A DNA stretch of 58,547 bases, from NCBI GenBank assembly GCA_027568095.1, contig GCA_027568095.1_4956.1. One strand, given 5' to 3'. The notes beneath the pieces were generated by a model. That model worked only from the letters and a program-made list of their open reading frames with translations. It made no database searches and was not told the DNA's origin. Positions 1 through 58,547 of this stretch are shown here, piece by piece (positions within the stretch are counted from its first letter, which is position 1; the number at the start of each line of letters is the position of its first letter). The position numbers and the translations under genes are program-made. The DNA is from a phage.

Positions 1-58
1 CTGCTCGTGCTGCTGATGCTGACATTAACAAACTGTTGGTGAAACTTTTCACTGAATA
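1..58 (+). CDS. 3' end of an ORF running off the window start (hypothetical; ...INKLLVKLFTE)
   Basis: Open frame from window edge to TAA at 56-58; next gene RBS follows. Confidence 0.2.
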
Positions 59-80
59 AAAATACTGGAGCGCGTGAAAC

Positions 81-263
81 ATGGGTGATAAACCAACTCT
101 GACACCGTGGCGGATCCGTTTAAATGGTGATGATATTAGAACCATTTACGCTTATCAGGATAAACCACGAAATTTAGCACTGGGGCAATACGCGCAATTA
201 TTCATGTTATCGTCCTGGCAGATTGTGCAACGCGCACTGGAAAAGATTAAAAGAGGTTATTAG
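81..263 (+). CDS. hypothetical small early protein (60 aa)
   Basis: ORF with GGAG about 10 nt upstream of ATG; tightly packed plus-strand array. Confidence 0.4.
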   Translation: MGDKPTLTPWRIRLNGDDIRTIYAYQDKPRNLALGQYAQLFMLSSWQIVQRALEKIKRGY

Positions 264-266
264 GTT

Positions 267-452
267 ATGTTTGATTACAGAAGTATGACCATATTTGAAT
301 GTTTAAATCTATTGGTAGCAACTGACCGTCCTGTACTTTGCGATGCAGATGAACAATGTGCGTATATTGGTGAGCTTGAGGAGGATGATATAACCATTGG
401 GGGAGGTGAATTTTTGCACCAGGTCATGGGGTCAAATAATGAATGTATATGA
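267..452 (+). CDS. hypothetical small acidic protein (61 aa)
   Basis: ORF with AGAGG RBS; 3-nt gap from upstream stop. Confidence 0.4.
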   Translation: MFDYRSMTIFECLNLLVATDRPVLCDADEQCAYIGELEEDDITIGGGEFLHQVMGSNNECI

Positions 453-756
453 TAATCAAAACATGTGGTTTATCCGCAAACCTACTTGTAGTGATAAATA
501 TAAAGCTCTTGATGTCCATCATTATATTGAACAATATGAGATTATAAATAAAACACCAAAAGGTTGGCGTGTTAAATGTCGTTACAGCGATAAAGGTCGT
601 GTGTTACTTAAAAACTCTTATCACTGTTTTTGTTCTGAAAAAGACGCGCTAGAATTCCTCGCAAATGAGGCCAACAACATGGCGGCGTTGTTAGATGAAC
701 GCAAATTAACATATGTTCGTCTATTGTGTGATTGTCGTGATGCGTTAAAAAGGTGA
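439..756 (+). CDS. hypothetical protein (about 105 aa)
   Basis: First ATG at 439 overlaps upstream stop; track ORF 397.. uses a TTG. Confidence 0.4.
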   Translation: MNVYDNQNMWFIRKPTCSDKYKALDVHHYIEQYEIINKTPKGWRVKCRYSDKGRVLLKNSYHCFCSEKDALEFLANEANNMAALLDERKLTYVRLLCDCRDALKR

Positions 757-763
757 TCGAACA

Positions 764-910
764 ATGAAACGCGCTATCATCAGCATTACAATTATTACAC
801 TTGTAATATACATGTTCAATATATCAACTAAGGAAAACATCGAAAAATTACGTTTAATTGCTACTATTAGTATGATTTCTTATTTGATAAACATGTGGCA
901 ATCAAAATAA
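764..910 (+). CDS. small hydrophobic membrane peptide (48 aa, below track cutoff)
   Basis: AAGGTGA RBS 7 nt upstream of ATG 764; predicted TM stretch IISITIITLVIYMF. Confidence 0.35.
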   Translation: MKRAIISITIITLVIYMFNISTKENIEKLRLIATISMISYLINMWQSK

Positions 911-1191
911 TGTGGAACATTTGTCATAAATCCGGGCGTGTACTGTTCACCACAAATGATGAACGGACCGCTATGAATCGTGCTAAATATGGGTGGAGGG
1001 TTAAAAAAGTGGATGAACATTTTGAAGTAGGTGAGATTTGGTTGTCACCTCGTGGTTATTTCTACAAAGTGGTTGATGTACAAAATAACCATGCGATTTT
1101 AAAAATGGGTACTCACGGATTAGGTAGAAAGATTAAACGTCGCAAGAATGCTACTAAAAACTGGCAGTTACATGTGGAGACATTGAAATGA
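895..1191 (+). CDS. hypothetical protein
   Basis: Track ORF (GTG start; alternative ATG at 910); weak RBS. Confidence 0.35.
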   Translation: MAIKIMWNICHKSGRVLFTTNDERTAMNRAKYGWRVKKVDEHFEVGEIWLSPRGYFYKVVDVQNNHAILKMGTHGLGRKIKRRKNATKNWQLHVETLK

Positions 1192-1283
1192 GTTTGCTTG
1201 GTTTAGTTAGTGCATTTGTAGTCGGTGTGGTAGCTGGAGCAATGTTAATGGTGTTGATTGTTGTACTGGCAATGCGAACTTAG
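1188..1283 (+). CDS. small single-TM hydrophobic peptide (31 aa)
   Basis: ATGA start/stop overlap with upstream gene; sequence MSLLGLVSAFVVGVVAGAMLMVLIVVLAMRT. Confidence 0.35.
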   Translation: MSLLGLVSAFVVGVVAGAMLMVLIVVLAMRT

Positions 1284-1409
1284 TTGGGAAAGGTGAAAAG
1301 TCAGTCGTTAACAACGTACCAGCCGAAACCCCTGTTAAATTATCGTAAATCCTATACCATCTTCACCAGTTCCACACTACCCTGAAATTATCAAACAGGA
1401 GTGTGGAAC

Positions 1410-1616
1410 ATGTTCAGATACGTTTTAAAATTACTCGCCATCATTGTAACCTGGCTAATCATACAATCCGGGTATGACCTTCGTGTTCGTAACCAATGCT
1501 CAGACTATCAACGCATTACACGAACTGCGACAATCTACAGTCACGGTATTTGTTACGCCGCAGATAGTGACGGTCAGTTTAAAATAATTCTTGACGGTTT
1601 ACACATTATCAGATAG
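1410..1616 (+). CDS. small membrane protein (68 aa)
   Basis: CAGGAG RBS 8 nt upstream of ATG 1410; N-terminal hydrophobic helix. Confidence 0.45.
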   Translation: MFRYVLKLLAIIVTWLIIQSGYDLRVRNQCSDYQRITRTATIYSHGICYAADSDGQFKIILDGLHIIR

Positions 1617-1651
1617 ACTTCAGTTTGTGTAAAACAACTGGAGTTATCACC

Positions 1652-1918
1652 ATGTTTAAAACTGGTCAACACGTAGAAATCACCAGTCCACGACTGTTAG
1701 AAATTCTCGCACGTCGCAAATCTCAACCGTTCGGTACTGTTGTAGCGGTCGATCCGCAAGCTGAATACCCGGTTAAAATTCGCATCATTGATGATACAGG
1801 GTTTCAAATCCCCTTCACGTTCGACGGTGAGCAGTGTGATTACACTTTCTCATTTACCATGAATGGTCATCATGACCATCGTAGCCTGACACCTGATTTA
1901 AAAGTGGTGAACGTATGA
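1652..1918 (+). CDS. hypothetical protein (88 aa)
   Basis: CTGGAG RBS 8 nt upstream of ATG 1652. Confidence 0.5.
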   Translation: MFKTGQHVEITSPRLLEILARRKSQPFGTVVAVDPQAEYPVKIRIIDDTGFQIPFTFDGEQCDYTFSFTMNGHHDHRSLTPDLKVVNV

Positions 1919-2070
1919 TTCTTGATTACGCAATTAAATTGTTAAGTTCCACTAACACTTTATGGAGTGTTCCACAACAACGAATCATTACTTACCGTAA
2001 ACAACAGCATCATAAAACAGGTATTGCAAAAGCCCGACGCGAGGCGAAGAAAAGAAGGAACAGGAAATGA
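1915..2070 (+). CDS. small basic protein (51 aa)
   Basis: ATGA overlaps with both neighbours (translational coupling); Lys/Arg-rich C-terminus. Confidence 0.4.
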   Translation: MILDYAIKLLSSTNTLWSVPQQRIITYRKQQHHKTGIAKARREAKKRRNRK

Positions 2071-2264
2071 CTGTGCACGAATCCGTGATTAAACAACAAG
2101 CAATTGAACAAGTATTGAAAGATTTAAAAATACTGAACGACGCCAGGTTAATAGCGGCGCGTTATGGTCACTGTCATATTCAGGTTGATTATAACGGTGC
2201 TGTTAAAATTGTAGAAGTCAAAGATTTAGTTGCTGAATATATTAAAAATGAAGGTGGTGTATGA
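2067..2264 (+). CDS. hypothetical protein (65 aa)
   Basis: GGAACAGGAA RBS; ATGA overlap with upstream ORF. Confidence 0.5.
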   Translation: MTVHESVIKQQAIEQVLKDLKILNDARLIAARYGHCHIQVDYNGAVKIVEVKDLVAEYIKNEGGV

Positions 2265-2458
2265 AACTAACAGAAGCACAAGATTATCAGCGTAGAATTT
2301 TAGATCTCATTAAACAGTTAAACCGCACGATACACGAAGCCTCAATCGTCGGAATTAATGTTGAACTTGATTTATACGAAGAACAAAAACTAAGTGGTGT
2401 AAACACTGTTGTTCTTGACGGAAAAGTTACCATCAAACCACAGGACATTGAACTATGA
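2261..2458 (+). CDS. hypothetical protein (65 aa)
   Basis: GGTGGTG RBS; ATGA overlap with upstream ORF. Confidence 0.5.
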   Translation: MKLTEAQDYQRRILDLIKQLNRTIHEASIVGINVELDLYEEQKLSGVNTVVLDGKVTIKPQDIEL

Positions 2459-3145
2459 ACTTCTTTAAAAACGCTATTATTTATCGTCTGACTAACACGA
2501 TGGCATTAATGGCCCAGTTACCAACGCTGGAAGACAGTCTGTGTGCGTTTCAATTCATGTGGTTCACAGGATATGGCGCGTACTGGATGGATTCCGGCAA
2601 CTGAACAACATCATACACTGGTTCACCAGGCTAACGGGTTGATCGTGGTTGATGCGTCTAGTGCTAAACGGGCTGAAGATGCGTTAGCGCTGTTGCGTAA
2701 ATCCTTGAGTAGTCTGCCTGTAGTCCCACTGACAACTGAAAACCCTGTTGAACTGACAACAACGGAGTGGGTACGTTCAGGAAACGCGCCAACAGGTTTT
2801 ACAATGGGTGACGCTGCTGAACTGAAAGCAGTCCTGACTGACGGCGGTGTTGCACGCGTTAAAAAACAGGATTTAACCAGTGATGAAATAGCCACACATA
2901 TTGAAGCCGGGAAAGTCGTTACAAAACTGGCGATGGACTGGCAGCAGCGGGTAACGTTTACGCTAACTGACAGCATGACGTTAAACCGTGTGAAATTCTG
3001 CGACGAACTGATGTGCCAGAACGACGATGTTGACCTTGAAGACAGTCTGGTACGATTCGACGCTGATTTTGTACTGATGACAGGTGAACTTTCAATGCTG
3101 ATTAAACAACTTATCACTGCTTTGGGTGGGGAGGCTAAACGATGA
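2455..3145 (+). CDS. rdgC: RdgC-like recombination-associated protein, reading frame interrupted by a 1-nt shift near 2540-2545
   Basis: N-terminus [13 protein letters not shown] in frame A from ATG 2455 (resembles the RdgC N-terminus as recalled); [11 protein letters not shown]...[28 protein letters not shown] in frame +1 (track ORF 2543..3145); frames join if one nt is removed in the TGTGTG tract. Confidence 0.5.
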
Positions 3146-3477
3146 AAACAGAACAGGAACGTATTATTCAGTGGTTATGCTCTGGTGAAACTGGTCTGAG
3201 TTCTAAAACGATGGTCTGCATTCACACAGGTAACGAAATGGGTGGTGAATGGGGATTTCGTGCGCCACAAGATGTTGCTGATTTTCGCCGTTGCTGGTTC
3301 CTGGTTGAAGCTGTACCGGAAATCAGAAACAGTTTTCCATTGATTGCTGAAAAGTGTCCGGCGTTTAAAGGCGTGATTGAAAACTGGGATGTTATTAGCG
3401 CAGCTTATGAACGTGAACGCGGATCCGGTAAATGTCCTGAAACGTATCGGTTACTGAAAGAAGCGTTGGGCGAATAA
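3142..3477 (+). CDS. hypothetical protein (111 aa)
   Basis: GGGGAGG RBS; ATGA overlap with upstream gene. Confidence 0.5.
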
Positions 3478-3486
3478 TGAGCATTA

Positions 3487-3510
3487 CCCCGGGTTAACCC
3501 GGGGTTTTTA
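3487..3510 (+). terminator. intrinsic terminator (CCCCGGG-TTAAC-CCCGGGG + T5)
   Basis: GC stem 7 bp followed by TTTTT immediately after stop of 3142..3477. Confidence 0.6.
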
Positions 3511-3524
3511 ACACGAGGGTAATA

Positions 3525-3728
3525 ATGATTGTTAAGTGTTCAGGTTTTACAAAAATTGCAGACCGTTACCGCGAACTATTTACGGTGGGTAAATGTTATC
3601 TGGTAGACCAAAAGTCTGAAAAAGTTTTCGACGACAACAGAAAACCACAACCATTCGATTTTGAAAAATTAGCTGTCAACGGTACACCCGGAATATACGT
3701 TCACTTCCAGAATATCGCCCGGAATTAA
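3525..3728 (+). CDS. hypothetical protein (67 aa)
   Basis: GAGGG RBS; stop codon lies in loop of a GCCCGG/CCGGGC hairpin. Confidence 0.45.
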   Translation: MIVKCSGFTKIADRYRELFTVGKCYLVDQKSEKVFDDNRKPQPFDFEKLAVNGTPGIYVHFQNIARN

Positions 3729-3826
3729 CCGGGCTTTCTAAAACGCTCTCTGACGAACTTAACACCCTACCCTGTACCATCGCACCACCCGACCCTGTTT
3801 ATCAAAAAAGCAAACGGTTTCCGGCG

Positions 3827-4462
3827 TTATTTAAGTGCCTTCTGATACAGTTGCGCGATGTCGTCGATAGTTGCACCTTCAGGAACACTCTGAACCACGT
3901 TTCCAACCACACCAGACAATTCCACACGGTCGATACTGTTCCCGGTGATCTTATCCAGTTGTTCAGACGCTTTTGCACGAGTTTTCGGGTCGAACAGTTC
4001 ACGTGTCACCAGAATGTATCCGCCCAGCATGTAACGTTTGTAGCAAACTACGTACTGTTGCAGATGACTGGGGATATCGTCGGTACTGTTCACCCACAGG
4101 TGTTTCGCTTCTGTGTCGTCTTCACCAGGAACGATTACGCGCTGACAATACGGTTCCAGTAATTCTTCAGCAGTGCTTGCTGCTCGTTTCCACCACTCGA
4201 CACGACTCGTTAACGATTCCCCGACAGACTCAAGCGCATGACTTCCCATCGCGTCCAGATAGTTCAACACCTTCGTATTCGACAGGAGACGGTGCGCGGT
4301 CGTTGCAGCCGCTGCGTCAGATGTGTGACCCGGATAAGCCTCTAAAACGCATCGCGTATTGCTGAACCCGTTATTGACACGATCTAACCACAGGTTGGCG
4401 AATTTGAGCTGTTCCGGCGACAACTCCAGAGCAGCCCTTTTAGCCCGGTCTGAAATTTTCAT
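3827..4462 (-). CDS. terminase small subunit-like protein (Terminase_2-type HTH motif)
   Basis: LSPEQLKFANLWL...GFSNTRCVLEAYPGHTSDAAAATTAHRLLSNTKVLNYL resembles the TerS HTH pattern; GGAG RBS 8 nt upstream of ATG 4462. Confidence 0.45.
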   Translation of the reverse strand: MKISDRAKRAALELSPEQLKFANLWLDRVNNGFSNTRCVLEAYPGHTSDAAAATTAHRLLSNTKVLNYLDAMGSHALESVGESLTSRVEWWKRAASTAEELLEPYCQRVIVPGEDDTEAKHLWVNSTDDIPSHLQQYVVCYKRYMLGGYILVTRELFDPKTRAKASEQLDKITGNSIDRVELSGVVGNVVQSVPEGATIDDIAQLYQKALK

Positions 4463-4960
4463 AAATTTGTCTCCCATAAATTTTAAATTAGTTTCCCACA
4501 GATACCCACGGGTTGTCTACACGCCCTGTTTTACAGCTAATACGATGTTAGTATTAAGTTTATAACCTGTCATGGTTTATAAACACATAATCCCAACAAT
4601 TTCAAAGACTTGCATAAAAACATAGATTACAATAGGTATCTCCCAGACTTTTATTTTAGCTCTATTTACAGCTTACACTACTCTAGTATTATCTCTATCT
4701 TTCTATACTACTTCTTATTTATATCTATGTTTTCTATGTTATCTATAAAAAGATAATAAAAAGAATAAGATAGAGAGGGGTTGGTTAAAAAATAAACATG
4801 ACGAAATCTATACCAATCTATGATTTTGATACTATGACAGGATTAACTGTAACACTAATACTATCATAGTGTTCTATCTTAGTATTAGCAGTTTGCGAGC
4901 AATCCTATGATAGTCAGTCGTTCTACCATAGGACTAGCTGTAACACTATGACAGGATTAC

Positions 4961-4988
4961 TTGCATAGCTCTCACCCCGTGGTAAAAT
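4961..4988 (+). promoter_or_regulatory. sigma70-like promoter for 5008 gene (TTGCAT-16-TAAAAT, TG-extended)
   Basis: -35 TTGCAT 4961-4966, -10 TAAAAT 4983-4988, then AAGGAGGG RBS and ATG 5008. Confidence 0.5.
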
Positions 4989-5007
4989 AAAAGAAAAGGA
5001 GGGTGAA

Positions 5008-5775
5008 ATGAAAAAGAATATTTTTAAAGAATTTGCTGATGCAATGGGTAGTTTACGCGAGGCTGTTGATTATCTTGCTAAACACGACGTTAAAATTTCA
5101 GTTGGTCGTTATAATGAATGGATGGCTGGCAAGCAGTACCCACTGGCTACCACGCTTAACGTCATCATGAAAAAACTTGGGTTACCGAATCTGGACCCGG
5201 TGATTGATGTTGGTGAGGTTGTTCTTAAACGCACAATACCAGTTACCGAACTGCGTCAGAAATTACCACACAGACGTTTTGCTAATAACTACTGGCAACG
5301 TGTCAGATACGTTGATTCACAGATCCTGGAAGCTGTTCACGGTCACGACGTGTGGACACGGTTTGAGGCGATGTGCGGTAATTTTGAATGTGCAAGATAC
5401 GTGTTACGCAGGAATTTAAACAAACACACAATTACTGACAGTTGGATTCAGAATGGTTTGCGCCGGGGCTGGATCCCGGAATGTGTAAACGTAATGGTCG
5501 ATTTGCTTGAAAAATACGAAGGCACTGGGACACCGTTTAACGTGATGGTTTGTGAACCACCTGTAGCACGAGTGGAACCACCTGTAGCACGAGTGGAAGC
5601 ACCTGTAGCACGAGTGGAAGCACCTGTAGCACGAGTGGAAGCACCTGTAGTCGATGTCAGCGATTTGAAGGAGAAAATCAGACTGTATGCGTTATCACAC
5701 AATCCTCATTGCGATGTAGATAATATGCCGGATGATGTTGTTTTGATGATGTATAAAGATATGATGGGCCAATGA
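5008..5775 (+). CDS. hypothetical protein with in-frame PVARVE tandem repeats
   Basis: Strong RBS; 21-bp repeat x about 4.6 encodes (E)PPVARVE units. Confidence 0.5.
   Translation: MKKNIFKEFADAMGSLREAVDYLAKHDVKISVGRYNEWMAGKQYPLATTLNVIMKKLGLPNLDPVIDVGEVVLKRTIPVTELRQKLPHRRFANNYWQRVRYVDSQILEAVHGHDVWTRFEAMCGNFECARYVLRRNLNKHTITDSWIQNGLRRGWIPECVNVMVDLLEKYEGTGTPFNVMVCEPPVARVEPPVARVEAPVARVEAPVARVEAPVVDVSDLKEKIRLYALSHNPHCDVDNMPDDVVLMMYKDMMGQ
5554..5655 (+). repeat. 21-bp tandem repeat (gaa[c/g]cacctgtagcacgagtg) x about 4.6, in-frame coding
   Basis: Direct inspection of 5554-5655. Confidence 0.8.
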
Positions 5776-5779
5776 AGAT

Positions 5780-5804
5780 AGCGGGGCTAACTACCCCGCT
5801 TTTT
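5780..5804. terminator. bidirectional intrinsic terminator between convergent genes
   Basis: AGCGGGG-CTAACTA-CCCCGCT + TTTT between stops at 5775 (+) and 5806 (-). Confidence 0.6.
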
Positions 5805-5805
5805 G

Positions 5806-6144
5806 TTAACAGAAGGGTTCGTTTTTCCAGTCACCATCCTGTTTAAGTATGTAAGGTTGATAATCTGTTTCACCCGTTTCAACATGTTCCAGATTACCCT
5901 GACGATTCGTTTTAAACTTACCCAATGGTAAATACTGACGCGGGAAAACGTTATGCCATTTACCGTATTCGGTATCTTTTCCATCTTTGTATTTAACGGG
6001 ACCACACGCTGAACATAATCGTTTACCTTTCCTTTCAGGTGCATATGACCAGTCGTATAATTTTTCAAAGAAGCCGTTAAATCCCTGAGAAGACAGAGCG
6101 GTGTTTTCAACACATCCACAGTTTTCACATTGAAACAAACTCAT
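5806..6144 (-). CDS. zinc-ribbon protein (CxxC...CxxC)
   Basis: ORF with CENCGC and CSACG cysteine pairs. Confidence 0.45.
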   Translation of the reverse strand: MSLFQCENCGCVENTALSSQGFNGFFEKLYDWSYAPERKGKRLCSACGPVKYKDGKDTEYGKWHNVFPRQYLPLGKFKTNRQGNLEHVETGETDYQPYILKQDGDWKNEPFC

Positions 6145-6207
6145 CGATACACCTCATAGAAAACGTGCGCTACATAGAGCGCACTGATGAATAGTATGAA
6201 CAGGTAG

Positions 6208-6462
6208 TTATTCACTTTTCAGGCACTCTATGCAAGTGTCGTTGATAAAGTGATGTTTGTGGTTGCTGAGGCTTTCGAACTGGCGGTTAGTCGTGTCACA
6301 ATCGTCTGCTATTTTGTCTAGTATCCCGTAAGAATGAGAAACTAGCGAATTAAACTCGTCATCACTGGTTACCGGTACAGGGACAAATCTAATCCCGACA
6401 TGTGCAAGACTATTTGCCATTTCAAGACATTTGCGTATTTCTACAGGCGATGCTTTATTCAT
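6208..6462 (-). CDS. hypothetical protein (84 aa)
   Basis: GGAG RBS 8 nt upstream of ATG 6462; abuts stop of HD gene. Confidence 0.45.
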   Translation of the reverse strand: MNKASPVEIRKCLEMANSLAHVGIRFVPVPVTSDDEFNSLVSHSYGILDKIADDCDTTNRQFESLSNHKHHFINDTCIECLKSE

Positions 6463-6464
6463 GA

Positions 6465-7034
6465 TCACAACTCCCCCATCGCTTTAACCAGTGCGTCGTA
6501 GTGTTTGTCAAACGCGGTCAACTGGACGTTCGTTAGTTTGTATTTGGCTTTAAACAATTCACGCTCAACAAGCGCGTATAACTCCTGATTACTTGCGTCT
6601 GACAGGTGAGCAAGCATGAGTTGTTTTTCAGCCAGGTACGTTACAGCAAACTTCGGATCATGTCGGACAATTGAAGATGTGTTATCCAGCAGATCACACA
6701 GTTTTATAGTTTTCACCACAGGTTCAGCCCGTGATAAATGGTCGATGTCCCGTGCTTTACGTTTAACACGGTTGCCGTGGTGTGGACGACTCACATCAGT
6801 AAGCTGATCAATATAACGTGCCACAGTCTCACCGAACTGCGAACACACATCACCCACGGTCACGGGAGTATCTTCAACGACGTCATGCAGCCAGGCAGCG
6901 GTAACCATATCCGGCGTACCACCATAGCGTTTAACCAGTTCAGCAACGTTCCGGCAGTGGTTCACATATGGGTCGTTGGTATACTTACGAAGTTGATCAC
7001 CGTGTGCTGCTGTTGCGAATTGTTCAGGTGTCAT
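6465..7034 (-). CDS. RelA/SpoT-type HD-domain hydrolase (small alarmone hydrolase-like)
   Basis: AAHGDQLRKYTNDPYVNHCRNVAELV...DMVTAAWLHDVVEDT matches the SpoT/Mesh1 HD hydrolase motif pattern; AGAGG RBS. Confidence 0.6.
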   Translation of the reverse strand: MTPEQFATAAHGDQLRKYTNDPYVNHCRNVAELVKRYGGTPDMVTAAWLHDVVEDTPVTVGDVCSQFGETVARYIDQLTDVSRPHHGNRVKRKARDIDHLSRAEPVVKTIKLCDLLDNTSSIVRHDPKFAVTYLAEKQLMLAHLSDASNQELYALVERELFKAKYKLTNVQLTAFDKHYDALVKAMGEL

Positions 7035-7189
7035 GATGGTTGTACCTCTGTTTGTTTTTCTGCCTTCAACACCATGCGAGAACCATCATCCAGTTCCCAC
7101 GCGATCTCACCACCTTTAACATCGCGCATTTTTGCCAGCATGATAGTTTTTGATAGTGGTGAAAAACCAAGTTGAAGTTTAGTGCTCAT
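7031..7189 (-). CDS. small protein (52 aa, below track cutoff)
   Basis: ATGA overlap with HD gene start; fills gap between 7192..7464 and 6465..7034. Confidence 0.35.
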   Translation of the reverse strand: MSTKLQLGFSPLSKTIMLAKMRDVKGGEIAWELDDGSRMVLKAEKQTEVQPS

Positions 7190-7191
7190 AT

Positions 7192-7464
7192 TCAATACCC
7201 TTTTAATTTTCTACACTCAGGACAGCGCCATCTACCTTTTTGGTAAACTCGCGCATGACCACGTTTACATTTATTGGTTACCAGTGATATACCGAGAAGT
7301 GACGCTTTAATGTGCACCGCTTCAACGTCACGGCGAAGGTAATACGCTATTTCGTCCGCACTGATCTTCCCCGCATTAATTTTTAATAACGCCAGATCTC
7401 GTGCGGACCATTTCAAACCGTTACGAGGGAATCTGTTAGTTGTATCAGTTGAATGTTCATACAT
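7192..7464 (-). CDS. hypothetical protein with C-terminal zinc ribbon
   Basis: ORF; C-terminal CKRG...CPEC. Confidence 0.45.
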   Translation of the reverse strand: MYEHSTDTTNRFPRNGLKWSARDLALLKINAGKISADEIAYYLRRDVEAVHIKASLLGISLVTNKCKRGHARVYQKGRWRCPECRKLKGY

Positions 7465-7977
7465 TCACCATCCTTTGCGAAGCTGTATGGCGAATTCACG
7501 AACTATTTTAATATCCTTGTCATCCCACAAAAGACCGTTTAAATAATCACCGAAAGTATCCACCCCCTGCGCCCGGACTTCAGCCAGGAAAGCATCGGTG
7601 GCTGGGGTGTCTGATTGCATAGACTTTGCGCGATAGTCATTCCACCCTCTTGCATACATGGGATTAACTTGCACTCCATCTTTTACGCAATATGCCTGCC
7701 CTCCACGGTTGATAACCTGGATTTCGTCCATAGCGCCAGACTTCAGCCTCGTATTCTCCGCCGCCAGCGCCGAAAACTTCTCGTGTGCCAACTTAACAGC
7801 TGCATCAGCCTGCTTAATTGACTCAATCGTTTTCTGTTGGTCTTCGGACAGAGCCGAAATCTTAGCCTCCGCTTCAGCAAATTTACGCACCAGATATTCA
7901 GCATTTGTTTCGTTAACCTTTAAATCTCGTGGGATGCATTTACCACGAAGAAAACCTTCCATTTCATATACAGTCAT
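7465..7977 (-). CDS. hypothetical protein (170 aa)
   Basis: GAGGTG RBS 6 nt upstream of ATG. Confidence 0.5.
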   Translation of the reverse strand: MTVYEMEGFLRGKCIPRDLKVNETNAEYLVRKFAEAEAKISALSEDQQKTIESIKQADAAVKLAHEKFSALAAENTRLKSGAMDEIQVINRGGQAYCVKDGVQVNPMYARGWNDYRAKSMQSDTPATDAFLAEVRAQGVDTFGDYLNGLLWDDKDIKIVREFAIQLRKGW

Positions 7978-8214
7978 TTAACGCACCTCGACATCAATCA
8001 TTAAATCTTCTGGTACTGTCACCACAACGCGGTCGTTTTCGCAAAATGGTGATAGCGGTTCCTCTTCCGGTTGTAAGCGAAGGGTAAGTGTTGCCCCGTG
8101 GTAATTGATATAACGCACCCAATACCAGTCGTTAAATACTTCAATCTTGTCACCCGGTTTAATATTACGGGCAACGGTTGGATTCATCAGTCGGATAGTC
8201 ATACTTTCACCCAT
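7978..8214 (-). CDS. hypothetical protein (74-78 aa)
   Basis: Two candidate ATGs (8214 or 8202); 8202 forms ATGA overlap with upstream stop. Confidence 0.45.
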   Translation of the reverse strand: MGESMTIRLMNPTVARNIKPGDKIEVFNDWYWVRYINYHGATLTLRLQPEEEPLSPFCENDRVVVTVPEDLMIDVEVR

Positions 8215-8423
8215 CCTTTACCACGGATACAACGAATCAGACCACGTTTTTTTAACGCTTGTAAACGGCGATCCAATACGCGAAATCCTTCATATTTAAC
8301 AGTTGCTAATTTTTCACATTCTTCACGAACATCACGAACAAAGATATTCATAAATTCTGTTGGGTGACCACCGATTTTATTTAAAATCAATTTGTCGAGT
8401 TTTTCATATTTGTTAGTTTTCAT
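8199..8423 (-). CDS. hypothetical protein (74 aa)
   Basis: GGCGGG RBS; operon context. Confidence 0.45.
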   Translation of the reverse strand: MKTNKYEKLDKLILNKIGGHPTEFMNIFVRDVREECEKLATVKYEGFRVLDRRLQALKKRGLIRCIRGKGWVKV

Positions 8424-8493
8424 AGTTACCCGCCTATTGATACAGTACGTACTTCTGGGTCATACGATGCTGAAAATTCGTCAGTAACATCTC

Positions 8494-8613
8494 TCACATA
8501 ACGAACGTAATTATTAAATTCACCCCCCCGTGATCATGGTATTTAATGATCACTGTTGCTTCTGGTGGCATTTTCTTTAATTGTTTAATCAACTCACGTA
8601 CTGTCACAGTCAT
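8494..8613 (-). CDS. small protein, possibly truncated at a C7/G7 homopolymer (8523-8529)
   Basis: ATGA overlap with upstream gene; with one extra G the frame would run to TAA at 8426-8428, abutting the next start. Confidence 0.3.
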   Translation of the reverse strand: MTVTVRELIKQLKKMPPEATVIIKYHDHGGVNLIITFVM

Positions 8614-8771
8614 TTCTTCTTACTCCCGGTTACTTTAGCAATCCAATAATTTTCATTAACGCTGGGAAAACTGTTATTGAACTTACACTGACGTTCTTCT
8701 TCTTTTGTCAACGGTTTAAATTTAGAACGACAGGTCAACGTACCGTAAATTGATGTTAAGTTGTCTGACAT
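8610..8771 (-). CDS. small protein (53 aa)
   Basis: GGAG RBS 7 nt upstream of ATG 8771. Confidence 0.4.
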   Translation of the reverse strand: MSDNLTSIYGTLTCRSKFKPLTKEEERQCKFNNSFPSVNENYWIAKVTGSKKK

Positions 8772-8947
8772 AAACTAGTCTCCTTTAGTGCGCAGGTGGT
8801 TTTTCCAGCGGTTTTGCGCCGCGCTGCGTTTATATTTACAAAGTAAAACGTCACCAGAATGTTTAAGTATTACTAACCATTTTCTATTACTGATTCGGAA
8901 TGGTCTATTCTTTTTAATAAATAAAAGTTTTGCCTTGCGGTTTTTCA

Positions 8948-9712
8948 TCACTGGTAATCCTTCAATGCTTTTAACGCTTCAAACTGTTCAGTCGTTAGTT
9001 CGATAAGAATTTTACCGTCTCCCCGAGGTGCCACAGACCATCCGCCACGGATTGCTTCCACTGCAGATCGTACCAGTTTAGCAGGCGGACGACGCGTGAC
9101 TACTGGTTCTTTATCACCTGCTTTAAACTGGCGAATGGCTGCTGATGCACTAATTTCACCGTTCTGAATACGACGTTTAAGTTCCAGTGGCATATCAAGA
9201 ATATTCAGTTGTTCGTAAACATGTTGGACGGTTTTACCAACCTGTGTAGCAATCTGCTCAACACTCATGCCATATGAACGGAAACGACCGTAAATAACAG
9301 CACGTTCAACAGGCGACCACGGTTTACCCTCGTTACCTTTTAACAGTGTCAGGGTCTGTTGCAGTTCGTCACCGGACGATTCAACAACGTCTACTGTCAG
9401 AATCGGCGTCCCGGCTTCAATAGCTGCTAACACGCCACGTAAACGATGCTCACCATCCTGAACATATGGAACACCGTCAACAACCTGTACCACGATGGGT
9501 GGAACGAAATCGCCGTTGGTATAAGCCTGACGAAAGTTTTCAATGTGTGCCAGTGCTGCTTCAGTTTCCCAGTAGTTGTCGGTAAACACACCGCGTGGGT
9601 TATGCCCTGGACGAATCTTGATAATACGCGGATCAATACGATACGCATTACCACGTTTTACATTGGTTTTATCGGTATCAGATAGCTTGCGAAGGGAGTT
9701 AATGTTAGCCAT
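8948..9712 (-). CDS. ParB-like nuclease domain protein with C-terminal HTH
   Basis: DGEHRLRGVLAA ParB/Srx-type motif; later SVEQIATQVGKTVQHVYEQL HTH-like. Confidence 0.55.
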   Translation of the reverse strand: MANINSLRKLSDTDKTNVKRGNAYRIDPRIIKIRPGHNPRGVFTDNYWETEAALAHIENFRQAYTNGDFVPPIVVQVVDGVPYVQDGEHRLRGVLAAIEAGTPILTVDVVESSGDELQQTLTLLKGNEGKPWSPVERAVIYGRFRSYGMSVEQIATQVGKTVQHVYEQLNILDMPLELKRRIQNGEISASAAIRQFKAGDKEPVVTRRPPAKLVRSAVEAIRGGWSVAPRGDGKILIELTTEQFEALKALKDYQ

Positions 9713-9746
9713 TTGTGTTTAGCCTCACGTGTGTTAACTGAGGCTA

Positions 9747-9775
9747 ATTATCGGGGAGGGTTGGCAATCTGTCAA
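9747..9775 (-). promoter_or_regulatory. conserved-family promoter (TTGACA-17-GATAAT) for ParB-like gene
   Basis: Reverse complement of 9770-9788 is AAAATAATTCTTGACA; -10 GATAAT at 9752..9747; overlaps stop of upstream gene. Confidence 0.5.
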
Positions 9776-9778
9776 GAA

Positions 9779-10141
9779 TTATTTTAAGAAGTTGGTCAGC
9801 GGTTCGAAACGTTTTATACAATCAGCAGGTACATAATCAGTGATTGACTCCCACGAAAAACGACCGGGTTTATGTTGTAAATTAGTAGCGTTTATAACAG
9901 CAACACACCATTCATCAACAGAACCACGATAACCCATTATTGATATAGCCTCAACAGGATTAAAGGTAATGAACACGGGGTGGAAACCGTATAAATTATC
10001 ATAACCACAGGAACGGATGGGAACACCTAACCCACGTTGAAAATCAAGATCACCACGAAGAAGTTTTATCCCCGGTACGATACCTTTCATCAGGATACTT
10101 TCACGGTTTTCCACTTTAGTAATATGATACGCATCAACCAT
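9779..10141 (-). CDS. hypothetical protein (120 aa)
   Basis: ORF start overlaps stop of upstream SLOG-like gene. Confidence 0.45.
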   Translation of the reverse strand: MVDAYHITKVENRESILMKGIVPGIKLLRGDLDFQRGLGVPIRSCGYDNLYGFHPVFITFNPVEAISIMGYRGSVDEWCVAVINATNLQHKPGRFSWESITDYVPADCIKRFEPLTNFLK

Positions 10142-10530
10142 ACGGAACCCACACAGTTAAACCAGCTTTTAACATGCGACGGTGCATATCAGCAGTACCA
10201 CGCCCACCGGGGAACACAACACCGTATGTAGGGCGTGGTTCACCCTCTAACATCGCCTGATTACGTTGATGACCTGCAACAGCGTTATAAGGCCCGTGCT
10301 TACCTTGTTTTACAACCGCACCTGGTACAGTCAGATCATCCCACGCTGCCGGGCAACTACGCACAGGAATACTGTGTAACTGCGCCCATTGCTTACACAG
10401 GTTATCAACACCTGACGCACCACCTTCAATTAGTTCGGTAATGGGGGAATTGTTTGTGAAGTAGTCCTAACGCGGAAAATACTGCTGTTCTGTCGTTGAA
10501 GTCACGACCACCTGTAACGACTATTATCAT
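10134..10530 (-). pseudogene. SLOG/DUF2493-like Rossmann-fold protein interrupted by a frameshift in a C5/G5 tract (10443-10447)
   Basis: ATG 10530 (ATGA overlap with MTase-like stop) gives MIIVVTGGRDFNDRTAVFSALGLLHKQFP then stop; +1 frame continues ITELIEGGASGVDNLCKQWAQ...FPGGRGTADMHRRMLKAGLTVWV. Confidence 0.5.
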
Positions 10531-11207
10531 TGTTTATTAGCCTCAAATACAGCGCGAGCAAAACCACGCGGGGTTAATGAACGTAACTGTTTAGTTGTTT
10601 CAGATTTACCACCCAGATATTTCCAGCCCCAGAAAAAGCCGATGTTAATCGGTCCGGGACGTTTTTCAGGCATTCTGAAACCGTTACCGAACCACAGACA
10701 CGTTTTCTTCGTGTACCCGTCAAACATCGGCATTTTAGGGTGAAAAGGTTTATCATCTGTTGTCATATAACCGCCATATTCCCATGGGTGAAAATAAGCG
10801 TCAGGTGTCCCCATCATTTCAGGACGCGATAAAGCACCGACAGGGTTTTCCACCATCCAGGGTACGTTATAACGTTCTCCGAGTTCCCGGATCAGTTTTG
10901 CGTTTGCCAATGCATACTGTAGTTCAGCGTCATCTCGGTCATGTTGCGAACCGCTTTGAGCAAACAGGGTGCAATCCGGAAAACCAAAAATAATTGACGG
11001 TAAAGGTGTTCCCAGTATTTCCTGCTTAATTGCAAATTGTGGGTCAATCCACTGATTAACGTAATGAAGATTTGGGTGATCAGCTTTAATAAAATATTCC
11101 CCGTGATTAGCGGAATCAGCATTAAAACAATAAACCTGATAACCATGTATCGCCCACGGTAAGCCCATAATCCCGGAACCATCGAATAACGACCAGACAA
11201 TTTTCAT
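10527..11207 (-). CDS. DNA methyltransferase-like protein (cytosine-C5-MTase-like motifs)
   Basis: LFDGSGIMG (motif I-like), GFPDC (PC-like), MVENPVGAL (ENV-like); assignment tentative. Confidence 0.4.
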   Translation of the reverse strand: MKIVWSLFDGSGIMGLPWAIHGYQVYCFNADSANHGEYFIKADHPNLHYVNQWIDPQFAIKQEILGTPLPSIIFGFPDCTLFAQSGSQHDRDDAELQYALANAKLIRELGERYNVPWMVENPVGALSRPEMMGTPDAYFHPWEYGGYMTTDDKPFHPKMPMFDGYTKKTCLWFGNGFRMPEKRPGPINIGFFWGWKYLGGKSETTKQLRSLTPRGFARAVFEANKQ

Positions 11208-11419
11208 CCTTCTGTCTCCTCGACGATCCGCGTGATTTTAACAGGCGCAATTGTTACTTTTCTACAATTGAAACCCTGATCGCGAAGTGCTTTAAGTGCA
11301 ACCCCAGCCATGTAAGTTGAACTGAACAGAGTAGCTTCACTGATATCGACCCAGGTAATCCGGGTATCAATATGTGCATAACGGTCTTCTTTTTTGATTA
11401 CAGCACCGAACTCAGTCAT
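11204..11419 (-). CDS. hypothetical protein (71 aa)
   Basis: ATGA overlap with downstream gene. Confidence 0.4.
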   Translation of the reverse strand: MTEFGAVIKKEDRYAHIDTRITWVDISEATLFSSTYMAGVALKALRDQGFNCRKVTIAPVKITRIVEETEG

Positions 11420-11609
11420 GATCGTTTTTCACTCCCCACATGCAAGCGCCAATTGATGCCGCAGCCGCTAATAATCCAAGACCAGCCAGAAACCACCACG
11501 GCGTTTCCGCATGATTACCACGTGTCATTAGTCCGACAATACAAGACGCGAGCGTTACGGACACAAGGAAAACAATAACAGTAATTAAACGGTCAAATAT
11601 GTTTTTCAT
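11412..11609 (-). CDS. small membrane protein (2 predicted TM)
   Basis: Hydrophobic segments ITVIVFLVSVTLASCIVGL and WWFLAGLGLLAAAASIGA. Confidence 0.45.
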   Translation of the reverse strand: MKNIFDRLITVIVFLVSVTLASCIVGLMTRGNHAETPWWFLAGLGLLAAAASIGACMWGVKNDHD

Positions 11610-11850
11610 GGTTTTTACCTTTCCTATATTCAGGATAGAATTTTGACATAGGCCATACCCAGAATTTAAAAATCATTTTGAAAGTATCTAATTGTGGGTA
11701 AGCATCAAACATACTCTGTTGATGTGTGTCCCAACCACTTTCGTCAGAATAATAAAAATCAATCATTTTTCTTTGTATGACAGCACAAATAATTATACGT
11801 ATAACGATGATTATCCAAAATACAAGTATGAAAATACTAGTTATTAACAT
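11593..11850 (-). CDS. small membrane protein (about 85 aa)
   Basis: First ATG at 11850 with GGAAG RBS; N-terminal TM ITSIFILVFWIIIVIRIIICAVI. Confidence 0.4.
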   Translation of the reverse strand: MLITSIFILVFWIIIVIRIIICAVIQRKMIDFYYSDESGWDTHQQSMFDAYPQLDTFKMIFKFWVWPMSKFYPEYRKGKNHEKHI

Positions 11851-12076
11851 GGTTTTTCTTCCAGTTCCATTCGCGACGTGCAGCCGCTGATGTTGTTTGA
11901 TAAGTGTGACCACAGGATTTACAACGACAGGTGTAAGCGTTTCCGTTTTTACCTGTTACATCAACATTTTCCCAGTTGCGTGTACCAAACCCTAATAAAT
12001 AATCACGTAGATTTCGCTCATAACATTTACTACAACGTAACGAACGAGTTCGACGACATGATCCACGACCACCCAT
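11837..12076 (-). CDS. zinc-finger protein (79 aa)
   Basis: AAGGTG RBS 8 nt upstream; Cys pairs CSKC...CRCKSCGH. Confidence 0.45.
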   Translation of the reverse strand: MGGRGSCRRTRSLRCSKCYERNLRDYLLGFGTRNWENVDVTGKNGNAYTCRCKSCGHTYQTTSAAARREWNWKKNHVNN

Positions 12077-12078
12077 TA

Positions 12079-12291
12079 TTAGTTCACCTTAGCCCACACA
12101 AGTTTATGAATAGACGTTCTGTATTTTCGCGCGGTTATATTAAAATCATGACCCTCGTGATAAATACTTTCGTGTTTCTTGAAGCTGTTAGCAATTAACG
12201 TGAAAGGTAATAGTTGCTTCAGACGATAAAAATAAAACCGTGTTCCGTTAGGACACTGTGAAAGTCTCATTAATCGGTAGCGTGGTTTCAT
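12079..12291 (-). CDS. hypothetical protein (70 aa)
   Basis: AAGGAG RBS 8 nt upstream of ATG 12291, downstream of promoter at 12323-12352. Confidence 0.45.
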   Translation of the reverse strand: MKPRYRLMRLSQCPNGTRFYFYRLKQLLPFTLIANSFKKHESIYHEGHDFNITARKYRTSIHKLVWAKVN

Positions 12292-12322
12292 AACAATCAC
12301 TCCTTGTTCACTTGATGTACAG

Positions 12323-12352
12323 ACTATAGCGCACACATCTGTAATTCGTCAA
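12323..12352 (-). promoter_or_regulatory. conserved-family promoter (TTGACG-18-TATAGT)
   Basis: Reverse complement of 12347-12365 is AAAATAATTCTTGACG. Confidence 0.5.
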
Positions 12353-12381
12353 GAATTATTTTACACATCCTTGTGCAATGA

Positions 12382-14736
12382 CTAACCGTTACTCGCAGGT
12401 GGGAAAGGCACTACATTAGCTGTTGACTGAAAAGGGAGAAGACGAATACCCCTGAAACCGTTTAGTCGAACGTTATTTATATTAACAACGTCTTTTTTCA
12501 CTTTACCACGAAGTGTGGATTTAAATGCCCGACTAAATGAAGTTTTAGTCATTGCTGGACCACCTTCCTGTGTTTTCCAGAGACGATAACGACCATATAG
12601 TTCTTCAGTGTGCACCTCACCATCAGATACCAATTCGCAACAATCTCTGATAAAACTTCTAAGTGGTGATTGTTGATCCATAATTTCCTGACGTTCTTCC
12701 AGACTTGCTTTTGGTTCAGTAAACCGTCCGTTAGCACGTAACCGTTGCAAACCTTCAATCGCCCAGTTACAGATCCCAGGTAGTTCTTTCATCAGTCGTG
12801 CTTCCAGAGTGGTGTCTTCACGACCCAGGAACGAAACGTTGAATGGCAGGATCAGCAAACGGTTAGCCATTGCACCGGAATCATCAGCAAATGCCGGGAT
12901 GTTGTTAGCAGCCAGTGTCATACGTCCCGGTAAACGACCGTTCCACGCACCTTTATACTTACGATTAACCGGAATCGCATCACAACCTGTAATAGATTTG
13001 AAACGGTCCAGAATTCGGTTGCGATCAGGCCCGGACACACTGTGAGCATCACCAATAAACAGCACAGATTTATCCAGCACAGTTTCAAGTACCGCATCAC
13101 TTGCTAAACCCTCCAGTGTGATCCCTGCATATGCTTCGTCACCTACCAGTGCCTGAATAATACGACCGATCGTACCTTTACCGGAACGTGGCGCACCAAT
13201 CAACAGCATCGCTTTCTGATAGTCATACGAGTTGACAAGCATATAACCCAGCCATTCCTGCAACAGTGCAATACGTTCCTGATCACCTTCCAGAGTTGTA
13301 TTAAGAAACTGTTCAAATGCTGGCGCACGGGCAAACGGATCGTAGCTATACGGTAAAATACTGGTCGTAAAGAAATCCGGGTTATGTGCATCACATTTGC
13401 CCGTGTGTACATCCAGTATTCCGTTCTGACAAACAATATAGTGTGATACATCAACGCCGGGCCATGTTCCAAGCTCACGATCAGCCCGTGTGAATAAATA
13501 CGACAATACCTTGTACGTACCATTGATCACGTCAGCTTTTGGTTCGCTGGCAAGCATTGCCATAGAAATTTGATGTTTCAGTTCATCTTCACTGACACGT
13601 TCCCACACGCGACCGTTGAACCGGTACGGCTGTTGCTGGACGAAAATCAATGTGTTGTTCGGATAATAATTATTAACGAACGTGGATGCGTTAACCGTGT
13701 GGTTTGAACCATATGCACCTTCACCGGGTTTCACACTCATGTACGCAGGTGTTCCACCATTAGGAACGATTGTAGGCGCTGGTGTGACTGCTTTCATCAG
13801 TTCTGGTGTCAGCGTCGGTTGACTACGATAAACCGTATCACAACGTTCCACAGCGCCCAGAATTGTGTTTTCACGGTAATCCTGACGATCTGTCCATTTA
13901 CCACGAACCAGTCCGGAACGGTTAAATAGACGTTCAATACGTTCGCAATCTTTCCCGGTCCAGAAAGCAAGGTGTGAGCACAGAGCAGCATCAGCGGCAG
14001 ATGCATTGTAGTCTTTTCCCTGGTCGCTGGGATATGACACAGACAGGCGTTCAACGTTTGCATTCCACAGATCCGCAAATGACGCTTTATTACCAAATAC
14101 TGAAGCAGCACTGGACGAATTTAACGCCATTTTAATCAGTTCATCATCGTCTGCCGGGCCTGACCAGTCATCACAGGGTGCTGTTGTCCAGCGTGCGGAA
14201 CGGTCTGAACGGATACGACCATACCGGGCAATAGAATCATGAATGCCCTGGGTATAATCAATATCAACATCACCATTACCCGTGAGCGTCATCGCGACGA
14301 AACGATCACGCCAGTACATTTCCAGCCCGGTTTTCTGGTCGTTCAGACTGTTAAAACCTTCCGGTATGCTGGTATAAGCACAGATGATATGCAAACCTGT
14401 TCCTGACTGACTGACTTCAGTGTAAGCATTTGGGAAACGGTTTACGAATTCATGCGCCAGTGGTGACCATGTAGCTGTTGCCTGATCTACCAGACAGTTA
14501 TCAACATCAATAAAGAAATAAGGATCGTTTTCTGTGAATACAAAACCAACACCAGACATACCGTACATTTGTGCCATACCTAACGCGGTGTGATAGTCAG
14601 ACCAGTCGTTAGGGTTAGTGGTACTGGCTTTATAACCGTGTACCGGGCTATATGGTACTTTCGTTGGTTTTGGACGATCGGCGACTGTCTCAAGTCGCCA
14701 CATGACCCACTGTTTACGGTTCAGTAACCCTTTCAT
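12382..14736 (-). CDS. DNA primase/helicase (primase-like N-terminus + P-loop NTPase helicase)
   Basis: 784 aa; Walker A GAPRSGKGT; GGAGCG RBS. Confidence 0.65.
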   Translation of the reverse strand: MKGLLNRKQWVMWRLETVADRPKPTKVPYSPVHGYKASTTNPNDWSDYHTALGMAQMYGMSGVGFVFTENDPYFFIDVDNCLVDQATATWSPLAHEFVNRFPNAYTEVSQSGTGLHIICAYTSIPEGFNSLNDQKTGLEMYWRDRFVAMTLTGNGDVDIDYTQGIHDSIARYGRIRSDRSARWTTAPCDDWSGPADDDELIKMALNSSSAASVFGNKASFADLWNANVERLSVSYPSDQGKDYNASAADAALCSHLAFWTGKDCERIERLFNRSGLVRGKWTDRQDYRENTILGAVERCDTVYRSQPTLTPELMKAVTPAPTIVPNGGTPAYMSVKPGEGAYGSNHTVNASTFVNNYYPNNTLIFVQQQPYRFNGRVWERVSEDELKHQISMAMLASEPKADVINGTYKVLSYLFTRADRELGTWPGVDVSHYIVCQNGILDVHTGKCDAHNPDFFTTSILPYSYDPFARAPAFEQFLNTTLEGDQERIALLQEWLGYMLVNSYDYQKAMLLIGAPRSGKGTIGRIIQALVGDEAYAGITLEGLASDAVLETVLDKSVLFIGDAHSVSGPDRNRILDRFKSITGCDAIPVNRKYKGAWNGRLPGRMTLAANNIPAFADDSGAMANRLLILPFNVSFLGREDTTLEARLMKELPGICNWAIEGLQRLRANGRFTEPKASLEERQEIMDQQSPLRSFIRDCCELVSDGEVHTEELYGRYRLWKTQEGGPAMTKTSFSRAFKSTLRGKVKKDVVNINNVRLNGFRGIRLLPFQSTANVVPFPPASNG

Positions 14737-14739
14737 AAT

Positions 14740-14913
14740 TTACGCTCCGAACTGACGTTCAGCAGCCATCAGTTTGACCAGGTTGATAGCAGATCGCCCG
14801 GTAAGCAGATTACGTTTAACATGAATTTCAGTAACGTTCAGACGTTTAGCAACAGCCTCAATACCGTGGTTATCAATCAGTTTTTGCAGACGTTCAATGC
14901 GTTCAGTATTCAT
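14740..14913 (-). CDS. small HTH DNA-binding protein (57 aa)
   Basis: ATGA overlap with upstream stop; VTEIHVKRNLLTGRSAI helix-turn-helix-like. Confidence 0.4.
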   Translation of the reverse strand: MNTERIERLQKLIDNHGIEAVAKRLNVTEIHVKRNLLTGRSAINLVKLMAAERQFGA

Positions 14914-15401
14914 TGTTTAATCCATTTTTCAAATTGTGAAGGATGAGTGATAAAGCGAAATTCACCACCCGCGTTTTCAACAATCGCACCGAAAGTGGCC
15001 TGTGCTTGTGCACGTTTATCACTGGGGATCATGTGCCAGTCAGGGCGTTTCATTTCGGCAGCAATAAAGATACCCACTTTAGAACCGACCATGTCTGGTG
15101 TAACGATTTTGGTTTTAATTCCGATATAGTCGCTTGACTTCATAACAGCGTTGATTTTCGCACTGGTGTTACCAAGACCATAACGAACCATCATTCCTTT
15201 TTCGTTTTTCAGAGCACCTGAGTTATTACGCCAGATACGTTGCCCTGCACGTGCCGCAATCAGTTCACACTCTTTACTGGTGGCGCTTTCACTTACACCG
15301 TCTTCGTGTGGTGTTCCGTCAGGCTGATAAAGAGCGTATAACTCGTACAACGCCATCTGACTAATACCGTGACGAATCGCCCATTGTTCAAGCGTTGTCA
15401 T
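14910..15401 (-). CDS. VRR-NUC-like nuclease
   Basis: SDYIGIKTK...IFIAAEMKRPD...Q pattern typical of the VRR-NUC PD-(D/E)xK fold. Confidence 0.45.
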   Translation of the reverse strand: MTTLEQWAIRHGISQMALYELYALYQPDGTPHEDGVSESATSKECELIAARAGQRIWRNNSGALKNEKGMMVRYGLGNTSAKINAVMKSSDYIGIKTKIVTPDMVGSKVGIFIAAEMKRPDWHMIPSDKRAQAQATFGAIVENAGGEFRFITHPSQFEKWIKQ

Positions 15402-15904
15402 AATGTTTTAGTCCCACTAGTAAGATATTTAATCTGGTGTAAACAGTCGTCTAACGCATTGTGATAAATACCGTCACGGATAAATTCTTTTGGGTTAATA
15501 CCCAGCAAATCAACTGCTGTACGAACATCACGAACATTCCAGAACTTCCACGGGCAACGAACACCAACCGCATTAAACCATGCTTCCAGAATAGTGATGT
15601 CGAATGTGGAACCATTGCCCCACGGTTTAGCATCATGCCAGATGAATTTGGCAAAATGTTTAGCAACCTGAACAGGATCGGCAGTACCACCAAAAGCATC
15701 TTTTTGTGCTTGTTCTGACTGCTGCGACCACCACTTCATAGTGTCAGGGTCTGTGTGACCATAAGCGAGCGCATTAAAACCCATTGATGCGTAAAACGTT
15801 TCACCAATATTACCCTGACGATCAAAGTAAACAGCGCCAATTGACAGCACTGCACAACCCGGTTTAGTACCACACATTTCAATGTCAATCATCAAATCAC
15901 GCAT
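15398..15904 (-). CDS. DnaQ-like 3'-5' exonuclease (DEDDh)
   Basis: Exo I DIEMCG, Exo II NGSTFD, Exo III YHNALDD. Confidence 0.5.
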   Translation of the reverse strand: MRDLMIDIEMCGTKPGCAVLSIGAVYFDRQGNIGETFYASMGFNALAYGHTDPDTMKWWSQQSEQAQKDAFGGTADPVQVAKHFAKFIWHDAKPWGNGSTFDITILEAWFNAVGVRCPWKFWNVRDVRTAVDLLGINPKEFIRDGIYHNALDDCLHQIKYLTSGTKTL

Positions 15905-15945
15905 TACAGTTCCTTACGTTTAAAATATTTCTATGCAGATTACCG

Positions 15946-17613
15946 TCAGATTAATGAACTTGCAACCCTTGCAGCGAGTTCATTAGCTTCACGAGTACGT
16001 AACCCCTGAGCACTAAGTACATCAACACCAAACACCCTGTAAAACATCTTGTAAGCGTCATCAACGGGTATACCTTTGTCACGCTGAATACCGGCCCATG
16101 TGGTAATCATGCTACGTAATTTACGCTGTGCATCGTTCATTGCCTGAATGTTTTTCATTGCACTGTAAGCTGCAACAGGGGGTGCACCAGCGTTTAACAT
16201 TTGTTCTTTTACCGCAACAGGATCACGGTCGATTATCACAACTGCCCGGCGTAATTCTTCCAGTTCTTCAGGTGTCAGTTCACGTAAATTACCTTCTACA
16301 CGATCCGGGCCTGAGCGTTCGGCTTTTTCAGGAATGTGACCACAATACGGGCAGCACGGAAGACCAGACGGATAAGGCTTCAGACACGGGGGAATACCGT
16401 TATCAGGATCACCCTTGTTTGTGCATGTTGTATTACTGTTCCCACTGCTGTTTGACGAACGACGGTCGCGGTCATCTAAAGACCAGTTGTAGTGCTGATC
16501 GGGAAGTGGAAAACCACGGGCCAGAAATCGACGAACATTACCGACTTTATCAATAATCAGTGCTTTTTTACCGGGTTTGAAACGCAATGGGCGACCCATC
16601 TGTTGTACAAACAAAGAGTAAGATTCAGTGGGACGGTCCATTACTGCACATTCCATTGCCGGGCAATCGTACCCTTCACCGAATAAATCGTTGTTACATA
16701 GCACGAGTGTTTTACGTCGTTCAAAACGTTCCAGAATATCTGCTCGTTCCTGATTGCTGTTTCGCGAACTGATCGCTTCTGCAGGAATGCCAGCATCGCG
16801 AAATTCTTGTGCAAGTGCTTCAGCAGAATCCACATCACACGTAAACACAACAGTGAGCAAACCGTCTGCATACGTTTTCCACGTACTGACGGTATCACCA
16901 ACGATGTTTGAATCTTCCATCGCTTTTTTTAACGCAGAGGGTTTGTAATCGCCCGTAGTATGAGAAATCATTTCTGCAGTTAATTCCAGGTCTGTTTCAG
17001 CCATAATCAGACGATAATCAGCCAGATGTTGTTGACTGATTAACTCACGCATTGACGGACCAATGATCATCTGATCTGCGTAACCTGACGCATGACGACC
17101 CAAGCCTTTACCGTCAGCACGGATCGGTGTAGCTGTAACACCCAGACCTTTAGCGTTAGGGAATTTTTCCCGGCAGTCTCCCCACTGTGTGCCACGCACC
17201 AAGTGATGCGCTTCGTCGCTGAATACAAGAGACACGTCGTTGTACCATCGTTCGTACTGTTTTGTTCTTAACGTTTGTGAACTGGTAATAACGATGTCAG
17301 CGCCGGGGGAATAGGTACTGTAACCAAGCGTTTTCATCTGCTGATTAGTCGCAAATTTAACAGTGTCTTTTTGCGCTATAAATCTGTGTGCTAACCCCTG
17401 ACGAGCAACAGCCATTGCGATTTGGCTAACCAGTTCTTTACGGTGCGCCTGAATGACTTTTACACCGTCGGATTTTACCAGTTCTGCAAGCGCTCGGGTC
17501 TTTCCTGCACCCGTGGGAAGCACAAGAATCACGTCATTAGCACCGTTCGACCATGCCTGGCGCACGTTGTTAACTGCATCTTGTTGGTAATAACGAAGTG
17601 GTTGTTGACTCAC
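15946..17613 (-). CDS. superfamily 2 DNA helicase (DEAH box) with C-terminal zinc ribbon
   Basis: LPTGAGKT (Walker A), FSDEAHH (motif II), CPYCGH; GTG start with AAGGA RBS. Confidence 0.6.
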   Translation of the reverse strand: MSQQPLRYYQQDAVNNVRQAWSNGANDVILVLPTGAGKTRALAELVKSDGVKVIQAHRKELVSQIAMAVARQGLAHRFIAQKDTVKFATNQQMKTLGYSTYSPGADIVITSSQTLRTKQYERWYNDVSLVFSDEAHHLVRGTQWGDCREKFPNAKGLGVTATPIRADGKGLGRHASGYADQMIIGPSMRELISQQHLADYRLIMAETDLELTAEMISHTTGDYKPSALKKAMEDSNIVGDTVSTWKTYADGLLTVVFTCDVDSAEALAQEFRDAGIPAEAISSRNSNQERADILERFERRKTLVLCNNDLFGEGYDCPAMECAVMDRPTESYSLFVQQMGRPLRFKPGKKALIIDKVGNVRRFLARGFPLPDQHYNWSLDDRDRRSSNSSGNSNTTCTNKGDPDNGIPPCLKPYPSGLPCCPYCGHIPEKAERSGPDRVEGNLRELTPEELEELRRAVVIIDRDPVAVKEQMLNAGAPPVAAYSAMKNIQAMNDAQRKLRSMITTWAGIQRDKGIPVDDAYKMFYRVFGVDVLSAQGLRTREANELAARVASSLI

Positions 17614-17649
17614 GTATCTTTCCTTCAGCTAATATCGAATCGTGAAAAA

Positions 17650-17694
17650 AGTTTAAAATAGTTCTTGACGCATTGCAACTTATTCCTCTAACAT
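17650..17694. promoter_or_regulatory. overlapping divergent promoter pair (plus TTGACG-18-TAACAT; minus TTGCAA-17-TAAACT)
   Basis: Conserved GTTTAAAATAGTTCTTGACGCATTGCAA block between divergent operons. Confidence 0.5.
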
Positions 17695-17727
17695 CTGCAT
17701 CAACGAAAGGCGAGTGTAAAATAATTC

Positions 17728-17756
17728 TTGACAGATTACACAACACCTTTTAAAGT
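17728..17756 (+). promoter_or_regulatory. conserved-family promoter (TTGACA-17-TAAAGT)
   Basis: AAAATAATTCTTGACAGATTACA motif upstream of 17789 gene. Confidence 0.5.
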
Positions 17757-17788
17757 TAGTGACAACCAAACAACAAGAGGAAAACGCA

Positions 17789-18550
17789 ATGTTCGAAGTT
17801 AAATTACTTGTAACTGCTCCGGGTCTGGAAACTGCGATCAACAATCTGGCAAATGCTATTGCGACTGGTGCAGCACCGCTCATGGCTGCACAGGGCGACG
17901 GTATCACTAAAGAAATCGTTTCTGTCGTTGCTGAATCACTGCCTGTTGTATCTGCAACAACTGAAGATATTGATGATAACGAAACCAGCACTGAAGAGTT
18001 CGACAAATGGGGTCTGCGTCACGATCCGCGTATCCACACTGACAGTAAATCTCTGAACAAAGGTGATGGTCTGTGGCGTCAAAAGAAAAAACTGGATGAA
18101 GCGTTTGTTGACGGTGTTAAACGTGAACTTATTGCTGAAGCAGTTGAAGCAGGGCGTTATACCGGACCTGCAGAACTTGCACCGGGTTATGTAGCACCTG
18201 TTGATCCTGCTCCAGCGGTTCCTGCCGCTCCGGTAGCTCCAGTTGTACCAGCAGCACCGGCTGTACCAGTCGAGCAACCTGTAACCACGGATCCGGCTAA
18301 AGTTTATAACACCCAGGTTCTTCAGTCAGCACTGATGCAGATGTTTGGACAAATTACGGGTGAACGTGCCGCGCCACTAAGTCAGCGGATCATGGGACTG
18401 TATGAAACTCAGAACGTGATGCAGATTGATGACCCGGTAAAACTGAAGTCTATCATCGAACTGATTGAACGTATTAACGCTACCCCAGCATCTGCTGAAG
18501 ATATTGTCGGTCAGGCTGAATCTGTTAAACAAATGGGTGGAGCATTCTGA
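17789..18550 (+). CDS. hypothetical protein with Pro/Ala/Val-rich linker
   Basis: GAGGAA RBS upstream of ATG 17789; first gene of plus replication block. Confidence 0.5.
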   Translation: MFEVKLLVTAPGLETAINNLANAIATGAAPLMAAQGDGITKEIVSVVAESLPVVSATTEDIDDNETSTEEFDKWGLRHDPRIHTDSKSLNKGDGLWRQKKKLDEAFVDGVKRELIAEAVEAGRYTGPAELAPGYVAPVDPAPAVPAAPVAPVVPAAPAVPVEQPVTTDPAKVYNTQVLQSALMQMFGQITGERAAPLSQRIMGLYETQNVMQIDDPVKLKSIIELIERINATPASAEDIVGQAESVKQMGGAF

Positions 18551-19695
18551 TGACCAGTCACGCTACCTTTAGTGCCAGTGGATCAAAACGTTGGTTAGCT
18601 TGTCCGGGTAGCGTTCAACTGTCACAGCGGATTGACTATGTAGAACCATCATCACCCAGTGCTGAAGAAGGTACAGCCGGACACTGGGTGTTAGAACAGA
18701 AGATTAAAGGCAAACCGCCATTAATGCCGTGTCTTGCTCCTAACGGTGTTCAGGTTACTGAAGACATGCATATTTACGCGGATGACTTTATAGCAGATGT
18801 TCTTTCAGTTGGTGCGAAACTTGATCCGCTGTTTTCAGAAGTTCGCATTCACATTGACTGGTTGTTACCCGGTCAGTACGGAACCTGTGATTATCGCTGG
18901 TATGACTTTAATACTGATACGCTTTATGTATGGGATTATAAATACGGTCATGTTGCAGTTGAAGCAGTTGATAATTCACAGGGGGTCTATTACGCACTGG
19001 ACCAACGTTGCATCGACACCGTTAAGCGCGTTGTGTTCACAATTGTTCAGCCACGGGCTTATCACCCACTCGGACCTGTAAGACGATGGGAGTTTAACCG
19101 GGCAACATTGATGGAATGGGCTGAACGATTTAAACACGGGTTTAACGAAGCACATAAACCAGACGCACCGTTAAATGTTGGTAGTCATTGTCATTACTGT
19201 CCGGCGCGTGGTATGTGTCCGGCGATGTATGAGAGGATTTTAGAATTGGCTACTGTTCTTGATGCACCACCATCACTTACGCCAGAAGAAGTAGCGCGTC
19301 GTCTGGCACTTCTTGAAGAACTGTATACGCGTTCTTCTGAAGCAAAAACAGCGTTACATACTCAGGGGTTACATTTCGTACGTATGGGTAAAGCTTTACC
19401 GGGTTTTAAACTTGCAACAAAGCAAACCAGACGTCAGCTTACGGACGAAGGAAAACTGATCGGTGCTGCACCTATGTTTGGTGTAAACCCTGAAACATTG
19501 TACGAACGTAAATTAAAACCATTGTTAACACTGGAAAAATCACTGCCTCCGGCACTTGTTGACATGTGTACGACAAAACCAGAAGGTCAGCCAGTTTTAG
19601 TACCTGACAGTGACCCGCGTAAAGGTCATAGCACACTGGCAGAATCTGTTTTTAATAAACCCGTGACGATGCCGACTGGCGCACGTCCACTTTAA
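18550..19695 (+). CDS. PD-(D/E)xK nuclease with C-terminal Cys cluster (Cas4/RecB-like)
   Basis: 381 aa; N-terminal WLACPGS and C-terminal HCHYCPARGMCPAMY cysteine cluster. Confidence 0.5.
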   Translation: MTSHATFSASGSKRWLACPGSVQLSQRIDYVEPSSPSAEEGTAGHWVLEQKIKGKPPLMPCLAPNGVQVTEDMHIYADDFIADVLSVGAKLDPLFSEVRIHIDWLLPGQYGTCDYRWYDFNTDTLYVWDYKYGHVAVEAVDNSQGVYYALDQRCIDTVKRVVFTIVQPRAYHPLGPVRRWEFNRATLMEWAERFKHGFNEAHKPDAPLNVGSHCHYCPARGMCPAMYERILELATVLDAPPSLTPEEVARRLALLEELYTRSSEAKTALHTQGLHFVRMGKALPGFKLATKQTRRQLTDEGKLIGAAPMFGVNPETLYERKLKPLLTLEKSLPPALVDMCTTKPEGQPVLVPDSDPRKGHSTLAESVFNKPVTMPTGARPL

Positions 19696-19710
19696 AAGAA
19701 GGTTAATAAC

Positions 19711-20610
19711 ATGGCACAGAAAGAATCTTTTGTAACTCCGGTTGGTCGTCTGGTTGGCGGTTCTTTTTTCGATATCAACACTCATGACCACGAAAATAAA
19801 CCGTTAGCACCTGAAAAACACAACTGGTGGGTTGGTCTGGCGTTTCCTAAAACAGCGGCGAACTGGTGGGAAGAACAAGGTGAACTGGGTGCGGTATTCC
19901 AGGCGATCATGCGAGCGGCTAACTCACACTATGTGAACGGCGAACCACAACAACCCACTTTCGCATGGAAAATTATTAATGGTGACGATCCGAAACATGC
20001 GAGTAAAACTGGTTATGCTGGTCACTGGGTAATTGGTTTCTCACGCAACGTGGCTATTGACGCGTGTCCGGTTTATAACGCAGCGTACCAGCTAGTTATT
20101 GATAAAAATCTGGCGAAAAAAGGTTATTATTACCGTATCAGCGGATCATCTGTTGCAAACGGTCGTACAGGTAATCAGGCTGGTGTGTATATCAACATGG
20201 AAATGGCGCAATTGCTTTATGCAGGTGAAGAAATCATTTCCGGTCCGGCTCCTGCTTCTGTGTTCGGTGCTGCTCCTGCAATGCCTGAAGGCGCACGTCC
20301 GATCGGCGTAACACCAGCGGCAGCACCTGTAGCAGCACCTGTAGCAGCGGCAGCACCTGTAGCAGCGCCTACACCAGCGGCAGCACCTGTAGCAGCGGCA
20401 GCACCTGTAGCAGCGCCTACACCAGCGGCAGCACCTGTAGCAGCGCCTACACCAGCGGCAGCACCTGTGAAGGTAATGACTGAAAAAGCAGGTGGTGCTA
20501 CTTACGAACAGTTTATTGCGCAAGGTTGGAACGATGAACAACTGATCGCTAATGGTTATATGGTAATGACCACCCCGGCCCCGAATTTTCTCAACGGTAA
20601 CGGTTACTGA
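19711..20610 (+). CDS. possible ssDNA-binding-like protein with PA-rich repeat linker and C-terminal FIAxGWND motif
   Basis: Follows the nuclease gene; (AAPVAAPTPA)n repeats then YEQFIAQGWNDEQLIANGY; SSB assignment is inference. Confidence 0.4.
   Translation: MAQKESFVTPVGRLVGGSFFDINTHDHENKPLAPEKHNWWVGLAFPKTAANWWEEQGELGAVFQAIMRAANSHYVNGEPQQPTFAWKIINGDDPKHASKTGYAGHWVIGFSRNVAIDACPVYNAAYQLVIDKNLAKKGYYYRISGSSVANGRTGNQAGVYINMEMAQLLYAGEEIISGPAPASVFGAAPAMPEGARPIGVTPAAAPVAAPVAAAAPVAAPTPAAAPVAAAAPVAAPTPAAAPVAAPTPAAAPVKVMTEKAGGATYEQFIAQGWNDEQLIANGYMVMTTPAPNFLNGNGY
20311..20468 (+). repeat. imperfect 27-30-bp tandem repeats (core gcagcacctgtagcagc), in-frame
   Basis: Direct inspection; core occurs about 7 times. 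Confidence 0.7.
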
Positions 20611-20690
20611 TAGTTACTGGAACTGGGACGACATACCGCTTTAAACAGACATGGGGTCATAGTGCCCCATTTACTTATCAGGGTTTTATT

Positions 20691-22547
20691 ATGTCAGATG
20701 CTTACGTTCACGATATTGAAAACTATCCTAATGTTTTTCTGTTCGGTGCTATTCACGCGTTAACTGAAACACCTTATATTTTTGAGATTTCACATCGTCG
20801 CGATGATCGTCAGGCTTTTTACTTATTCACGGAATATTTGCGTGAACATCGTGCTGAAGAAGTTGGTTATAACAATCTGGGTTACGACTATCCTGTTCAG
20901 CATTCTATTTTGAACAACATCATGTATATCACCAATGCAGACATTTATAAAAAAGGTGATTCGATAATTAACGCTGGTGATGAAAATCGTTTTGCTCATA
21001 TGGTGTGGGAAAAAGACTGGATAGTTCCCCAGCTTGATTTGTATAAAATTCATCATTTCGACAATCAGGCAAAACGAACAAGTCTGAAAACACTTGAATT
21101 CAATATGAGAATGGAAAACATTGAAGACCTCCCATTTACGCCAGGGACTTACTTAACCGATTCTCAAATTGATACGCTTCGTCAATATCTGATACACGAT
21201 TTGAAAGCGACTTTGATGTTTTATAAACACAGTAAAAAGCTGATCGATTTTCGTCGTGAACTTTCTGCTAAATACGGTCGTAATTTCATGAACCATAATG
21301 ACACGAAAATCGGTAAAGACTATTTCATTATGGAACTTGAAAAATCAGGTATTCAATGTTTCGAACCAGGTAGCAGAAAACCACGACAGACGCACAGACT
21401 ATCAATCGCATTGAACAGTGTGATTTTCCCTTATGTCCGTTTTGAACAGCCTGAATTTAATCGTGTTCTTAACTGGTTACGTCAACAGGTCATCACTGAA
21501 ACAAAAGGTGTATTCACAGATTTAAGCGCAGACATTAACGGGTTCTCGTTTGATTTTGGTACGGGTGGTATCCACGGGTCTATTGAGTCTCAAACTATCA
21601 GGTCCACTGAAAATTATGTGATCATCGATCTGGATGTAGCCAGTTTTTATCCAAACCTTGCAATTAGTAATGAACTTTACCCTGCACATTTGGGAAAACA
21701 ATTTTGCACCATTTATAAAAATGTTTACGACATGCGTTCCAGTTACCCGAAAGGTACACCAGAAAACGCAATGTTAAAACTGGCGTTAAACGGTGTGTAT
21801 GGTGACAGTAATAACGTATACAGTCCGTTCTATGATCCTGCTTACACAATGGCCATTACGATTAACGGACAGTTACTTTTGTGTATGTTGGCAGAAGAAC
21901 TTCTGAAAATCCCTGGTTTATCCATGATCCAGGCTAACACAGATGGTCTTACAGTTTACGTACCACGAGTATTTACCGGACAAGTAGAACAGGTTCGTCA
22001 CACGTGGGAAAAATTAACCAGACTCCAGCTTGAAGAAGCGATTTATGACGTGATGTTTATTCGCGACGTAAATAACTACATCGCTGTTTACGAAGGTGGT
22101 AAGAAAGTTAAACGTAAAGGTGCTTATTGTCACAGTGTTGATCTGGGTTGGCATCAAAACCACAGTATGCAGGTTGTTGCAAAAGCGGCTGAGGCAGCAC
22201 TGGTACACAATAAAGATATTCGTGATTTTATAACATCACACGAAGATATTCACGATTTCATGTTAGTGACGAAAGTACCGCGTAACAGTAAATTACTATG
22301 GGGTGATAAACAGGTTCAAAACATCACTCGTTATTATGTCAGTACAGATGGTGCACCGTTGACAAAAGTCATGCCACCACTGGCAAAATCACTGAAACTG
22401 AACCCTGACGCGCCTGAACGCCGTATGTCAGTGTGCAAAGGTTGGTTGACCACGGAGTGTAACGACATGAAACGTTTTAACCGGGCAACGCTAAATTATG
22501 ATTTTTATATCAAAGAAGCTGAAAAACTCGTTGCACCACTTCGGTAA
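20691..22547 (+). CDS. DNA polymerase, family B-like with N-terminal 3'-5' exonuclease motifs
   Basis: 618 aa; Exo I HDIEN, Exo III YLIHD; DLDVASFYPN (motif A-like), KLALNGVYG (motif B-like), NTDGL (motif C-like). Confidence 0.55.
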   Translation: MSDAYVHDIENYPNVFLFGAIHALTETPYIFEISHRRDDRQAFYLFTEYLREHRAEEVGYNNLGYDYPVQHSILNNIMYITNADIYKKGDSIINAGDENRFAHMVWEKDWIVPQLDLYKIHHFDNQAKRTSLKTLEFNMRMENIEDLPFTPGTYLTDSQIDTLRQYLIHDLKATLMFYKHSKKLIDFRRELSAKYGRNFMNHNDTKIGKDYFIMELEKSGIQCFEPGSRKPRQTHRLSIALNSVIFPYVRFEQPEFNRVLNWLRQQVITETKGVFTDLSADINGFSFDFGTGGIHGSIESQTIRSTENYVIIDLDVASFYPNLAISNELYPAHLGKQFCTIYKNVYDMRSSYPKGTPENAMLKLALNGVYGDSNNVYSPFYDPAYTMAITINGQLLLCMLAEELLKIPGLSMIQANTDGLTVYVPRVFTGQVEQVRHTWEKLTRLQLEEAIYDVMFIRDVNNYIAVYEGGKKVKRKGAYCHSVDLGWHQNHSMQVVAKAAEAALVHNKDIRDFITSHEDIHDFMLVTKVPRNSKLLWGDKQVQNITRYYVSTDGAPLTKVMPPLAKSLKLNPDAPERRMSVCKGWLTTECNDMKRFNRATLNYDFYIKEAEKLVAPLR

Positions 22548-22586
22548 ACCGTATAGAATTATTTAAAACTTATTGAGACGATAACA

Positions 22587-23123
22587 ATGCATACTTCACA
22601 CAAATTTGTAGCTGGTTCACCGATTGGTGTCTTTACTCCCGGTAAAATTTACAACCGTGTTGACGGGTTCACCCGTGATGGTCGTTCCCGTGGTTTTTAT
22701 ATTGATGACCGTGGTGAATTCCGTTTAACAGACGATGACATGTTCGAACCTGCAGAACAGATCCAACTTCGTTTACCACAGATGCCAATGTTCCCGGCCC
22801 GTCAGGAACGTCTGAAACTGGCTGCACGCTGGGGAACATCTGAAATCAGTATCAGTAACTGGTACAAAGTTGATGACCTGATGAAACCGTGGCGCATCAG
22901 TGACGCTATCTGTGGCACTCGTGTTCTTACAGAACCTAATACAACGACGTTTAAACCCGGTGAACTGGCTGAACTGGCTAATTCCCGTGGTTATCTATTG
23001 TCAGAACTATCCGTTCGTTGGGGATGGCATTACGGATGTGAAACTTTACACACTATCAGCACGGATCCGCGTCGTGTTGCACTTATCTGGGATATGTTAG
23101 AAGGGATGAATCGTCATGACTGA
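22587..23123 (+). CDS. hypothetical protein (178 aa)
   Basis: ORF in plus replication block. Confidence 0.5.
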   Translation: MHTSHKFVAGSPIGVFTPGKIYNRVDGFTRDGRSRGFYIDDRGEFRLTDDDMFEPAEQIQLRLPQMPMFPARQERLKLAARWGTSEISISNWYKVDDLMKPWRISDAICGTRVLTEPNTTTFKPGELAELANSRGYLLSELSVRWGWHYGCETLHTISTDPRRVALIWDMLEGMNRHD

Positions 23124-23457
23124 TTACAGTAAGATGGACGATAGAGATATTGATCGCCTTGTTTTGAAAGTTATTTACGGTGTTCATGCTGACGATAAAG
23201 ATATCCAAATTTGTTGGTCACGGGGCGGTTTCAAATATACCATTAATCCGACTGACGCAATGCCGATTATTATTGAAAATAAGATTAGCATTGCGTTTGA
23301 CACTAATGAAAACGAATGGTTAGCCTGGGGTGATTTTGAATTTGATCAATGTGGTTGGGATATGATTAACGAACCTACAATTTATTGTTCTCACGCTAAC
23401 CCACTCCGTGCCGCAATGATTGTGTTCTTACAGATGCAGGAAAACAACCATGATTAA
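23116..23457 (+). CDS. hypothetical protein (113 aa)
   Basis: ORF start overlaps upstream stop. Confidence 0.5.
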   Translation: MTDYSKMDDRDIDRLVLKVIYGVHADDKDIQICWSRGGFKYTINPTDAMPIIIENKISIAFDTNENEWLAWGDFEFDQCGWDMINEPTIYCSHANPLRAAMIVFLQMQENNHD

Positions 23458-23803
23458 ACTCTGTTACATTGCCGGGCCTTATCGTGCTGATTGTGCGCTT
23501 AAAACATCCCGTAACGTGTCGCGCGCTGAACAGGCAGGTAAACGACTTGCTTTACAACGTCCGGGATGGTTCCCGGTTATTCCTCACAAGAACACCGAAT
23601 TGTGGGACTTTGACGGCGGTTTACGCAATATACAACCTGAATACTACCTGTCAGGCACATTAGAAGTTATGCGCCGCTGTGACGCTATTCTGGTGCTTCC
23701 TGATTATCGTCGTTCATCCGGTACGCTGGCAGAAATTGCAGAAGCTGAACGTCTGGGTATTCCTGTGTATTACAGCGTGGAGAGTGTACCGGAACATGGC
23801 TAA
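23450..23803 (+). CDS. nucleoside 2-deoxyribosyltransferase-like (Rossmann-like) protein
   Basis: ATG 23450; MIKLCYIAGPY...DAILVLPDYRRSSGTLAEIAEAERLGIPVYY resembles the NDT-like fold pattern. Confidence 0.4.
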   Translation: MIKLCYIAGPYRADCALKTSRNVSRAEQAGKRLALQRPGWFPVIPHKNTELWDFDGGLRNIQPEYYLSGTLEVMRRCDAILVLPDYRRSSGTLAEIAEAERLGIPVYYSVESVPEHG

Positions 23804-24317
23804 AGACAACTGGGAAACACCGTGGGATTTTATTGATAACGTTTCTCGTGAATTCCCACTTGTTCTTGATGTGTGTACCGATGGTTCTAACGCTAAATGT
23901 TCGTTGTTTATCACTGATAGTCTGAATAAAGACTGGCATTCGATTGTTCAAAGTAATGGTGGTGGGTTCGTCTGGTGTAACCCACCGTACAGCGATCCGT
24001 CTCCCTGGGTTAATAAAATAATAACCACTGTTCATCAGGGAACTGGTTCGTTATTACTCGTAAACGCTATGACGTCTGCAGACTGGTTTCACAAAGCGCT
24101 GACACATTGTTCAGAACTATGGGTATTCAAAGGTCGTATTGCGTTTGTAGATCCTGATAACGGGTTACCAGCAGGAGGAAATGATCGTTCACAGGTAATG
24201 TTTATTTTCGACCCGTATCGTATCGGTGAATGTAAAACGAGATCTGTAAAAGTTTCTGACTATCAGAAAATAAAACGACAAGCGTACAGGAGTTATTGTT
24301 ATGTCCACAATCGTTGA
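23796..24317 (+). CDS. dam: DNA N6-adenine methyltransferase (Dam-like)
   Basis: ATG 23796; ETPWDFID...LDVCTDG and NPPY catalytic motif (VWCNPPYSDP). Confidence 0.6.
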   Translation: MAKDNWETPWDFIDNVSREFPLVLDVCTDGSNAKCSLFITDSLNKDWHSIVQSNGGGFVWCNPPYSDPSPWVNKIITTVHQGTGSLLLVNAMTSADWFHKALTHCSELWVFKGRIAFVDPDNGLPAGGNDRSQVMFIFDPYRIGECKTRSVKVSDYQKIKRQAYRSYCYVHNR

Positions 24318-24534
24318 ATTCAACCCTATGGATCCCGCAAAGCGCCCGACAGGACGCTTTGCAAGGTTGCCACAAACACGCGAACAGTTTTTTCCATTGT
24401 TGAACATGCGAGGGATTAAAACAGATCCACACGGGTTGATAGGAACATCCTTGTTCATGTACCGGACTGAATATCCGGTTCCCGCATCGTGGATTGAAGT
24501 ATCGGTTGAAGATTTACTTAAGACTGTCTACTAA
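24301..24534 (+). CDS. hypothetical protein (77 aa)
   Basis: AGGAG RBS upstream of ATG; converges on spanin genes. Confidence 0.35.
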   Translation: MSTIVEFNPMDPAKRPTGRFARLPQTREQFFPLLNMRGIKTDPHGLIGTSLFMYRTEYPVPASWIEVSVEDLLKTVY

Positions 24535-24762
24535 TGCATTATGCATAGTTGCACACTTGAAATAAATATCTAACCACTGGTCGTTAACATCTGTTGAATC
24601 ATTTCCTGTCAGACCGTTCAGCCGTGGAAGGTTTTCGGTCTGACACTTCTGAACTAATGCGGCCTGATAAACGGGCTTCTGCTTCGGTAACTCGTTCGTT
24701 GTACATGCGTTGATATTCAGAAGTAAGACACTCGTTACGAAAAACAGTATTAGTCTTTTCAT
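24514..24762 (-). CDS. outer-membrane spanin candidate (Rz1-like lipoprotein) embedded in the Rz-like gene
   Basis: Signal peptide with lipobox-like LNINAC; overlaps 24599..24997 in another frame. Confidence 0.4.
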   Translation of the reverse strand: MKRLILFFVTSVLLLNINACTTNELPKQKPVYQAALVQKCQTENLPRLNGLTGNDSTDVNDQWLDIYFKCATMHNALVDSLK

Positions 24763-24997
24763 GTCGTATTTCCACGATTTTAGTATTCTGTGACCAGTCA
24801 GCTAAACCACGAAGTACATCATCCGCCAGTTCCTGTTGTGCCTTTAACCGTTGTTGTTCCCGTTGTGCATCGTCTAAACGTTCCTGACGTTCTTCATTTA
24901 CCCGTGCTTTATATCCCGCGTGGTAACACGTATACGCACCAGCGCCTAATACCAGAACAGTTGCAACAACGGTGATTAACACACTACGGGTTGTCAT
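24599..24997 (-). CDS. inner-membrane spanin candidate (Rz-like)
   Basis: N-terminal TM then charged coiled-coil region; adjacent to endolysin. Confidence 0.5.
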   Translation of the reverse strand: MTTRSVLITVVATVLVLGAGAYTCYHAGYKARVNEERQERLDDAQREQQRLKAQQELADDVLRGLADWSQNTKIVEIRHEKTNTVFRNECLTSEYQRMYNERVTEAEARLSGRISSEVSDRKPSTAERSDRK

Positions 24998-25244
24998 TTG
25001 GTGTACCTCGTTGTTTATCTACAGCGATTTTTTTAGCACCAACATACTGACCTATACAGAAACCGAAATAGGTTAACAGCACTGTATCATCAAGTGTGCG
25101 GTCCACGGCCTGATAAATCAGAATACCTGTTACCACGAGGAAGCCTAAAGCCGCTTGTGCGCGGCTTAAAGAGATCCCCCCGGTTGTGTTACGTAATATG
25201 CTGAATTTGTCCATGATTGTCATCTCAGGCCGGATATTTCGCAT
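24984..25244 (-). CDS. holin-like membrane protein (2 predicted TM)
   Basis: Hydrophobic segments AALGFLVVTGILIYQAV and VLLTYFGFCIGQYV; immediately downstream of endolysin. Confidence 0.4.
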   Translation of the reverse strand: MRNIRPEMTIMDKFSILRNTTGGISLSRAQAALGFLVVTGILIYQAVDRTLDDTVLLTYFGFCIGQYVGAKKIAVDKQRGTPNDNP

Positions 25245-25617
25245 ATGGTAACTGGAAGTGTGGACCGTCTTTCAGTGTTTTCCAGTCACCACCCCATTCA
25301 ACAGGAATATTCAGTTCTTTCGCAGCCTGTTTAAATGCAGTGGCAATCTGTTCGTAATATTTCCATTCCCATGATCCGGCAGATGTAGGATAAGCAAATA
25401 CATCCACGGCGTGACCCGAAATATGGCGACTGTTCATCGTCTGACTTTTACCTGTAGCAACCAGTTGTCGTTGTCGTTCAACAGTTCGTAAACCTTCTGT
25501 GATACCGAAATCAACGGGTGATAACTGAAGTGCCCGACGCACGATTTTCACAAGATCCGGGTTAACCCCTTTCAGATTATTTTCACTTCTCTGACTGAAT
25601 TTAAAGTTACTCATCAT
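25225..25617 (-). CDS. endolysin, L-alanyl-D-glutamate peptidase (M15-like)
   Basis: HISGHAVDV and GGDW metal-binding motifs. Confidence 0.7.
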   Translation of the reverse strand: MMSNFKFSQRSENNLKGVNPDLVKIVRRALQLSPVDFGITEGLRTVERQRQLVATGKSQTMNSRHISGHAVDVFAYPTSAGSWEWKYYEQIATAFKQAAKELNIPVEWGGDWKTLKDGPHFQLPYAKYPA

Positions 25618-25934
25618 TTACTCCCGGTTTTACGTTGTTCCGCTTTCAAACCTTCAATAACAACTTTCAGGTCATTTGTTGACTGTGTTAGTTCTTTAAC
25701 ACTGGTGAGAATTTCAGCATTCTGTGTGGCTTGATATTCGATTTTGATATCGTGAACATCAACACGAGATTCAACACGCTTTGCCAGATTAAGAGCCTCA
25801 TGCGCATAAGTTTTTGCATCTGCAATATCTTTTTCGTTAGAATTGATTTGGTTTTGGGTTACCCCATAACCTACCAAACCTGTAGCTACAAATGCTATTA
25901 CAGGCCAATACCTTAATAATGAGTTATCAGACAT
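25614..25934 (-). CDS. lysis-associated membrane protein (holin/antiholin candidate)
   Basis: N-terminal TM WPVIAFVATGLVGYGV followed by coiled coil; first gene of lysis cassette. Confidence 0.4.
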   Translation of the reverse strand: MSDNSLLRYWPVIAFVATGLVGYGVTQNQINSNEKDIADAKTYAHEALNLAKRVESRVDVHDIKIEYQATQNAEILTSVKELTQSTNDLKVVIEGLKAEQRKTGSK

Positions 25935-25960
25935 TGTTCTACACTCCAGGAGACTTAAAG

Positions 25961-28279
25961 ATGGCTAACTGTAATGATTATATCAGTGCTGATGATTTGA
26001 AAACAGGCAAACAAGCGATTTTACATATTGAACACGTTGCAAAAAGTCGTGATGCGAACGGTAATCACTCTGCTGAAGTTACTGATGAAATCCGAGGTGA
26101 ACAAATCACAAACCCCACATTAGACGGTTTTTTCTCATCCATCACTCTTAAACCTGTAGATGGTTCTTTTGAAGACGGTGGGGTTTTAAGACATCGTTGG
26201 GAAACTTTATTATATAAAACGAATCGTTCATTTTATCAATGGTTAGGTGATCTGCCAAAAACAGTACCTGCAGGCAGTAGTCCATTTGATGAATCCGGGC
26301 AGTTAATCATGGGGTGGCGAGATGCTACTGATTTATCTCAGGCTGCTGTAAATAAAAACACATATAAACCGTTATTCATTCACAAAGAAACCGGATCCTT
26401 TACATCCGGGGGTAAAGCTATAAGTAAGATATCAGCACTATATAACCCACAGGATGAAATGTATTACACGCCTAAAACAGGTTCTGTTACCGTACTGCCG
26501 GGTTCAGTTCCAGATTCATCCTGGGTTTGTGTTGGTATCCTGGGGAGATATGAAATTGGTGATTTGCGAAACTTCAAAGCTGTTGGCGATGGTGTGTCTA
26601 TAGATACGCAATCTTTTATATTAGCAATGACATGTGCAAACTTTTTTAAAAATCGGGTGATCGTTCCTGGTGGGTATACGTTTGTTTGTGACAAGATGCA
26701 ATTCAGCAACATCAACAATGTGACAATCGAGGGAACCGGGTGTATCAAAATGATCAGCGAGCGTACAGGTGCTTTTTACTATGCTGATGGTGCCCAGATT
26801 ACATTTATCAACAGCTCAAATGTTAAAATCATTGGTATCGAATTTGACGGTAACAGGTCTGGATCGCCTCAATATACAGGTTTCAACCACGGTATACAGT
26901 TTGTCACGGGTACTGGTGATTTCCGTTCAAATAATGGCGGTGACGTAAAGAAAAATAAAAATATTTATATTAGTAAATGTCGTTTCCACGATCAGGGTAG
27001 TTATAATTCTGGTATAGATAAATTCGGTGACGGAATTTATCTATTTGGGTGTGATGGGGTTGTGATTGAAAATAACGAATTTGTTGATATTGGTCGTTGG
27101 GGTGTTGCTTCCTCAGATTGTTTCAATGTTCGAATTATCAATAATTATCACAATTGCTCTAAAATAGGAACAGTTGCATTAGGTTTTGTTGATATTGAAA
27201 ACGAATCAACAGATAACACAAATGGTTCATACTCTCACAATATCGTAATTTCTGGAAATACGATATGCGGTTTTGGTCAAATTCTTGTTAGTGGTGGTAA
27301 CAATAGTGAAAACAATCTTGGTGCTAAACATTACCTTAGAAACGTGACTATCACCGGAAACTCACTTCTTATTGAGTCAAACACCCATGAGACCGCGTCG
27401 TATATGACAAACCTTGTGTTTATTGGTGTTGCTCCTTTCTGTAATGTTGTGCCAACAACGTCGGCACAGGCTATCGACAACTCGAATATCGTTATCTCAA
27501 ATAATACGCTCAAATGTTATATCCCATCTAATTTGTCGATTGGTACAGGCATTAGTGGACAAGGAACCGGTTTTTCATCAGGTATATTCAATACTGTTAA
27601 CGGTGTGGTAATTAAAAACAATACCATTTTTGGTTTCGAAAAAGGTATACAGGCTGAATCACCAATTGTTTCAACGGGTTATACATTTACAAACGTACTT
27701 ATTGCCAATAATACGATTGATTGTAATGGTCTAACAAACTCCATTGGGATCCGAACTGCATCAACACAGCTTGTAGGTGTCAGCATTCAATCTAATATTA
27801 TCAGGAACGCCGTAACACGAGGTATTTCTGTTGAAGATGGTCGTGAAATCGGCGCAATAGATAGTTATGTTATGATTTCAGACAATGAAGTTTATTCCAA
27901 TATAGGCACAAATTATTTTGCAAATATCTACCGTGCAAGTTTCCAAGGTAATGGCTCCCGAGGTGGAGCGCTGGTTCTCGACGCCACAGTAACCAACATG
28001 GATAAAGATTACGGCAATACCTGGAACCATATTTTACGTGAAATAAATGGTTTTACTGTTAACAGTATGTCTCAAATAACACAGGATGCAATCGATATTG
28101 GGTCACAAACCAGATTCGGTTACACAGTACAACTTATACCGCCATTTAATCTTGAAGGTGCTCAGTCATCAGCAATGGTAACTGGCCCCGGACTAGCCAG
28201 GGCATTTATTACAAATATGTCAGGTTCCCCCGTAACTAAAGCTACTGATATATGGCATATGGTCGTTGAGAAACATTAA
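25961..28279 (+). CDS. tail fiber/tailspike with parallel beta-helix-like repeats
   Basis: ATG 25961 with CCAGGAGA RBS; about 770 aa; recurring N/G/I-rich repeats. Confidence 0.5.
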   Translation: MANCNDYISADDLKTGKQAILHIEHVAKSRDANGNHSAEVTDEIRGEQITNPTLDGFFSSITLKPVDGSFEDGGVLRHRWETLLYKTNRSFYQWLGDLPKTVPAGSSPFDESGQLIMGWRDATDLSQAAVNKNTYKPLFIHKETGSFTSGGKAISKISALYNPQDEMYYTPKTGSVTVLPGSVPDSSWVCVGILGRYEIGDLRNFKAVGDGVSIDTQSFILAMTCANFFKNRVIVPGGYTFVCDKMQFSNINNVTIEGTGCIKMISERTGAFYYADGAQITFINSSNVKIIGIEFDGNRSGSPQYTGFNHGIQFVTGTGDFRSNNGGDVKKNKNIYISKCRFHDQGSYNSGIDKFGDGIYLFGCDGVVIENNEFVDIGRWGVASSDCFNVRIINNYHNCSKIGTVALGFVDIENESTDNTNGSYSHNIVISGNTICGFGQILVSGGNNSENNLGAKHYLRNVTITGNSLLIESNTHETASYMTNLVFIGVAPFCNVVPTTSAQAIDNSNIVISNNTLKCYIPSNLSIGTGISGQGTGFSSGIFNTVNGVVIKNNTIFGFEKGIQAESPIVSTGYTFTNVLIANNTIDCNGLTNSIGIRTASTQLVGVSIQSNIIRNAVTRGISVEDGREIGAIDSYVMISDNEVYSNIGTNYFANIYRASFQGNGSRGGALVLDATVTNMDKDYGNTWNHILREINGFTVNSMSQITQDAIDIGSQTRFGYTVQLIPPFNLEGAQSSAMVTGPGLARAFITNMSGSPVTKATDIWHMVVEKH

Positions 28280-30804
28280 TCATCCTGATAATAACGTGCA
28301 TCGTAGTTGATGCACGTTAAACCTACCTGATAGTTATTGTCTCTTCCTGACGGTTCCATACTCTGAACAAGCATTGCTAACTTGCTACGTTCATTATCAG
28401 CACGGATAATATACGCTGTACGATCGCGTAACCACCCCGTGTAAATTTCTTCAGATGGTTGATAAGCCATTACAACTGAAAATTCATCATTCCCGGCAGT
28501 TACAGGAATGTTTTCAAGTGTTCCCAGTCGGTGTGTTAACGTTATGCTGTATGTATTACCCGTGGTGAACGTAACAGGATCGCTGAGAATAAGCGTTAAA
28601 CCGTCAACGTCAACTACGACACCTTCGTGTTGTTTCATACGGGTGTTATCAATCATGTCCACGCGCATACCCGGGGTAGCCTGTAACCCGATACTAAGCG
28701 CTGTACATTCATGGGTGATACGTTGATAACGTAACTTATTCATCTCACGATTAGCGCGAATGTTTGCAAGATATCGCGACTGACACGCAACAAGATCTAT
28801 CTTATTAAGGTTTGTTTCTTCACCTTTGGTTACATACAAATATGATTTTTCATCGTGGTCGAAGTATTTAACCTGAACACCAGTGTATTCTTTAGGTGGT
28901 GCGAAAGAACGTGTGCGTTTGTCACTGTCAGGAATTTTAAACGCATGACCAAACTGCATTGCGGACTGGTCTTGCGGTAATTCAGGCCAGAAATACAATA
29001 CACTACCGATCTGATACGGTTTAATGTTCACCGTGTTACAGATAGTGTCCAATCCTTCTTCGTACGTCGTACTGTTGTTATCAAATGTATAGCCAACTTC
29101 AATTGCTCGTTGGTCACCAAAATATTCAAGAATTTGTGCCTGAACAGCATATAAAGCATCACGATCAATGGTGTCTAATGTGCGACGACCAAATAAAGGA
29201 TCTGTGTGCATTGACAATACAACGTCTGCAAAATTACTACTTGCAACACCGTTATACACACGGGTTGCAATCATGTTTAATTTACGTTCTTTTTGTTTCA
29301 GTGCCGCATTTGTTGCTTTCGTCACTGTATGGATCAATGTCACATCACCATAGGAACGCGGGGAAACGTTCGTGATAGCGTACAAATCGCGCCACTTGAT
29401 GTTGTCAACAACAGACCCTTCGAAGTCTTTGTCTGTATTTGACAGTCGTCTTACAGACACGTTGACAGGGCCGTCAAAAGGGTTGTCCACAATTAATGAA
29501 TTACCTACAGCTTCTGTATAACGACCGCGGACAGACATAGAGTGTGTCACATTCGCTTTCACACCATTAGGATCTGACAACACTACCTGGAAATCACAGG
29601 TAAACGGATAAATGTCGCCATCAGTTTTATACACGCCATTTTGTGCATAAAGGTTAATCATCAACTTATCCGCACTATCAATCAGATAAGGCCCGACAAT
29701 ATACGGCGTGGTACTGTCAAGAGACGGTAAAAACTTGTATAAAATACTTCCACTTCCTTCAGTGGTTTCAAGTTCCCAGTAACCATCGTTTCGCAAATAA
29801 GCCTGTGTATACGCAGCCTGACCACTTTCAGATAGAGCATCCCAACCATCACGACCATTAGTATCAATGATTAACGTATTCTCACCTGCATAAATAACAT
29901 CATATTCACCGGACAGGTCATTGCGTACATACGTGTTTAACGGTAACGTATTAGGTGTAAAACTGTAAAATTGTGATAAACGAATTTTACTACCGATTGG
30001 TGCACGTTCCGACCAGTCAATCGTAGTGTTATCATCACTGGTAATCGTAGTGTCAATTTCACCAGTGCTGTAAATTTTAAAACTCGCTTTGCTGATATCA
30101 GCATAGTTTGGTGGCTTGACTTCAGATCCGTCTGCTTCGTTCGATGACTTAGCAACCATGATCGGAAAAGTGTTAATATCAATTGCACCACCGATATTCA
30201 TATATGGAGAACCATACCCTGGTGCATTACCTTTTTTATAAAAGTCTAATTTTTCACCGCTGATATTTACAGCAGGTGTAATACCGTCACGAACGTCTTC
30301 GACTTCGTATTCACCAGCGCCCAGACACAGGAACTGAACTTCATATTCTGTTCGGTCAATAAAGATTCGGTAGTCCATTAACAGGTCAGGATATGCCAGT
30401 ACACGACCACGGATATCAGAAATACGTTCGCCCGGTCGTGAAGCGTTGGTACGCCCCTGAAGCGCGTTGTTAGACGATGCTGAACGTGAATTCTTAAGGT
30501 TAGCCGACGCACTGGTGCTCGGCATGAATAATTTTAAAATGGGGTTTAAAATTGCGCCTATAACTTTTGTTATTGCACTAACCACTCCACCTTTTGGTAG
30601 TTCATAAATATGATAAACAGCGTCAGGATCAGTCAATACGCTGGGGTCAGTAACCCACTTTTGGGTGATGTTCTCATCGTTTTTATAAATCAATAACCCA
30701 CGCGGACGAACTGTACCCACGGGCCAGCGTTTTAGCATCCATTCACCAAAGTCAACGTTATCAGCGTGTTCAACAGGATTAGTGTGATAGATGACTTTAG
30801 ACAC
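28276..30804 (-). CDS. large tail tip protein (lambda J-like position)
   Basis: 842 aa; last gene of tail module after K/L/M-like genes. Confidence 0.45.
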   Translation of the reverse strand: MSKVIYHTNPVEHADNVDFGEWMLKRWPVGTVRPRGLLIYKNDENITQKWVTDPSVLTDPDAVYHIYELPKGGVVSAITKVIGAILNPILKLFMPSTSASANLKNSRSASSNNALQGRTNASRPGERISDIRGRVLAYPDLLMDYRIFIDRTEYEVQFLCLGAGEYEVEDVRDGITPAVNISGEKLDFYKKGNAPGYGSPYMNIGGAIDINTFPIMVAKSSNEADGSEVKPPNYADISKASFKIYSTGEIDTTITSDDNTTIDWSERAPIGSKIRLSQFYSFTPNTLPLNTYVRNDLSGEYDVIYAGENTLIIDTNGRDGWDALSESGQAAYTQAYLRNDGYWELETTEGSGSILYKFLPSLDSTTPYIVGPYLIDSADKLMINLYAQNGVYKTDGDIYPFTCDFQVVLSDPNGVKANVTHSMSVRGRYTEAVGNSLIVDNPFDGPVNVSVRRLSNTDKDFEGSVVDNIKWRDLYAITNVSPRSYGDVTLIHTVTKATNAALKQKERKLNMIATRVYNGVASSNFADVVLSMHTDPLFGRRTLDTIDRDALYAVQAQILEYFGDQRAIEVGYTFDNNSTTYEEGLDTICNTVNIKPYQIGSVLYFWPELPQDQSAMQFGHAFKIPDSDKRTRSFAPPKEYTGVQVKYFDHDEKSYLYVTKGEETNLNKIDLVACQSRYLANIRANREMNKLRYQRITHECTALSIGLQATPGMRVDMIDNTRMKQHEGVVVDVDGLTLILSDPVTFTTGNTYSITLTHRLGTLENIPVTAGNDEFSVVMAYQPSEEIYTGWLRDRTAYIIRADNERSKLAMLVQSMEPSGRDNNYQVGLTCINYDARYYQDD

Positions 30805-31156
30805 TTTTCATTCTCCAGAACGTGATTTCTTTATGTGCGGTCTTAATTATACTTAAAGGTGATCTGATTGTCTGTCCTGGTGAATCACCCGGTGGTTGAT
30901 AACAATGATGAACCATTCCGCAATCCCACACGCCAACATGAAAACCGCCTGAATATCTGTTCTTCATCAGTACAAGCGCGCCTTGTTCCGGTGTGGTAAT
31001 TGGTGAAAAACGTTTTCGCATCCATCTAACAAACGCAATATCCCATTCATCACCTGAAACAGTTTTCAATACGTATGGGTAGTTATGGATCTGATACCAC
31101 TGACTAACCTCGTGTGTACAATTCCATTTGTCAATATCGTAGCGATCGCCGATCAT
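30797..31156 (-). CDS. tail assembly protein (lambda K-like position)
   Basis: Position in tail module; Cys/His-containing HVGVWDCGMVHHC segment. Confidence 0.4.
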   Translation of the reverse strand: MIGDRYDIDKWNCTHEVSQWYQIHNYPYVLKTVSGDEWDIAFVRWMRKRFSPITTPEQGALVLMKNRYSGGFHVGVWDCGMVHHCYQPPGDSPGQTIRSPLSIIKTAHKEITFWRMKSV

Positions 31157-31671
31157 GTTGCATACGCCAGCAGTGTAGGAAAACGTTCAAACGTATATAA
31201 TTCACCTGTCCCAGCAAAATTCGTAATAGGTGGTGACGCTGTAAACGTACAACCCTGTGGTTCAGTAGTAATATCGCCAGATTCCAGAAGATATGGTCCA
31301 TCCTGAATATCAGACATGGAACCATCTTCACGGTAAACAAACGTTCGCAACTCAACAGATGGTTTTTCATTACTGTCAAGAGGAATTAAGTCCAGATATA
31401 CACCAACAACTTCATTCAAATCCTGAATAGTGAATGAATAATCCTGTGATAAATCGTTTTGTTTATTCGCCTTCTTGACGGACATCGGAACGTATTCATA
31501 CTCGTATTCCTTACCGTCTTCATGCACAGCGACAAACCCCGGATAAACACTGGTGATGTATATCGGATTGGGCCATGAACTATGGTTCAGTTTCACACCG
31601 TCAACAACACCTTTACCTGTTGTTGCGACCGTTAATAATTCACGCAGTTCGTCTTTCATTCTGGTGTCCAC
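31153..31671 (-). CDS. minor tail protein (lambda L-like position)
   Basis: Position and size. Confidence 0.4.
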   Translation of the reverse strand: MDTRMKDELRELLTVATTGKGVVDGVKLNHSSWPNPIYITSVYPGFVAVHEDGKEYEYEYVPMSVKKANKQNDLSQDYSFTIQDLNEVVGVYLDLIPLDSNEKPSVELRTFVYREDGSMSDIQDGPYLLESGDITTEPQGCTFTASPPITNFAGTGELYTFERFPTLLAYAT

Positions 31672-32159
31672 GCGTTATTTAAGAGTAAACCAGTATCAAT
31701 GATTTCTTTAAGGTGACAAGCAGCGTAATCACCATGACATTTAGTAAGTAACAATCGTGATGCCATTGCGCAACGGTCGATTACCGGAACAGCTTGCAAC
31801 TGTAGATCGACAGATCCTTTCCATCCTACAACAGAGGATGACGGGTTACTGACAATCTGAACAACGTGTTCCTGAATCAAACCATTCACAAACAATTGCA
31901 TCACAAACCGCTTACTACCTTCAGCGATTTCCAGATTGTAAAAGTCGTCCCACCACTGAAGCATCGCGGGACTATATAACTGAATTGTACACGATACCTG
32001 AGCAGGACCACCAAAGGCGCTACGACCTAACCGTGATAGCGTCCCGGAAATATCAGATTTAGTTACACCCCACGGTGGGCTATAACTGTAATTATCACGT
32101 TCAGGTAACACCATTTTCGCGCCGTACTCAAGCCGTGGTAAATCATCTGTATTGCTCAT
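31656..32159 (-). CDS. minor tail protein (lambda M-like position)
   Basis: Immediately downstream of tape measure gene. Confidence 0.4.
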   Translation of the reverse strand: MSNTDDLPRLEYGAKMVLPERDNYSYSPPWGVTKSDISGTLSRLGRSAFGGPAQVSCTIQLYSPAMLQWWDDFYNLEIAEGSKRFVMQLFVNGLIQEHVVQIVSNPSSSVVGWKGSVDLQLQAVPVIDRCAMASRLLLTKCHGDYAACHLKEIIDTGLLLNNAWTPE

Positions 32160-35062
32160 TATATTTTCCTGTTCGCATCATAGTTAGACCTGAACGCTTT
32201 ATTCGTCTGACTGTACGGGTCGTTCCATTGTGCCGCTGATTGTCGTGGGAATTCTTCACCAATGATAAGCACAACATCATCCCGTGTTAATCCTTGTTTC
32301 ACCTGAACACGTTCACCACCGTAATTATGAACCTGAATATTAGGTGAAGAACCACCTTCAGATCCGGGTGTATACGTACCACGGTTCATTGCTTCCAGAG
32401 TGCTACGATAACGACTGGTAGCCTGTTTGGTACTGACAAACTCACCGTTACTTAAACGTGCATTTATACTGTCACTCTGACCTGTACCCGGCCCTTTAAC
32501 ATAACCGCCCGTTGCAAAACCTGTTGCAGCCACAGACTGAATGTTACCCAACACGCTTGTTCCGTATGATAAAGCTTGTGCAATGAATGGAATATTCGCC
32601 GGGAACGGCAACGCCATAGCCTGACTAACCGCTGTCCACAGGTTAATACTTGCCTGTGCGATACTAAAGGCTTTAGACAGTGCAAACATCGCTTTATACG
32701 CGTTTGATTGCTCACCTTTAGATTGTGCCAGACCAGCAGCCATTTGACCCAAAAAATCAGCACTGGATTGTAGCAACAAGCTGTAGTTAGCATTTGCAAG
32801 ATTCATACGGGCTTGTTCCCCGGCCTGTTGAATCTGCGTTTTCATATCCTGATATTGTTGCTCGTTGATTAAATCTTGTTCACGGGCTTGTTGTATGACA
32901 GTAAGGCGTTGTGCTTCCTGCTGATTAACCTGATCAACCTGTGATTGATACGGGTTTAACTCACCCTGTACATCGGTTTGTACCTGTGAAACCTGACCAG
33001 CTAACTGTTGCGCCTGCTGTTGACGTTGCAATGCAGCCACATGTGCATCAACAGCGGCACGTTCAGCATCCGTCGCGTCTTTATTCAGTCGCGACTGTGC
33101 TTCTGCTTGTTGTGAAGCCAGCGTTAACTGTTGACGTACCTGATATTCTTTCTGATACGTTGCTGTAAGTTGTTCAACAGACGACCCCTGTGTTAAAGCA
33201 ATCTGAACCTGTTCGCGTGCTAACTGAACATCATAATTACCAGCATTGATTTTATCCTGAAGTGTTTTCAGGTATTTCTGGTTAGCAGCCTGATTACGTT
33301 CCAGTTCTTTCTGTGCACGTTTAGCTGCAGATTCTGCATTCTTCTGGTTTTTTTGATTTTCTTTATATTCTGCCTGTTGTTTCAACAATGCGGCATAATC
33401 TGCAATCTGTTCCTTTGTTGCTTTGTTACCCAGTTTCTGACTTGCTGCCAGTTCATAGTTACCGTCAGCAAGCGCCTGGGTATAGGTGATCTGTTCTTTC
33501 AGGTTTTTAATCTGTTTTGCAGATTCGGCATCAGGACGTCCGGCAGCCTGAGCAGCCGTAATACTCGCCTGTAAAGTGCTTGCCTGATTTGCAAGATTTT
33601 CAGCAATACCCTTACCCAACGGAGTAGCCTGAACAACCCCTCGTTGTGCTTCTGCTTGTTGTTTTGTTAACTGAATATCAAGTTTTTTAAGTTCGTTTAA
33701 TTTCTTCTGTGCAGCGCTGGTGTCACCAACAAATTTTGTATACCCACCAATTGATTGTGTTGTATATCCACGCTGAATTTGTGCTTCCAGATCTGCAATT
33801 TCTTTCAGATTGGCTTCACGTTTTGCGGTAACACTGTTCAGATTGTTAGTGGCTTGTGCCAGTTTGTCAGCACCTGCAGCGGCTTTTATTAACTCTGTTG
33901 TACCCGATACACCACCTGCTAACAGGTCCAGGAATTTAGCCAGGAATTTAGATGCGCCAATCTGTTGATCGAGTTCAGCGATAGCCACGGACAGGTTATT
34001 ACGTAACGCAGTGGCAGACTGGTCTACAGAACGAGGAAGTTTATCGAACTGTGCGCTGATTTCATCAGTCGCGTTGTTTAACAGCAACAATTTATCACGG
34101 GTAATTTCACCATCAGAACCTAACTGTTTAAGTTCCCCCGTGGTGACACCCATTTGTTTAGCCAGCACCTGAAGAACAGTTGGTAACTGTTCCGACACAG
34201 ATCGGAATTCATCCCCCTGCAAACGACCAGATGCAAATGCCTGTGATAATTGATAGATAGCAGCAGATGCTTCAGCACTGGATGCGCCAGATACACGGGC
34301 CATTTTTTGCAGGTTGTCGGTAAACTGCAAAATAACCTGATTACTAATCCCGGCATCTTTACCAGCAGCGGCAAAACGCTGAAAACTATTTGCCACAGCG
34401 TCAATATCTGTACCAGCACGATTAGCCTGTTGTACTAATTGCGCAAAAATCTGTTGTGATTCAACCGACGTTGATGTGTACAGATTGATGCGACTCTGTA
34501 GCAGTTCAACTTTCGTTGCAGTATCTACAAACGCTTTACCCCAGTCGTAAAGTGACCCTGCAATCTGTAAACCAACAAACGCTTTTGCACCAGTGACAAG
34601 TGTTTCAAGAGCGCCTTTAGTTTTTTGTGTTGATTGATTAGTGTTATTCTGCTGATTATCAAGTTTTTTAAGACTGTTAGTCAGATCGTCAATTGCTTTC
34701 TTTTCATCAGCAGTTGCTTGTTTGATAATTTTGGCTAATTCAGCAAATTTCTGTTGATTATTAACAGTCTGACCAGCCGCACGAGCAGCAGCACCCTGTG
34801 TTGCTAACAGGCGTGATTGTTCCTGTGCTGCTTCACGAGTAGCCCTAGCTACAGCAACAGCTTTAGCAGCCTGATTAGCTTGTTGTTGTGCCAGTTGCTG
34901 TGCTGCTTTTGCAACCTGCTGTTCAGCCACAGATAACTGATTAGCAGCCTGTGCTGCTGCTATGGTTGATTTTTCAGTCTGATCTAACTGACTGTTAAGA
35001 TTATTAAGATTGCGGTCAGCCGAACCGGTATCAATCTTAATATCAATAGGATATTGTGCCAT
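32159..35062 (-). CDS. tail tape measure protein
   Basis: 967 aa, Ala/Gln-rich helical sequence; downstream of G/GT chaperones. Confidence 0.7.
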   Translation of the reverse strand: MAQYPIDIKIDTGSADRNLNNLNSQLDQTEKSTIAAAQAANQLSVAEQQVAKAAQQLAQQQANQAAKAVAVARATREAAQEQSRLLATQGAAARAAGQTVNNQQKFAELAKIIKQATADEKKAIDDLTNSLKKLDNQQNNTNQSTQKTKGALETLVTGAKAFVGLQIAGSLYDWGKAFVDTATKVELLQSRINLYTSTSVESQQIFAQLVQQANRAGTDIDAVANSFQRFAAAGKDAGISNQVILQFTDNLQKMARVSGASSAEASAAIYQLSQAFASGRLQGDEFRSVSEQLPTVLQVLAKQMGVTTGELKQLGSDGEITRDKLLLLNNATDEISAQFDKLPRSVDQSATALRNNLSVAIAELDQQIGASKFLAKFLDLLAGGVSGTTELIKAAAGADKLAQATNNLNSVTAKREANLKEIADLEAQIQRGYTTQSIGGYTKFVGDTSAAQKKLNELKKLDIQLTKQQAEAQRGVVQATPLGKGIAENLANQASTLQASITAAQAAGRPDAESAKQIKNLKEQITYTQALADGNYELAASQKLGNKATKEQIADYAALLKQQAEYKENQKNQKNAESAAKRAQKELERNQAANQKYLKTLQDKINAGNYDVQLAREQVQIALTQGSSVEQLTATYQKEYQVRQQLTLASQQAEAQSRLNKDATDAERAAVDAHVAALQRQQQAQQLAGQVSQVQTDVQGELNPYQSQVDQVNQQEAQRLTVIQQAREQDLINEQQYQDMKTQIQQAGEQARMNLANANYSLLLQSSADFLGQMAAGLAQSKGEQSNAYKAMFALSKAFSIAQASINLWTAVSQAMALPFPANIPFIAQALSYGTSVLGNIQSVAATGFATGGYVKGPGTGQSDSINARLSNGEFVSTKQATSRYRSTLEAMNRGTYTPGSEGGSSPNIQVHNYGGERVQVKQGLTRDDVVLIIGEEFPRQSAAQWNDPYSQTNKAFRSNYDANRKI

Positions 35063-35120
35063 GTTGATTAACCTTTTCGTGAAGCATGTACACAGTTTAA
35101 CATGTTAACCATAATATATG

Positions 35121-35143
35121 AAAAAGCCCGGAACTAACCGGGC
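35121..35143 (-). terminator. intrinsic terminator/attenuator between tail chaperone and tape measure gene
   Basis: GCCCGG-AACTAA-CCGGGC hairpin with T-run on minus strand. Confidence 0.45.
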
Positions 35144-35149
35144 TTATGT

Positions 35150-35419
35150 TTATTTTTCTTCATCTGGCGTAGTTCGCACGGACCGCAATGTTATTAACAA
35201 TTTCCAAAGGAACTGTACATCAACGTTGTATACCTGTGCGTAACGTTCACAGGCAACCCAATCGCTATTTATTAGGTCAAGATAAGCATACCAGTAAAAA
35301 ACAGCGTCAGGTCGTAATTTAGGTCGTTTCTGTACAACAACTGGAACGGGCATACCACGCGCAGCCGCCCCTTGTGCAACCCAGTCCAGGTCATCACCGC
35401 CTGTCTTATTAGTCCACAA
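35150..35419 (-). CDS. tail assembly chaperone T-like segment (expressed as fusion by -1 frameshift)
   Basis: Frame continues from slippery site at 35434-35442 into this ORF. Confidence 0.6.
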   Translation of the reverse strand: MWTNKTGGDDLDWVAQGAAARGMPVPVVVQKRPKLRPDAVFYWYAYLDLINSDWVACERYAQVYNVDVQFLWKLLITLRSVRTTPDEEK

Positions 35420-35430
35420 GAGGAAGTCAA

Positions 35431-35853
35431 TCAGTTTTTTTCAATCTGTTTCTCCCATTCGTCCTGGAAGAATGTGGAATTAATTGCAAACTGAATAACA
35501 CGACTATAGATCACCTTACCGAAACGTTCATCACTTAACAGTTCAATAGCTTCTTTAACACTAAACGGTTCCGGTTTGTCATCTTCACCAATCAGTTTCC
35601 AGTCCAGCATGAGAACGTTAGCCACGAACTTAATGCCTTCTGGTGTATATTCCTGATTCCACAGTTTTTCAAAGAAGTTTTCAGGTAACACACCATTCTG
35701 TTTCACATAGTCTGCGACGGTTGCATTATATACCTGGTTAGTGGTATCCAGGTTCAACACTGTGATACTGAAATTTTCGTTTAAGATCAGTTCGGCAGAA
35801 GACTTCAGCACCAGTGGAGAAAGTGCTTTTTTCAGATGGTCAAACTTTGACAT
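35431..35853 (-). CDS. tail assembly chaperone (G-like)
   Basis: Between major tail and tape measure genes; ends QIEKN* at slippery site. Confidence 0.6.
   Translation of the reverse strand: MSKFDHLKKALSPLVLKSSAELILNENFSITVLNLDTTNQVYNATVADYVKQNGVLPENFFEKLWNQEYTPEGIKFVANVLMLDWKLIGEDDKPEPFSVKEAIELLSDERFGKVIYSRVIQFAINSTFFQDEWEKQIEKN
35434..35442 (-). other. programmed -1 ribosomal frameshift slippery site (A_AAA_AAC)
   Basis: Minus-strand GAAAAAAAC at the G-like stop; -1 frame reads KKLIDFLLWTNKTGGDD into 35150..35419. Confidence 0.65.
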
Positions 35854-35914
35854 GGTTTTTACCTTTTATGTAGTAGACGATTAGATAATAATAGTTCTGT
35901 ACAAATTACGCAAC

Positions 35915-35938
35915 AAAAAAGCCCGGCGTTAACCGGGC
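35915..35938 (-). terminator. intrinsic terminator after major tail protein gene
   Basis: GCCCGG-TTAACG-CCGGGC + T6 on minus strand. Confidence 0.6.
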
Positions 35939-35958
35939 AACCACTACCATCCACCATG

Positions 35959-37416
35959 TCATGCTGTAGGCAAGTACGGGAACAAGCTGAACCCAATCAT
36001 AAAACCGATCGACTCTTCTTCGTGGGCGTTACCGGACACAGCGACTTTCACTTTTTCGCCCGTTGCAAGGTTCTTGGAACCGTCACCCATTGTCATCGCA
36101 GGGATGTTAACCACGATTGCACCATCACCGTTTACCCCGGCAAGTTCGAAGTTGACTGTTGCGTTGTTACGGATCGCAGCCAATACAGCACCGTTCGTCA
36201 TCACCGTTTCAGTTTCCATCGTGATTTCCAGGTTACCAATGTTAGTAAACGCAGCACCCATCACGCCCATCACGTTTTCACCTGACACGTTGTTATTCAC
36301 GGTGATAGTAACGTCTTTCAGGAACGTACTAAGACCACTATCATCAATCCCGGTCAGTCGTACACGGTTCAGGTTCGTTACGGTGTTGTACGCTTCGTTA
36401 GCCACGAATTCAGCATACCCGGAACCCGGTAGCGCTGTTTCTGACGGTGCTGATAAATCCTGTGCAACAAACGTCAAATCCATTGTCATTTTTTCAGTCA
36501 ACGGCGCGTTGATCGTCATCTGGTTTGCAGCTACAGCACGAGCATATTCATAAATAACAGGTGTCGTGTTGTAACGTGCTTCCATTGTGTATTCAGTTTT
36601 CACGAACTCTGCAGAATCAACAGGAACGTTTCGAACAAAACTGGAAACAAATAAACGAACAGCTTTACCCGTACCTTCTTCAGTAGTGAATTCACTGTTA
36701 GCGAGAGTCAGAACATGATCGCCAACCATAGTTACACGGGCCATTTTACTGGTAACCGACTGTGTTAGACCGTCAATATAAATATACTGGCCCGGTACTA
36801 AACCCAGTGTGGAAAAATCCAGGGTGGTAGACGTCAACTGGCCATTACTATTAACAGCGATATCACCAGACGTTGCTGCATAACCCACGAGATACAAACG
36901 AGCTTCAGCAGGCGGTGACGCTTCGGCAGTAAGCCCTGACACGTTGATGGCAGTAGTAGTACTATCAGCACCTACTGTTTTCAAACCGTTGTTTGCAGCC
37001 AGTGTAAAACCTGTCGCATAAACAAGAGCACCTTCAGGTAATGCCGCATCAAGAGTAGTAACGTTATAAGCGTCAGCGCCAACACTGGTAACGTCAATAT
37101 CAATTGCACCAGCACCGACCCATTTACTATAAAGGAATCCGTCACCCCAGTAGCGGAACGTATCAAGTGTCAGGTCTGTCTGAAAACCCGGTGCAACTTC
37201 AACGTTAGTTACTGTGCCTTTACGTGCAGATCGGTCCGTACTAATCGGTGTACGCTGAGTTTTTGTAATATCAGCACTGTAAGAACTGATTTCATTCGGT
37301 TGTTGAACCGTCCAGGGTGTACCAGAAACAGGTTCACAGACTTTTGCCACACTGAGTCGTGTTGCGTTTACGTCAGCCGCAGGTGTTTGCGAACATTTAA
37401 AAATTGATTCAGCCAT
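35959..37416 (-). CDS. major tail protein
   Basis: 485 aa; upstream of chaperones; followed by terminator. Confidence 0.55.
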   Translation of the reverse strand: MAESIFKCSQTPAADVNATRLSVAKVCEPVSGTPWTVQQPNEISSYSADITKTQRTPISTDRSARKGTVTNVEVAPGFQTDLTLDTFRYWGDGFLYSKWVGAGAIDIDVTSVGADAYNVTTLDAALPEGALVYATGFTLAANNGLKTVGADSTTTAINVSGLTAEASPPAEARLYLVGYAATSGDIAVNSNGQLTSTTLDFSTLGLVPGQYIYIDGLTQSVTSKMARVTMVGDHVLTLANSEFTTEEGTGKAVRLFVSSFVRNVPVDSAEFVKTEYTMEARYNTTPVIYEYARAVAANQMTINAPLTEKMTMDLTFVAQDLSAPSETALPGSGYAEFVANEAYNTVTNLNRVRLTGIDDSGLSTFLKDVTITVNNNVSGENVMGVMGAAFTNIGNLEITMETETVMTNGAVLAAIRNNATVNFELAGVNGDGAIVVNIPAMTMGDGSKNLATGEKVKVAVSGNAHEEESIGFMIGFSLFPYLPTA

Positions 37417-37452
37417 TGTTCTAAGCCTCGTTTGATTGCAATCATTCGTAGT

Positions 37453-37878
37453 TTAATATATTTCTTCGTATTCGTAACTAAGTACGACGTTCGTTAAAAA
37501 CCACGCGTTATCACGACCCTGATGACGAATATCAACACTCGTGTAAATTAACGGGCGGTCCTGCCAGACACCTTCAAATAATTTTGCAAGCCGATCCGCA
37601 ATGTCAATGCTTAAAGTGTCCATGCCATACTGAGCAGGCGTGCGTACCTGTAAAAAAACGTTTCCTGTTCTTAAACGACGGCGACAAACACCTTCCCCAC
37701 CCAGCGTGGTTATTGTCCACGGACCGGGATTATGTGTCAGAATCAGACCGGGTTTTTCTGTAGTGTCATCAGGGAGTTGACCAGAAGCAATTGTAAATCT
37801 GTCAGGCGTAATTTCCACGGGGAGGTTCGCCAGAACGCGATTATAAACAATTCCTGAAACATCTGAGAGTGTCATCAC
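37453..37878 (-). CDS. tail terminator-like protein
   Basis: Position immediately upstream of major tail gene. Confidence 0.4.
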   Translation of the reverse strand: MMTLSDVSGIVYNRVLANLPVEITPDRFTIASGQLPDDTTEKPGLILTHNPGPWTITTLGGEGVCRRRLRTGNVFLQVRTPAQYGMDTLSIDIADRLAKLFEGVWQDRPLIYTSVDIRHQGRDNAWFLTNVVLSYEYEEIY

Positions 37879-38345
37879 TGATTAAACCTCACCATTATTC
37901 CGGCTTTTAATATAGCACGTTCGACAAACCCGGAAGGTGTCTGTGTACTGCTACCACCATTGAGAACCCCAATGTAAGGAGCGTTGTTAGTAATATGCAG
38001 TTCCTGACCATTAACTTTAATACTGCTGATAGTGACCGTATCCTGTTCGATACGCGCTTTACTGGCTTCAACATTACCTGTTGGTGTATCAGGACTATTA
38101 GCGGGTTGTCCCTGATCGAACCACCAGTTGTTGCTTGCCCAGCCTGTATCCACAGGTGTACCGTCAGGTGGTTCACTGACAAGAATATTACGTAACGTCA
38201 AGACATACCGGATGACTTCACGATCGGTAAAATCTCGCAGGTCAGCTTTAATGTCCTTAAAGACACCTGTTATCCGGTTTATATCGTTAACGTTAGCCTT
38301 AGCCATATCAGGCCGCTCCAACAGGGTGAATAAATGCCATATCAT
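37875..38345 (-). CDS. tail completion/neck protein
   Basis: Position in head-tail joining cluster. Confidence 0.4.
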   Translation of the reverse strand: MIWHLFTLLERPDMAKANVNDINRITGVFKDIKADLRDFTDREVIRYVLTLRNILVSEPPDGTPVDTGWASNNWWFDQGQPANSPDTPTGNVEASKARIEQDTVTISSIKVNGQELHITNNAPYIGVLNGGSSTQTPSGFVERAILKAGIMVRFNQ

Positions 38346-38685
38346 CCCCTAACAATCGTGGGTTTTGACGATCAAGAAGGCGATATTCTTTACCACGTTC
38401 ATCAACCACAACATCACCCCGATCAGGAACAAATCGTGGTTCAAAACTCTGACTATCCATAATTACCATCGTTGTGGTTATTCTGGTCATAGTAGTCGGA
38501 TCCCACTTTTCTAATGGGTAAATATAACCACGACAGGTGTGTGATTCAGTAACGGTTGTACCCGGTAATGTAGGATTAGACGGGTTGGGAACTGTTGTCA
38601 CACGTTTTACCGTCAAATCCTCACCTACTTCAGCAAGTGCACGAGTAACACCGTTCAGGACACTTTGACGTTTGTCTGTCATCAC
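38308..38685 (-). CDS. head-tail connector protein
   Basis: Position. Confidence 0.4.
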   Translation of the reverse strand: MMTDKRQSVLNGVTRALAEVGEDLTVKRVTTVPNPSNPTLPGTTVTESHTCRGYIYPLEKWDPTTMTRITTTMVIMDSQSFEPRFVPDRGDVVVDERGKEYRLLDRQNPRLLGDDMAFIHPVGAA

Positions 38686-39093
38686 CGTTCACCCTCGTTA
38701 AGTGCACGACCACCGCTTTCAAGTGTTACAGGTGGGTTGTCGAACTGACCACGTTGAATAGCAGGTTGCATACCAGCGCCAGTTAATGTAGCTCCACCAA
38801 CACCCATAAAACTACCTAACAAACCGCCACCTGAATCAGCGCCAGTATTAATACGTAAAATAAAATCTTTTTTAAGTTTATTCCAGGCGTCTGCTGACTG
38901 ACTACTGCTGAGTGAGATCGGACCTACTTTAATATCAGTATCGTTGCTGGCAATAGACGCCATATAATCACAGAGAGCGACGCAAATACTGAGAGGATTT
39001 GTATAACCGTTGTCAATGTACCACTGAATTTGTTCATCAGTAACATCAGGGACACTGATCAAATAACGAATACCTTCAACTGTAATAGCCATG
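38682..39093 (-). CDS. head-tail adaptor protein (start at MAITVEG)
   Basis: AGGTGA RBS 4 nt upstream of ATG 39093; track ORF extension to 39266 would read through an intrinsic terminator. Confidence 0.4.
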
Positions 39094-39129
39094 TGATCAC
39101 CTGTGAGAAATGTTTTCGTTATATTAGCA

Positions 39130-39155
39130 CGAAAAAAAGCCGTCTTAAACAGACG
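39130..39155 (-). terminator. intrinsic terminator (GCCGTCT-GTTTAA-GACGGC + T7)
   Basis: Perfect 6-7-bp GC stem followed by TTTTTTT on minus strand. Confidence 0.65.
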
Positions 39156-39720
39156 GCAAATGACTCTGGGTGATAATGATGGTTTTACATAACTGGTCAT
39201 CCACACCTGACGTCCCAACATACCCCTATGCGTGACACGTGAATAACCAGTTATGTAAAACGACACGCAGTTCAGGATGTTTCACAACATGCTTTATCCA
39301 CGATTTGCGGCTTTCCCGCCAGCAAGATAAGGATCACCTCCTTATCAGCGAGTGTTTGGGTTGCAGTGGTTGGTGTTGAACTCCAACTTGAGGCTACCCA
39401 TCCTAGCCCGAAGCTAGGTGCTCACCTCTGAGCGTTAGCGCATCAACCTGCGCATTCACCACAACGATAAGAGCACTGAGATGTATGATAATCGTCGCAG
39501 CACCACTTTAAACAACTCAATGCTCTTACCTGTTGTGTGCCCGTTATTAATCACACCGGGCCAGTGCGCCGAATTTATTTACAAGGAATCGGAAGACCTT
39601 GCTGACTTACAGGCTATTACGCCGCCATCAGAAAACGTTCTTCGTTTGCATTTATCTTTGTGGTCAGTTTCTAAAAAGTCCGCAAAGTCGCCACGAAAAC
39701 TATCTACAACTAACAATAGG
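39156..39720 (-). other. ORF-free, highly structured region inside late operon (candidate noncoding RNA/regulatory element)
   Basis: Stops in all minus frames; 15-bp inverted repeat, UUCG-loop hairpin, 14-nt copy of 16S rRNA 3' end (plus 39329-39342). Confidence 0.3.
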
Positions 39721-40074
39721 TCAAGAATAGTTATATGTCAAGCCTTGTGATTCACACCATTCAGCAGCGGCACTTTTACTACTAAACGATTCTGAATTCA
39801 TCGGCATACCCATAACATAAACGTTATAGGTTTTTGGCGCATCACGTCGAATTTCAGCAGCTGTGGTTGATGCCGATTCTTCGGTTGCTACAGTCACTGG
39901 TTCTTCAACAGTCGCAGTAGCTGGTTCAATGTGGCGCATACGCACAAGGGCATTTAAAACAGCCGGGGTAGCTTTTGATGTTGATACTTTATCGCCAGCG
40001 GACATCTGTTTACCGTTCCATAGCATCGGACGGGTGAAAACATATTTCAGTGACGGATCATATGAATTACGCAT
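39721..40074 (-). CDS. hypothetical head-associated protein (117 aa)
   Basis: GAGGT RBS 7 nt upstream of ATG 40074; directly after capsid-gene terminator. Confidence 0.45.
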   Translation of the reverse strand: MRNSYDPSLKYVFTRPMLWNGKQMSAGDKVSTSKATPAVLNALVRMRHIEPATATVEEPVTVATEESASTTAAEIRRDAPKTYNVYVMGMPMNSESFSSKSAAAEWCESQGLTYNYS

Positions 40075-40089
40075 GATTTTAACCTCATG

Positions 40090-40115
40090 AAAAAAGGGGC
40101 AGCATAAGCCACCCC
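40090..40115 (-). terminator. intrinsic terminator after major capsid gene
   Basis: GGGGTGGC/GCTGCCCC hairpin + T6 on minus strand. Confidence 0.55.
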
Positions 40116-40136
40116 TTAATGATACCACAGTTGTTA

Positions 40137-41156
40137 TTAAACCGCGTCGTAGAACAGAACGCCCAGGTCAGGTGCAACCATCTGAACATCAATGGCAAAT
40201 TCCGCTTCAACGAAATTACCACGGCGACCTTCAACACCCGGATAGGTGCGGATAGACGGACCGTTGTTAACACCCAGATCAATGTAATCGTTCCACACGA
40301 AGCCAGCAGCAGCAACAGGTTTCATGTTACCAACAGTCGGTTCGACATAGTTGAGCATCAGCACACCAGTTTTAGCAAACTGGAAGTCTGACAGCGGATT
40401 ACCGTTACTGTCTTCAACGCCATCAGCAGCCATGTTGACCACGGACTGCATGATTTCCAGTTCGTCAACTTCCAGCAGTGCAGCCAGTGCCTGTTTAGTC
40501 ACGATGCCCGGATTCTGAGTGGTAGAACCACCGTTAATGCGGTCAATAACAGCCGGGCTACGGGTCAGTGCGTCATACACGTCCAGCGTCATCAGTGCTT
40601 TGTTCCAGCGACGACCACCGGATGCCAGAGAGAACGCAACACGACGTGACAGGACATCACCGATCGGATCGGCGTTCGCATTAGACCATTTCAGGAATTC
40701 GCCCGTGGACGGAGACGCGTCTTTGCCCTGGAAATCAAGACCCCATTTACCAGCGGTCAGGAATTTTTCAGCAAAATCCACTTCTTTGTTGATCAGTAAC
40801 GCATCTGTGGTTACTGCTGATGCTTCCATATCCAGTTGCTGACCGTTCTGAACGTTTGCACGTTTTTTGTCAGAAATGAAGATGCGGATCGCATCGTCAT
40901 CAACGGTATAACCCTGGTTTTTGGTTTTATAACCAATAGTATTAGCAACACCATCTTCGGCACGTTTGGAGTTAACCGGACGACCGAAATACCCTTTCGG
41001 GTAAGTCAGAAACTTACCAGCAGCCTGATTAACAGGGACTACCGGGAAATAACGAGTACCGACAAACAGTGACGTATCCTGCCAGTAACTTACAGAAAAG
41101 TTAGACAGGAATGTATCTGGTGCGCCAACGTCGCGAAAATTCTGTTTGTAACTCAT
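40137..41156 (-). CDS. major capsid protein
   Basis: 339 aa; follows decoration-like and scaffold-like genes; followed by terminator. Confidence 0.55.
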   Translation of the reverse strand: MSYKQNFRDVGAPDTFLSNFSVSYWQDTSLFVGTRYFPVVPVNQAAGKFLTYPKGYFGRPVNSKRAEDGVANTIGYKTKNQGYTVDDDAIRIFISDKKRANVQNGQQLDMEASAVTTDALLINKEVDFAEKFLTAGKWGLDFQGKDASPSTGEFLKWSNANADPIGDVLSRRVAFSLASGGRRWNKALMTLDVYDALTRSPAVIDRINGGSTTQNPGIVTKQALAALLEVDELEIMQSVVNMAADGVEDSNGNPLSDFQFAKTGVLMLNYVEPTVGNMKPVAAAGFVWNDYIDLGVNNGPSIRTYPGVEGRRGNFVEAEFAIDVQMVAPDLGVLFYDAV

Positions 41157-41159
41157 TGG

Positions 41160-41570
41160 TTATGCTCCTTTAGAATACGGTGCAATAAGTAATGCGGTAA
41201 CTACCTGGTTTTCAGCAGTGGCACCAGTTTGAGAAATAGCCACAACCAGTTGTTCAGCAGTAGCGGTCTGGAATCGTCCGTCAGCACCAACAGCAAGTTC
41301 GACACCTGTACCGAACGTTGCAGATGCTTTTACTGGTACAAATTTTTCTTTTTCGTTTACCAGGTCGAAGAATACACCAGCAGTGGCATCGTCAACAGCT
41401 ACACCGTCGATACGACCGCCAGCCGTTGGGAGTTTGTATTTAGGTACACACTGATTAGTGTCACCTAAACTGGTATCCAGAACAAGGCCAACACCTGCCG
41501 AAATAGCCACGGATGCAACGGCACGGGTCGGGCGCTCATAGTTCCAGTAGATTTTGCTGTTCTTAGACAT
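41160..41570 (-). CDS. head decoration-like protein
   Basis: 136 aa immediately upstream of capsid gene. Confidence 0.35.
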   Translation of the reverse strand: MSKNSKIYWNYERPTRAVASVAISAGVGLVLDTSLGDTNQCVPKYKLPTAGGRIDGVAVDDATAGVFFDLVNEKEKFVPVKASATFGTGVELAVGADGRFQTATAEQLVVAISQTGATAENQVVTALLIAPYSKGA

Positions 41571-42829
41571 TATTCGTCACCTCGCATCGCTTCGATTGCT
41601 TCCTGACCTTTTTTAGTTGCAGAAATAGCTTGCATGGCCTGGGTGCGTGTTTTACCCGGATTTGCTTTCAACCATTCGTTGATCATGTCTTCCAGTGCAC
41701 TGGAACCTTTACCACTACCATTCGGCGCGGCTGGCTCTTTACGTGCTTTCCAGAGTTCGTCGGCCTGTTTGAGTTTTTCAACCAGGAATTTACGATCCGC
41801 TTCCGGTAAACGCTCAAGAGTCATAACCATCTGGGTTTTCTGTACCATTTCACCCGGGATGTGTGCGAAATCAGTGTTCACGGTTTCTTTAGCTTTCGCC
41901 AGTGCCGCTTCGGTCTGTGCTTTGCGAAGTTGTTCGTCCTGAGATTTCAGAACGTCATACATCGGACCAGCTACAGATTTCTGAACAACCTGACCAGCAA
42001 TCGTGGTAAATGATTCATCAGCCTGTTTAGCCATCGTCACGAGGGCATCGCGAGCAGTCGCATCCATTTTACGGAATGCTTCCTGATCAGATTCAGGCAG
42101 AGAATTATGATACGCCTTATGGACGTCGTTCATCTCAGCCAGGGCTTTGTATTTTTCCAGTTCGGACATTTCGATTTCCTCTGCCGTTTTTAAAACTTGA
42201 GGTACTTCCTGGTCCGGGTGTAATTTTTTCCACGCGGATCGGACTTTGTTTTTCACACCTGCTAAATCGGCTTCAGGGATTTCAACTTTGTTACCGCGAT
42301 AACCCGGACCTAATGCAGCAAGTGCAGCGCCTACAATACGCGCATCAGGTTCACCGCCAGGGGTAGCTGTTAAACGAAGTTTCCAGGTTGAAGGTTTTTC
42401 TGGATCTGGTACATATGCATAATCAGATGCCGGGAAAACTTCACCGTCTTCAGTTTTACCACCTTTCGCTTTATTCATCGAAATACCAGCGGCCTGTTGC
42501 AACGTTATAATATATTCATTTACCGCGTCACGCAACGCTGCTTGTTTATCGGTAATAGAATCATCTTTTGCAATATCCTCTGCTGCTTCATAAAGCGCAT
42601 CGTTCAACATCCACGAATTAGAGAGGAAATCGCGAACTTTCTGTTCAAGTTCTTTTTCAGCCAGTGCTGCACTAAATGTTGACTTTAAAAGAACAACAGC
42701 AGGCGGTTCTGAATGTGATTTAAGAACAAGAGCATTTGCTCCCTCGTGAGCAGGTTTTGTCACGCCGGACAGAAAACCGATCTTCATCGATTTAGCGCGG
42801 CGTAAATGATTAGTACCATCTGTACGCAT
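41570..42829 (-). CDS. capsid scaffolding-like protein
   Basis: 419 aa, charged helical composition; position upstream of capsid gene. Confidence 0.4.
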   Translation of the reverse strand: MRTDGTNHLRRAKSMKIGFLSGVTKPAHEGANALVLKSHSEPPAVVLLKSTFSAALAEKELEQKVRDFLSNSWMLNDALYEAAEDIAKDDSITDKQAALRDAVNEYIITLQQAAGISMNKAKGGKTEDGEVFPASDYAYVPDPEKPSTWKLRLTATPGGEPDARIVGAALAALGPGYRGNKVEIPEADLAGVKNKVRSAWKKLHPDQEVPQVLKTAEEIEMSELEKYKALAEMNDVHKAYHNSLPESDQEAFRKMDATARDALVTMAKQADESFTTIAGQVVQKSVAGPMYDVLKSQDEQLRKAQTEAALAKAKETVNTDFAHIPGEMVQKTQMVMTLERLPEADRKFLVEKLKQADELWKARKEPAAPNGSGKGSSALEDMINEWLKANPGKTRTQAMQAISATKKGQEAIEAMRGDE

Positions 42830-43239
42830 TATTCCACATCCTCATAATATGCAGTTCCACCGATGCTGTATCCAGTATATTCACCAGTCTGAAACTTTTT
42901 CAAAACTTCGTCATCAGTTATCAACGTACCAACAATGACGCCTGTCTGATCCAGTTTATCAACCAGACCAAAACTTGCCGCAATGTCTTCAGTCATCGGG
43001 AACGCAAACACAACTTTCCCAACAGGTTGTTCATTGTGCATATTGTCCATGATGCGCTGATCAGAATTCATGAAGTCCAACCATGCTTTCAGAGTGACAT
43101 CCTCGGGAAATTGCTCGTTGTCCGTGTCTGTGTAAATTTCTAACTGGCCTGTCTCCTGATTACGTTTTTTACAGATGCTACCCCAACCGAATACCATACG
43201 TAGTGAGTTGTCAACCTTATTAACTTTTACGTTAATCAC
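42829..43239 (-). CDS. hypothetical head-module protein
   Basis: ORF; translationally coupled to neighbours. Confidence 0.4.
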   Translation of the reverse strand: MINVKVNKVDNSLRMVFGWGSICKKRNQETGQLEIYTDTDNEQFPEDVTLKAWLDFMNSDQRIMDNMHNEQPVGKVVFAFPMTEDIAASFGLVDKLDQTGVIVGTLITDDEVLKKFQTGEYTGYSIGGTAYYEDVE

Positions 43240-43583
43240 GGGGATTGTCCTCGTATTGTTTCAACATGACTAAATTCTAACATTTCAGATGAATAATTGC
43301 ACTGGTGATACACGCTGTTTACAACGTTACCGAATATCTCAGAAAGATTCTTGATCGGTTCAACAGCAGTCGTTACTGGTTCAACAGTAGTCATTACTAG
43401 TTCAACACCGTCCAGATGTTCAGCAACAACCTGGAAAAAAACTGTATTAGTTTCACGGTCAATAATTACCACTGTGCTGGAACTATCTTCAACAATGCTG
43501 AATGAGTAGTCGTAACGATCACCGTGAATTTTACGGGCGCGACGAATGAATTCGTCTGTAGCAACTCTGATGTTCGGATCCAT
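43236..43583 (-). CDS. hypothetical protein (115 aa)
   Basis: AGAAGGG RBS 8 nt upstream of ATG 43583; downstream of promoter 43614-43642. Confidence 0.4.
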   Translation of the reverse strand: MDPNIRVATDEFIRRARKIHGDRYDYSFSIVEDSSSTVVIIDRETNTVFFQVVAEHLDGVELVMTTVEPVTTAVEPIKNLSEIFGNVVNSVYHQCNYSSEMLEFSHVETIRGQSP

Positions 43584-43613
43584 ACAATCAACCCTTCTTG
43601 TTTTCTTAACCAC

Positions 43614-43642
43614 AGGGTAGTTGTGTCGGTGTAATCCGTCAA
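43614..43642 (-). promoter_or_regulatory. conserved-family promoter (TTGACG-17-TACCCT)
   Basis: Reverse complement of 43637-43655 is AAAATAATTCTTGACG. Confidence 0.5.
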
Positions 43643-43941
43643 GAATTATTTTACGTATAGATTCATGGGAAGTATGCGACTCCCTATACCTTTTAAACCT
43701 CTCCTACTTGCAGCAACTTTTACTACTTATACTACTCTTCTGTTTATCTATGTTTATTATGTTTTCTATAAAAAGAATAAGATAGAGAGGGGTTGGTTAA
43801 AAAATAAACATGACGAAATCTATGAATTTATGATCTACTAATACAGATTCAGTATTAGCTGTAACTCAAAATCATGAAACCCATGTAAAACCATGTACAG
43901 TTAGTACACGTTCTGTATTAGCTGTATCTTTAAAATAATTC

Positions 43942-43970
43942 TTGACGGATTACAGACGGTAGGGTATCTT
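43942..43970 (+). promoter_or_regulatory. conserved-family promoter (TTGACG-17-TATCTT)
   Basis: TAAAATAATTCTTGACGGATTACA upstream of 44017 gene. Confidence 0.5.
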
Positions 43971-44016
43971 TATCTCGGGAAGCGGCAATGGGTCGCTGGT
44001 GAATGAGGATGTGAAA

Positions 44017-44400
44017 ATGGGAATGTATACCGAATTAGTGTTGAAGTGTCAGATTAAAGCAGATGCACCTGTGGATGTGAAAGCTATTATTGCACACATG
44101 TTCTGTGGTGAAAAAGAACCAGAGAAACTACCACAACATAAGTTTTTCAGTCTTCCCAGATGGAATTTTATTGGTAGTTGTAGCAGTTTTTATCATCACC
44201 CGGAAGTAATAAATAGTTGTCCTAAATTTGATTACACCGATACTCAATATATTTTTAGTCGTAGTGATATTAAAAATTATGATAGTGAAATTGAACAATT
44301 TATCGACTGGTTGAAACCATATGTTGATGCTGAAGATGGTACATGCATTGGTTGGACTTGGTATGAAGAAGACTTACAACCAACATTAATCATTAAATAA
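44017..44400 (+). CDS. hypothetical protein (127 aa), accessory island
   Basis: GAGGA RBS 7 nt upstream of ATG 44017; AT-rich coding sequence. Confidence 0.45.
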   Translation: MGMYTELVLKCQIKADAPVDVKAIIAHMFCGEKEPEKLPQHKFFSLPRWNFIGSCSSFYHHPEVINSCPKFDYTDTQYIFSRSDIKNYDSEIEQFIDWLKPYVDAEDGTCIGWTWYEEDLQPTLIIK

Positions 44401-44415
44401 CTCCGAGACACTAAA

Positions 44416-44796
44416 ATGAAGAAACTGATTCTATGCGCAATGTTAACAACCCTGACAGCCTGTGATAACGCTGCTGATGTTGCCAGTCGTAACGTTGCAA
44501 CCGCTGCAGCTAACTTTGAAGTAAATCGTCGTATCGTTTTCTATAACGTTCGTAACGGTGAGTATCTTTTGTCTATCGAAGGTCGTTGTGCCCGTGAGAA
44601 CACTAGCAAAGAGATCGAAATCACCTGTAAAACTGGTCCGAATGACGTTAAGAAACACTTTATGGGGTTAACCACGGAGGTAACTTATTTCATTGAACAA
44701 ACAGACCCTTCACCAACAGATCAGTATCGTTATCGTGTTACGTTTAACCCGATGCAAATTCTCCCGGATCTAAATATCCGTCACCCTGGGGAATAA
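44416..44796 (+). CDS. lipoprotein (signal peptide with lipobox LTAC)
   Basis: MKKLILCAMLTTLTAC N-terminus. Confidence 0.55.
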   Translation: MKKLILCAMLTTLTACDNAADVASRNVATAAANFEVNRRIVFYNVRNGEYLLSIEGRCARENTSKEIEITCKTGPNDVKKHFMGLTTEVTYFIEQTDPSPTDQYRYRVTFNPMQILPDLNIRHPGE

Positions 44797-44799
44797 CCC

Positions 44800-44901
44800 A
44801 TGGGTAAAAAGAAAAACGGTGAACTGGCGAAGAACTTCACACGTCTGGAAACCAACATCAAAATGTCTTATTGTCCGTTCTGCGGGGAGAAACAGGAATG
44901 A
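44800..44901 (+). CDS. small protein (33 aa) with CPFCG motif
   Basis: GGGGA RBS 8 nt upstream; below track cutoff. Confidence 0.3.
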   Translation: MGKKKNGELAKNFTRLETNIKMSYCPFCGEKQE

Positions 44902-45047
44902 CCATTGATAAGCGTAAAAAACGGCGTGCACATAGAAAAGCCGCTAAAAATCTTTTGAAAAATGGCGGTTTGTTTAACGGTTTTAGTGCCCCCGGTTCAA
45001 CGTTCTTCTGCATTGCTCAATGGCACTTAAAACAGTCGCGTGTTTAA
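44898..45047 (+). CDS. small basic protein (49 aa)
   Basis: ATGA overlap with upstream small ORF. Confidence 0.3.
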   Translation: MTIDKRKKRRAHRKAAKNLLKNGGLFNGFSAPGSTFFCIAQWHLKQSRV

Positions 45048-45068
45048 ACCAGAACAGGAGTAACAGCT

Positions 45069-45299
45069 ATGGGAATGAAACAAATATGGGATGGTAAAAA
45101 CCTTCCTCCCGTTGGTTGTGAAGTGTTGATCCATCTGGCAAGCATTAACAAGTGGGTGGCACGAACTGTTCAGGGTTATGAAATATGGCCTTCTGTTTAT
45201 GAAAACGATACTGCACATCACAGGATAAACATAAAATTTGAAGATAATGTTCGTCTGTTATGTGATGTGCGACCTCTTGACTGGCGTGAACCTGATTAG
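45069..45299 (+). CDS. hypothetical protein with WDGxxLPPVG motif
   Basis: AGGAG RBS; shares N-terminal motif with 49700..50179. Confidence 0.45.
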   Translation: MGMKQIWDGKNLPPVGCEVLIHLASINKWVARTVQGYEIWPSVYENDTAHHRINIKFEDNVRLLCDVRPLDWREPD

Positions 45300-45375
45300 C
45301 CCAATGAACCTATATCTTGCTTGACCACTTAACCTCCTGTTGCTAATATTGAGTTAAACAACAGGAGGTTTTATT

Positions 45376-46299
45376 TTGACTAAACGAAAAACAGAACATG
45401 AAAGACTTTCAGAGATTTCAGAAATTTGCAAAGGTACTATTTATCATTTTGTTAGATTCTTAAATGGTTACAAGAATGCATCAAGTAGACTAATAATGCA
45501 TTGTCAAAAACATGGTGAATGGGAAACATCCTCTGATTTGATAGTGAATGGTAGAAATTTTTGTAAGAAATGTAGTAATGAGAACATAGCACTAAAAAAT
45601 AGTATAGACCAAAAAGAATATGAAAAACGTATCACTAATATTTGTAACTCGCGAGGTTATAAATTTATAAAATGGATTGAAAATTATCATGGTGTTCGCA
45701 CAAAAGCATTAATAGAATGTACTAAACATGGTCAGTGGGTGTCTTCCGGCAACAACATTACTATAAATAAAAGTTTCTGTAAGAAATGTTATTTTGAAAA
45801 TAAAAAGACACCATTACATATAAGAGAAAAAGAGATAAATGAAAAATGTTTGTCATTAAATTATGAATTTTTGGGTTGGGTCAATGGGTATGTTAATCAA
45901 TACAGTAAGATAAAAATTAAATGTCAAAAACATGGTGAATTTATAACAACACCTACAACATTATTACATACTGGCAGACGTTGTGCAGGTTGCGCTACAA
46001 CAGGTTTTAAAATCAAAAACAAAGCTAGCTTATATGTTTTAAGATCTCTATGTGGTAGTTATGTTAAAATAGGTATTAGCAACAATGTTGAAAATAGAAT
46101 AAAAATATTGAAGAAAAGAACACCTTTCGAATTCAATGTTATTGAAATATATAATTCTGATGGTAAAACCATTCGTTCACTTGAAAAAGATTTTCATTCT
46201 CATTTTGAGTCAGCAGAGTTGACTGGGTTCGATGGTTGTACTGAGTGGTTAAAATGGAATCCAAATATAACCACTCTAATACGTATAATCACGGGATAA
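45376..46299 (+). CDS. GIY-YIG/T5orf172-like nuclease domain protein with three Cys-rich repeats
   Basis: C-terminal LYVLRS...YVKIGIS...R...E pattern; three CxKHGxW...CKKC repeats; visibly AT-rich. Confidence 0.5.
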   Translation: MTKRKTEHERLSEISEICKGTIYHFVRFLNGYKNASSRLIMHCQKHGEWETSSDLIVNGRNFCKKCSNENIALKNSIDQKEYEKRITNICNSRGYKFIKWIENYHGVRTKALIECTKHGQWVSSGNNITINKSFCKKCYFENKKTPLHIREKEINEKCLSLNYEFLGWVNGYVNQYSKIKIKCQKHGEFITTPTTLLHTGRRCAGCATTGFKIKNKASLYVLRSLCGSYVKIGISNNVENRIKILKKRTPFEFNVIEIYNSDGKTIRSLEKDFHSHFESAELTGFDGCTEWLKWNPNITTLIRIITG

Positions 46300-47248
46300 C
46301 ATTTATATCTTGAGGGAGAGAATAAGCAACCCTGCAACGGCAATTAATCACATTCGCTGCACTACCGTTAGGATCACGAGGGAACATAAGTGGTCCTAAC
46401 GGCGTTGAAAACGGTCTGTCCATTGGTATCCAACCATTCGTTTCACCTGTGGAAATATGCGCGTCACGTGTCCGACCATCCTTCCTATACAACCAACGTT
46501 TTAATAATTCATTACTGATCGACCCCGTAACCTGACCCTGACGAATAGCCTGGTCCTGACCAACGGATATAGCACGAAGTGATTCAGTACGCGCTATTGT
46601 CTCTGTACGCTGTTTTACGTAACGCAAGCGTGTCTGTTCGATTATCTGGTCAATCTTCGCCTGTGATAGTTTCCCGGCACTTACAGCGTTCTTTGCACTG
46701 TCTGTAACAGTGGTCAGACTATTCACATAACCTGCTTCACCTTTTTCCAGTGCTGATCGCAGACGTTGAACCGTCATTTCCTGCCGTGTGGTTAACCCTA
46801 TTGATGATCGAAAATCACGGGCTATCTGACGCGGATTTCGTCCAGTTACCACACCTTGGTTAACAGCAATCTGAACAGCTTTGACTGTTTCGTCACTGAC
46901 TTCACGGATCAGTTGTCCGACATAATTGTTGATGTATGTACTGACCTGTGGGGTGACCAGACTGAACACAACCGGACCTGTTACAGCCGCTTTCGGTAGA
47001 ACCTGAACGACTACACGACCTGATTCGGCGATCGCATCTTCAATAACCGGGCGCAACTGTGCACTAAGTTCATCAGGGAGTGTTTCAAGAATGGGAAGTA
47101 ATCCGGCAATACCCTGAGTTTCAATGATGTATTCCAGGTTAGCTAACGACTCACTACGACGCACGTTTTCCCACACGACATCAAGTGCTTCGCGAATGCG
47201 AGCGTCATACTTGTCTGAAATATCCGGGTATGGGTCTTTAGTAGCCAT
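46289..47248 (-). CDS. head morphogenesis protein (Mu F-like position)
   Basis: 319 aa between portal and scaffold genes. Confidence 0.45.
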   Translation of the reverse strand: MATKDPYPDISDKYDARIREALDVVWENVRRSESLANLEYIIETQGIAGLLPILETLPDELSAQLRPVIEDAIAESGRVVVQVLPKAAVTGPVVFSLVTPQVSTYINNYVGQLIREVSDETVKAVQIAVNQGVVTGRNPRQIARDFRSSIGLTTRQEMTVQRLRSALEKGEAGYVNSLTTVTDSAKNAVSAGKLSQAKIDQIIEQTRLRYVKQRTETIARTESLRAISVGQDQAIRQGQVTGSISNELLKRWLYRKDGRTRDAHISTGETNGWIPMDRPFSTPLGPLMFPRDPNGSAANVINCRCRVAYSLPQDINVIP

Positions 47249-47254
47249 AAAAAA

Positions 47255-47286
47255 GCCTCAGTTAACACACTGAGGCCGATTATATC
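47255..47286 (-). promoter_or_regulatory. TG-extended -10 (TGATATAAT) followed by GCCTCAG/CTGAGGC hairpin and U6 abutting the start codon
   Basis: Minus strand reads cgTGaTATAATcggCCTCAGtgtgttaaCTGAGGcttttttATGgct. Confidence 0.45.
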
Positions 47287-47291
47287 ACGTG

Positions 47292-47425
47292 TTACGGGCG
47301 TGGAAGATTACGTTTTTCAGTTCCCTGAATGCGGTTCTTAACTTCGCGGATCTGTTCTTCCAGAAACTGTAACGCTTTTTGCGCTCGTTCGTAGTCTATT
47401 TCAAGTTCACGTAATAATTTTTCAT
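47292..47425 (-). CDS. small coiled-coil protein (44 aa)
   Basis: ATGA overlap with upstream HTH gene stop. Confidence 0.3.
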
Positions 47426-47616
47426 CTTTTGTCACGAGTATAACGTCCTTTAAAACCGGGTCTGACCATCAACTTACCATTCACCACCGCGTGAAATTCA
47501 CCATTGGTGTCATCCATATATTTATAAACTGTCGCTTTGTTACACCCAATCCGCCTGGCAAGTTCTGTCACGTTGCCATAAACGGTGGGTAGTAATTCAG
47601 AAATAGTTTGAACCAT
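47422..47616 (-). CDS. small HTH DNA-binding protein (64 aa)
   Basis: VTELARRIGCNKATVYKYM helix-turn-helix. Confidence 0.5.
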   Translation of the reverse strand: MVQTISELLPTVYGNVTELARRIGCNKATVYKYMDDTNGEFHAVVNGKLMVRPGFKGRYTRDKR

Positions 47617-47831
47617 TATAATAGTTCCCCTCTGTCACGTGCCACACGTTCGATTAACCGAATCGTGGCAGACCGTTTATCACCGTCATAAGGTTCTTCA
47701 TAACGAAGATCATCTGTAAAAACGATCTGTTCACGGTCACAGTGAATAACAATAATGTCGTATTTAACCAGAAGGTCGAATGCTTGTTCACCGTTCATTG
47801 TTAAGATATTCCTCTGCGTGTAATGCAGCAT
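47616..47831 (-). CDS. small acidic hypothetical protein (71 aa)
   Basis: ORF; operon context. Confidence 0.4.
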   Translation of the reverse strand: MLHYTQRNILTMNGEQAFDLLVKYDIIVIHCDREQIVFTDDLRYEEPYDGDKRSATIRLIERVARDRGELL

Positions 47832-48606
47832 AGCTGATCAAGTCTTCCAGACTGTCACGATGTGGTGTTTCAGTGTTGGAATAGAAACGAACCGCTTTTA
47901 ACAACATCAGAAACAACCACCCTTCGCCCGGTGTTAAGTCGCGCCCGGTAATTGTGTTAAACGCAGCAACGATTTTAGCTGACGAACGTTCCTGACCAGA
48001 CGTGTCATACTGCTTACCACGTTCTGTCAGTAGCTGTTCAGCCTGTTTCAGTAAGTCAGACGCTGTTGATGGTTGTTGAACGGGTGTGAATGTACACCGA
48101 CAATTTGACGGTGGTGTTGGTCTAGGTGCACTGGTTACTGTTGATGGTTGCTGAACAGGTGTGAATAGATGCGCCAGGTGTAAGTCTGCTAATGACTGTT
48201 GTTCATATTTTGTTATTTCATCATTGGTGCGAACAGCATAACCATGTTCGACTAACTGGTCGTCATTCCACCCATTTGCAATGAATTCGTCATAAGTGTT
48301 CTCACGGGCTTTCGGTGTCATAAACAGTTTTGTTTTGACAGGTGTTGCAGGACCACAAGGGCGTTTTTCAAAGATTTCAAAGTCATCAGCATTCTCCATG
48401 ATTTGTGGCGGATTTCTTAAAATTGGTGCGTGAATTGAACCATCAGACCATGCAAAAGTGTTTGTTGTCTTATTAAGAACAACACATGTAGCCCAGTCTG
48501 GCGCTTCACTCCAGTCTACTTGTTGTGTTTTCATTCGATAGTCAAGTGATTGTTTTTCACTTTCAGCATCATATGCAGGTATGTTCCACGGTTGTTCAAA
48601 CATCAT
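47788..48606 (-). CDS. hypothetical protein with internal FIAxGWNDxQL motif and TPVQQPST repeats
   Basis: YDEFIANGWNDDQLVEHGY matches C-terminus of 19711..20610; duplicated FTPVQQPST. Confidence 0.5.
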   Translation of the reverse strand: MMFEQPWNIPAYDAESEKQSLDYRMKTQQVDWSEAPDWATCVVLNKTTNTFAWSDGSIHAPILRNPPQIMENADDFEIFEKRPCGPATPVKTKLFMTPKARENTYDEFIANGWNDDQLVEHGYAVRTNDEITKYEQQSLADLHLAHLFTPVQQPSTVTSAPRPTPPSNCRCTFTPVQQPSTASDLLKQAEQLLTERGKQYDTSGQERSSAKIVAAFNTITGRDLTPGEGWLFLMLLKAVRFYSNTETPHRDSLEDLISYAALHAEEYLNNER

Positions 48607-48634
48607 TTATTCCTCATTGGTTAACGTTGACAGA

Positions 48635-48679
48635 AGTTTAAAATAATTCTTGACACATTGCAAGCGGTCACACTAACAT
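48635..48679. promoter_or_regulatory. overlapping divergent promoter pair (plus TTGACA-18-TAACAT; minus TTGCAA-17-TAAACT)
   Basis: Same conserved block as 17650-17694. Confidence 0.5.
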
Positions 48680-48713
48680 TTGTCACGAACGAAACACACT
48701 GAGGAATCAAACA

Positions 48714-48881
48714 ATGACTAATGAAGATGTTGCTAAACAATTGCGAGAAATCGCGGATCTGATTGATAGTGGTGAACTTTTACCAATTCGTGTCCGTAAA
48801 TACACCGAGATTTTAGATCGACAAGGTTCTCTTGAAATTGATTTTTTACTAGTAAAACAAGAGGAATTAAACAATGACTAA
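48714..48881 (+). CDS. small protein (55 aa)
   Basis: GAGGAA RBS 7 nt upstream; overlaps dUTPase start. Confidence 0.4.
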   Translation: MTNEDVAKQLREIADLIDSGELLPIRVRKYTEILDRQGSLEIDFLLVKQEELNND

Positions 48882-49377
48882 CCTGTATATCAAAAAACTA
48901 ACACCCCACGCTGAACTTCCGACACGTGCAACACCAGACAGCGCAGGGTTAGACGTTCGTGCTTGTCTGTGGGAAGAATCGGTAACCATATTCACAGAAT
49001 CAGGCGCTAAAGTGGAACGTCCGGTTGTTGCTGGAACAATCGCATTATGGCCCGGCGACCGCGCTATGATCCCCACTGGTCTGAAAATGTCAGTTGATAA
49101 CGGATATTGCATTAAATTTTACCCACGTTCCGGCATGAGTCTTAAACACGGTTTGTCACTGATCAACTGTGTGGGTATCGGTGATCGTGATTACAAAGAA
49201 GAATACTACGTTACGCTGACTAACCACGGGAAGAAATTACAGACTATCGCAGACGGTGAACGCGTTTGTCAGCTTATGGTTGAACGTGTCGAACCTGTTA
49301 ATCTGGTTGAAGTGGAAGAATTACCAGATGTTGATAGTCAGCGTAATGGCGGGTTTGGATCAACAGGACGGGTGTGA
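48874..49377 (+). CDS. dut: dUTP pyrophosphatase (dUTPase)
   Basis: Motifs ATPDSAGLDV, GIGDRDYKEEY, RNGGFGSTGR. Confidence 0.85.
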   Translation: MTNLYIKKLTPHAELPTRATPDSAGLDVRACLWEESVTIFTESGAKVERPVVAGTIALWPGDRAMIPTGLKMSVDNGYCIKFYPRSGMSLKHGLSLINCVGIGDRDYKEEYYVTLTNHGKKLQTIADGERVCQLMVERVEPVNLVEVEELPDVDSQRNGGFGSTGRV

Positions 49378-49703
49378 TGAACAATCGTGATTTATTAGTC
49401 AACGCAGCACGGGCTGCTGAAATCCAGGGTAAATATTACGTCGCGTACGACGAACGTTACATAAACGAAGGTATTGATATAGGTAATGGTCGCCTGTGGA
49501 ACCCTCTTACACGTAATGAGGATGCTTTCAGTCTGATGGTTAACATGTACATGGATCTGGATGTTCGTGACAACGAAGTGACGGTTAATAACCCTGACAC
49601 CGGCGTTAATTATAAGCAACCAGTTAGACACGGAGAAGACCGTGAAAAAGCAACGCGTTTAGCGATCGTCAACTGTGCAGCAATTGTGGGATCATATTTA
49701 TGA
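49374..49703 (+). CDS. hypothetical protein (109 aa)
   Basis: ATGA overlap with dUTPase stop. Confidence 0.5.
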   Translation: MMNNRDLLVNAARAAEIQGKYYVAYDERYINEGIDIGNGRLWNPLTRNEDAFSLMVNMYMDLDVRDNEVTVNNPDTGVNYKQPVRHGEDREKATRLAIVNCAAIVGSYL

Positions 49704-50179
49704 AAAGTTTTTGTGAAAAACACATGCGTGATAACAGTGATCAAAAACATGGTATTTGTCCTGACTGTGTGAATGAAAAACAACAATGGGATGGTGAAGG
49801 TTTACCACCTGTCGGTACAGTATGCGAGTGGTTAGCAAGCGTTGATCACGATTGGGTAAAGGTGACGGTATTAGGTCGTCATGGTGATGATATATGGTTA
49901 AAGCCTGATGACGGTACACAATCGTTTATTGTAGGTGACGCGGAAAACTTCAGACCTATTCCGAATGAACGTGAAAAGGCTATTGATGACCTAGTTTATG
50001 TTTTAATTAGTCATTATGGTGATTCTAAAGGTTCTGAATCTTATATTAAACTTGCGTCAGCTATGTATAACGCAGGGTGGCGTAATTACAACGAACAACC
50101 CGGTTTTGAGTGGCGCTATGTTTGTAAATGTTGTGGTACTCGTGTTCAACCAGGTCAGGAACTTAATCATGGGTGCTAA
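49700..50179 (+). CDS. hypothetical protein with WDGxxLPPVG motif and Cys pairs
   Basis: QQWDGEGLPPVGTVCEWLASV; N-terminal CPDC and C-terminal CKCCG. Confidence 0.5.
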   Translation: MKSFCEKHMRDNSDQKHGICPDCVNEKQQWDGEGLPPVGTVCEWLASVDHDWVKVTVLGRHGDDIWLKPDDGTQSFIVGDAENFRPIPNEREKAIDDLVYVLISHYGDSKGSESYIKLASAMYNAGWRNYNEQPGFEWRYVCKCCGTRVQPGQELNHGC

Positions 50180-50430
50180 CTATGACGATATTTAAAAACG
50201 CAATGGGCGATACTGTCGCGTATCTGCCGAAAGTCATTATTGCAGATCCATCCTGTGTTGATTACCCACACAGCAAGCAATCTGAAGCGACCTACAACGA
50301 CCTGTGCGCTGATATAATGCGTGGTTGTGACATCGGTATTGAACGACTTCAGAAACTTCGGGAGGAATACGAAAAACGGTCTGTACAGGCCGCAATGGGC
50401 TTACCGCCTGTATACGATAATTTAAAATAA
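50173..50430 (+). CDS. hypothetical protein (85 aa)
   Basis: ORF overlapping upstream stop. Confidence 0.45.
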   Translation: MLTMTIFKNAMGDTVAYLPKVIIADPSCVDYPHSKQSEATYNDLCADIMRGCDIGIERLQKLREEYEKRSVQAAMGLPPVYDNLK

Positions 50431-50433
50431 TTC

Positions 50434-50462
50434 TTGACGGATTACACAAGGACGTGTAACCT
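50434..50462 (+). promoter_or_regulatory. conserved-family promoter (TTGACG-17-TAACCT)
   Basis: TTTAAAATAATTCTTGACGGATTACA; overlaps stop of upstream gene. Confidence 0.5.
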
Positions 50463-50492
50463 ACAAACATCAAAACAAAGGAGGACACAATC

Positions 50493-50837
50493 ATGTTATT
50501 CGCTATTTTATGGGTTCTTTTCTCTCTGGTTGTCGCGGGTGTTGCCAAACAAACAGGTCGTAACCTTGGTGTATGGTTCTTTATCGCATTTCTCACAAGT
50601 CCTGTGATCGGTGGTCTGATTCTGCTAATCGCATATCTGTTTAACGGTAAGGTCGTAAGGGAACAACCGAAAGTGGTAACCACGGGGATGTTCAGCAATT
50701 ACCTTGCAGCCTATAACTATGTCAATGAACATTACACCATTGACACTGACTACCGGGCAGAAGCAGCCAGTGACCTGTTTAAGTATGCTACCTGTCGCGA
50801 GGACTGTGATAAACTGATCGCGAAGTACGTTAACTGA
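50493..50837 (+). CDS. membrane protein (2 N-terminal TM + soluble domain)
   Basis: Hydrophobic segments LFAILWVLFSLVVAGVA and VWFFIAFLTSPVIGGLILLIAYLF. Confidence 0.5.
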   Translation: MLFAILWVLFSLVVAGVAKQTGRNLGVWFFIAFLTSPVIGGLILLIAYLFNGKVVREQPKVVTTGMFSNYLAAYNYVNEHYTIDTDYRAEAASDLFKYATCREDCDKLIAKYVN

Positions 50838-50852
50838 CAGGAGAAAACTTAA

Positions 50853-51185
50853 ATGCGTTTTGAAATTCTTGAGCTTGTTAAATATGACAAGACTGCTGCT
50901 GAAATTCTGGTTGATGCAGTTGCTGACAACGAAGTGAAATTTAAACTACTTAACAAAGTCTGGAAATACATTGTAACCACGACTATTGTTGAGCAAGCAT
51001 CACAGTTTAAGGAAGTCGTTGCTGATATGTACGCGTTCACTGGCGATGATGAGGTTAAACTACAACTGCTTGATAAAACGCTGGAACGTGCGATCAACAA
51101 CAGTTATCCGTTACAGACTCGTATTCAGACTGCTGTTGATGAAGCGAGTAAATTACTGTCAATCGTGCAACCTGAAACTAAGTAA
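50853..51185 (+). CDS. hypothetical protein (110 aa)
   Basis: ORF followed by terminator. Confidence 0.5.
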   Translation: MRFEILELVKYDKTAAEILVDAVADNEVKFKLLNKVWKYIVTTTIVEQASQFKEVVADMYAFTGDDEVKLQLLDKTLERAINNSYPLQTRIQTAVDEASKLLSIVQPETK

Positions 51186-51190
51186 AATTA

Positions 51191-51213
51191 AGGGACCAGT
51201 AACGGTCCCTTTT
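51191..51213. terminator. bidirectional intrinsic terminator (GGGACC-AGTAAC-GGTCCC + T5)
   Basis: Between convergent stops at 51185 (+) and 51218 (-). Confidence 0.65.
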
Positions 51214-51217
51214 TCAT

Positions 51218-52573
51218 TCAGTCGTCAATAGACGGTAATCCGTCCCCTGCTTTATCAATCCCCGTAATAGGTAGACCCGCCTCTTTATATACGTATTCCT
51301 GAAGGTCTGGATCCGGGAATACAGGTGCGCCAGCTTGTGCTAAACGAGCAAGTGCCGTAGTCAACGTTTCGATACTGTCTTTACTGATTGACCCGGCACG
51401 AATCGACGGGCGGTATTCATCAGGAAATGCGTTTAATGACCATAACTGTGGTATTAACTGACGATTAACACATTCTACAATGCTATCAATACGTGATTGC
51501 ATTGCGCGGATCCATAATTCAGTACGACTACCCAGGTTAGCATTATTCCCGGTATTACCACCCGTTCCGAAAAACATGAAATCTGCCAGTAACGCGCGGG
51601 CAATACTGGTATCCAGGCGTTTAATCGTCCGGTCAATATCCACAGAACTGGTCTGGTTAGGTGTAACGAATTCCAGTTTCACCTGTTGTTCACCACCGTA
51701 CGTGGTAACACCTGTTTCGTTATCATAACCCGTGATATACGGTTTAGAATAAATCACCAGTCCTGATTGTTCATTGCGTTTGATATTGGCAACAATGTTT
51801 TCATAGTTATCAATCATCGCCTGTGCTGCCTGACGCTGTTGTTCAGGAACGTTGGGGTCATTAGCCGCTTTCTTAATATCTGCGTTAACAGTAATTACCG
51901 GGAACCCTGTACCACGTTCGGCAAGTATGGATTCGATTTCCATATTCACTTTTTTGTAGTACCACGGGCGATAAGCTGTGCGCAGTAGTGATAAACCTTC
52001 CGGGTTACCTTTATTCGGACTTGAAATCAAATGAAGCGAACGGTCACGCGTGATTAACGTCGTTGTACCCTGGTTAGGTGAACGTTGATAAATACCACGA
52101 ACATAACCTGTTGGTTCTTCAATATCCCATCCAGCAAGCGTTTCAGGTGCTACAGGAACCAGACGGGCAATACCCACTGTACCGTCATCAAGGTCTTTCA
52201 CCCAAATGTCATACCAACCCCAGCCGAACACATCAACATCTGTCCACGTCTGAACGAATGCGGACCATGTATCATCAGGGAGTGCACCACGCGGATCACC
52301 CATTTTATTTTCAATAGCGTCCTGTAACCATTCTGAATAACGAATAGCTTCTGGATCATCTTTGTCAGACGGGTCAAAAATCCACTGTACAGAACGATAA
52401 ACGCTACTCATGGCGAATAACACACCGCCAATAGTTTCGTCGTTTTCAGCCATCTGGCGAAGGATGCGACGGCCTTGTTTACCGTTCAGTTTAGGAAGGA
52501 AATCGTCGTTTACCTGGTTGCCTGTTCGACTGTAACCGGCAACTGCTAGTTGTTCGAATTGTTGATCAGCCAT
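51218..52573 (-). CDS. portal protein
   Basis: 451 aa; position between large terminase and head morphogenesis genes. Confidence 0.5.
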   Translation of the reverse strand: MADQQFEQLAVAGYSRTGNQVNDDFLPKLNGKQGRRILRQMAENDETIGGVLFAMSSVYRSVQWIFDPSDKDDPEAIRYSEWLQDAIENKMGDPRGALPDDTWSAFVQTWTDVDVFGWGWYDIWVKDLDDGTVGIARLVPVAPETLAGWDIEEPTGYVRGIYQRSPNQGTTTLITRDRSLHLISSPNKGNPEGLSLLRTAYRPWYYKKVNMEIESILAERGTGFPVITVNADIKKAANDPNVPEQQRQAAQAMIDNYENIVANIKRNEQSGLVIYSKPYITGYDNETGVTTYGGEQQVKLEFVTPNQTSSVDIDRTIKRLDTSIARALLADFMFFGTGGNTGNNANLGSRTELWIRAMQSRIDSIVECVNRQLIPQLWSLNAFPDEYRPSIRAGSISKDSIETLTTALARLAQAGAPVFPDPDLQEYVYKEAGLPITGIDKAGDGLPSIDD

Positions 52574-52655
52574 GTTCTACAGGCTCCATACGGTTTACGG
52601 TTCTTAACGTATGTTATATCAGTGATGGTTTTTTTGCACGGTGTTAAAATAATTC

Positions 52656-52684
52656 TTGACGAATTACAAACGTACGATTATGCT
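52656..52684 (+). promoter_or_regulatory. conserved-family promoter (TTGACG-17-TATGCT)
   Basis: GTTAAAATAATTCTTGACGAATTACA upstream of 52716 gene. Confidence 0.5.
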
Positions 52685-52715
52685 TTAGTCATCAAATGAA
52701 CGAAGGGTGATAACT

Positions 52716-53027
52716 ATGAAACCGAATGAAAATATTACACAACTGGATATTGCTTTTGGACCTAAAAACATTGCTGAATTCCTCCCGACGATGGGTAGTA
52801 TTCCGAAAGAATTTTTCGAAGATTCTAACCCGTGGAATCAGTGGATCAGCAAATGGTTTTTCAATGGTCTGAAAGAATACGCGGTTGCTGTTAAAGGTGT
52901 GGATTTTAAACAGGCCCACGCACACATCAACGTGATTCTGGGTAGTTTCGAACCTAAACACGAACATAAAATTGCCGGGTGTGCGTATCTCGCGTCAATG
53001 TGGTTTGTAGAAGGAACCGTTAAATGA
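52716..53027 (+). CDS. hypothetical protein (103 aa), accessory island
   Basis: AAGGGTGA RBS upstream of ATG 52716. Confidence 0.45.
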   Translation: MKPNENITQLDIAFGPKNIAEFLPTMGSIPKEFFEDSNPWNQWISKWFFNGLKEYAVAVKGVDFKQAHAHINVILGSFEPKHEHKIAGCAYLASMWFVEGTVK

Positions 53028-53326
53028 CATATGAGAATTACAAACAATTTCTGACTGTTCAGGGTATGTCATGTATGGCTCGTTATATGGGTACGGGTGT
53101 TGAAACAGGCTGTCATATGTTCAACGTTAATAACGGTTTGAATATTGAAATAACAATAGATGGTGAAAGAGTATTAGCAGATGCATCTGTAGTTATCCCT
53201 GGTTTAATGAATCCTGTATCAACTGGTAAATTCAGTCAACCGTGGTCAAATCAGGCGTTTATTAATCAATGTAAACGTTTGACACGGATGAAACATTTAT
53301 TAGGTGAATCACTCAAAGAGGAATAA
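53024..53326 (+). CDS. hypothetical protein (100 aa)
   Basis: GAAGGAA RBS; ATGA overlap. Confidence 0.45.
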   Translation: MTYENYKQFLTVQGMSCMARYMGTGVETGCHMFNVNNGLNIEITIDGERVLADASVVIPGLMNPVSTGKFSQPWSNQAFINQCKRLTRMKHLLGESLKEE

Positions 53327-53328
53327 TC

Positions 53329-53664
53329 ATGAACCATGTAAATGCTATTCGTTGTAATGATGAATATCAGTGTTCGCATTGTGGTAAATCGTGGGATATC
53401 CACGAAGAAGCGCCAGATTGTAAAATGACACTGGCTAGTGCAGATGTGTATAAAACGGTCAATTATTTTGGTTTGTCTTTAACTGTTCCTGAAGATATTG
53501 ACTATATAGCCACGAATAGTTACGGGGTTGTTTACGGGTATTTTAGTGAACCAGAACTCTGTGATGAATTTTGGGATAATCGTCGTTACGGTATCCCAAA
53601 AGTGAGGCTTGCAACTGTAAACCTACACGGTCTGGACTGGACGGAGACTCTAAGAGAATGTTAA
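53329..53664 (+). CDS. hypothetical protein with CxxC pair (111 aa)
   Basis: AGAGGAA RBS; CSHCG motif. Confidence 0.45.
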   Translation: MNHVNAIRCNDEYQCSHCGKSWDIHEEAPDCKMTLASADVYKTVNYFGLSLTVPEDIDYIATNSYGVVYGYFSEPELCDEFWDNRRYGIPKVRLATVNLHGLDWTETLREC

Positions 53665-53819
53665 TTGGTTATGTACTGGTGCTTGTTCTGCATGGTGTGA
53701 CTATTGAACCTGTGACAGAACGCATCATGACGTTCGAACAGTGTCAGGGTGCGTTACAAGCTGAACAAGCTTACAACCCTGGTAAAATTTACGGGTGTGC
53801 TGAAGTTTATCGGGACTAA
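53658..53819 (+). CDS. small protein with hydrophobic N-terminus (53 aa)
   Basis: Start overlaps upstream stop; MLIGYVLVLVLHG. Confidence 0.3.
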   Translation: MLIGYVLVLVLHGVTIEPVTERIMTFEQCQGALQAEQAYNPGKIYGCAEVYRD

Positions 53820-53824
53820 TCATT

Positions 53825-54100
53825 ATGGAATACATGTACATTGCTTTTTCATTTCTGTTAATGATTGTTGTCGTTATTACAACTGAGAAAAAAGAACAAG
53901 GGGTGATAGGGTTAGCAGTTGCTCTGATTCGTGTTCTTTCAATCATGTTGCTGGTAACCAGTTTTTCAATTGCTTTTGACATCGTGGAATTACAAAGCGA
54001 TTATTACGGTTTTGTGAAAATTCAACATCAACTAACATACGCCGTCATATTCGGTTTAGGTTCTGTTAGCCTCGCTGTTCTTTCATCTTTCAGACGTTGA
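53825..54100 (+). CDS. small membrane protein (about 3 TM)
   Basis: Three hydrophobic segments. Confidence 0.45.
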   Translation: MEYMYIAFSFLLMIVVVITTEKKEQGVIGLAVALIRVLSIMLLVTSFSIAFDIVELQSDYYGFVKIQHQLTYAVIFGLGSVSLAVLSSFRR

Positions 54101-54125
54101 AAAAAGCCCCGGAACTGTCCGGGGC
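54100..54125 (-). terminator. intrinsic terminator (GCCCCGGA-CAGT-TCCGGGGC + T6) ending the TerL-portal accessory operon
   Basis: Perfect 8-bp stem; T-run on minus strand. Confidence 0.55.
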
Positions 54126-54312
54126 AAAGTCGATCAGTAAAATACAAAAGGCCTAAACGTGAACGCGGAAAACTGTAACGGTACTATGAACGGACTGGTA
54201 AACCCTCTGAAAACGGCCTGAGTATGTGCAATCTGTGACTGAAGAAGACCAAATTGCGTAGCAGGACTTCCCAGACAACACGATGTTCTACAACACATAA
54301 TAACCCCCTTTT

Positions 54313-54567
54313 TTACGCTTTTTCTGACTCTTTAAGACCTAAAACGGCAATTACTTTTACAGCGATACGTTGCGCCAGGTCTAACTGTTGCTGGCTCAAT
54401 TTCCCGGTAGCCATCACTGCCATGATCCCACTCATTGAACCCAACGCTTTAAAATCGTTAAATGCCGACTTCATGATCACTTCTTGACTGTGACCTTCGT
54501 CTACGATCACGTGTGCGCGTAACCCCAGACTTTCGACTACTTTGTCTACCCCTTCATTCTTCGTCAT
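54313..54567 (-). CDS. hypothetical protein (84 aa)
   Basis: ORF overlapping upstream gene end. Confidence 0.4.
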   Translation of the reverse strand: MTKNEGVDKVVESLGLRAHVIVDEGHSQEVIMKSAFNDFKALGSMSGIMAVMATGKLSQQQLDLAQRIAVKVIAVLGLKESEKA

Positions 54568-55072
54568 CTTCGTTTACCTTATTTTTGGCTACTTTTGGTT
54601 GCTCACGAGGATTCAGAATTTCTTTATCAATCATCGGGGGCCACGGGCTGATATTTTCACGGGTTTCCACGGGTTCCGGTTCTGTACCTAAAAACTTACT
54701 GACAAATTCACCAGCAAAGTGAGAAGTATCGCTGACATAAACATGCATCCTGTCTAAATCAGCCTGACTAATTGAATTAGGTGCAATATTAATTTTAAAT
54801 TGATGGAAACCAACATACATCACATTAATCGGTCGTTCGATTGTCCCCGGCGTTGGGGGGATTACACCCATAATCCAACAGTAATGAACGCGACCATCTC
54901 CCATCGGTTCGCAACCCGCATTAAGCCAGCTTACTTTCTGATGGGGAAACATCGTTGTTGAGTCAGTGGCATCCCGACGTAATGACCACTCCACACCACC
55001 AATGTTAATAGTGCTTCGCGGTTTCATACCGTTAAATTGAGTGACGCCCATACCTGAGTTAATGTTCTGCAT
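54554..55072 (-). CDS. hypothetical protein (172 aa)
   Basis: AGGAAA RBS 5 nt upstream of ATG. Confidence 0.45.
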   Translation of the reverse strand: MQNINSGMGVTQFNGMKPRSTINIGGVEWSLRRDATDSTTMFPHQKVSWLNAGCEPMGDGRVHYCWIMGVIPPTPGTIERPINVMYVGFHQFKINIAPNSISQADLDRMHVYVSDTSHFAGEFVSKFLGTEPEPVETRENISPWPPMIDKEILNPREQPKVAKNKVNEDDEE

Positions 55073-55088
55073 GTCGGTTTCCTGTTAG

Positions 55089-55445
55089 TTACATCTTTTT
55101 AAGCGCGTGGATACAGGCTGCAGCCAGATCCGTTAGCTCTTTTTTAATACCAGACGTCGAACCTTCGGTTTTTTCTTCCATCAGTTCGCGATATTCCATT
55201 TCAACAATGGACATCATCCCGCCGGGCTTATCGTGGTACGACGCCCAAGTCGAAGGAGGGTTATCCATACGTGCTTTAACATGGGCCATAGCTGAACCAT
55301 GTTCGCCAGCATAGCTATCATGATGAAATACTCCCATTGCTGGATGATGCCCGTGGTGATAATGATGGTGATGATGAATCTCTACATCTTCCTCTTCATC
55401 GTCATCATCGTCTTTCTTAATAACGTAATACGGTTTGTAATGCAT
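55089..55445 (-). CDS. histidine-rich acidic protein (118 aa; DDDDDEEEDVEIHHHHHYHHGHHP)
   Basis: AGGAGA RBS 7 nt upstream of ATG 55445 (track ORF begins at an upstream TTG). Confidence 0.5.
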   Translation of the reverse strand: MHYKPYYVIKKDDDDDEEEDVEIHHHHHYHHGHHPAMGVFHHDSYAGEHGSAMAHVKARMDNPPSTWASYHDKPGGMMSIVEMEYRELMEEKTEGSTSGIKKELTDLAAACIHALKKM

Positions 55446-55495
55446 ACTCTTATCTCCTGTTAAAGCGCCCCGGAAAGAGGCGCTCAATTAACTAA

Positions 55496-56191
55496 TTAGC
55501 AGCAACCAGTTGGAGGAGTCGGAGGAGTAGGCAGTTTGAAGTTAACCAACTGTTCGACCTGGTTAATTTTGCAATTCAGTTGTGCAGTTTGCGCCAACTG
55601 AGAATTAGCAAAACGAGATTCCTGAAGCTGAGATTTCAGGTCACAAATCAGAACAGCCTGAGACTGTGCGAACTGGTCACGGATCAGTGCACGAGTTGCT
55701 TCCGCCTGACGTTCGATATTCAGGTTAGTTTCGCAGCAACACTTCTCAGCCGCTAATTGTGCCTGGAAAGAACGAGTCAGTGCCGCAGTTTCAGACGCAC
55801 AGATCGCATTGGTCACAGTGTTAGTACCATTCTGAATTTGTGTATTCAGACCTGCAAAACCTTGTACAGATGCCAGCAGGTTTTGTGTGTTCTGTTGAGT
55901 GATACCGTTAAAAGTGGAAGCTGCAGCGCGTTCAACGGTCAGGTTTGTACCATTCTGACCCTGAATGGTCTGAAGAGTACCGTTATTGATGGCTTGCAGA
56001 ATAGCGTTGGTATCTACAGAGGCTTGAACTTCTACAGGACCACCAAAGTTACCGCGACCACTCCAACCGTTACCGCCACCCCAACCGTTACCGAACCAGG
56101 AACCGATAAGACCACCGATACCACCTCCAAGTGCAGCCGCGCCAGCTTCACCGCCGAAACCGCCAGTGGGAACTAAAGTCATGTCAGACAT
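55496..56191 (-). CDS. glycine-zipper / N,Q,T-rich protein with C-terminal coiled coil and terminal Cys pair
   Basis: AGGAG RBS 7 nt upstream; N-terminus GGFGGEAGAAALGGGIGGLIGSWFGNGWGGGNGW; C-terminus ...PTPPTPPTGCC. Confidence 0.5.
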   Translation of the reverse strand: MSDMTLVPTGGFGGEAGAAALGGGIGGLIGSWFGNGWGGGNGWSGRGNFGGPVEVQASVDTNAILQAINNGTLQTIQGQNGTNLTVERAAASTFNGITQQNTQNLLASVQGFAGLNTQIQNGTNTVTNAICASETAALTRSFQAQLAAEKCCCETNLNIERQAEATRALIRDQFAQSQAVLICDLKSQLQESRFANSQLAQTAQLNCKINQVEQLVNFKLPTPPTPPTGCC

Positions 56192-56315
56192 GTTGAAACT
56201 CCTGTGAGAGAATGTTAATTAACTGTAACCGATTGGTTACTTACAGGAGTATAGACCTGTTACATTAATCTAACAGGTAATTTACAAACATTTATAATGT
56301 AATTTGTCAAGAATT

Positions 56316-56345
56316 AAAAAGAAAACGGGCGGGAATAATCCCGCC
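56316..56345 (-). terminator. intrinsic terminator after large terminase gene
   Basis: GGCGGG-ATTATT-CCCGCC hairpin followed by U-rich tract on minus strand. Confidence 0.5.
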
Positions 56346-56353
56346 ACACTGTT

Positions 56354-58123
56354 TTAAAAAATGTCACCATATTCAGGAGTACCAACAGGATTCACACCAC
56401 CAGTAAATGGTTCTTCGACAAATTCAGTGCGTTTTGGTGATAGTGCAATAACCGCAGCATCGAAAAAGTTTGGCGATTTACTCCCATTTGGTTTCTTGTC
56501 AATCACAATCTTCCCGGCACCGTTACTTGTATACGTTGGCTGGCTTAACTCAGCTTCTAACCGTTGTGCATTTTCCAGTGACGGATCAATCAGAATGATT
56601 TCGTCTGGATCCTGTGGTTGACCTTCCACATACCATTTATAAATACGCTGACAGCGCAGACGTAACGCCCATGATGCCTGCGCTTTATAATTTGAAAAAT
56701 AATCTTTGTTTGATTTACGGTCTTTGTCACCAGGTTTTGTACCACCGATAATATCACCACCCGGATCCACAACTTTTCCATTCGGTAACCACGGGCGCAC
56801 ACGGAAGCGTAAAGTATCTTTACGGTCGTTTGCCGCTACTTTAACGCCTGTACCAACACCGTTAACTTCGTACCAATATTCATCAACACCCAGCATATTA
56901 GCCATCGTCAACATTCCTGGTGCAGCCAGTTCAGCGCCCCTGTGGTCAAGCTGTAGATGTGTCAGGAATACACCGTGAGCAATTACCAGTGCACTTGCAT
57001 CTTCACCACCGTCTGCGGCATCCTGTCCGGCGATACGTTGACCTGTTGGTGTAAGTAGTCCGTTAGCTTTGCGCCATTCTGTGTCACGGAAAGCGTCAAA
57101 AGCAGCACGTACCCATTCAGCTTTAATCAGTACACCCTGAACAGCAGCGGCATAGTCGCGATCGACTTCCTGTGCGAAAATATGCTGTAAACCTTTTTCA
57201 GCGAACGATTGTTTTTCTCGCTTATACCATTCGTCATCTTTAGCCGGGTGATCACGCCAGTCAAGAACCATTACACGCAATTTACCACGGGGTAATTTCT
57301 TGCCCGGTTCCCATTCCAGACCAGCTTTACGGTTGCGATAAAAAACGTTACCAACACCGTTAACCGAACTGATATCAATACGAACGTTGGTGTTAGCTGA
57401 CAACGACGCTTCAATCAGTTCAGGACGATCTACGTGTGCTGCCTCGTCGAGAAAATAGACAGATTTACGACCACCACGACCGATGTTATCGCCAGCTTCA
57501 CCAGTAATTGTTGCACCGTTTTCAGGGTTTATACATTTCATGTAAACCAGATGGTCTTTTTCACGCAGACCGACCGGGCGTAATTCCGGTGGTAATGCGC
57601 GGATAATCTGGCGAATCTTTTCAAAAATACTATCCGGGTCGCCCAGTTTATCAACAAGCTGCTCTTTACGTGATCCCCAGCCAACTGAAGAACCGGGACG
57701 ATACAGCCACGCCCACACGGACAAACCACAGGCTACCCAGGTTGCGCCATAATCTCGCGATTTTTCCCAAAGTCCCTTCTCTTTGTCTTCAAGCGCTTCA
57801 TAAACAAACTGAACCATGTCGATCTGACGTTCGAAAAGGCAGAAAGGCATGTTAGGCGGGTATTCAGTACCAACGTTACGCGGGTCATAAGTAAACGCCC
57901 AGTCGAGAATGAATGCCACCGGGTTTGTTTCGTAATACTTTTTCAGTACTGGGACAATTGCCCGATCCGTGCGCATACGATTTAACAGGTTAATGCGGTC
58001 AATGTAACACTGTTTGTAATCCGGGCGTGGCTGACCTTTTCGCCAGATACGTTCGTCGTTTGCGTAGGCATCACGCCAGCGCGGGTAATTATGAATATTT
58101 CCAGTAAACTTATTCATGATCAT
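56354..58123 (-). CDS. terL: terminase large subunit
   Basis: 589 aa; YFLDEAAH Walker B-like segment; position upstream of portal. Confidence 0.6.
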   Translation of the reverse strand: MIMNKFTGNIHNYPRWRDAYANDERIWRKGQPRPDYKQCYIDRINLLNRMRTDRAIVPVLKKYYETNPVAFILDWAFTYDPRNVGTEYPPNMPFCLFERQIDMVQFVYEALEDKEKGLWEKSRDYGATWVACGLSVWAWLYRPGSSVGWGSRKEQLVDKLGDPDSIFEKIRQIIRALPPELRPVGLREKDHLVYMKCINPENGATITGEAGDNIGRGGRKSVYFLDEAAHVDRPELIEASLSANTNVRIDISSVNGVGNVFYRNRKAGLEWEPGKKLPRGKLRVMVLDWRDHPAKDDEWYKREKQSFAEKGLQHIFAQEVDRDYAAAVQGVLIKAEWVRAAFDAFRDTEWRKANGLLTPTGQRIAGQDAADGGEDASALVIAHGVFLTHLQLDHRGAELAAPGMLTMANMLGVDEYWYEVNGVGTGVKVAANDRKDTLRFRVRPWLPNGKVVDPGGDIIGGTKPGDKDRKSNKDYFSNYKAQASWALRLRCQRIYKWYVEGQPQDPDEIILIDPSLENAQRLEAELSQPTYTSNGAGKIVIDKKPNGSKSPNFFDAAVIALSPKRTEFVEEPFTGGVNPVGTPEYGDIF

Positions 58124-58193
58124 CGGTCCGTTTGTAACTGTTCTGTACAGTTTACCATGGGTGACAGGTGGTGACAGAGATTTAAAATAATTC

Positions 58194-58222
58194 TTGACAG
58201 ATTACAGAGGTGGTGTCAGACT
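58194..58222 (+). promoter_or_regulatory. conserved-family promoter element (TTGACA, weak -10)
   Basis: TTTAAAATAATTCTTGACAGATTACA upstream of 58248 gene. Confidence 0.35.
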
Positions 58223-58247
58223 CTGATTATCAACTGAACGGAGGGTT

Positions 58248-58547
58248 ATGAGTATGAAAATCACTAAACAAGAACTGAAAAACTTTGGTGCATGTCAGGA
58301 AGGTTTTAAACGTTTCATCGTTCAGACTAACAATACTGATGAACCGGTTGAAGTTATTAGTCTAATCGGCGGTGAAAATACCGTTTCAGACTTGTTATGG
58401 TTAGCCGGGAAAATTTTATCAAAAGAAAAAATCGTTCGGTTCGCTTGTGATTGTGCTTTGTTGAACATCGAATTGATTCGACCTTACATGAATAACTTTA
58501 ATCTGATTCAGGATTTTCTTAATAATCCATCACAGAATGCTGCTGCT
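58248..58547 (+). CDS. 5' part of an ORF running off the window end (hypothetical)
   Basis: GGAGGG RBS upstream of ATG 58248; open to window end (100 codons). Confidence 0.35.
   Translation, partial: MSMKITKQELKNFGACQEGFKRFIVQTNNTDEPVEVISLIGGENTVSDLLWLAGKILSKEKIVRFACDCALLNIELIRPYMNNFNLIQDFLNNPSQNAAA

Follow-up and report, generated by a model that had tools for sequence, protein, structure and literature searches.

The window analysed here is a stretch of phage DNA of 58,547 nucleotides (GenBank assembly GCA_027568095.1, contig GCA_027568095.1_4956.1), and it belongs to a siphophage of the Sashavirus/Nonanavirus type. Positions 2455-3145 hold a homolog of rdgC. The gene sits tightly between two neighbours: its ATG overlaps the stop of the gene upstream in the letters ATGA, and its own stop overlaps the start of the gene downstream, again as ATGA. 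The coordinates of the locus are collected in Table 1.

Table 1 Features of the rdgC locus, in positions of the window. AVIO78A is a related E. coli siphophage.
Feature	Position	Strand	Remarks and basis
rdgC, whole locus (very probably a pseudogene)	2455-3145	+	691 nt (relatives: 915 nt)
N-terminal rdgC remnant in the native frame, codons 1-34	2455..2556	+	tblastn, Pfam profile match, DNA alignment
ORF from the native start ATG, 49 aa	2455..2604	+	ORF list and sequence
Junction of the 5-bp deletion, cause of the frameshift	2555..2558	+	DNA alignments; blastn gives a 5-nt deletion at ~2555
Remainder of rdgC in the native frame, to the stop	2558..3145	+	tblastn, Pfam, alignment
GTG-start ORF, 200 aa, in the next frame relative to the ATG 2455 ORF	2543..3145	+	ORF list
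Junction of the 219-bp deletion, sole remaining copy of the 8-mer CTAACGGG	2631..2638	+	DNA alignments and 8-mer repeat table
Upstream gene, 65 aa, translationally coupled to the rdgC start	2261..2458	+	ORF list; homolog AVIO78A_006 in the same position
Downstream conserved gene, 111 aa, rdgC operon	3142..3477	+	ORF list; homolog AVIO78A_004 in the same position

There is no single uninterrupted reading frame of about 300 amino acids that spans the RdgC profile. What is found is a 49-aa ORF and a 200-aa ORF in different frames. The short one consists of 34 native residues followed by 15 out-of-frame residues, and ends at a TGA at 2602-2604. The long one starts with five residues (MRFNS) that are likewise outside the native rdgC frame. 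From 2558 onwards the native frame encodes C37-G63 fused directly to L137-R304 in AVIO78A numbering, and then the stop.

That both pieces descend from one gene is clear from profile and protein searches. The long ORF matches the Pfam family RdgC (PF04381) with E = 1.3e-65 and 222 bits, where the gathering score that serves as cut-off is 25; its best stretch covers profile positions 131-298 of 298, and there is a second stretch. The 49-aa ORF has a weak match to positions 2-32 (E = 0.0087). In tblastn, residues 1-34 of the AVIO78A RdgC match 2455-2556 in frame 1 with 94% identity, and residues 28-63 and 135-304 match frame 2. For residues 64-134 the same search gives no counterpart in the window. 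The strong profile match of the long ORF should be read as a sign of descent from rdgC, not of function.

A preliminary description of this DNA, made from its letters, had already proposed that an RdgC homolog is divided between two frames, and this is borne out by the Pfam and tblastn matches. The ORFs that it gave, ATG 2455..2604 with 49 aa and GTG 2543..3145 with 200 aa, agree with both the sequence and the ORF list. It had also left room for phage homologs that naturally lack the N-terminal segment. That segment is normal in this family: all 11 intact relatives start with MNFFKNAI(I/V)YRL, and are 304-305 aa long.

These relatives are close ones. The rdgC region is 92-94% identical to that of the E. 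coli siphophages AVIO78A, PJ16, BDX09P1 and KarinMuster_Bas82, and 82-87% identical to that of the Salmonella phages Sergei, Solent and SP-062/SP069 (Sashavirus/Nonanavirus). All of these carry an uninterrupted gene of 915-918 nt at the same position in the operon. Its product is annotated as 'exonuclease', 'recombination-associated protein' or 'RdgC exonuclease'. Over the 691 nt that the window retains, nucleotide identity is 90-94% to the E. coli-phage relatives and 80-81% to Sergei and SP-062. AVIO78A_005, PJ16_006, Bas82_0099, Sergei gp07 and the 'RdgC exonuclease' of SP-062 share not only the operon position but also the small-ORF neighbours. The difference is that their copies are whole, whereas the copy in the window has two deletions that these relatives do not have. 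In total, rdgC was extracted from 12 related sequences, and it is intact in 11 of the 12.

The intact phage protein aligns end-to-end with E. coli RdgC (PDB 2OWL; E = 3e-128, 66% identity), and also with the P. aeruginosa protein (PDB 2OWY). Homology to these cellular proteins is thus clear, and it makes it possible to express what is missing in terms of known structures.

The gene in the window falls 224 nt short (915 - 691), which is exactly 5 + 219. At the site of the frameshift, TCAATTCAATCCATG of the intact relatives has become TCAATTCATG in the window. The exact position of the missing 5 bp is ambiguous over a 2-nt CA microhomology within 2555-2558. The effect is that the frame is lost after codon 34. 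From the alignments, this event is best described as a simple deletion with a 2-nt (CA) microhomology. Slippage on the near-tandem TCAAT/TCAAT was considered as another route to the same loss; removal of one unit would give TCAATCCATG, and this is not the TCAATTCATG that is observed. The break had earlier been placed in the TGTGTG tract at 2540-2545, as an indel of one nucleotide. That tract is identical in AVIO78A, PJ16 and two further relatives discussed below (L010 and L009), and so is not the lesion.

The second lesion is larger and leaves the frame as it is. Here 219 bp, or 73 codons, are missing, with the junction within CTAACGGG. In the intact rdgC of AVIO78A this 8-mer occurs twice, at nt 182 and nt 401, as a perfect direct repeat with a spacing of exactly 219 nt. 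At the junction the flanking motifs HQANG-QYLL and ITNG-LIVVD fuse seamlessly. The preliminary description held that the rest of the protein was complete, with the expected spacing; this overlooked the junction at 2631-2638 and the 73 codons lost there.

A deletion between short direct repeats points to replication slippage or microhomology-mediated deletion as the probable mechanism. The repeat itself is unremarkable. Pairs of repeated 8-mers are frequent in intact rdgC, which has 23 of them, and CTAACGGG is merely the site where a deletion happened.

The structure of P. aeruginosa RdgC gives meaning to the missing segment. It consists of a centre domain (residues 1-73 and 121-167), a tip or finger (74-120) and a base domain (168-306), and it has two interfaces: interface A, the gate, to which tip and centre domain contribute around F120, and interface B, the horseshoe, formed by the base domains (PMC1885664). 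Substitution of F120 by S or T abolishes the in vivo function of RdgC, and a protein with a deleted finger (d77-115) loses circular-DNA binding and loading as well as in vivo function (Briggs et al., PMC2965237).

In the alignment to E. coli RdgC, the 219-bp deletion corresponds to Q63-G135. Lost with it are strand beta4, R118, F120, the DNA-binding R122 and strand beta5. The finger (residues 74-120), which is required for circular-DNA loading, is deleted as a whole. The gate residues R118 and F120, whose necessity for function is known from published mutagenesis, are also gone, since the PRAF sequence at 117-120 lies inside the deleted segment. The base domain is intact in the remnant, and the horseshoe interface is kept: the 200-aa ORF retains an 18-residue motif with the equivalents of Q212, E218, H222 and K227.

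Compared with E. coli RdgC, then, the copy in the window keeps the base domain and the horseshoe residues, but is frameshifted after codon 34 and is without the equivalents of 63-135. It resembles the mutant of Briggs et al. 2010 (d77-115, P76G, L116T; PMC2965237) in that the finger is absent. The natural deletion is larger than that of the mutant, however (63-135), and adds the loss of R118, F120 and two core beta strands, with a frameshift upstream.

Each of the two lesions alone should abolish the canonical functions of RdgC, which are ring closure and the loading on DNA that restrains RecA. With the finger, gate and N-terminal segments missing, the toroidal DNA-binding dimer that inhibits RecA strand exchange is predicted to be lost. 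Such a protein would be unable to close the toroidal dimer or to load on DNA in the way described for the known proteins (PMC1885664, PMC2965237). Given that finger and gate are both deleted, repair of the frame would not restore a working canonical RdgC. The idea that correcting a single base yields an intact protein therefore fails on the 73-codon deletion, which such a correction leaves in place.

The allele is private to one phage. The 200-aa product is present on a single contig, among ~208 members of the 90%-identity protein clusters. The cluster of the AVIO78A RdgC has 204 members at 90% identity, and among the 40 members listed nearly all are 304 aa. Searches for the 219-bp junction, with exact and with degenerate patterns, gave 0 matches in viral_contigs and 0 in metagenome_contigs. 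The 5-bp junction gave 0 matches in viral_contigs. The intact site, as positive control, was itself found in only 4 IMG/VR contigs, which makes for a small denominator, so that the clusters of ~208 members are the better one.

The sequences of other phages in the clade suggest that rdgC has been lost recurrently and independently. Phage Sasha (KX987158, record 1-4258) is without the whole ~3-kb module of small ORFs that contains rdgC. In Sasha the gene for the large terminase directly adjoins gp04; Sergei and the window have ~10 genes there. A 20-kb metagenome scaffold (L010; ENA ERZ28624984, SATO21-1 scaffold_272), present in both the ENA and the Logan assemblies, carries at 2415-3328 an rdgC that is frameshifted around codon 57 by an independent 1-nt deletion, GGTTCAC to GGTCAC.

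In a further related phage contig (L009; ENA ERZ15185033, NODE_152737, 347-932), 59 nt of rdgC are deleted exactly between the copies of another perfect 8-mer repeat, TGGTTCAC, which occurs at nt 111 and nt 170 of intact rdgC. With a coverage of 0.8x and a further frameshift, in an A-run, this contig is weak evidence for recurrent loss. Outside the clade, hrdC of phage P1, a member of the RdgC family, was found to be non-essential by CRISPRi (PMC10695390). Sasha, L010, L009 and P1 hrdC are all consistent with the tolerated loss of an accessory gene.

Substitutions hint at relaxed constraint, at low power. In the 691 retained columns the window has 1 private synonymous and 5 private nonsynonymous changes. 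The latter are P15T, G160S (in the conserved LRKSLGSLPVVPL motif), I201V, I267V and A274V. For L010 the numbers are 0 synonymous and 2 nonsynonymous, and for the 11 intact relatives pooled they are 42 and 36. There is a trend in the direction expected of a pseudogene, but the test has too little power: with the window by itself the Fisher p is 0.105, which is not significant, and with L010 included it is 0.058.

As to expression, the overlap of ATG 2455 with the upstream stop means that this start is probably still translated, which would yield the 49-aa peptide. The downstream gene has a strong Shine-Dalgarno sequence of its own, GGGGAGG (upstream sequence TTGGGTGGGGAGGCTAAACG), and should therefore not depend on translation of rdgC.

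Three other explanations of the locus can be considered. One is that the true phage rdgC is intact, and that both the frame break and the gap are errors of sequencing or assembly, a view implied by the proposal of the preliminary description to resequence the site. Errors of this kind do have a candidate elsewhere in the window, where one added base in a C5 run (~10444-10448) splits another small gene; homopolymer errors occur at sites of this type. Neither lesion of rdgC lies in a homopolymer, though, the 5-bp deletion included, and the 8-bp repeat that flanks the 219 bp is far too short to cause an assembly to collapse. Logan contig SRR12769694_395 (L005), 4794 nt long and from an independent assembly of SRA run SRR12769694, is moreover 100% identical to window positions 1-4785, with both lesions and both ORFs. 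This agreement rules out an artefact of one assembly. The contig possibly derives from the same read set as the window, and is thus compatible with a mutation acquired in laboratory propagation. A raw list of indels relative to AVIO78A is uninformative, as it is filled with compensating clusters of gaps in divergent and intergenic stretches, and a per-gene test of the frame (tblastn per ORF) was used instead. In this test all large genes are in one frame with ~100% coverage, among them those for TerL, the portal, the capsid, the tape measure, the tail tip, the DNA polymerase, the primase and the helicase; the only split genes in the window are rdgC and the small gene just mentioned, a homolog of AVIO78A_089. 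An artefact is accordingly very unlikely. We conclude that the DNA that was sequenced does contain the rdgC lesions, and both a natural and a laboratory origin are compatible with them.

The other two explanations accept the lesions and give the two ORFs a purpose. Programmed +1 ribosomal frameshifting could join them in their overlap at 2543-2604, which is 62 nt long and has the arrangement that a +1 shift requires. But all 11 intact relatives are single-frame, and the overlap derives from the private 5-bp deletion and is not conserved. Known +1 sites of the prfB type consist of CUU UGA with a Shine-Dalgarno sequence upstream. The overlap contains no known +1 slippery motif; in it, the codons of the ATG 2455 frame up to its stop are GGC AAC TGA. 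Even the joined product would lack the 73 residues of finger and gate, and we consider the chance that such frameshifting takes place close to negligible. Alternatively, a truncated product of 190-200 aa, started at GTG 2543, at ATG 2573 or by reinitiation, could be made and be functional. One possible form would be a fingerless half-ring that pairs with the RdgC of the host through the horseshoe interface, and so poisons it. It speaks for such a product that 200 codons are open up to the native stop, that the base domain is kept together with the interface-B motif (the equivalents of Q212, E218, H222 and K227), and that phage and host RdgC share 66% identity. An open frame is, however, the default expectation after a recent in-frame deletion. 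Inspection of the upstream sequence found no convincing, properly spaced Shine-Dalgarno before either start: GTG 2543 is preceded by GGAAGA alone, which ends 9 nt before it, and ATG 2573 has an AGGA only 1 nt upstream. Folding is doubtful with a centre domain that lacks beta1, alpha1, beta4 and beta5. The allele is furthermore confined to one sample, with 0 junction matches and one contig among the ~208 cluster members, and its private changes are mainly nonsynonymous, one of them in a conserved motif. A functional fragment is very improbable on these grounds. It is at least conceivable, and somewhat less probable again, that the fragment at 2558-3145 is expressed, acts as a dominant negative on host RdgC and thereby eases the restraint on RecA recombination, in which case the recurrent rdgC lesions of the clade would reflect selection and not neutral decay.

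Some further observations were made along the way. The homolog of AVIO78A_089 (131 aa, 'swarming motility protein') is on the minus strand at 10137-10530. Its residues 1-29 are in frame -3 with 100% identity, and residues 29-131 are in frame -1 with 97% identity. The break consists of one extra base, with CAATTTCCGATT in AVIO78A and CAATTCCCCCATT in the window. Either a genuine mutation or an error at the homopolymer would explain it.

The Logan contig reaches 9 nt (CTTATGCTG) past window position 1, and these do not match the last 9 nt of the window (GCTGCTGCT). That assembly thus does not end at position 1, and the window's two ends do not simply adjoin as they would in a circular junction. 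At its other side the contig ends within a direct repeat of ~140-150 nt, found in the window at ~4704-4853 and 43728-43865 with 78% identity. In AVIO78A the repeat matches 18782-18899 and also 57707-57811, at the right end of that genome. Possibly this is a repeated element with a regulatory or terminal role.

Lastly, the tail fibre AVIO78A_065 (688 aa) has a counterpart in the window, at 25934-26335, for its N-terminal 134 aa alone, with 71% identity; the remainder has been replaced. From the sequence, this looks like a swap of a host-range module.

Returning to rdgC, the reading we prefer is that 2455-3145 is a pseudogene, a phage accessory gene inactivated by two private deletions. We put the probability of this at roughly 90%. 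The 5-bp deletion at 2555-2558 shifts the frame, so that ribosomes from the coupled ATG 2455 stop at 2604. The 219 bp were lost between the copies of CTAACGGG, presumably through replication slippage or microhomology-mediated deletion. The loss of RdgC function would then have been tolerated through what we take to be the dispensability of the gene. What speaks against the pseudogene is that 200 open codons with an intact base domain may still allow a truncated product. On the whole this is the ordinary decay of a dispensable accessory gene.

RdgC-family genes in phages are not new. P1 hrdC is one case, and homologs are also known from lambdoid phages, with a structural likeness to RexA of phage lambda (PMC12315714). 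These are distant from the window in both sequence and context, and are set beside it by description; RexA is similar in fold only. The family, its presence in this group of phages and its dispensability were known already, and the biological weight of a copy that is simply broken is small. The preliminary description had hoped for an intact phage RdgC of biological meaning. This genome does not have one, and intact copies have already been annotated in related phages.

For annotation, the consequence is that 2455-3145 ought to carry the label of an rdgC pseudogene and its two deletions; neither an 'RdgC exonuclease' of 200 aa nor a one-base correction is appropriate.

Of lesser interest is that several members of the clade appear to have lost rdgC independently, through deletion of the stretch between 8-bp direct repeats or because the module as a whole is gone. 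Such a pattern singles rdgC out as an accessory gene of conditional use. It also means that these phages form natural pairs, with and without rdgC, in which to ask how RdgC benefits a phage.

What the first reader, a model, noticed from the sequence alone, without database searches (positions are those of the whole stretch)
4478..5007. AT-rich divergent control region with iteron-like repeats and one copy of a 54-bp element that recurs 39 kb away
The region between the TerS-like gene (minus) and the 5008 gene (plus) is the most AT-rich stretch of the window. It contains direct repeats of ACTATGACAGGATTA (4831-4845, 4945-4959) and CTGTAACACTA (4847-4857, 4938-4948), short palindromes (ctatcatag / cctatgatag), and a block at about 4756-4812 (...AAAAAGAATAAGATAGAGAGGGGTTGGTTAAAAAATAAACATGACGAAATCTAT) that is essentially identical to 43767-43823 in the other divergent intergenic region. 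A near-perfect duplicate at two divergent regions implies selection: candidate origin of replication, pac/packaging-recognition site next to TerS, a shared regulatory protein-binding site or a small RNA. The ATG within the element does not start a conserved ORF (the downstream frames differ at the two loci).
Basis: seen in the sequence. Interest (0 to 1): 0.55.

Follow-up and report, generated by a model that had tools for sequence, protein, structure and literature searches.

The report
Twin origin-like elements in a phage
A roughly 110-bp, very easily melted DNA element flanked by arrays of protein-binding-type repeats occurs twice in this 9NA-like phage genome and in all its relatives, and it most likely marks two replication origins, which nobody has mapped for this phage group.

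Summary
4756-4811 and 43768-43823 are 56 bp of exact identity, and weaker homology extends to about 110-130 bp.

The window is a complete-looking 9NA-like siphophage (Sashavirus/Nonanavirus). Every relative examined carries the element at the same two loci:
- R1 lies between TerS and a 255-aa gene.
- R2 lies between the SPP1-gp7-like head gene island and the scaffold/capsid operon.

The element consists of a pyrimidine-rich tract with 9-bp CTAT repeats followed by a purine-rich A-tract block. Its two copies are the two least stable duplex segments of the whole genome, here and in two relatives, and rank first and second-to-fourth in 9NA.

Arrays of 15-26 bp dyad repeats flank the element: about 6-8 at R1 and always 2 at R2. 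At R1 their sequence changes together with the N-terminal Cro/XRE-like HTH domain of the adjacent gene (five types).

I found no support for an RNA gene, a conserved ORF or a sigma-70 promoter in the element.

Best reading (about 0.45): iteron plus DNA-unwinding-element origins, organised like SPP1 oriL/oriR and lambda ori, with the 255-aa protein as origin binder and autoregulator. The main rival is a purely transcriptional operator region. Nothing here is experimentally shown.

The parts
3827..4477 (-). Small terminase gene; left neighbour of R1.
   Evidence: phrog_51 terminase small subunit, E 3.7e-11. Annotated TerS in Bas82, Sasha and Solent.
4530..4563 (+). Left dyad repeat 1: TTTACAGC-TAATAC-GATGTTA-GTATTA. 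Conserved in all Sasha-like phages; lies just upstream of the TerS leader.
   Evidence: Perfect match to TAATAC-N7-GTATTA. Direct-repeat family D2. Same site in Sasha, BDX09P1 and 536P12.
4665..4698 (+). Left dyad repeat 2: TTTACAGC-TTACAC-TACTCTA-GTATTA. Same orientation as repeat 1, opposite to the sites right of the element.
   Evidence: 74% identical to 4530-4563.
4650..4745 (+). Pyrimidine-rich tract (28% purine, 76% AT) ending in 9-bp CTAT repeats (TCTATGTTT TCTATGTTA TCTAT, 4724-4746). This is the part of the element conserved deepest in the phage group.
   Evidence: 9NA, Klebsiella-phage and metagenome relatives keep TATCTATAC x2-3 at this position.
4746..4781 (+). Purine-rich A-tract block TAAAAAGATAATAAAAAGAATAAGATAGAGAGGGGT (83% purine). 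The highest-purine 50-bp window of the genome starts at 4747.
   Evidence: A-tracts start 11 bp apart, and the R2 copy differs by exactly one 11-bp unit.
4690..4825 (+). R1 copy of the conserved element (candidate DNA unwinding element). It contains the least stable duplex of the genome (4714-4773).
   Evidence: Nearest-neighbour stability ranks first at 40, 60 and 100 bp. 96-98% identical in BDX09P1, 536P12, Bas82 and Sasha.
4756..4811 (+). Exact 56-bp repeat, copy 1. Its right end is where homology to Bas82, 536P12 and Sasha-type genomes stops.
   Evidence: Homology break at 4811.
4827..4959 (.). Iteron-like array right of the element. Six copies of a 15-bp unit TAAT(C/A)CTAT(G/C)ATAGT in both orientations, some with a (T)AGCTGTAA flank. 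Lineage-specific: it is replaced by other repeat types in Sasha/Bas82, 9NA, Klebsiella phages and L017.
   Evidence: Relatives.
4961..4988 (+). Promoter-like site for gene 5008 (TTGCAT-16 nt-TAAAAT). The last iteron abuts its -35. Read by eye; below the scan tool's threshold.
   Evidence: Sequence. Equivalent TTGCAC-17-TATGAT in Bas82 and Sasha. Not listed.
5008..5775 (+). Candidate origin-binding and autoregulatory protein (255 aa). Made of a variable N-terminal Cro/XRE-like HTH domain (1-60), a conserved helical middle domain (79-170), a disordered EPPVARV repeat linker, and a conserved C-terminal two-helix domain.
   Evidence: phrog_25538, unknown function. No Pfam family. Found only in 9NA-like phages. 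AF2 model. Best local fold matches are XRE-family HTH domains, not significant. Weak profile hits to multi-HTH_3 proteins. Five N-terminal types.
5542..5667 (+). 21-bp tandem repeats encoding the flexible linker of the 255-aa protein. Copy number varies between phages.
   Evidence: D2; translations.
43630..43654 (-). Copy of the genome-wide consensus promoter, reading leftwards into the head operon. Left border of R2.
   Evidence: family D8.
43713..43837 (+). R2 copy of the conserved element. Contains the second least stable duplex of the genome (43720-43785).
   Evidence: R2 copies in Bas82, BDX09P1, 536P12, 9NA, Sasha, VLCpiS10a and IMG/VR contigs.
43768..43823 (+). Exact 56-bp repeat, copy 2.
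43839..43871 (+). R2 iteron 1: TAATAC-AGATTCA-GTATTA-GCTGTAAC.
43902..43934 (+). R2 iteron 2: TAGTAC-ACGTTCT-GTATTA-GCTGTATC. Lies 63 bp after iteron 1 and ends at the UP-like tract of the plus-strand promoter.
   Evidence: There are two iterons at R2 in every genome examined.
43929..43970 (+). Consensus promoter (TTGACG-17-TATCTT) for the plus-strand gene island 43999-46299. Right border of R2.
   Evidence: (D3).
12382..14736 (-). P4/D5-type primase-helicase (prim-pol + SF3 helicase). An inferred partner of the origin, not part of the element.
   Evidence: Pfam NrS1-1_pol-like_HBD, D5_N, DUF5906. phrog_1829 DNA primase. The 9NA orthologue is annotated 'putative P4 family primase'.

Best explanation
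R1 (about 4530-4990) and R2 (about 43655-43935) are two replication-origin-type sites of this 9NA-like phage.

Each has a conserved core: a pyrimidine-rich tract with 9-bp CTAT repeats running into a purine-rich A-tract block. This core is the most easily melted DNA in the genome and would act as the DNA unwinding element.

The dyad repeats next to the core are iterons. At R1 they are bound by the product of the adjacent gene 5008-5775 through its variable N-terminal Cro/XRE-type HTH domain. The conserved middle and C-terminal parts, tethered by a flexible linker, would contact the conserved replication machinery (P4-type primase-helicase, DEXD helicase, T7-like polymerase and gp2.5-like SSB).

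The iterons that abut the promoter of gene 5008 would also give autoregulation. Both cores sit between divergent transcription units, so negative supercoiling from divergent transcription would help opening.

R2 has two iterons and lies inside the late region. It would be a second origin or a fork-arrest site, as oriR is in SPP1.

Shown here:
- the anatomy
- its conservation across the group
- the stability minima
- the co-variation of repeat type with HTH type

Inferred:
- that the protein binds the repeats
- that the core melts
- that replication starts there
For: 1. Duplex stability. The two copies are the first and second least stable duplex segments at 40 and 60 bp in the window; at 100 bp R1 is first and R2 third, behind 45762 in the endonuclease gene. 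They rank first and second at 40, 60 and 100 bp in the complete genomes of BDX09P1 and 536P12. In 9NA, R2 ranks first and R1 second to fourth.

2. Repeat arrays beside the core. In the window, 7 of 10 genome-wide dyad matches fall in R1 or R2, and 0 of 100 shuffles reached 10. In 9NA, 9 of 15 matches to its own dyad fall in R1 or R2. Relatives have arrays of 3-7 copies.

3. Co-variation. Five repeat types go with five N-terminal domain types of the adjacent protein: window/BDX09P1; Sasha/Bas82/536P12; 9NA/L015; L017; Klebsiella phages. The exchanged segment runs from the end of the element (4811) to about codon 66 of the gene. So repeats and DNA-binding domain travel as one unit between conserved flanks.

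4. The N-terminal domain looks like an XRE HTH. Local fold matches give DdrO NTD prob 0.97, rmsd 2.4 over 57 columns. The profile hits HTH_3 repeat proteins at E 4e-5 to 1e-4.

5. Conservation at both loci across Salmonella, E. coli and Klebsiella phages, always with two iterons at R2.

6. No coding or RNA signal.

7. Precedents.
- SPP1 has two origins of the same build (direct repeats + AT-rich DUE). One is in the initiator gene. The other interrupts the late genes between gene 7 and the scaffold genes, together with moron genes (PMC6316719, sections 3.5 and 3.7). R2 lies between the SPP1-gp7-like gene 46289-47248 and the head operon.
- Lambda ori has four 18-bp dyad iterons followed by a purine-rich AT block. 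Two iterons plus the AT-rich tract suffice for unwinding (PMC7466680).

8. The genome encodes a full replisome but no recognisable initiator or helicase loader.
Against: - There are no experimental data for any 9NA-like phage origin.
- I could not read Zeng et al. 2019 (J Virol 93:e00848-19), which may describe these repeats or place pac here.
- The 255-aa protein has no detectable homology to lambda O, SPP1 G38P or any Pfam family. The HTH assignment rests on non-significant fold matches and weak profile hits.
- Repeats and HTH domain are physically adjacent, so their co-variation could be simple linkage.
- In Sasha, and partly in Bas82 and 536P12, the R2 repeats are of a different type from the R1-right repeats. 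One protein binding both loci is therefore not a given there.
- A DUE need not be 95% conserved in sequence. The conservation suggests a bound factor that I cannot name.
- AT-rich divergent promoter regions with operator arrays are common without being origins.
- GC skew follows gene orientation and is uninformative.
- P4-type primase-helicases often recognise their origin themselves.
Confidence: 0.45

Rival explanations
1. Purely transcriptional control regions. The 255-aa protein is a Cro/CI-like regulator and the dyad repeats are its operators. Through them it would autoregulate, and control TerS, the head operon and the 43999 gene island. The conserved AT-rich core would be a curved or easily untwisted spacer, or a platform for a host nucleoid protein, tuning two divergent promoters.
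For: - XRE-like HTH domain.
- The last R1 repeat abuts the -35 of the gene-5008 promoter.
- In 9NA, a repeat sits in the TerS leader.
- In the window, a dyad is centred about 57 bp upstream of the inferred TerS start, and TerS lacks the consensus promoter.
- R2 iteron 2 ends at the UP-like tract of the plus promoter.
- A-tracts are phased at 11 bp.
Against: - Six to eight tandem sites spread over 130-250 bp is more than operators usually need.
- The sites occur only where the conserved core occurs, not at the other eight consensus promoters.
- The core has no conserved sigma-70 promoter in either direction, yet it is better conserved than the promoters' own flanks.
- The core's status as the global stability minimum in four genomes is not explained.
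- This reading is not exclusive of the origin reading, since initiators commonly autoregulate.
Confidence: 0.25
2. Packaging site. R1 is the pac region recognised by TerS, with the repeats as TerS binding sites flanking a cleavage zone, as in P1 pac or SPP1 pacL/pacC/pacR.
For: - R1 is directly upstream of TerS.
- 9NA uses pac-directed headful packaging (PMC4153490).
- From my memory of the abstract of Zeng et al. 2019, initiation cuts are spread over about 170 bp.
- Repeat-flanked cores are typical of pac sites (own knowledge of P1 and SPP1).
- The left dyad 4530-4563 is conserved along with TerS in all Sasha-like phages.
Against: - The element and its repeats occur twice per genome, and R2 is far from any terminase gene. 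[quoted passage not shown]
- The R1-right repeats vary while TerS stays 88-95% identical.
- In well-studied headful phages, pac usually lies inside the TerS gene (own knowledge).
Confidence: 0.08
3. Recombination linker or cassette boundary. The conserved core matters mainly as a stretch of shared sequence at which 9NA-like phages exchange the modules to its right (iterons plus HTH domain at R1; moron genes at R2). Alternatively it is an attachment-type site for such cassettes.
For: - Homology between genomes breaks exactly at the right end of the element at both loci.
- The two copies are identical in the window but differ at 2-5 positions in relatives, implying gene conversion between them.
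- The R2 module carries a VG64/RDF-like gene and an endonuclease.
Against: - A breakpoint at the edge of any conserved block is expected whatever the block does.
- This reading explains neither the stability minima, nor the CTAT repeats conserved down to the Klebsiella phages, nor the iterons.
- No integrase or recombinase is encoded next to either copy.
Confidence: 0.1
4. A gene product: either a small RNA transcribed across the element, or a small hydrophobic peptide encoded by the pyrimidine-rich tract (for example 43665-43841, 58 aa; Bas82_0032).
For: - Open frames cover the tract in many copies and would give a membrane-helix-plus-basic-tail peptide.
- One such ORF is annotated in Bas82.
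Against: - No Rfam family.
- Fold z-scores are -0.32 (plus strand) and -1.49 (minus strand).
- No terminator.
- The ORF frame differs between R1 and R2 of the window. No Shine-Dalgarno sequence is present.
- No ORF of at least 25 codons in 9NA R2 or Klebsiella R1.
- Several frames are open at once, as expected for T/C-rich DNA.
- The three substitutions seen among R1 copies are all non-synonymous.
Confidence: 0.05

Closest known systems
Bacillus phage SPP1 oriL / oriR with origin-binding protein G38P
   Same: - Two distant sites of the same build (repeats plus AT-rich DUE) in a pac-type siphophage.
- One site is at the initiator gene.
- The other interrupts the virion-assembly genes between gene 7 and the scaffold/capsid genes, together with a few moron genes (PMC6316719).
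- R1 and R2 sit at the corresponding places.
   Different: - No sequence similarity of DNA or protein. The 255-aa protein matches no Pfam family.
- SPP1 oriL is inside gene 38; here R1 is upstream of the gene.
- SPP1 uses a DnaB-type helicase plus loader and the host polymerase. This phage has a P4-type primase-helicase and its own polymerase.
Phage lambda ori with O protein
   Same: - An array of about 18-19-bp dyad-symmetric iterons next to an AT-rich block of about 40 bp that is purine-rich on one strand.
- In lambdoid phages, type-specific iterons go with the type-specific DNA-binding part of the initiator (own knowledge).
- In lambda, two iterons plus the AT tract suffice for unwinding, and origin activity depends on nearby transcription (PMC7466680).
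   Different: - Lambda has one origin, and it is inside the O gene.
- Lambda iterons are all direct. Here the repeats occur in both orientations and on both sides of the core.
- No homology to O.
Satellite phage P4 ori plus crr with the alpha primase-helicase (own knowledge; not checked in a paper here)
   Same: - Two separated cis sites carrying the same short repeats are both needed for replication.
- The replication protein is a P4/D5-type primase-helicase, the family found here at 12382-14736.
   Different: - In P4 the primase-helicase itself binds the repeats, and there is no separate HTH protein.
- No sequence similarity of the sites.
SaPI origins and T7 primary origin (own knowledge)
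   Same: - SaPI ori: two sets of island-specific iterons flank an AT-rich region that melts.
- T7: promoters next to an AT-rich tract, in a phage with a gp2.5-type SSB and family-A polymerase like this one.
   Different: - SaPI iterons are bound by the Rep helicase.
- The T7 origin is fired by phage RNA polymerase and has no iterons.

Membership tests
Iteron-type phage origin (lambda ori class) | Array of repeated binding sites for an initiator | tested here: met
   Six 15-bp units at 4831-4959, plus dyads at 4530, 4665, 43839 and 43902. Clustering is beyond chance. This is a sequence-level test only.
Iteron-type phage origin (lambda ori class) | Adjacent AT-rich DNA unwinding element | tested here: met
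   The cores are the first and second least stable duplexes at 40 and 60 bp in the window (first and third at 100 bp) and at all three sizes in two relatives, and rank first and second-to-fourth in 9NA. Actual melting was not tested.
Iteron-type phage origin (lambda ori class) | Initiator homologous to lambda O, P22 gp18 or another known initiator family | tested here: not met
   No Pfam-A family at E<=0.01 for the 255-aa protein. There are only 14 relatives among 1.8 billion representatives, none with an initiator domain.
Iteron-type phage origin (lambda ori class) | Initiator binds the iterons and replication starts there | not testable with these tools
   Needs EMSA or footprinting and marker-frequency or 2D-gel mapping.
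SPP1-type dual origin (oriL/oriR) | Two distant sites of the same organisation (repeats + DUE) | tested here: met
   R1 and R2 share the core and flanking dyads. Both are present in all relatives examined.
SPP1-type dual origin (oriL/oriR) | One site at the initiator gene, the other in the late region between the gene-7 homologue and the scaffold/capsid genes | tested here: met
   R1 is next to gene 5008. R2 is between 46289-47248 (head morphogenesis, SPP1 gp7-like) and the head operon. SPP1 layout from PMC6316719.
SPP1-type dual origin (oriL/oriR) | G38P-type replisome organiser, DnaB-type helicase and loader | tested here: not met
   None found. The helicases present are P4/D5-type and DEXD-type.
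pac site | Single recognition site per genome next to or within the terminase genes | tested here: not met
   The element and its dyads occur twice, and R2 is not near a terminase gene. This concerns the shared element only.
pac site | Virion DNA ends enriched at the site | not testable with these tools
   No read data.
Small regulatory RNA | Match to a described family, or a stable conserved structure with promoter and terminator | tested here: not met
   Rfam gathering search gave 0 hits. Fold z-scores are -0.32 and -1.49. No terminator in R1.
Cro/C1 (XRE) helix-turn-helix domain, for residues 1-60 of the 255-aa protein | Sequence or fold match to HTH_3-type domains | tested here: inconclusive
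   No Pfam hit. Top local Foldseek matches are XRE HTH domains, but with E about 1. The profile hits multi-HTH_3 proteins at E 4e-5 to 1e-4 over query positions 24-53. The motif VKISVGRYNEWMAGKQYP resembles the usual helix 2-turn-helix 3 pattern (by eye).

The most novel reading that the evidence does not exclude
The 9NA-like phages use a two-tier, two-site origin system that has not been described.

Tier one is a new family of initiators: a double helical domain with an exchangeable XRE-type HTH, a variable-length EPPVAR linker, and a small C-terminal docking domain. It reads lineage-specific iterons.

Tier two is the invariant CTAT 9-mers of the core, read by the conserved P4-type primase-helicase.

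The R1/R2 pair would cooperate, either by looping or by origin plus programmed fork arrest, to switch from theta replication to concatemer replication. Specificity modules would be swapped between phages by recombination at the core.
Probability: 0.15. Interest if true: 0.6.

Novelty: new variant of a known kind. Interest (0 to 1): 0.42.

Why it matters
Casjens et al. [quoted passage not shown] I found no origin or initiator assigned to them in the literature I could search.

The finding gives two precise, small, testable DNA targets and one candidate protein. If the reading is right, four things follow:
- It adds a new initiator family with an XRE-type reading head.
- It gives a second example, in Gram-negative hosts, of the SPP1-style pair of origins.
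- It explains a hotspot of mosaicism.
- It gives a cloned-origin handle, either for Per-type interference (origin-carrying plasmids that inhibit the phage) or for engineering phages that are already used in therapy and biocontrol collections.

If the reading is wrong and the site is only regulatory, it still defines the operator set of the main phage-specific regulator.

Tried and rejected
- **Rfam**, whole window: no family. tRNA/tmRNA scan: none.
- **RNA folding** of 4645-4830 on both strands: no better than shuffles.
- **Sigma-70 and terminator scans** of both regions: numbers as in shuffles, and no promoter inside the core conserved between R1 and R2. A promoter-looking stretch at 4611-4645 (TTGCAT...GATTACA...TAGGTATCT) resembles the consensus promoter, but its spacing is wrong by about 4-9 nt. 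I did not count it.
- **Coding test** of the pyrimidine tract: rejected.
- **DnaA box and IHF consensus**, by eye: no convincing match.
- **Comparison of the 255-aa protein with the first gene right of R2** (43999-44400): unrelated.
- **Pfam and PHROGs** for the 255-aa protein: no function. Foldseek against the PDB: nothing significant. Exhaustive profile search: only 14 relatives.
- **Plasmid collection search** with the element: no match.
- **IMG/VR pattern scan**: only further Sasha-like phages plus one chance hit, L020.
- **GC skew**: the cumulative maximum is near R1 and the minimum is at R2, but this tracks gene orientation, so I did not use it.
- **Literature**: Zeng et al. 2019 could not be opened. 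Papers citing it gave no pac coordinate. No paper linking 9NA-like phages with origins or iterons was found. The P4 ori/crr search was unproductive.
Full report
**What the window is.**
The 58,547-bp window is a 9NA-like siphophage genome. The finding region and its flanks match Sashavirus BDX09P1, Escherichia phage KarinMuster (Bas82), Sasha, Sergei, Solent, PJ16, AVIO78A and PDP46 at 85-95% identity.

The left neighbour is the small terminase gene (3827-4477, minus strand). The right neighbour is a 255-aa gene of unknown function (5008-5775, plus strand). After that gene comes the minus-strand replication module, followed by three plus-strand replication genes:
- P4/D5-type primase-helicase, 12382-14736
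- DEXD helicase, 15946-17613
- exonuclease (18550-19695), gp2.5-like SSB and family-A polymerase, on the plus strand at 18550-22547

The late genes on the minus strand are interrupted by plus-strand islands of small genes. Several of these islands are headed by copies of one consensus promoter, TTTAAAATAATTCTTGACGGATTACA; there are ten copies in all, seven on the plus strand and three on the minus strand.

**Check of the observation.**
The long repeat is real: 56 bp are identical at 4756-4811 and 43768-43823, with a chance expectation of about 1e-24. Similarity continues leftwards through an 11-bp and a 1-bp indel, so each copy is about 110-130 bp.

By GC content the region is second to the endonuclease gene 45376-46299. 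By nearest-neighbour duplex stability, the two element copies are the two weakest 40- and 60-bp windows of the whole window. I call the finding region R1 and the 43.6-44.0 kb region R2.

**Anatomy of the element.**
On the plus strand, each copy has three parts:
- 90-96 bp of pyrimidine-rich DNA (27-28% purine), ending in 9-bp repeats (TCTATGTTT TCTATGTTA TCTAT)
- an abrupt switch to a purine-rich A-tract block (83-88% purine; AAAAAGATAATAAAAAGAATAAGATAGAGAGGGG)
- a last segment, TTGGTTAAAAAATAAACATGACGAAATCTAT

The A-tracts start 11 bp apart. The R2 copy of this phage has lost exactly one 11-bp unit.

**Anatomy of the flanks.**
Dyad repeats flank the core. The motif TAATAC-N7-GTATTA, often extended by GCTGTAA, has ten matches with up to two mismatches in the window. 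Seven of them lie in R1 (4538, 4673, 4827, 4856, 4941) or R2 (43839, 43902). The expectation is 3.6, and no shuffle reached ten.

Sites left of the core carry the TTACAGC extension on their left. Sites right of the core carry GCTGTAA on their right. They therefore face the core from both sides.

Between 4831 and 4959, a 15-bp unit TAAT(C/A)CTAT(G/C)ATAGT occurs six times in both orientations. The last one abuts the probable promoter of gene 5008.

In R2 the core sits between two divergent copies of the consensus promoter (43630-43654 on the minus strand, 43929-43970 on the plus strand). It is followed by exactly two dyads 63 bp apart.

**Relatives.**
Both loci carry the element in Bas82, BDX09P1 and 536P12, Sasha and 9NA. 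The two multi-hit IMG/VR contigs also carry both.

Klebsiella 9NA-like phages have it at R1 and R2. Two metagenomic relatives have it at R1.

The CTAT 9-mers and the A-rich block are the part kept at the greatest distance. The copies within one genome are close but usually not identical, with 2-5 differences in Bas82, BDX09P1 and 536P12. The perfect identity in this window therefore looks like recent gene conversion on top of selection.

The stability result generalises:
- In BDX09P1 and 536P12 the two copies rank first and second at 40, 60 and 100 bp.
- In 9NA, R2 ranks first and R1 ranks second to fourth.

R2 has two dyads in every genome.

**The neighbouring protein.**
Gene 5008-5775 belongs to a family found only in these phages. 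There are 23 phage records, 12 clusters among 5.8 billion proteins, and 14 representatives among 1.8 billion. It has no Pfam family and only an unannotated PHROG.

The AlphaFold model (mean pLDDT 66.5) shows four parts:
- a confident four-helix N-terminal domain, residues 1-60
- a helical middle domain, residues 79-170
- a disordered linker made of EPPVARV repeats
- a two-helix C-terminal domain

The best local structural matches of the model are XRE/Cro-type HTH domains (DdrO, ClgR, TP901-1 CI, C-proteins), but none is significant. The family profile weakly hits proteins made of HTH_3 repeats over positions 24-53.

The N-terminal domain comes in at least five types that are 29-43% identical to the window's. 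The rest of the protein is conserved.

**Co-variation.**
Each N-terminal type goes with its own repeat type right of the R1 core:

| Phages | Repeat type |
|---|---|
| Window, BDX09P1 | TAATCCTATGATAGT |
| Sasha, Bas82, 536P12, IMG/VR contigs | TAATGC-ACAACGT-GCACTA |
| 9NA, L015 | ATAACAC-N3-GTGTTA |
| L017 | ATAAC-N5/6-TGGTT |
| Klebsiella phages | GTTTCAGCTTACCAG |

Homology between the window and Bas82/Sasha stops at 4811, the end of the element. It resumes near codon 66 of the gene. The repeats and the reading head are thus exchanged as one cassette between two conserved anchors.

This is what one expects if the head reads the repeats. Because the two are adjacent, linkage alone could also give the pattern.

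In 9NA, the Klebsiella phages and this window, R1 and R2 use the same or closely related repeats. In Sasha, and partly in Bas82 and 536P12, they do not. That is a weak point for a one-protein, two-site model.

**What it is not.**
- There is no Rfam family or tRNA.
- RNA folds of either strand are no better than shuffles, and there is no terminator.
- No sigma-70 promoter inside the core is shared by the two copies.
- The T/C-rich tract is open in several frames and yields hydrophobic mini-ORFs, one of which is annotated in Bas82. However, the frame differs between R1 and R2, and there is no ribosome-binding site. The ORF is missing in 9NA R2 and Klebsiella R1, and the few substitutions are non-synonymous.
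- The element has no match in plasmids.

**Most likely mechanism.**
The features are:
- an extreme stability minimum
- a strand-asymmetric AT block
- short tandem repeats inside the block
- arrays of dyad repeats beside it
- a neighbouring DNA-binding protein with a swappable head, a flexible tether and a conserved tail

Together these form the signature of an iteron-type origin with its DNA unwinding element.

Lambda ori has four 18-bp dyad iterons followed by CACAAAAGACACTATTACAAAAGAAAAAAGAAAAGATTATT. Two iterons plus the AT tract suffice for unwinding, and nearby transcription activates the origin (PMC7466680).

SPP1 has two such sites, both bound by G38P. oriL lies in the initiator gene. 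oriR lies in a segment that interrupts the assembly genes after gene 7, together with three moron genes. G38P bound at oriR is thought to stall the fork and trigger the switch to concatemer synthesis (PMC6316719). R1 and R2 occupy the equivalent positions.

I therefore propose the following steps:
- The 255-aa protein binds the repeats.
- It bends or wraps the DNA.
- Helped by the negative supercoiling between divergent transcription units, the core opens.
- The conserved P4-type primase-helicase and the rest of the phage replisome are loaded there.
- The repeats at its own promoter make the protein autoregulatory.

Every step after 'the repeats and the core are there' is inference. I put this reading at about 0.45.

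**Rivals.**
- *Transcription-only reading (0.25).* It explains the promoter-proximal repeats, and in 9NA the repeat inside the TerS leader. It does not explain why repeats occur only with the core, why there are so many, or why the core is the melting minimum in four genomes. It can coexist with the origin reading.
- *Pac role for the shared element (0.08).* This is hard to square with two copies per genome and the single pac fragment of 9NA (PMC4153490). I could not read the paper that maps the 9NA pac region, and pac could still lie in R1-left or inside TerS.
- *Recombination-linker reading (0.10).* It describes a consequence of conservation rather than a function.
- *RNA or peptide product (0.05).* This is disfavoured by the tests above.

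**Comparison with known systems, and novelty.**
The site works like lambda ori and SPP1 oriL/oriR. With its P4-type primase it also recalls P4 ori/crr (own knowledge). It is not a member of any of these families by homology: the protein and the DNA are unrelated to them.

I rate it a new variant of a known kind. It offers a plausible new initiator family and the first candidate origins for a phage group with no replication biology on record. It is unproven and not very surprising to a specialist. Interest: 0.42.

Noticed in passing
window 1578-1615, 17715-17752, 43929-43966, 48637-48674, 50421-50458, 52643-52680, 58181-58218 (+); 9763-9787, 12340-12364, 43630-43654 (-): Ten copies of one strong promoter-like sequence with an UP-like tract (TTTAAAATAATTCTTGACGGATTACA). 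Several head islands of small plus-strand genes that interrupt the late gene cluster. TerS has no copy.
   Followed up: partly
window 5542-5667: 21-bp tandem repeats encode an EPPVARV linker in the 255-aa protein. Copy number varies between phages: four to five here, thirteen in Sasha, none in 9NA.
   Followed up: partly
window 20285-20498: Tandem 12/18/30-bp repeats (GCAGCACCTGTAGCAGCG...) inside the gp2.5-like single-strand-binding protein gene 19711-20610. A weaker relative lies at 18207-18282.
   Followed up: no
window 45376-46299: The most AT-rich stretch of the window is a gene with CapR and T5orf172/MUG113 (GIY-YIG-like) endonuclease domains, in the variable module right of R2. It is probably a mobile or homing endonuclease. 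A VG64/'RDF'-family gene lies next to it at 44416-44796.
   Followed up: partly
window 43839-43857 and 43902-43920; BDX09P1, 536P12, L021, L023, L024: The asymmetric 7-bp centre of the R2 dyads is found in either orientation in different genomes (ACGTTCT or AGAACGT), while the arms TAATAC/GTATTA stay fixed. It looks as if the centre had been flipped by recombination between the arms.
   Followed up: no
window 43765-43770 versus 4746-4766: The R2 copy in this phage lacks one 11-bp unit (ATAAAAAGATA) that every other copy in every relative has. That is a loss of exactly one helical turn between phased A-tracts.
   Followed up: no
window 4610-4756 and 43665-43841; Bas82_0032: The T/C-rich tract gives hydrophobic mini-ORFs (a membrane-like helix plus a KKIIKRIR tail), and one is annotated in Bas82. 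I judged them compositional artefacts. A type-I-toxin-like peptide was not formally excluded.
   Followed up: yes
window 4490-4525 and 43585-43625 (minus-strand leaders): The leaders of TerS and of the head operon share a motif ACCC(G/T)GTGG(G/T)TA just after the -10 region. It is also present in 9NA and Klebsiella relatives (AACCACGGGT on the plus strand). It may belong to the consensus promoter's start region or be a late-leader signal.
   Followed up: no
window 4558-4585: Where BDX09P1, Sasha and Bas82 have a second left dyad (TTACAG-TA(A/G)T(A/G)C-ACAAC(G/A)T-GCACTA), this phage has an unrelated short direct repeat (GTTTATAACCTGTCATGGTTTATAAAC).
   Followed up: no
records KX987158, KY002061, MH586730, OQ955832, MZ726797, PQ783785, KJ802832: Most GenBank records of this phage group are linearised inside R1, within or a few bases from the element. 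As a result, the element and its repeat array are split between the two ends of the record and are easy to overlook.
   Followed up: partly

Follow-up and report, generated by a model that had tools for sequence, protein, structure and literature searches.

The 58,547-nucleotide stretch of phage DNA analysed here (the window), which is almost the entire genome of a 9NA-like siphovirus, encodes on its minus strand a 189-residue protein that is, judged by its sequence, a single-domain RelA/SpoT-type HD hydrolase, or small alarmone hydrolase (SAH). We consider it very probable that this is an active SAH of the PaSpo type, a broad 3'-pyrophosphohydrolase that erases alarmone-type growth arrest.

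The open reading frame comprises 189 codons from ATG to TGA, with the exact boundaries listed in Table 1, and a dN/dS of 0.04-0.11 against four orthologues identifies it as a real gene under purifying selection. The first-pass annotation had read an HD-domain pattern of (p)ppGpp hydrolases from the DNA letters; the pattern is present in the translation (AAHGDQLRKYTNDPYVNH ... VTAAWLHDVVEDT), far beyond chance, and the claim of a RelA/SpoT-type HD hydrolase was borne out by all sequence and fold tests. Two profiles match the product: Pfam HD_4 (PF13328) covers residues 5-127 (E=1.3e-14, 54.7 bits, against a gathering cut-off of 27.2 bits), and TIGR00691 spoT_relA (E=2.3e-20) is matched exclusively over model positions 4-122 of 687, which correspond to the hydrolase domain. 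The NCBIfam models for long RSH proteins are likewise matched only over their N-terminal 120 positions, far below cut-off, and HD_4 and the generic HD model (the latter weak, at 22.9 bits) are the sole matching domain models of a protein without synthetase, TGS or ACT domains. Matches to PHROG 990 (E=2.7e-38) and to the PDB sequences of MESH1, Lmo0812 and Rel/SpoT hydrolase domains (E=1e-15 to 1e-9) complete the picture, and every significant sequence or fold match (E <= 0.01) belongs to the RSH family. By pairwise scores, the closest characterised relative is SSU5_099, the PaSpo SAH that Salmonella phage SSU5 encodes, with 136 bits and 51% identity over 145 aa (residues 6-147), compared with 59 bits for Lmo0812, 54 for MESH1, 30 for PVP-SE1 PbcSpo, 28 for PaSAH and 20 for Aph1. 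The assignment to the PaSpo subfamily (Atkinson 2011; Jimmy 2020) was made from such scores, including those against two tested phage SAHs, and the window SAH would belong there as being nearer to SSU5 PaSpo than to the references of other SAH subfamilies.

The active site is intact. Among 48 aligned homologues H11, R16, K17, Y23, H26, H50, D51, E54, D114 and N118 are invariant, so that none of the metal-coordinating His/Asp residues (H26, H50, D51, D114) is lost, and D55 is kept in at least 90%. Residues H50, D51, E54 and D55 align with MESH1 H61, D62, E65 and D66 and with the HDVIEDT motif of SpoT, while D114 and N118 align with MESH1 D122 and N126. The MESH1 residue number given for the first metal ligand (H35, Table 1) follows Sun et al. 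2010. The alignment with E. coli SpoT indicates a common catalytic set, with the Arg of the SpoT 'QTRS' motif aligning with R16 and its Ser facing K17. For N118, motif position alone suggests equivalence to N150 of TtRel, a residue described as forming a hydrogen bond with guanine. A useful contrast is Aph1 of a Bacteroides temperate phage, likewise a phage-borne 3'-pyrophosphohydrolase of the HD_4 fold. It is specific for (p)ppApp, has Asp at the guanine-contacting Arg position, with a D24/R119 signature that excludes guanine, and forms tetramers of an eight-helix protein (PMC10083569). The window SAH differs from it: Arg stands where Aph1 has D24, 11 helices are predicted, and the sequence match to Aph1 (7SMG) is marginal (E=0.009); because the guanine-holding Arg-Lys pair is kept, it is unlikely to be a (p)ppApp-only enzyme of the Aph1 type.

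The AlphaFold (AF2) model, with a pLDDT of 97.4, shows the all-helical SAH/MESH1 fold. In a Foldseek search of the PDB, all 50 matches listed are members of the RSH family (SAHs, MESH1, Rel/SpoT hydrolase domains and RelA), headed by MESH1, PaSAH and RelH. The best match is MESH1 (TM 0.77-0.81, rmsd 2.0 A over 169 columns), the top-ranking entries being structures of the human protein in complex with NADPH and with PAPS.

Table 1. Features of the SAH gene and its surroundings in the window.
Feature	Position	Strand	Basis
SAH gene, PaSpo-like, encoding 189 aa with one HD_4 domain	6465..7034	-	ORF and translation
R16-K17, predicted base-contacting Arg-Lys pair of (p)ppGpp hydrolases	6984..6989	-	aligns with MESH1 R24-K25
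H26, predicted first metal ligand	6957..6959	-	invariant; aligns with MESH1 H35
Codons 50-56, HDVVEDT, predicted HD metal ligands and ED catalytic pair	6867..6887	-	conservation, MESH1/SpoT alignment
Codons 114-118, DLLDN, predicted last metal ligand D114 and N118	6681..6695	-	both invariant
Shine-Dalgarno-like GAGG, 10 nt upstream of the SAH ATG	7045..7048	-	read from sequence
Overlap of SAH start and upstream ORF stop, ATGA	7034-7031	-	read from sequence
DUF7446 ORF (54 aa), upstream, overlapping	7031..7195	-	Pfam
DUF1382 ORF, downstream	6208..6468	-	Pfam, 79 bits
Candidate sigma-70 promoter, TTGACA-17-GATAAT, upstream of the ParB-like gene	9747..9775	-	top scan score, 11/12
GC-rich hairpin between convergent genes	5780..5800	.	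terminator scan
Weaker terminator-like hairpin	6165-6184		terminator scan

A patchy distribution is evident among the 9NA-like phages. The window SAH and Bas82_0088, its orthologue in Escherichia phage KarinMuster (Bas82), differ at 2 residues (98.9% identity), and the gene is found in 8 of about 20 of these phages, namely six E. coli-associated members of the clade together with SP-062 and SP069. It is absent from 9NA and from Sasha, Sergei and Solent, whose primase genes are 97% identical. The SAH gene is accessory and sits in a variable block; three close relatives manage without it. The 90% cluster comprises 344 members, and several of these come from contigs about 56-61 kb long; the nearest enterobacterial relatives (about 50% identity) are found on plasmid records of about 100-115 kb, which we take to be SSU5-like phage-plasmids. 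An origin from the host was considered and rejected: blastn against 5,426 complete genomes of E. coli gave no match.

The gene had been placed in an early minus-strand block among small Zn-ribbon proteins, a description that stands in part. It does lie on the minus strand, co-oriented with helicase, primase and ParB genes and in the same-strand block as the replication genes, while "early" is a reading of this co-orientation only. As for the zinc ribbons, CxxC pairs do occur in two ORFs close by (5806-6144 and 7192-7464), but neither matches a Pfam family, and the adjoining ORFs are DUF7446, DUF1382 and EaE-like, with no recognised zinc ribbons. The DUF7446 ORF has a 27-aa in-frame deletion compared with Bas82_0087 in the alignment, and the same arrangement with the SAH gene is seen in Bas82, AVIO78A and SP-062. 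The pairing is limited to this phage clade, since a Burkholderia prophage and a metagenomic phage contig each have an unrelated small ORF upstream of their SAH gene; a general two-gene module of DUF7446 and SAH was therefore rejected. The DUF1382 ORF starts either at an ATG 3 nt past the SAH stop codon or at a GTG overlapping it. The candidate promoter is the probable start of the transcription unit that takes in the SAH gene, with a promoter annotated at the homologous position in the AVIO78A record, and the GC-rich hairpin is the probable end of the minus-strand unit, with Sasha and AVIO78A both carrying annotated terminators at the corresponding location. Overall, the promoter/terminator scan yielded no more sites than expected from shuffles, and of its output we rely only on this best promoter and the convergent hairpin. 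We suggest that the SAH gene would be co-transcribed with the ParB-like gene, downstream of the replication genes, and translationally coupled to its neighbours. The tRNA and Rfam scans of the window were empty, and the phage has no tRNA genes of its own.

Comparison with characterised hydrolases helps to frame what such an enzyme could do. Like the window SAH, SSU5 PaSpo is a stand-alone HD_4 protein of an enterobacterial phage in which the catalytic and base-contacting residues are all shared; both have a C-terminal helical extension past a core of about 167 aa, and neither gene is adjoined by a toxSAS. In co-expression in E. coli, SSU5 PaSpo neutralises CapRel, PhRel, PhRel2, FaRel2 and FaRel, all five of the toxSAS classes tried (PMC7229694), and it is reported to take the tRNA modification off (PMC11559606). 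Toxin neutralisation is thus a demonstrated feature of SSU5 PaSpo, whereas the window SAH is known from sequence and model; against a like function, the two are only 51% identical, and the last approximately 40 residues differ and are barely alignable (213 aa in SSU5 PaSpo versus 189 aa). The phages differ as well, SSU5 being a temperate phage of about 103 kb, with relatives deposited as plasmids of ~100-115 kb, and the window a 58.5-kb 9NA-like siphovirus. PbcSpo of Salmonella phage PVP-SE1 (gp220) and ATfaRel of C. marina are also RSH hydrolases with a single domain; encoded on mobile elements, they too neutralise toxSAS toxins (PMC7229694). However, PbcSpo seems to represent another SAH subfamily, since it scores just 30 bits (36% identity over 73 aa) against the window SAH, and it has Asp at the position of the guanine-contacting Arg16; ATfaRel is a cognate operon antitoxin, while the window SAH gene is an orphan.

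Human and Drosophila MESH1, the best structural match, has the same metal ligands and ED pair and is known for hydrolysis of (p)ppGpp and (p)ppApp and for repair of pyrophosphorylated tRNA; it is, however, 27% identical, eukaryotic and cytosolic, with NADPH as its proposed physiological substrate. The hydrolase domain of E. coli SpoT, the host cell's (p)ppGpp hydrolase, and of Rel enzymes shares HD_4 and the motifs HxxQxR...PYxxHP, HDxxEDT and KLxDxxxN, but in these proteins of about 700 aa the hydrolase is regulated by synthetase, TGS and ACT domains, whereas the phage SAH is a bare hydrolase and therefore presumably unregulated and constitutively active. The bacterial orphan SAHs of Pseudomonas aeruginosa (PaSAH, PA0431, PDB 6YVC), which degrades (p)ppGpp and (p)ppApp, and of C. 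glutamicum (RelH) have the same fold, but sequence similarity is weak (E ~3e-5) and they are chromosomal housekeeping or anti-T6SS-toxin enzymes. The same proposed outcome, a lowering of alarmone signalling during infection, is shared with MazG-type ATD1 and the T7 portal protein Gp8, although their folds and mechanisms are unrelated to those of the SAH: ATD1 belongs to the MazG pyrophosphatases, and Gp8 binds the synthetases RelA and SpoT and inhibits them.

In the mechanism that we suggest, a metal, by analogy Mn2+, would be held by H26, H50, D51 and D114, the attacking water would be activated by E54-D55, and the purine base would be held by R16-K17 and N118. The enzyme would take the 3'-diphosphate off (p)ppGpp and very probably off (p)ppApp as well, and a further probable substrate is tRNA that a toxSAS toxin such as CapRel has pyrophosphorylated at its 3'-CCA end. 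Most toxSAS toxins produce such 3'-pyrophosphorylated tRNA (bioRxiv 10.1101/2021.04.30.441581), a substrate that the first-pass annotation, in naming (p)ppGpp and (p)ppApp, had omitted. Aminoacylation of such tRNA is restored in vitro by MESH1 and ATfaRel. We propose that removal of 3'-pyrophosphates would therefore erase alarmone-type growth arrest in the infected cell, in either of two forms: the host stringent response, or abortive-infection defences built on toxic alarmone synthetases. Both roles, the lowering of (p)ppGpp/(p)ppApp and the neutralisation of alarmone-synthetase toxins, have been suggested in the literature for phage SAHs. For the role under selection, anti-toxSAS counter-defence is our tentative first choice, relief of (p)ppGpp-mediated restriction is a credible but doubtful second, and it seems rather unlikely that both are comparably important or that something else is selected. 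A narrower version of counter-defence is possible, if far from assured: that the main substrate during infection is not free alarmone but host tRNA that a prophage-encoded toxSAS of the CapRel type has pyrophosphorylated at the CCA end, so that the SAH would act in tRNA repair and be gained or lost, in this tRNA-less lineage, according to the defences of its hosts. CapRel systems are found in E. coli and Salmonella prophages (PMC9712102). On the other side, the major capsid protein of the window has no detectable similarity to SECphi27 Gp57, the one known trigger of CapRelSJ46, and in the BASEL study KarinMuster was no more robust against the defence systems tried, toxSAS apparently not being among those.

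The strongest alternative, which we regard as a serious though uncertain contender, is that the SAH purely reprograms the host by degrading the (p)ppGpp of RelA/SpoT, so that synthesis of rRNA and tRNA, translation and DNA replication continue, above all in starved hosts, and that it plays no part against dedicated defence systems. The residues predicted to contact guanine, R16-K17 and N118, are indeed kept as in ppGpp hydrolases (R16 and N118 in common with SpoT), (p)ppGpp is made by every E. coli cell while toxSAS systems are sporadic, and the SAH gene shares the strand block of the replication genes. The stringent response is also able to restrict some phages, and T7 has evolved a countermeasure through Gp8 (PMC13483052 and its preprint). 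A general benefit would, however, predict a core gene, whereas the SAH is patchy among near-identical genomes, and SSU5 PaSpo, the nearest relative tested, neutralises toxSAS toxins potently and across all classes tried, even when its expression is only leaky.

It is improbable that the physiological substrate is no alarmone at all but some other 2'/3'-phosphorylated metabolite, such as NADPH, pAp/PAPS or pGpp, with redox or nucleotide pools being shifted by the phage. SAHs may have unexpected substrates: MESH1, whose NADPH and PAPS complexes are the best structural matches here, is reported as an NADPH phosphatase and was crystallised with PAPS (PDB match), and PMC9765508 calls one bacterial orphan SAH metabolically promiscuous. 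Yet phage PaSpo is far closer (136 bits) than MESH1 (54 bits), the purine-contacting Arg-Lys pair is kept with the full Rel-type motif set, and NADPH dephosphorylation has no known benefit for a phage.

Several mobile elements do use SAHs as type IV antitoxins or as immunity proteins (PMC7229694; PMC10083569), but it is most unlikely that the window SAH partners a toxic alarmone synthetase of the phage itself, in the style of FaRel-ATfaRel or Apk2-Aph1. This toxin-antitoxin reading is largely refuted: no adjacent co-oriented toxic alarmone synthetase gene is present at the SAH locus, the RelA_SpoT synthetase domain is absent from the flanking ORFs and from ten more unannotated ORFs of at least 159 aa, no synthetase is annotated across the near-identical Bas82 genome, and no toxSAS adjoins SAH homologues at four other loci. 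Equally hard to credit is an unrelated HD phosphohydrolase (a dNTP triphosphohydrolase, a cyclic-nucleotide phosphodiesterase directed at CBASS, Pycsar or type III CRISPR, or a "polyphosphate hydrolase") or a dead binder: HD domains are functionally diverse and the generic HD model does match, but the significant matches are all to the RSH family, the RSH-specific R16-K17, E54-D55 and N118 are conserved as described above in addition to H...HD...D, the PADLOC-DB defence-system models gave no match to the SAH at E <= 0.01, the "polyphosphate hydrolase" label of relatives derives from the name of COG0317 ("guanosine polyphosphate pyrophosphohydrolases"), and a dead binder is hard to square with the strong purifying selection on its catalytic residues.

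The literature has described stand-alone SAHs of phages since 2020, when they were proposed to bypass alarmone-based and toxSAS-based abortive infection (Jimmy et al.), and the window gene adds no new principle; within the literature searched, the evidence on phage SAHs is still plasmid co-expression with toxins. What the finding does is to place a PaSpo-type SAH in a small phage near-identical to KarinMuster, which grows on E. coli K-12 and belongs to a standard collection of phages for that host. The question at stake, whether such an enzyme lowers (p)ppGpp or repairs toxSAS-modified tRNA in infection, is therefore directly testable, with Sasha, Sergei and Solent as natural SAH-minus counterparts, and tRNA-repair counter-defence, if true, would be the first direct demonstration of a phage SAH defeating toxSAS immunity in a real infection. 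The finding also qualifies a remark in the BASEL study that KarinMuster is without a recognisable extra functional locus, and it corrects the public annotations of SAH relatives, which are variously labelled "(p)ppGpp synthetase", "polyphosphate hydrolase" and "hypothetical protein".

The open reading frame that the first-pass annotation had proposed as a RelA/SpoT-type HD hydrolase proved exact, running from ATG to TGA over 189 codons, and its product carries the HD motif as claimed, with AAHGDQLRKYTNDPYVNH, AAWLHDVVEDT and KLCDLLDN. In HMM searches the protein scored 54.7 bits with Pfam HD_4 (PF13328; gathering cut-off 27.2, E=1.3e-14) and also matched PHROG 990 ("metal-dependent phosphohydrolase"; E=2.7e-38) and NCBIfam TIGR00691 (spoT_relA; E=2.3e-20), the last only at model positions 4-122 of 687, corresponding to the hydrolase domain. 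By these scores the family assignment lies far beyond chance. The 189-aa protein lacks synthetase, TGS and ACT domains and is a stand-alone small alarmone hydrolase (SAH). Sequence searches of the PDB returned Listeria Lmo0812 (E 5.6e-15), human MESH1 (E 2e-13), the hydrolase domains of Rel, RelA and SpoT (E 1e-11 to 1e-9), the Pseudomonas aeruginosa SAH (E 3e-5) and the (p)ppApp hydrolase Aph1 (E 0.009).

In an alignment of the window protein with 47 database homologues, residues H11, R16, K17, Y18, T19, Y23, H26, H50, D51, E54, D114 and N118 are invariant, and D55 is conserved in at least 90%. The MESH1 alignment from the PDB search pairs R16-K17 with R24-K25 of MESH1, H26 with H35, H50-D51 with H61-D62, E54-D55 with E65-D66, D114 with D122 and N118 with N126; the MESH1 numbering and residue roles are reportedly those of Sun et al. 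in 2010. In its hydrolase domain, the host's own SpoT aligns with the catalytic set as well. An AlphaFold2 model built on the homologue alignment has 11 helices (mean pLDDT 97.4, pTM 0.92), and all 50 of the Foldseek matches listed from the PDB are RSH-family (RelA/SpoT homologue) structures, with MESH1 at a TM of 0.77-0.81 (rmsd 2.0 A over 169 columns) alongside PaSAH, C. glutamicum RelH, Leptospira SAH, Lmo0812, SpoT, Rel and RelA. The metal ligands, whose loss had been named as the refuting observation, are retained, since comparison with four orthologues gave no amino-acid change at any catalytic residue and the substitutions are overwhelmingly synonymous (dN/dS 0.04-0.07 against the Bas82, PDP46 and AVIO78A orthologues, and 0.08-0.11 against that of Salmonella phage FSL SP-062, with dS of about 0.5). 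The HD_4 and TIGR00691 matches, the invariant active site and the MESH1/SAH-like predicted fold thus support the alarmone-hydrolase reading, and the original interpretation was right overall.

As a kind, stand-alone SAHs encoded by phages were described, and in part tested, in 2020 (Jimmy et al., PNAS 2020, PMC7229694). Two phage enzymes, from PVP-SE1 (PbcSpo subfamily) and SSU5 (PaSpo subfamily), neutralised all toxic alarmone synthetases (toxSAS) tested in that study, namely CapRel, PhRel, PhRel2, FaRel2 and FaRel. The window protein aligns with SSU5_099 at 51% identity over residues 6-147 (136 bits, E=2e-45) and with PVP-SE1 gp220 at 30 bits only, and by best-hit logic, which uses pairwise scores and not a phylogeny, it would therefore be classed as a PaSpo-type SAH. 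In Rel of T. thermophilus the guanine is held by stacking of R43/R44 and by S45, N150 and T153, whereas in the (p)ppApp-specific Aph1 an Asp replaces R43 (Ahmad et al., PMC10083569). Judged by motif position, R16-K17 and N118 are the likely counterparts of R43-R44 and N150; the Arg-Lys pair and N118 are kept in both the SSU5 PaSpo and the window protein, and SpoT has R16 and N118 in common with the latter. Their retention rules out an Aph1-type, (p)ppApp-only enzyme, and we expect the window SAH to accept (p)ppGpp. A tRNA substrate is also on record for relatives: MESH1 and ATfaRel strip the toxSAS-added 3'-pyrophosphate from the tRNA CCA end (bioRxiv 10.1101/2021.04.30.441581), and SSU5 PaSpo is stated to counter FaRel2 through removal of this tRNA modification, for which leaky expression suffices (PMC11559606 and its preprint). 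As a separate observation, the tested PVP-SE1 gp220 (36782-37291 in its stretch) has Asp at the guanine-contacting position occupied by Arg in the window protein, SSU5 PaSpo and SpoT, a replacement identical to the one behind the (p)ppApp specificity of Aph1 (PMC10083569); the PVP-SE1 and SSU5 SAHs may therefore differ in nucleotide preference.

At E <= 1e-5, 1,863 database proteins match the SAH, those outside the 9NA-like clade having some 167 aa and an identity of about 50-60%, and tblastn at the same threshold gave matches in 286 of 50,697 phage records, many from jumbo Pseudomonas/Erwinia or Rhizobium phages. Matches also occur in 365 plasmid records, most of them non-mobilizable; among the matches listed, the enterobacterial plasmids (Klebsiella, Enterobacter, Escherichia, Salmonella) are about 100-115 kb, with proteins that share about 42-50% identity with the window SAH. 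We take these records for SSU5-like phage-plasmids, a group in which a PaSpo SAH seems to be carried regularly. A Burkholderia homologue recorded as chromosomal adjoins a prophage lysis cassette, and another lies on a phage contig beside a terminase gene. A 189-aa protein in the 90%-identity cluster of the closest database protein was deposited as Salmonella enterica serovar Anatum on a 56.8-kb contig, probably a 9NA-like phage genome co-assembled with or carried in the bacterial assembly. No DNA-level counterpart of the gene was found in 5,426 complete E. coli genomes. We considered whether the SAH is half of a toxin-antitoxin pair and rejected this, as neither the window's flanking ORFs nor ten further unannotated ORFs of at least 159 aa gave a match to a RelA_SpoT synthetase domain, Bas82 has no such domain annotated anywhere, and no alarmone synthetase lies next to the homologues at the four loci inspected; the window SAH is an orphan enzyme.

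The window is close to a complete genome of a 9NA-like siphovirus, classed variously as Sashavirus or Nonanavirus, and its SAH is 98.9% identical to Bas82_0088 of Escherichia phage KarinMuster_Bas82 (BASEL collection; 58,508 bp). The BASEL paper does not discuss the SAH gene and describes KarinMuster and relatives as without a recognisable extra locus for supplemental functions (bioRxiv 10.1101/2024.09.12.612763). The minus-strand block holding the gene begins downstream of the helicase and primase genes, and parB is followed by about eight small ORFs and then by the DUF7446, SAH, DUF1382 and 112-aa Cys-rich ORFs. The SAH start codon overlaps the upstream stop codon (ATGA, 7034-7031), GAGG lies 10 nt 5' of it, and the next ORF begins 3 nt past the SAH stop codon; the gene is thus embedded in a tightly packed string, probably with translational coupling. 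Compared with Bas82_0087, to which it is otherwise 96% identical, the DUF7446 ORF lacks 27 aa through an in-frame internal deletion, and in PDP46 just the last few codons of this gene are left upstream of SAH.

Features of the SAH locus and of other regions in the window
Feature	Position	Strand	Remark
RdgC-like ORF	2543-3145	+	200 aa
Repeat-bearing ORF	5008-5775	+	255 aa
21-bp tandem repeat	5554-5650		4.6 copies, 98% matches
GC-rich hairpin	5780-5800		end of minus-strand block, between convergent genes; terminator annotated at this place in Sasha and AVIO78A
DUF1382 gene	6208-6468		neighbour of EaE-like gene
SAH gene	6465-7034	-	189 aa
DUF7446 ORF	7031-7195	-	overlaps SAH start
EaE-like gene	7465-7977	-	match at about 7560-7980
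DUF2737 gene	8610-8771		neighbour of EaE-like gene
ParB-like gene	8948-9712	-	directly downstream of sigma-70-like site
Sigma-70-like site	9775-9747	-	TTGACA-17-GATAAT; best site in region, consensus match, scan overall not enriched over shuffles; promoter annotated at matching place in AVIO78A
Candidate ssDNA-binding protein ORF	19711-20610	+	900 nt
Nested tandem repeats	20315-20468		units of 12/18/30/48/78 bp
Nuclease-domain ORF	45376-46299	+	307 aa

The stretch from parB to the terminator varies among relatives: Sasha has three small genes there (gp78, gp79, gp80) and no SAH, and in the window this stretch also contains the lambdoid accessory families DUF1382 and DUF2737, whose search matches are mainly in lambdoid/P22-like phages. 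At the DNA level the EaE-like gene shares 92-95% identity with P22-like and Stx-converting lambdoid phages, which, with these neighbours, points to recent gene exchange between the 9NA-like window phage and temperate phages of enterobacteria. In nine other phages the primase gene is 96.6-97.8% identical to that of the window; six of these phages, all E. coli-associated (Bas82, PJ16, AVIO78A, PDP46, 536P12, BDX09P1), carry SAH, and the three from Salmonella Kentucky (Sasha, Sergei, Solent) lack it. The more distant FSL SP-062 and SP069 carry it, and 9NA and the Klebsiella, Proteus and Morganella relatives were not among the close or best 60 tblastn matches. By these comparisons SAH is a patchy, recently exchanged accessory gene, a pattern typical of host-interaction and counter-defence genes.

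The window SAH therefore combines an intact RSH hydrolase active site, a confidently predicted SAH fold, purifying selection and an accessory position, and nearest to it stands the SSU5 enzyme with its demonstrated pan-toxSAS neutralisation; statements on its function have homology and predicted structure as their basis. The enzyme, presumably made along with the replication genes, would be constitutively active, as it is without the regulatory domains of SpoT and Rel. A metal (Mn2+ by analogy) would be held by H26, H50, D51 and D114, a water activated by E54-D55 would attack the 3'-pyrophosphate ester, and R16-K17 and N118 would position the purine. Products would be GDP or GTP from (p)ppGpp, ADP or ATP from (p)ppApp, and chargeable tRNA from 3'-PP-tRNA. 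We suggest two benefits, both plausible and non-exclusive: (i) counter-defence against toxSAS abortive-infection systems, which we hold tentatively, at somewhat less than even confidence, as the role under selection, and for which the gene's patchy occurrence and the way the SSU5 enzyme behaves both speak, and (ii) relief of (p)ppGpp-mediated restriction, a possible and slightly less likely candidate for that role, favoured because (p)ppGpp is universal and the guanine contacts are conserved. For the former, CapRelSJ46 and relatives reside on Salmonella and E. coli prophages (PMC9712102), and the phage itself encodes no tRNA as a fallback (no tRNA or tmRNA gene in the whole window; no Rfam family at gathering thresholds). 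For the latter, such restriction was recently found important for some phages, and T7 takes a different route against it, its portal protein Gp8 inhibiting RelA and SpoT. Beside the alarmone-hydrolase reading, an NADPH or pAp phosphatase, a phage-toxin immunity protein, another HD function or a dead enzyme are all unlikely.

The counter-defence idea for phage SAHs was raised in the discussion of PMC7229694, and a 2025 paper takes up a similar gene in a Pseudomonas phage (PMC12846349); the searched literature gave no demonstration of a phage SAH aiding its phage in actual infection. The value of the finding lies mainly in the presence of a near-identical gene in a BASEL model phage that is tractable and has relatives naturally lacking the SAH. 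Phage records annotate this SAH branch inconsistently: "metal-dependent phosphohydrolase" in Bas82, "polyphosphate hydrolase" in PJ16, and "RelA/SpoT family (p)ppGpp synthetase" in PDP46 (PDP46_0095, 3501-4070 of its stretch), which is wrong given that the protein has no synthetase domain. In AVIO78A (AVIO78A_101 and _102, 3271-4070 of its stretch) the HD gene is a "hypothetical protein" and the "polyphosphate hydrolase" label has slipped to the DUF7446 gene.

Several other features of the window were observed. The 21-bp repeat encodes PVARVEA heptads in a protein with no assigned function, whose ORF is convergent with the SAH operon and whose Sasha homologue gp81 carries an annotated "direct tandem repeat region". 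Judging from where it lies in the replication module, the ORF with nested repeats appears to correspond to Bas82_0067 (Gp2.5-like ssDNA-binding/annealing protein); its Bas82 counterpart measures 1032 nt, so that repeat copy number probably differs between isolates. The RdgC model was matched only at positions 131-298 of 298 (222 bits), which makes this product an N-terminally truncated RdgC-like protein, and the missing part is not supplied by the upstream ORFs. Finally, on the strand opposite to its main flanking ORFs, the nuclease-domain ORF combines a CapR-homology domain with a MUG113/T5orf172 nuclease domain; in Bas82 an annotated "endonuclease" of similar size (Bas82_0047) adjoins the tail assembly chaperone genes, and the product of the window ORF may be a mobile or homing-type nuclease.

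What the first reader, a model, noticed from the sequence alone, without database searches (positions are those of the whole stretch)
8948..11419. Clustered ParB-like nuclease, SLOG/DUF2493-like and methyltransferase-like genes: possible DNA modification or anti-restriction module
Four translationally coupled minus-strand genes: a methyltransferase-like protein (10527..11207), a SLOG/DUF2493-like Rossmann protein (10134..10530, frameshifted), an unknown (9779..10141) and a ParB-like nuclease-domain protein (8948..9712) with its own conserved promoter. ParB-like domains and SLOG-type nucleotide-binding domains are recurrent partners of DNA-modifying enzymes in phages, and the genome also encodes a Dam-like MTase and an NDT-like protein at 23450-24317. 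Together this suggests an uncharacterised DNA modification or nucleotide-processing pathway; it is a hypothesis from co-location only.
Basis: inference. Interest (0 to 1): 0.5.

Follow-up and report, generated by a model that had tools for sequence, protein, structure and literature searches.

The report
Phage accessory genes: methylase, ART, ParB
This stretch of a 9NA-like phage genome holds four independently swappable accessory genes (a compact cytosine methylase, a frameshifted nucleotide-binding SLOG gene, a previously unrecognised small ADP-ribosyltransferase-like gene and a ParB-like DNA binder) and not one DNA-modification pathway.

Summary
The window is a Sashavirus/Nonanavirus (9NA-like) siphophage genome. 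10527-11207 encodes a compact C5-cytosine DNA methyltransferase-fold protein. 10134-10530 is a YAcAr/DUF2493 SLOG gene broken by one extra C at 10443-10447; all relatives checked have it intact. 8948-9712 is a ParB/Spo0J-type N-domain plus HTH protein behind a conserved promoter and hairpin.

Across about 20 related loci the methylase, SLOG gene and slot gene are each gained or lost separately. The slot after SLOG carries an ART, a NADAR hydrolase, an HNH or nothing. A sister phage with ParB and intact SLOG is reported as markedly restriction-sensitive. The methylase family occurs alone in about 70 unrelated phage loci.

A single four-gene modification pathway is therefore not supported. The better reading is three units: an orphan methylase, a mobile SLOG-ART NAD/ADP-ribose cassette, and a ParB-like DNA binder. 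Most of this is ordinary and already annotated in relatives. The ART identification is a modest new lead.

The parts
11204..11419 (-). 71-aa protein of unknown function (phrog_26050). Its stop codon overlaps the MTase start by 4 nt.
   Evidence: It is present upstream of the MTase slot in nearly all 9NA-like loci, including those that lack the MTase.
10527..11207 (-). Compact (226 aa) C5-cytosine DNA methyltransferase-fold protein, an orphan MTase of family phrog_757.
   Evidence: phrog_757 at 4e-79. Invariant motifs FDGSG, FP-x-C, ENP and LRSLTPRGFA, in register with M.HaeIII. Model pLDDT 87.6. The top Foldseek PDB hits are C5 DNA MTases: 3g7u, DNMT3A/B and DNMT2. 11 of 26 relatives hit PF00145. 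dN/dS 0.01-0.08 against orthologous alleles.
10134..10530 (-). YAcAr (DUF2493) SLOG gene, frameshifted in this window.
   Evidence: In the repaired frame dN/dS is 0.04-0.12, so the frameshift is either very recent or a sequencing error.
10443..10447 (-). C5 homopolymer that carries the extra C disrupting the SLOG gene after codon 28. Relatives have C4.
   Evidence: It is the only gene-internal indel in the roughly 7.7 kb aligned with BDX09P1.
9779..10141 (-). 120-aa ADP-ribosyltransferase-fold protein, DarT/Tpt1-like, from a rare family not annotated anywhere.
9747..9775 (-). Sigma-70-type promoter TTGACA-17-GATAAT that drives ParB and the downstream genes.
   Evidence: Conserved in Sasha, PDP46, Bas82, AVIO78A, PJ16 and KP13-27.
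9719..9747 (-). Conserved palindrome or 5'-UTR stem-loop (TTAGCCTCA-N11-TGAGGCTAA) directly after the -10 box. It is a candidate operator or RNA element.
   Evidence: -12.2 kcal/mol, z -3.3. There is one compensatory T.A to C.G change in KP13-27. A second copy lies at 47255-47276.
8948..9712 (-). ParB/Spo0J-family protein with a ParB N-domain (Box II-like GEHRLRG) and a ParB HTH. No ParA partner was found.
   Evidence: phrog_1033 at 2e-58. HTH_ParB 28.4 bits, above the cut-off. TIGR00180 at 2.5e-9, below its cut-off. Spo0J 1vz0 at 2e-7. dN/dS 0.08-0.18.
8610..8951 (-). Two small co-transcribed genes downstream of ParB: 58 aa (phrog_1380) and 53 aa (DUF2737-like).

Best explanation
This region is part of the leftward early accessory-gene array that follows the primase gene of a virulent 9NA-like siphophage. 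It contains three functionally separate units, not one pathway.

1. An orphan, compact C5-cytosine DNA methyltransferase. It most likely methylates a short motif in replicating phage DNA with SAM and so blocks the matching host type II restriction enzymes. The fold and motifs are shown. The activity and the target motif are inferred.

2. A small mobile NAD+/ADP-ribose cassette. It consists of a YAcAr SLOG nucleotide-binding or nucleotide-processing protein followed by a variable partner. In this phage the partner is a minimal ADP-ribosyltransferase-fold protein, which probably uses NAD+ to ADP-ribosylate a host or nucleic-acid target early in infection. In sister phages the same slot holds NADAR, an ADP-ribosyl-glycohydrolase domain whose phage members counter DarTG1. 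In this genome the SLOG half is inactivated by a +1C frameshift, unless that is a sequencing error, and the ART gene is intact. The fold, synteny and frameshift are shown. The catalysis and the target are inferred.

3. A ParB/Spo0J-type HTH protein transcribed from its own conserved promoter. It most likely binds specific phage DNA sites as a nucleotide-dependent DNA clamp or regulator. It has no ParA and is not a nuclease. The nearly lineage-wide conservation and the domain architecture are shown. The role is inferred.
For: Identity of the phage:
- The region matches Sashavirus/Nonanavirus genomes at 95%.

Methyltransferase:
- C5-MTase motifs and fold and very strong purifying selection.
- It occurs without SLOG in about 70 loci from unrelated phages; four of these have a ParB-like ORF within 6 kb.

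SLOG gene:
- The frameshift is unique among the relatives.

ART-fold gene:
- Invariant His6 and Glu98.

The SLOG-adjacent slot:
- It holds ART in the window, BDX09P1, L088 and L103.
- It holds NADAR (PF08719, 1e-22 and 4e-17) in AVIO78A, KP13-27, L007 and L010.
- It holds HNH, a 76-aa ORF or nothing in other loci.
- In a second phage lineage SLOG and ART are adjacent with a 4-nt overlap, inserted at a different genomic position, in a DNA polymerase-to-Dam block that the window shares in the same gene order but without the insert.

Literature:
- Viral YpsA-like SLOG domains are predicted to act on ADPr derivatives and lie next to NADAR or Macro domains (PMC9503650).
- Phage NADAR proteins neutralise DarTG1 (PMC11825919).

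Independent gain and loss:
- The MTase, SLOG and slot genes vary independently.
- Bas82, which has ParB and SLOG, is RM-sensitive.

ParB:
- Homology to Spo0J, Noc and KorB, and a conserved promoter and palindrome.
- No ParA is annotated in the relative PDP46.
Against: - No biochemical data exist for any of the four proteins.
- The MTase lacks a recognisable large target-recognition domain and scores below Pfam thresholds.
- The ART model rests on only 9 sequences, with a low-confidence loop at residues 29-41. The middle residue of an H-Y-E triad could not be placed. The protein is neutral (pI 6.8), unlike typical DNA-binding enzymes, and only half the size of DarT.
- SLOG lies within two genes of a DNA MTase in both lineages: C5-MTase in one and Dam or an N6_N4 MTase in the other. 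This could reflect a real SLOG-MTase link that my reading dismisses.
- ART occurs without SLOG (L084-87, L098/99), and SLOG often occurs without ART, so even the cassette is loose.
Confidence: 0.6

Rival explanations
1. The MTase, SLOG, the unknown gene and ParB act together as one DNA-modification or anti-restriction pathway. For example, ParB would target DNA, the MTase would modify it, and SLOG would process a nucleotide intermediate.
For: - The genes are tightly packed and partly translationally coupled.
- SLOG is adjacent to a C5-MTase here and sits two genes from Dam or an N6_N4 MTase in a second lineage.
- ParB-fold to MTase fusions are common in phages.
- A few T1-like loci carry a ParB-like gene within 6 kb of the same MTase family (L022, L024, L037).
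Against: - Each gene is lost or swapped independently within the lineage.
- The MTase family stands alone in about 70 other phage loci.
- The SLOG gene is broken here while the others are intact.
- Bas82 (ParB plus SLOG) is RM-sensitive.
- ParB has its own promoter.
Confidence: 0.1
2. The 120-aa ART-fold protein is a true nucleic-acid ADP-ribosyltransferase that works like DarT. The locus would then encode a DNA modification after all, but by ADP-ribosylation of host or competitor DNA or RNA. SLOG would act as a sensor or processor of the ADPr products. The NADAR found in sister phages would be the opposing activity.
For: - The best structural and profile matches are DarT and DarT1.
- ART and NADAR were never seen together at the sampled loci, and each lies immediately after SLOG wherever SLOG is present.
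- The SLOG-ART pair moves as a cassette between lineages.
Against: - Matches to DarT HMMs are below threshold (11.4 versus 22.5 bits), and PADLOC finds nothing.
- The protein is half the length of DarT and lacks obvious basic DNA-binding surface (pI 6.8).
- The ART fold alone does not reveal the substrate. AcrIF11, Alt and Mod enzymes target proteins.
Confidence: 0.15
3. The ART-fold protein is not a transferase. It could be a non-catalytic NAD+/ADPr-binding decoy or sponge. Alternatively it could be a Tpt1-derived NAD+-lobe that acts in RNA repair together with a host factor.
For: - 30% identity over 79 residues to the NAD+ lobe of an RNA 2'-phosphotransferase.
- Very small size.
- Faster evolution than its neighbours (dN/dS 0.23-0.33 in divergent pairs).
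Against: - His6 and Glu98 are invariant across members down to 29% identity, which suggests retained catalysis.
- The Tpt1 RNA lobe, which holds most of that enzyme's catalytic tetrad (from my own knowledge of Tpt1), is absent.
Confidence: 0.12
4. The ParB-like protein is a plasmid-type partition factor that supports a carrier or pseudolysogenic state.
For: Homology to Spo0J/ParB N-domain plus HTH. Relatives are annotated as 'ParB-like partition protein'.
Against: - No ParA is annotated in PDP46.
- The N-terminus has no LG(R/K)GL ParA-binding motif (sequence; motif from PMC12704722).
- 9NA has no lysogeny-type genes and is virulent (PMC4153490).
- No cluster of repeated parS-like sites was found.
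Confidence: 0.05

Closest known systems
Orphan phage/prophage C5-cytosine DNA methyltransferases (PF00145; e.g. PDB 3g7u from prophage CP-933R; compact DNMT3-type catalytic domains)
   Same: Same Rossmann MTase fold. Same motif order: I (FxGxG), IV (catalytic Cys), VI (ENV-like) and a IX-like RxLTPRx motif. It is a stand-alone gene with no cognate restriction enzyme.
   Different: Only 226 aa, with no recognisable large target-recognition domain. Motif IV reads P-D-C-T, not PCQ, and motif VI reads ENP. The window protein gives no PF00145 hit (E <= 1), and only 11 of its 26 aligned relatives match at all (best E 3e-6). The target sequence is unknown.
Viral YpsA-like/YAcAr SLOG domains with NADAR or Macro neighbours (Burroughs 2015; Iyer et al. 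2022, PMC9503650)
   Same: PF10686 member with the TGGRD loop and the GxD signature. It is a stand-alone early gene. NADAR lies immediately downstream in sister phages.
   Different: In this window the gene is frameshifted. The downstream partner is an ART-fold protein, not a hydrolase. I did not find that pairing in the sections of that survey I read.
DarT/DarT1 DNA ADP-ribosyltransferases of DarTG toxin-antitoxin defence systems
   Different: 120 aa against about 210 aa. Below the DarT HMM thresholds. No antitoxin partner. Encoded by a virulent phage, not by a host defence locus. Substrate unknown.
Tpt1/KptA RNA 2'-phosphotransferase
   Same: The NAD+-binding lobe is the closest match by sequence among structural hits (30% identity over 79 residues).
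   Different: The whole N-terminal RNA-binding lobe is missing.
Small phage ART enzymes used for counter-defence or host takeover (AcrIF11; T4 Alt/ModA/ModB)
   Same: Phage-encoded, early-expressed ART-superfamily enzymes. AcrIF11 is of similar small size (from my own knowledge plus PMC12421852).
   Different: No detectable sequence relationship was tested or found. Different ART clade from Alt and Mod (R-S-E).
ParB/Spo0J, Noc and KorB CTP-dependent DNA-binding proteins
   Same: ParB N-domain plus ParB-type HTH. Box II-like GEHRLRG. A promoter-proximal palindrome, reminiscent of KorB operators.
   Different: No ParA. Short C-terminus. Box III diverged (GNEGK against ENLQR). Encoded by a virulent phage. 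Binding site and nucleotide specificity unknown.

Membership tests
C5-cytosine DNA methyltransferase (PF00145) | Motif I FxGxG (SAM binding) | tested here: met
   F8-D9-G10-S11-G12 are invariant in 26 sequences and aligned to M.HaeIII motif I.
C5-cytosine DNA methyltransferase (PF00145) | Motif IV Pro-Cys catalytic nucleophile | tested here: met
   P77 and C79 are invariant. The motif reads FP(D/P)CT, with canonical PPC in 6 of 26 members. It aligns to M.HaeIII PPCQ.
C5-cytosine DNA methyltransferase (PF00145) | Motif VI ENV glutamate | tested here: met
   E120-N121-P122. The Glu is present in 25 of 26 members. Aligned to M.HaeIII ENV.
C5-cytosine DNA methyltransferase (PF00145) | Score above the Pfam gathering threshold | tested here: not met
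   The window protein gives no hit at E <= 1. 11 of 26 relatives hit, with a best E of 3e-6.
C5-cytosine DNA methyltransferase (PF00145) | C5-MTase three-dimensional fold | tested here: met
   Foldseek probability 1.0 to 3g7u, DNMT3A/B, DNMT2 and ZMET2, with TM about 0.5. Model pLDDT 87.6.
C5-cytosine DNA methyltransferase (PF00145) | Target-recognition domain and demonstrated m5C formation | not testable with these tools
   Only about 80 residues lie between motif VI and the IX-like motif. The activity needs an experiment.
YAcAr / DUF2493 SLOG (PF10686) | HMM score above the gathering threshold | tested here: met
YAcAr / DUF2493 SLOG (PF10686) | GxD/E substrate-binding signature of the YpsA clade (PMC6459960) | tested here: met
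   G40-V41-D42 are invariant in 6 sequences.
YAcAr / DUF2493 SLOG (PF10686) | Intact open reading frame in this genome | tested here: not met
   +1C at 10443-10447. The product stops after 34 aa.
DarT (PF14487) | HMM score above threshold | tested here: not met
   11.4 bits against a cut-off of 22.5, covering only residues 5-21. No PADLOC hit.
DarT (PF14487) | ART fold with conserved His (beta1) and catalytic Glu | tested here: met
DarT (PF14487) | Adjacent DarG (Macro) or NADAR antitoxin | tested here: not met
   No NADAR homologue anywhere in the window (tblastn). The next element downstream is the promoter and ParB. Macro domains were not specifically searched for.
DarT (PF14487) | ADP-ribosylation of ssDNA bases | not testable with these tools
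   Needs a biochemical assay.
Tpt1/KptA RNA 2'-phosphotransferase | Two-lobed enzyme with an N-terminal RNA lobe | tested here: not met
   The protein is 120 aa and its model starts directly with beta1 of the ART lobe. Only the NAD+ lobe matches.
ParB/Spo0J (TIGR00180, PF17762) | ParB-type HTH | tested here: met
   PF17762 at 28.4 bits against a cut-off of 22.6.
ParB/Spo0J (TIGR00180, PF17762) | Canonical full-length ParB score (TIGR00180) | tested here: not met
   37.2 bits against a cut-off of 58.45.
ParB/Spo0J (TIGR00180, PF17762) | Box II GERRxRA and Box III ENLQR nucleotide-binding motifs | tested here: inconclusive
   GEHRLRG aligns to GERRYRA. GNEGK aligns to ENLQR.
ParB/Spo0J (TIGR00180, PF17762) | ParA partner and ParA-binding LG(R/K)GL motif | tested here: not met
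   No ParA is annotated in the relative PDP46. The motif is absent from the N-terminus (sequence).
ParB/Spo0J (TIGR00180, PF17762) | Cognate parS-like binding sites | tested here: inconclusive
   The only candidate is a conserved palindrome at 9719-9747 with a second copy at 47255-47276.

The most novel reading that the evidence does not exclude
The 120-aa protein founds a new minimal ART family that phages use offensively to ADP-ribosylate nucleic acid, in the manner of DarT, or a defence protein. It travels with a SLOG partner as a two-gene NAD+/ADP-ribose cassette. Sister phages swap it for NADAR. If so, this one slot would record both sides of a DNA-ADP-ribosylation arms race.
Probability: 0.15. 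Interest if true: 0.75.

Novelty: new member of a known kind. Interest (0 to 1): 0.4.

Why it matters
- It removes a tempting but unsupported "new DNA hypermodification pathway" from the list. The methylase, SLOG and ParB genes are ordinary and already annotated in relatives.
- It gives a fold and a testable function to a gene that every database calls hypothetical. ART enzymes are reported in only about 3% of siphoviruses (PMC9503650).
- A 120-aa DarT/Tpt1-like ART sitting in the slot where sister phages carry the anti-DarT NADAR hydrolase is a compact, tractable system. It could be used to ask what small phage ARTs target and what viral SLOG domains do.

Tried and rejected
Searches that found nothing useful:
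- Direct Pfam, NCBIfam and PADLOC scans of the MTase and the 120-aa protein gave nothing significant.
- Sequence searches of PDB with single proteins gave nothing.
- The exhaustive representative search with the 120-aa profile added only three true relatives. It also returned two long multi-repeat proteins (P0128, 5455 aa; P0129, 1660 aa). P0129, the one I inspected, is a eukaryotic bromodomain protein matching only through an FSWES-type repeat, and I discarded both as spurious.
- The afdb50 fold library was unavailable.
- The 9NA-like genomics paper, Zeng et al. 2019 (PMC6819911), is not held.
- Rfam found no family in 8400-12400.

Ideas considered and rejected:
- That the ParB promoter is a repeated genomic element: it is unique in the window, and only the hairpin has a second copy.
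- That the SLOG frameshift is programmed: all relatives checked carry an uninterrupted ORF at C4, and neither fragment retains both the TGGRD loop and the GxD motif.
- A ParABS partition system: no ParA was found.
- A DarTG-like toxin-antitoxin pair: no NADAR is present in this window, and I did not search for Macro domains.
- A general link between this MTase family and SLOG or ParB: it was not seen in 70 non-9NA loci.
Full report
**Context.** The 58.5-kb window is a complete or nearly complete genome of a 9NA-like virulent siphophage (Sashavirus/Nonanavirus). The region 8700-11700 is about 95% identical to Sashavirus BDX09P1, Escherichia phages PDP46 and PJ16, Salmonella phages Sasha, Sergei and Solent, and BASEL phage Bas82 KarinMuster. 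The finding lies in a leftward array of tightly packed small genes that follows the primase gene at 12382-14736.

**Observation.**
- The stop and start codons overlap for the 71-aa gene (11204-11419) and the MTase (4 nt), for the MTase and SLOG (4 nt), and for SLOG and the 120-aa gene (8 nt).
- ParB follows a 66-nt spacer with a near-consensus TTGACA-17-GATAAT promoter (11 of 12 matches) and a hairpin or palindrome.
- This promoter-hairpin unit is conserved upstream of ParB, or of a 76-aa ORF plus ParB, in Sasha, PDP46, Bas82, AVIO78A, PJ16 and the more distant Klebsiella phage KP13-27. KP13-27 has one compensatory change that extends the stem.
- The RNA fold is -12.2 kcal/mol, z -3.3.
- The SLOG gene is 397 nt long because of one extra C in a C-run at 10443-10447. 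PDP46, Sasha and Bas82 have C4. The closest relative, BDX09P1, also has an intact gene.
- In the repaired frame the gene shows dN/dS of 0.04-0.12. The lesion is therefore very recent or a sequencing error.

**Methyltransferase (10527-11207).**
- Pfam, NCBIfam and PDB sequence searches are silent on the single sequence. It belongs to phrog_757, "DNA methyltransferase" (4e-79).
- The family has more than 600 clusters of proteins of about 225 aa. Where the sources name an origin, these come from enterobacterial phages and bacterial genomes (Salmonella, Serratia).
- An alignment of 26 members keeps FDGSG (motif I), FP-x-C-T (motif IV, Cys invariant), ENP (motif VI) and LRSLTPRGFA (IX-like) invariant or nearly so.
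- The family profile aligns motifs I, IV and VI in register with M.HaeIII, although at a non-significant E-value. 11 of 26 members touch PF00145, best 3e-6.
- The AlphaFold model (pLDDT 87.6) retrieves C5 DNA methyltransferases first: 3g7u from prophage CP-933R, then DNMT3A/B, DNMT2 and ZMET2.
- dN/dS against orthologous alleles is 0.01-0.08.
- I conclude that this is a compact, probably active, orphan C5-cytosine MTase. Its target motif is unknown.

**SLOG gene (10134-10530).** The repaired protein hits PF10686 YAcAr (formerly DUF2493) at 3.6e-19. [quoted passage not shown] As encoded here, neither the 34-aa N-terminal product nor the 76-aa GTG-start ORF retains both elements.

**The "unknown" gene (9779-10141).**
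- Only about a dozen clusters exist in 5.8 billion proteins, and three further true relatives in the 1.8-billion representative library.
- Only 3 of 50,697 phage records carry it: BDX09P1, FSL SP-062 and SP069. Where the records are annotated (SP-062, SP069) it is called hypothetical; BDX09P1 has no annotation.
- The nine-sequence alignment shows invariant Y5-H6-x-T8, S15, G20, R36, Y47, P55-V56-F57-x-T59 and E98.
- Sequence profiles independently put DarT first in PDB (E 0.026) and in Pfam (0.078-0.26, below threshold).
- BFVD returns the SP069 orthologue and then small phage ART, Tpt1 and DarT-like proteins.
- It is therefore an ART-fold protein with a conserved His and Glu, about half the size of DarT, and without the RNA lobe of Tpt1.
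- It is under purifying selection but evolves faster than its neighbours (dN/dS 0.23-0.33 in the four divergent comparisons).

**ParB-like gene (8948-9712).**
- It hits phrog_1033 (2e-58), HTH_ParB above the cut-off and TIGR00180 below the cut-off.
- It is significantly similar to Spo0J/ParB (best E 2e-7) and more weakly to Noc (0.004); the KorB match (E 0.14) is not significant.
- GEHRLRG aligns to Box II GERRYRA. Box III has diverged.
- No ParA is annotated in the relative PDP46.
- Nothing indicates nuclease activity.

**Are the genes one module?** I tabulated about 20 9NA-like loci. The order is primase, small genes, U71, [MTase], [SLOG], [slot], promoter, ParB.
- The MTase is missing from Bas82, AVIO78A, 536P12 and L103. 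In Sasha it is replaced by an allele only 51% identical.
- SLOG is missing from 9NA itself and from L084-87.
- The slot holds the ART (window, BDX09P1, L084-88, L103), NADAR (AVIO78A, KP13-27, L007, L010; PF08719 at 1e-22 and 4e-17), an HNH endonuclease, a 76-aa ORF or nothing.
- ParB is almost universal.
- Of 80 viral loci that carry the MTase family, only the 9NA-like ones have SLOG within 6 kb. The other 70 or so, mostly contigs of about 49 kb that look T1-like in size, carry the MTase alone.
- These data argue against an obligate four-gene pathway.

**What does hold together.**
- In a second, unrelated phage lineage (DUF2800, Enc34-type SSB, a 705-aa protein at the position where the window encodes its DNA polymerase), a 62%-identical SLOG and a 40%-identical ART are again adjacent with a 4-nt overlap.
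- There they are inserted between a U120b-like gene and a DUF7768-Dam pair.
- The window has the same gene order without the insertion: polymerase, U120b-like gene, a 113-aa ORF, DUF7768, Dam, at 20691-24317.
- SLOG, with or without ART, therefore behaves as a mobile cassette.
- Viral YpsA-like SLOG domains have been predicted to bind or cleave ADP-ribose-derived molecules and to lie next to NADAR and Macro domains (PMC9503650).
- Phage NADAR proteins neutralise DarTG1 by removing ADP-ribose from DNA (PMC11825919).
- The ART/NADAR alternation next to SLOG fits an NAD+/ADP-ribose theme better than a methylation theme.
- The link is loose. ART occurs without SLOG (L084-87, L098/99) and SLOG often occurs without ART.
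- One caveat remains. In both lineages the cassette lies within two genes of a DNA MTase, and the MTases are of different families. This could be chance within insertion-tolerant accessory regions, or a real association.

**Verdict.** The best reading is three independent units:
1. an orphan compact C5-MTase for restriction evasion;
2. a SLOG-ART NAD+/ADP-ribose cassette whose SLOG half is broken in this genome;
3. a promoter-driven ParB-type DNA-binding protein.

Most of this is ordinary and already annotated in relatives. The new element is the recognition of a rare minimal ART-fold family and its alternation with NADAR.

Noticed in passing
window 47255-47276 (and 9719-9747): A second copy of the GCCTCAGTTAACACAC-TGAGGC hairpin lies just upstream of the start of a MuF-like head-morphogenesis gene (46289-47248, minus strand). 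On the minus strand it is followed by T6, so it looks like a terminator there. The two copies could be a shared operator for the ParB-like protein or a shared RNA element.
   Followed up: partly
window 23450-24317; loci L096, L107, L109, L112: The DUF7768 (NDT/DNPH1-like) to Dam gene pair of the window is conserved in a second phage lineage. In L107 the Dam gene is replaced by a non-homologous N6_N4 MTase (PF01555) at the same position. This suggests a functional link between the NDT-like protein and adenine methylases.
   Followed up: partly
window 6468-7034 (-): A 189-aa gene in the same leftward array is 98% identical to PDP46_0095. Relatives annotate it inconsistently as a RelA/SpoT (p)ppGpp synthetase, a metal-dependent phosphohydrolase or a polyphosphate hydrolase. 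It may be another nucleotide-signal-directed accessory gene.
   Followed up: no
window 47791-48525 (-) and 48874-49374 (+): A homologue (62% identity) of the PDP46 gene annotated 'nucleotide modification associated domain 1' sits next to a dUTPase gene. I did not examine whether it bears on DNA modification.
   Followed up: no
L002 (Salmonella phage Sasha) 3864-4565: The MTase in the same slot of Sasha is only 51% identical to the window's, while the flanking genes are 95-98% identical. This is an allelic replacement and would fit diversification of methylation specificity.
   Followed up: partly
BFVD hits A0A6J5LAB8, A0A2D1G7W0, A0A411AZ66: Weak structural matches (E 0.005-0.05) of the ART model to domains inside large 'ParB/Sulfiredoxin' or 'ParB-like nuclease domain' proteins of mycobacteriophages and uncultured phages. 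These hint at ART-ParB fusions elsewhere.
   Followed up: no
window 22782-23111 (+): The 178-aa ORF downstream of the DNA polymerase gene is homologous (36% identity) to the 120-aa gene that precedes SLOG in the second phage lineage. This shows that the polymerase-to-Dam block keeps the same gene order in the two lineages.
   Followed up: partly
L092 (Sashavirus 536P12): In this relative only short fragments matching ParB remain, and the MTase is absent. It seems to have suffered a deletion across the locus, which shows that ParB is not strictly essential.
   Followed up: no
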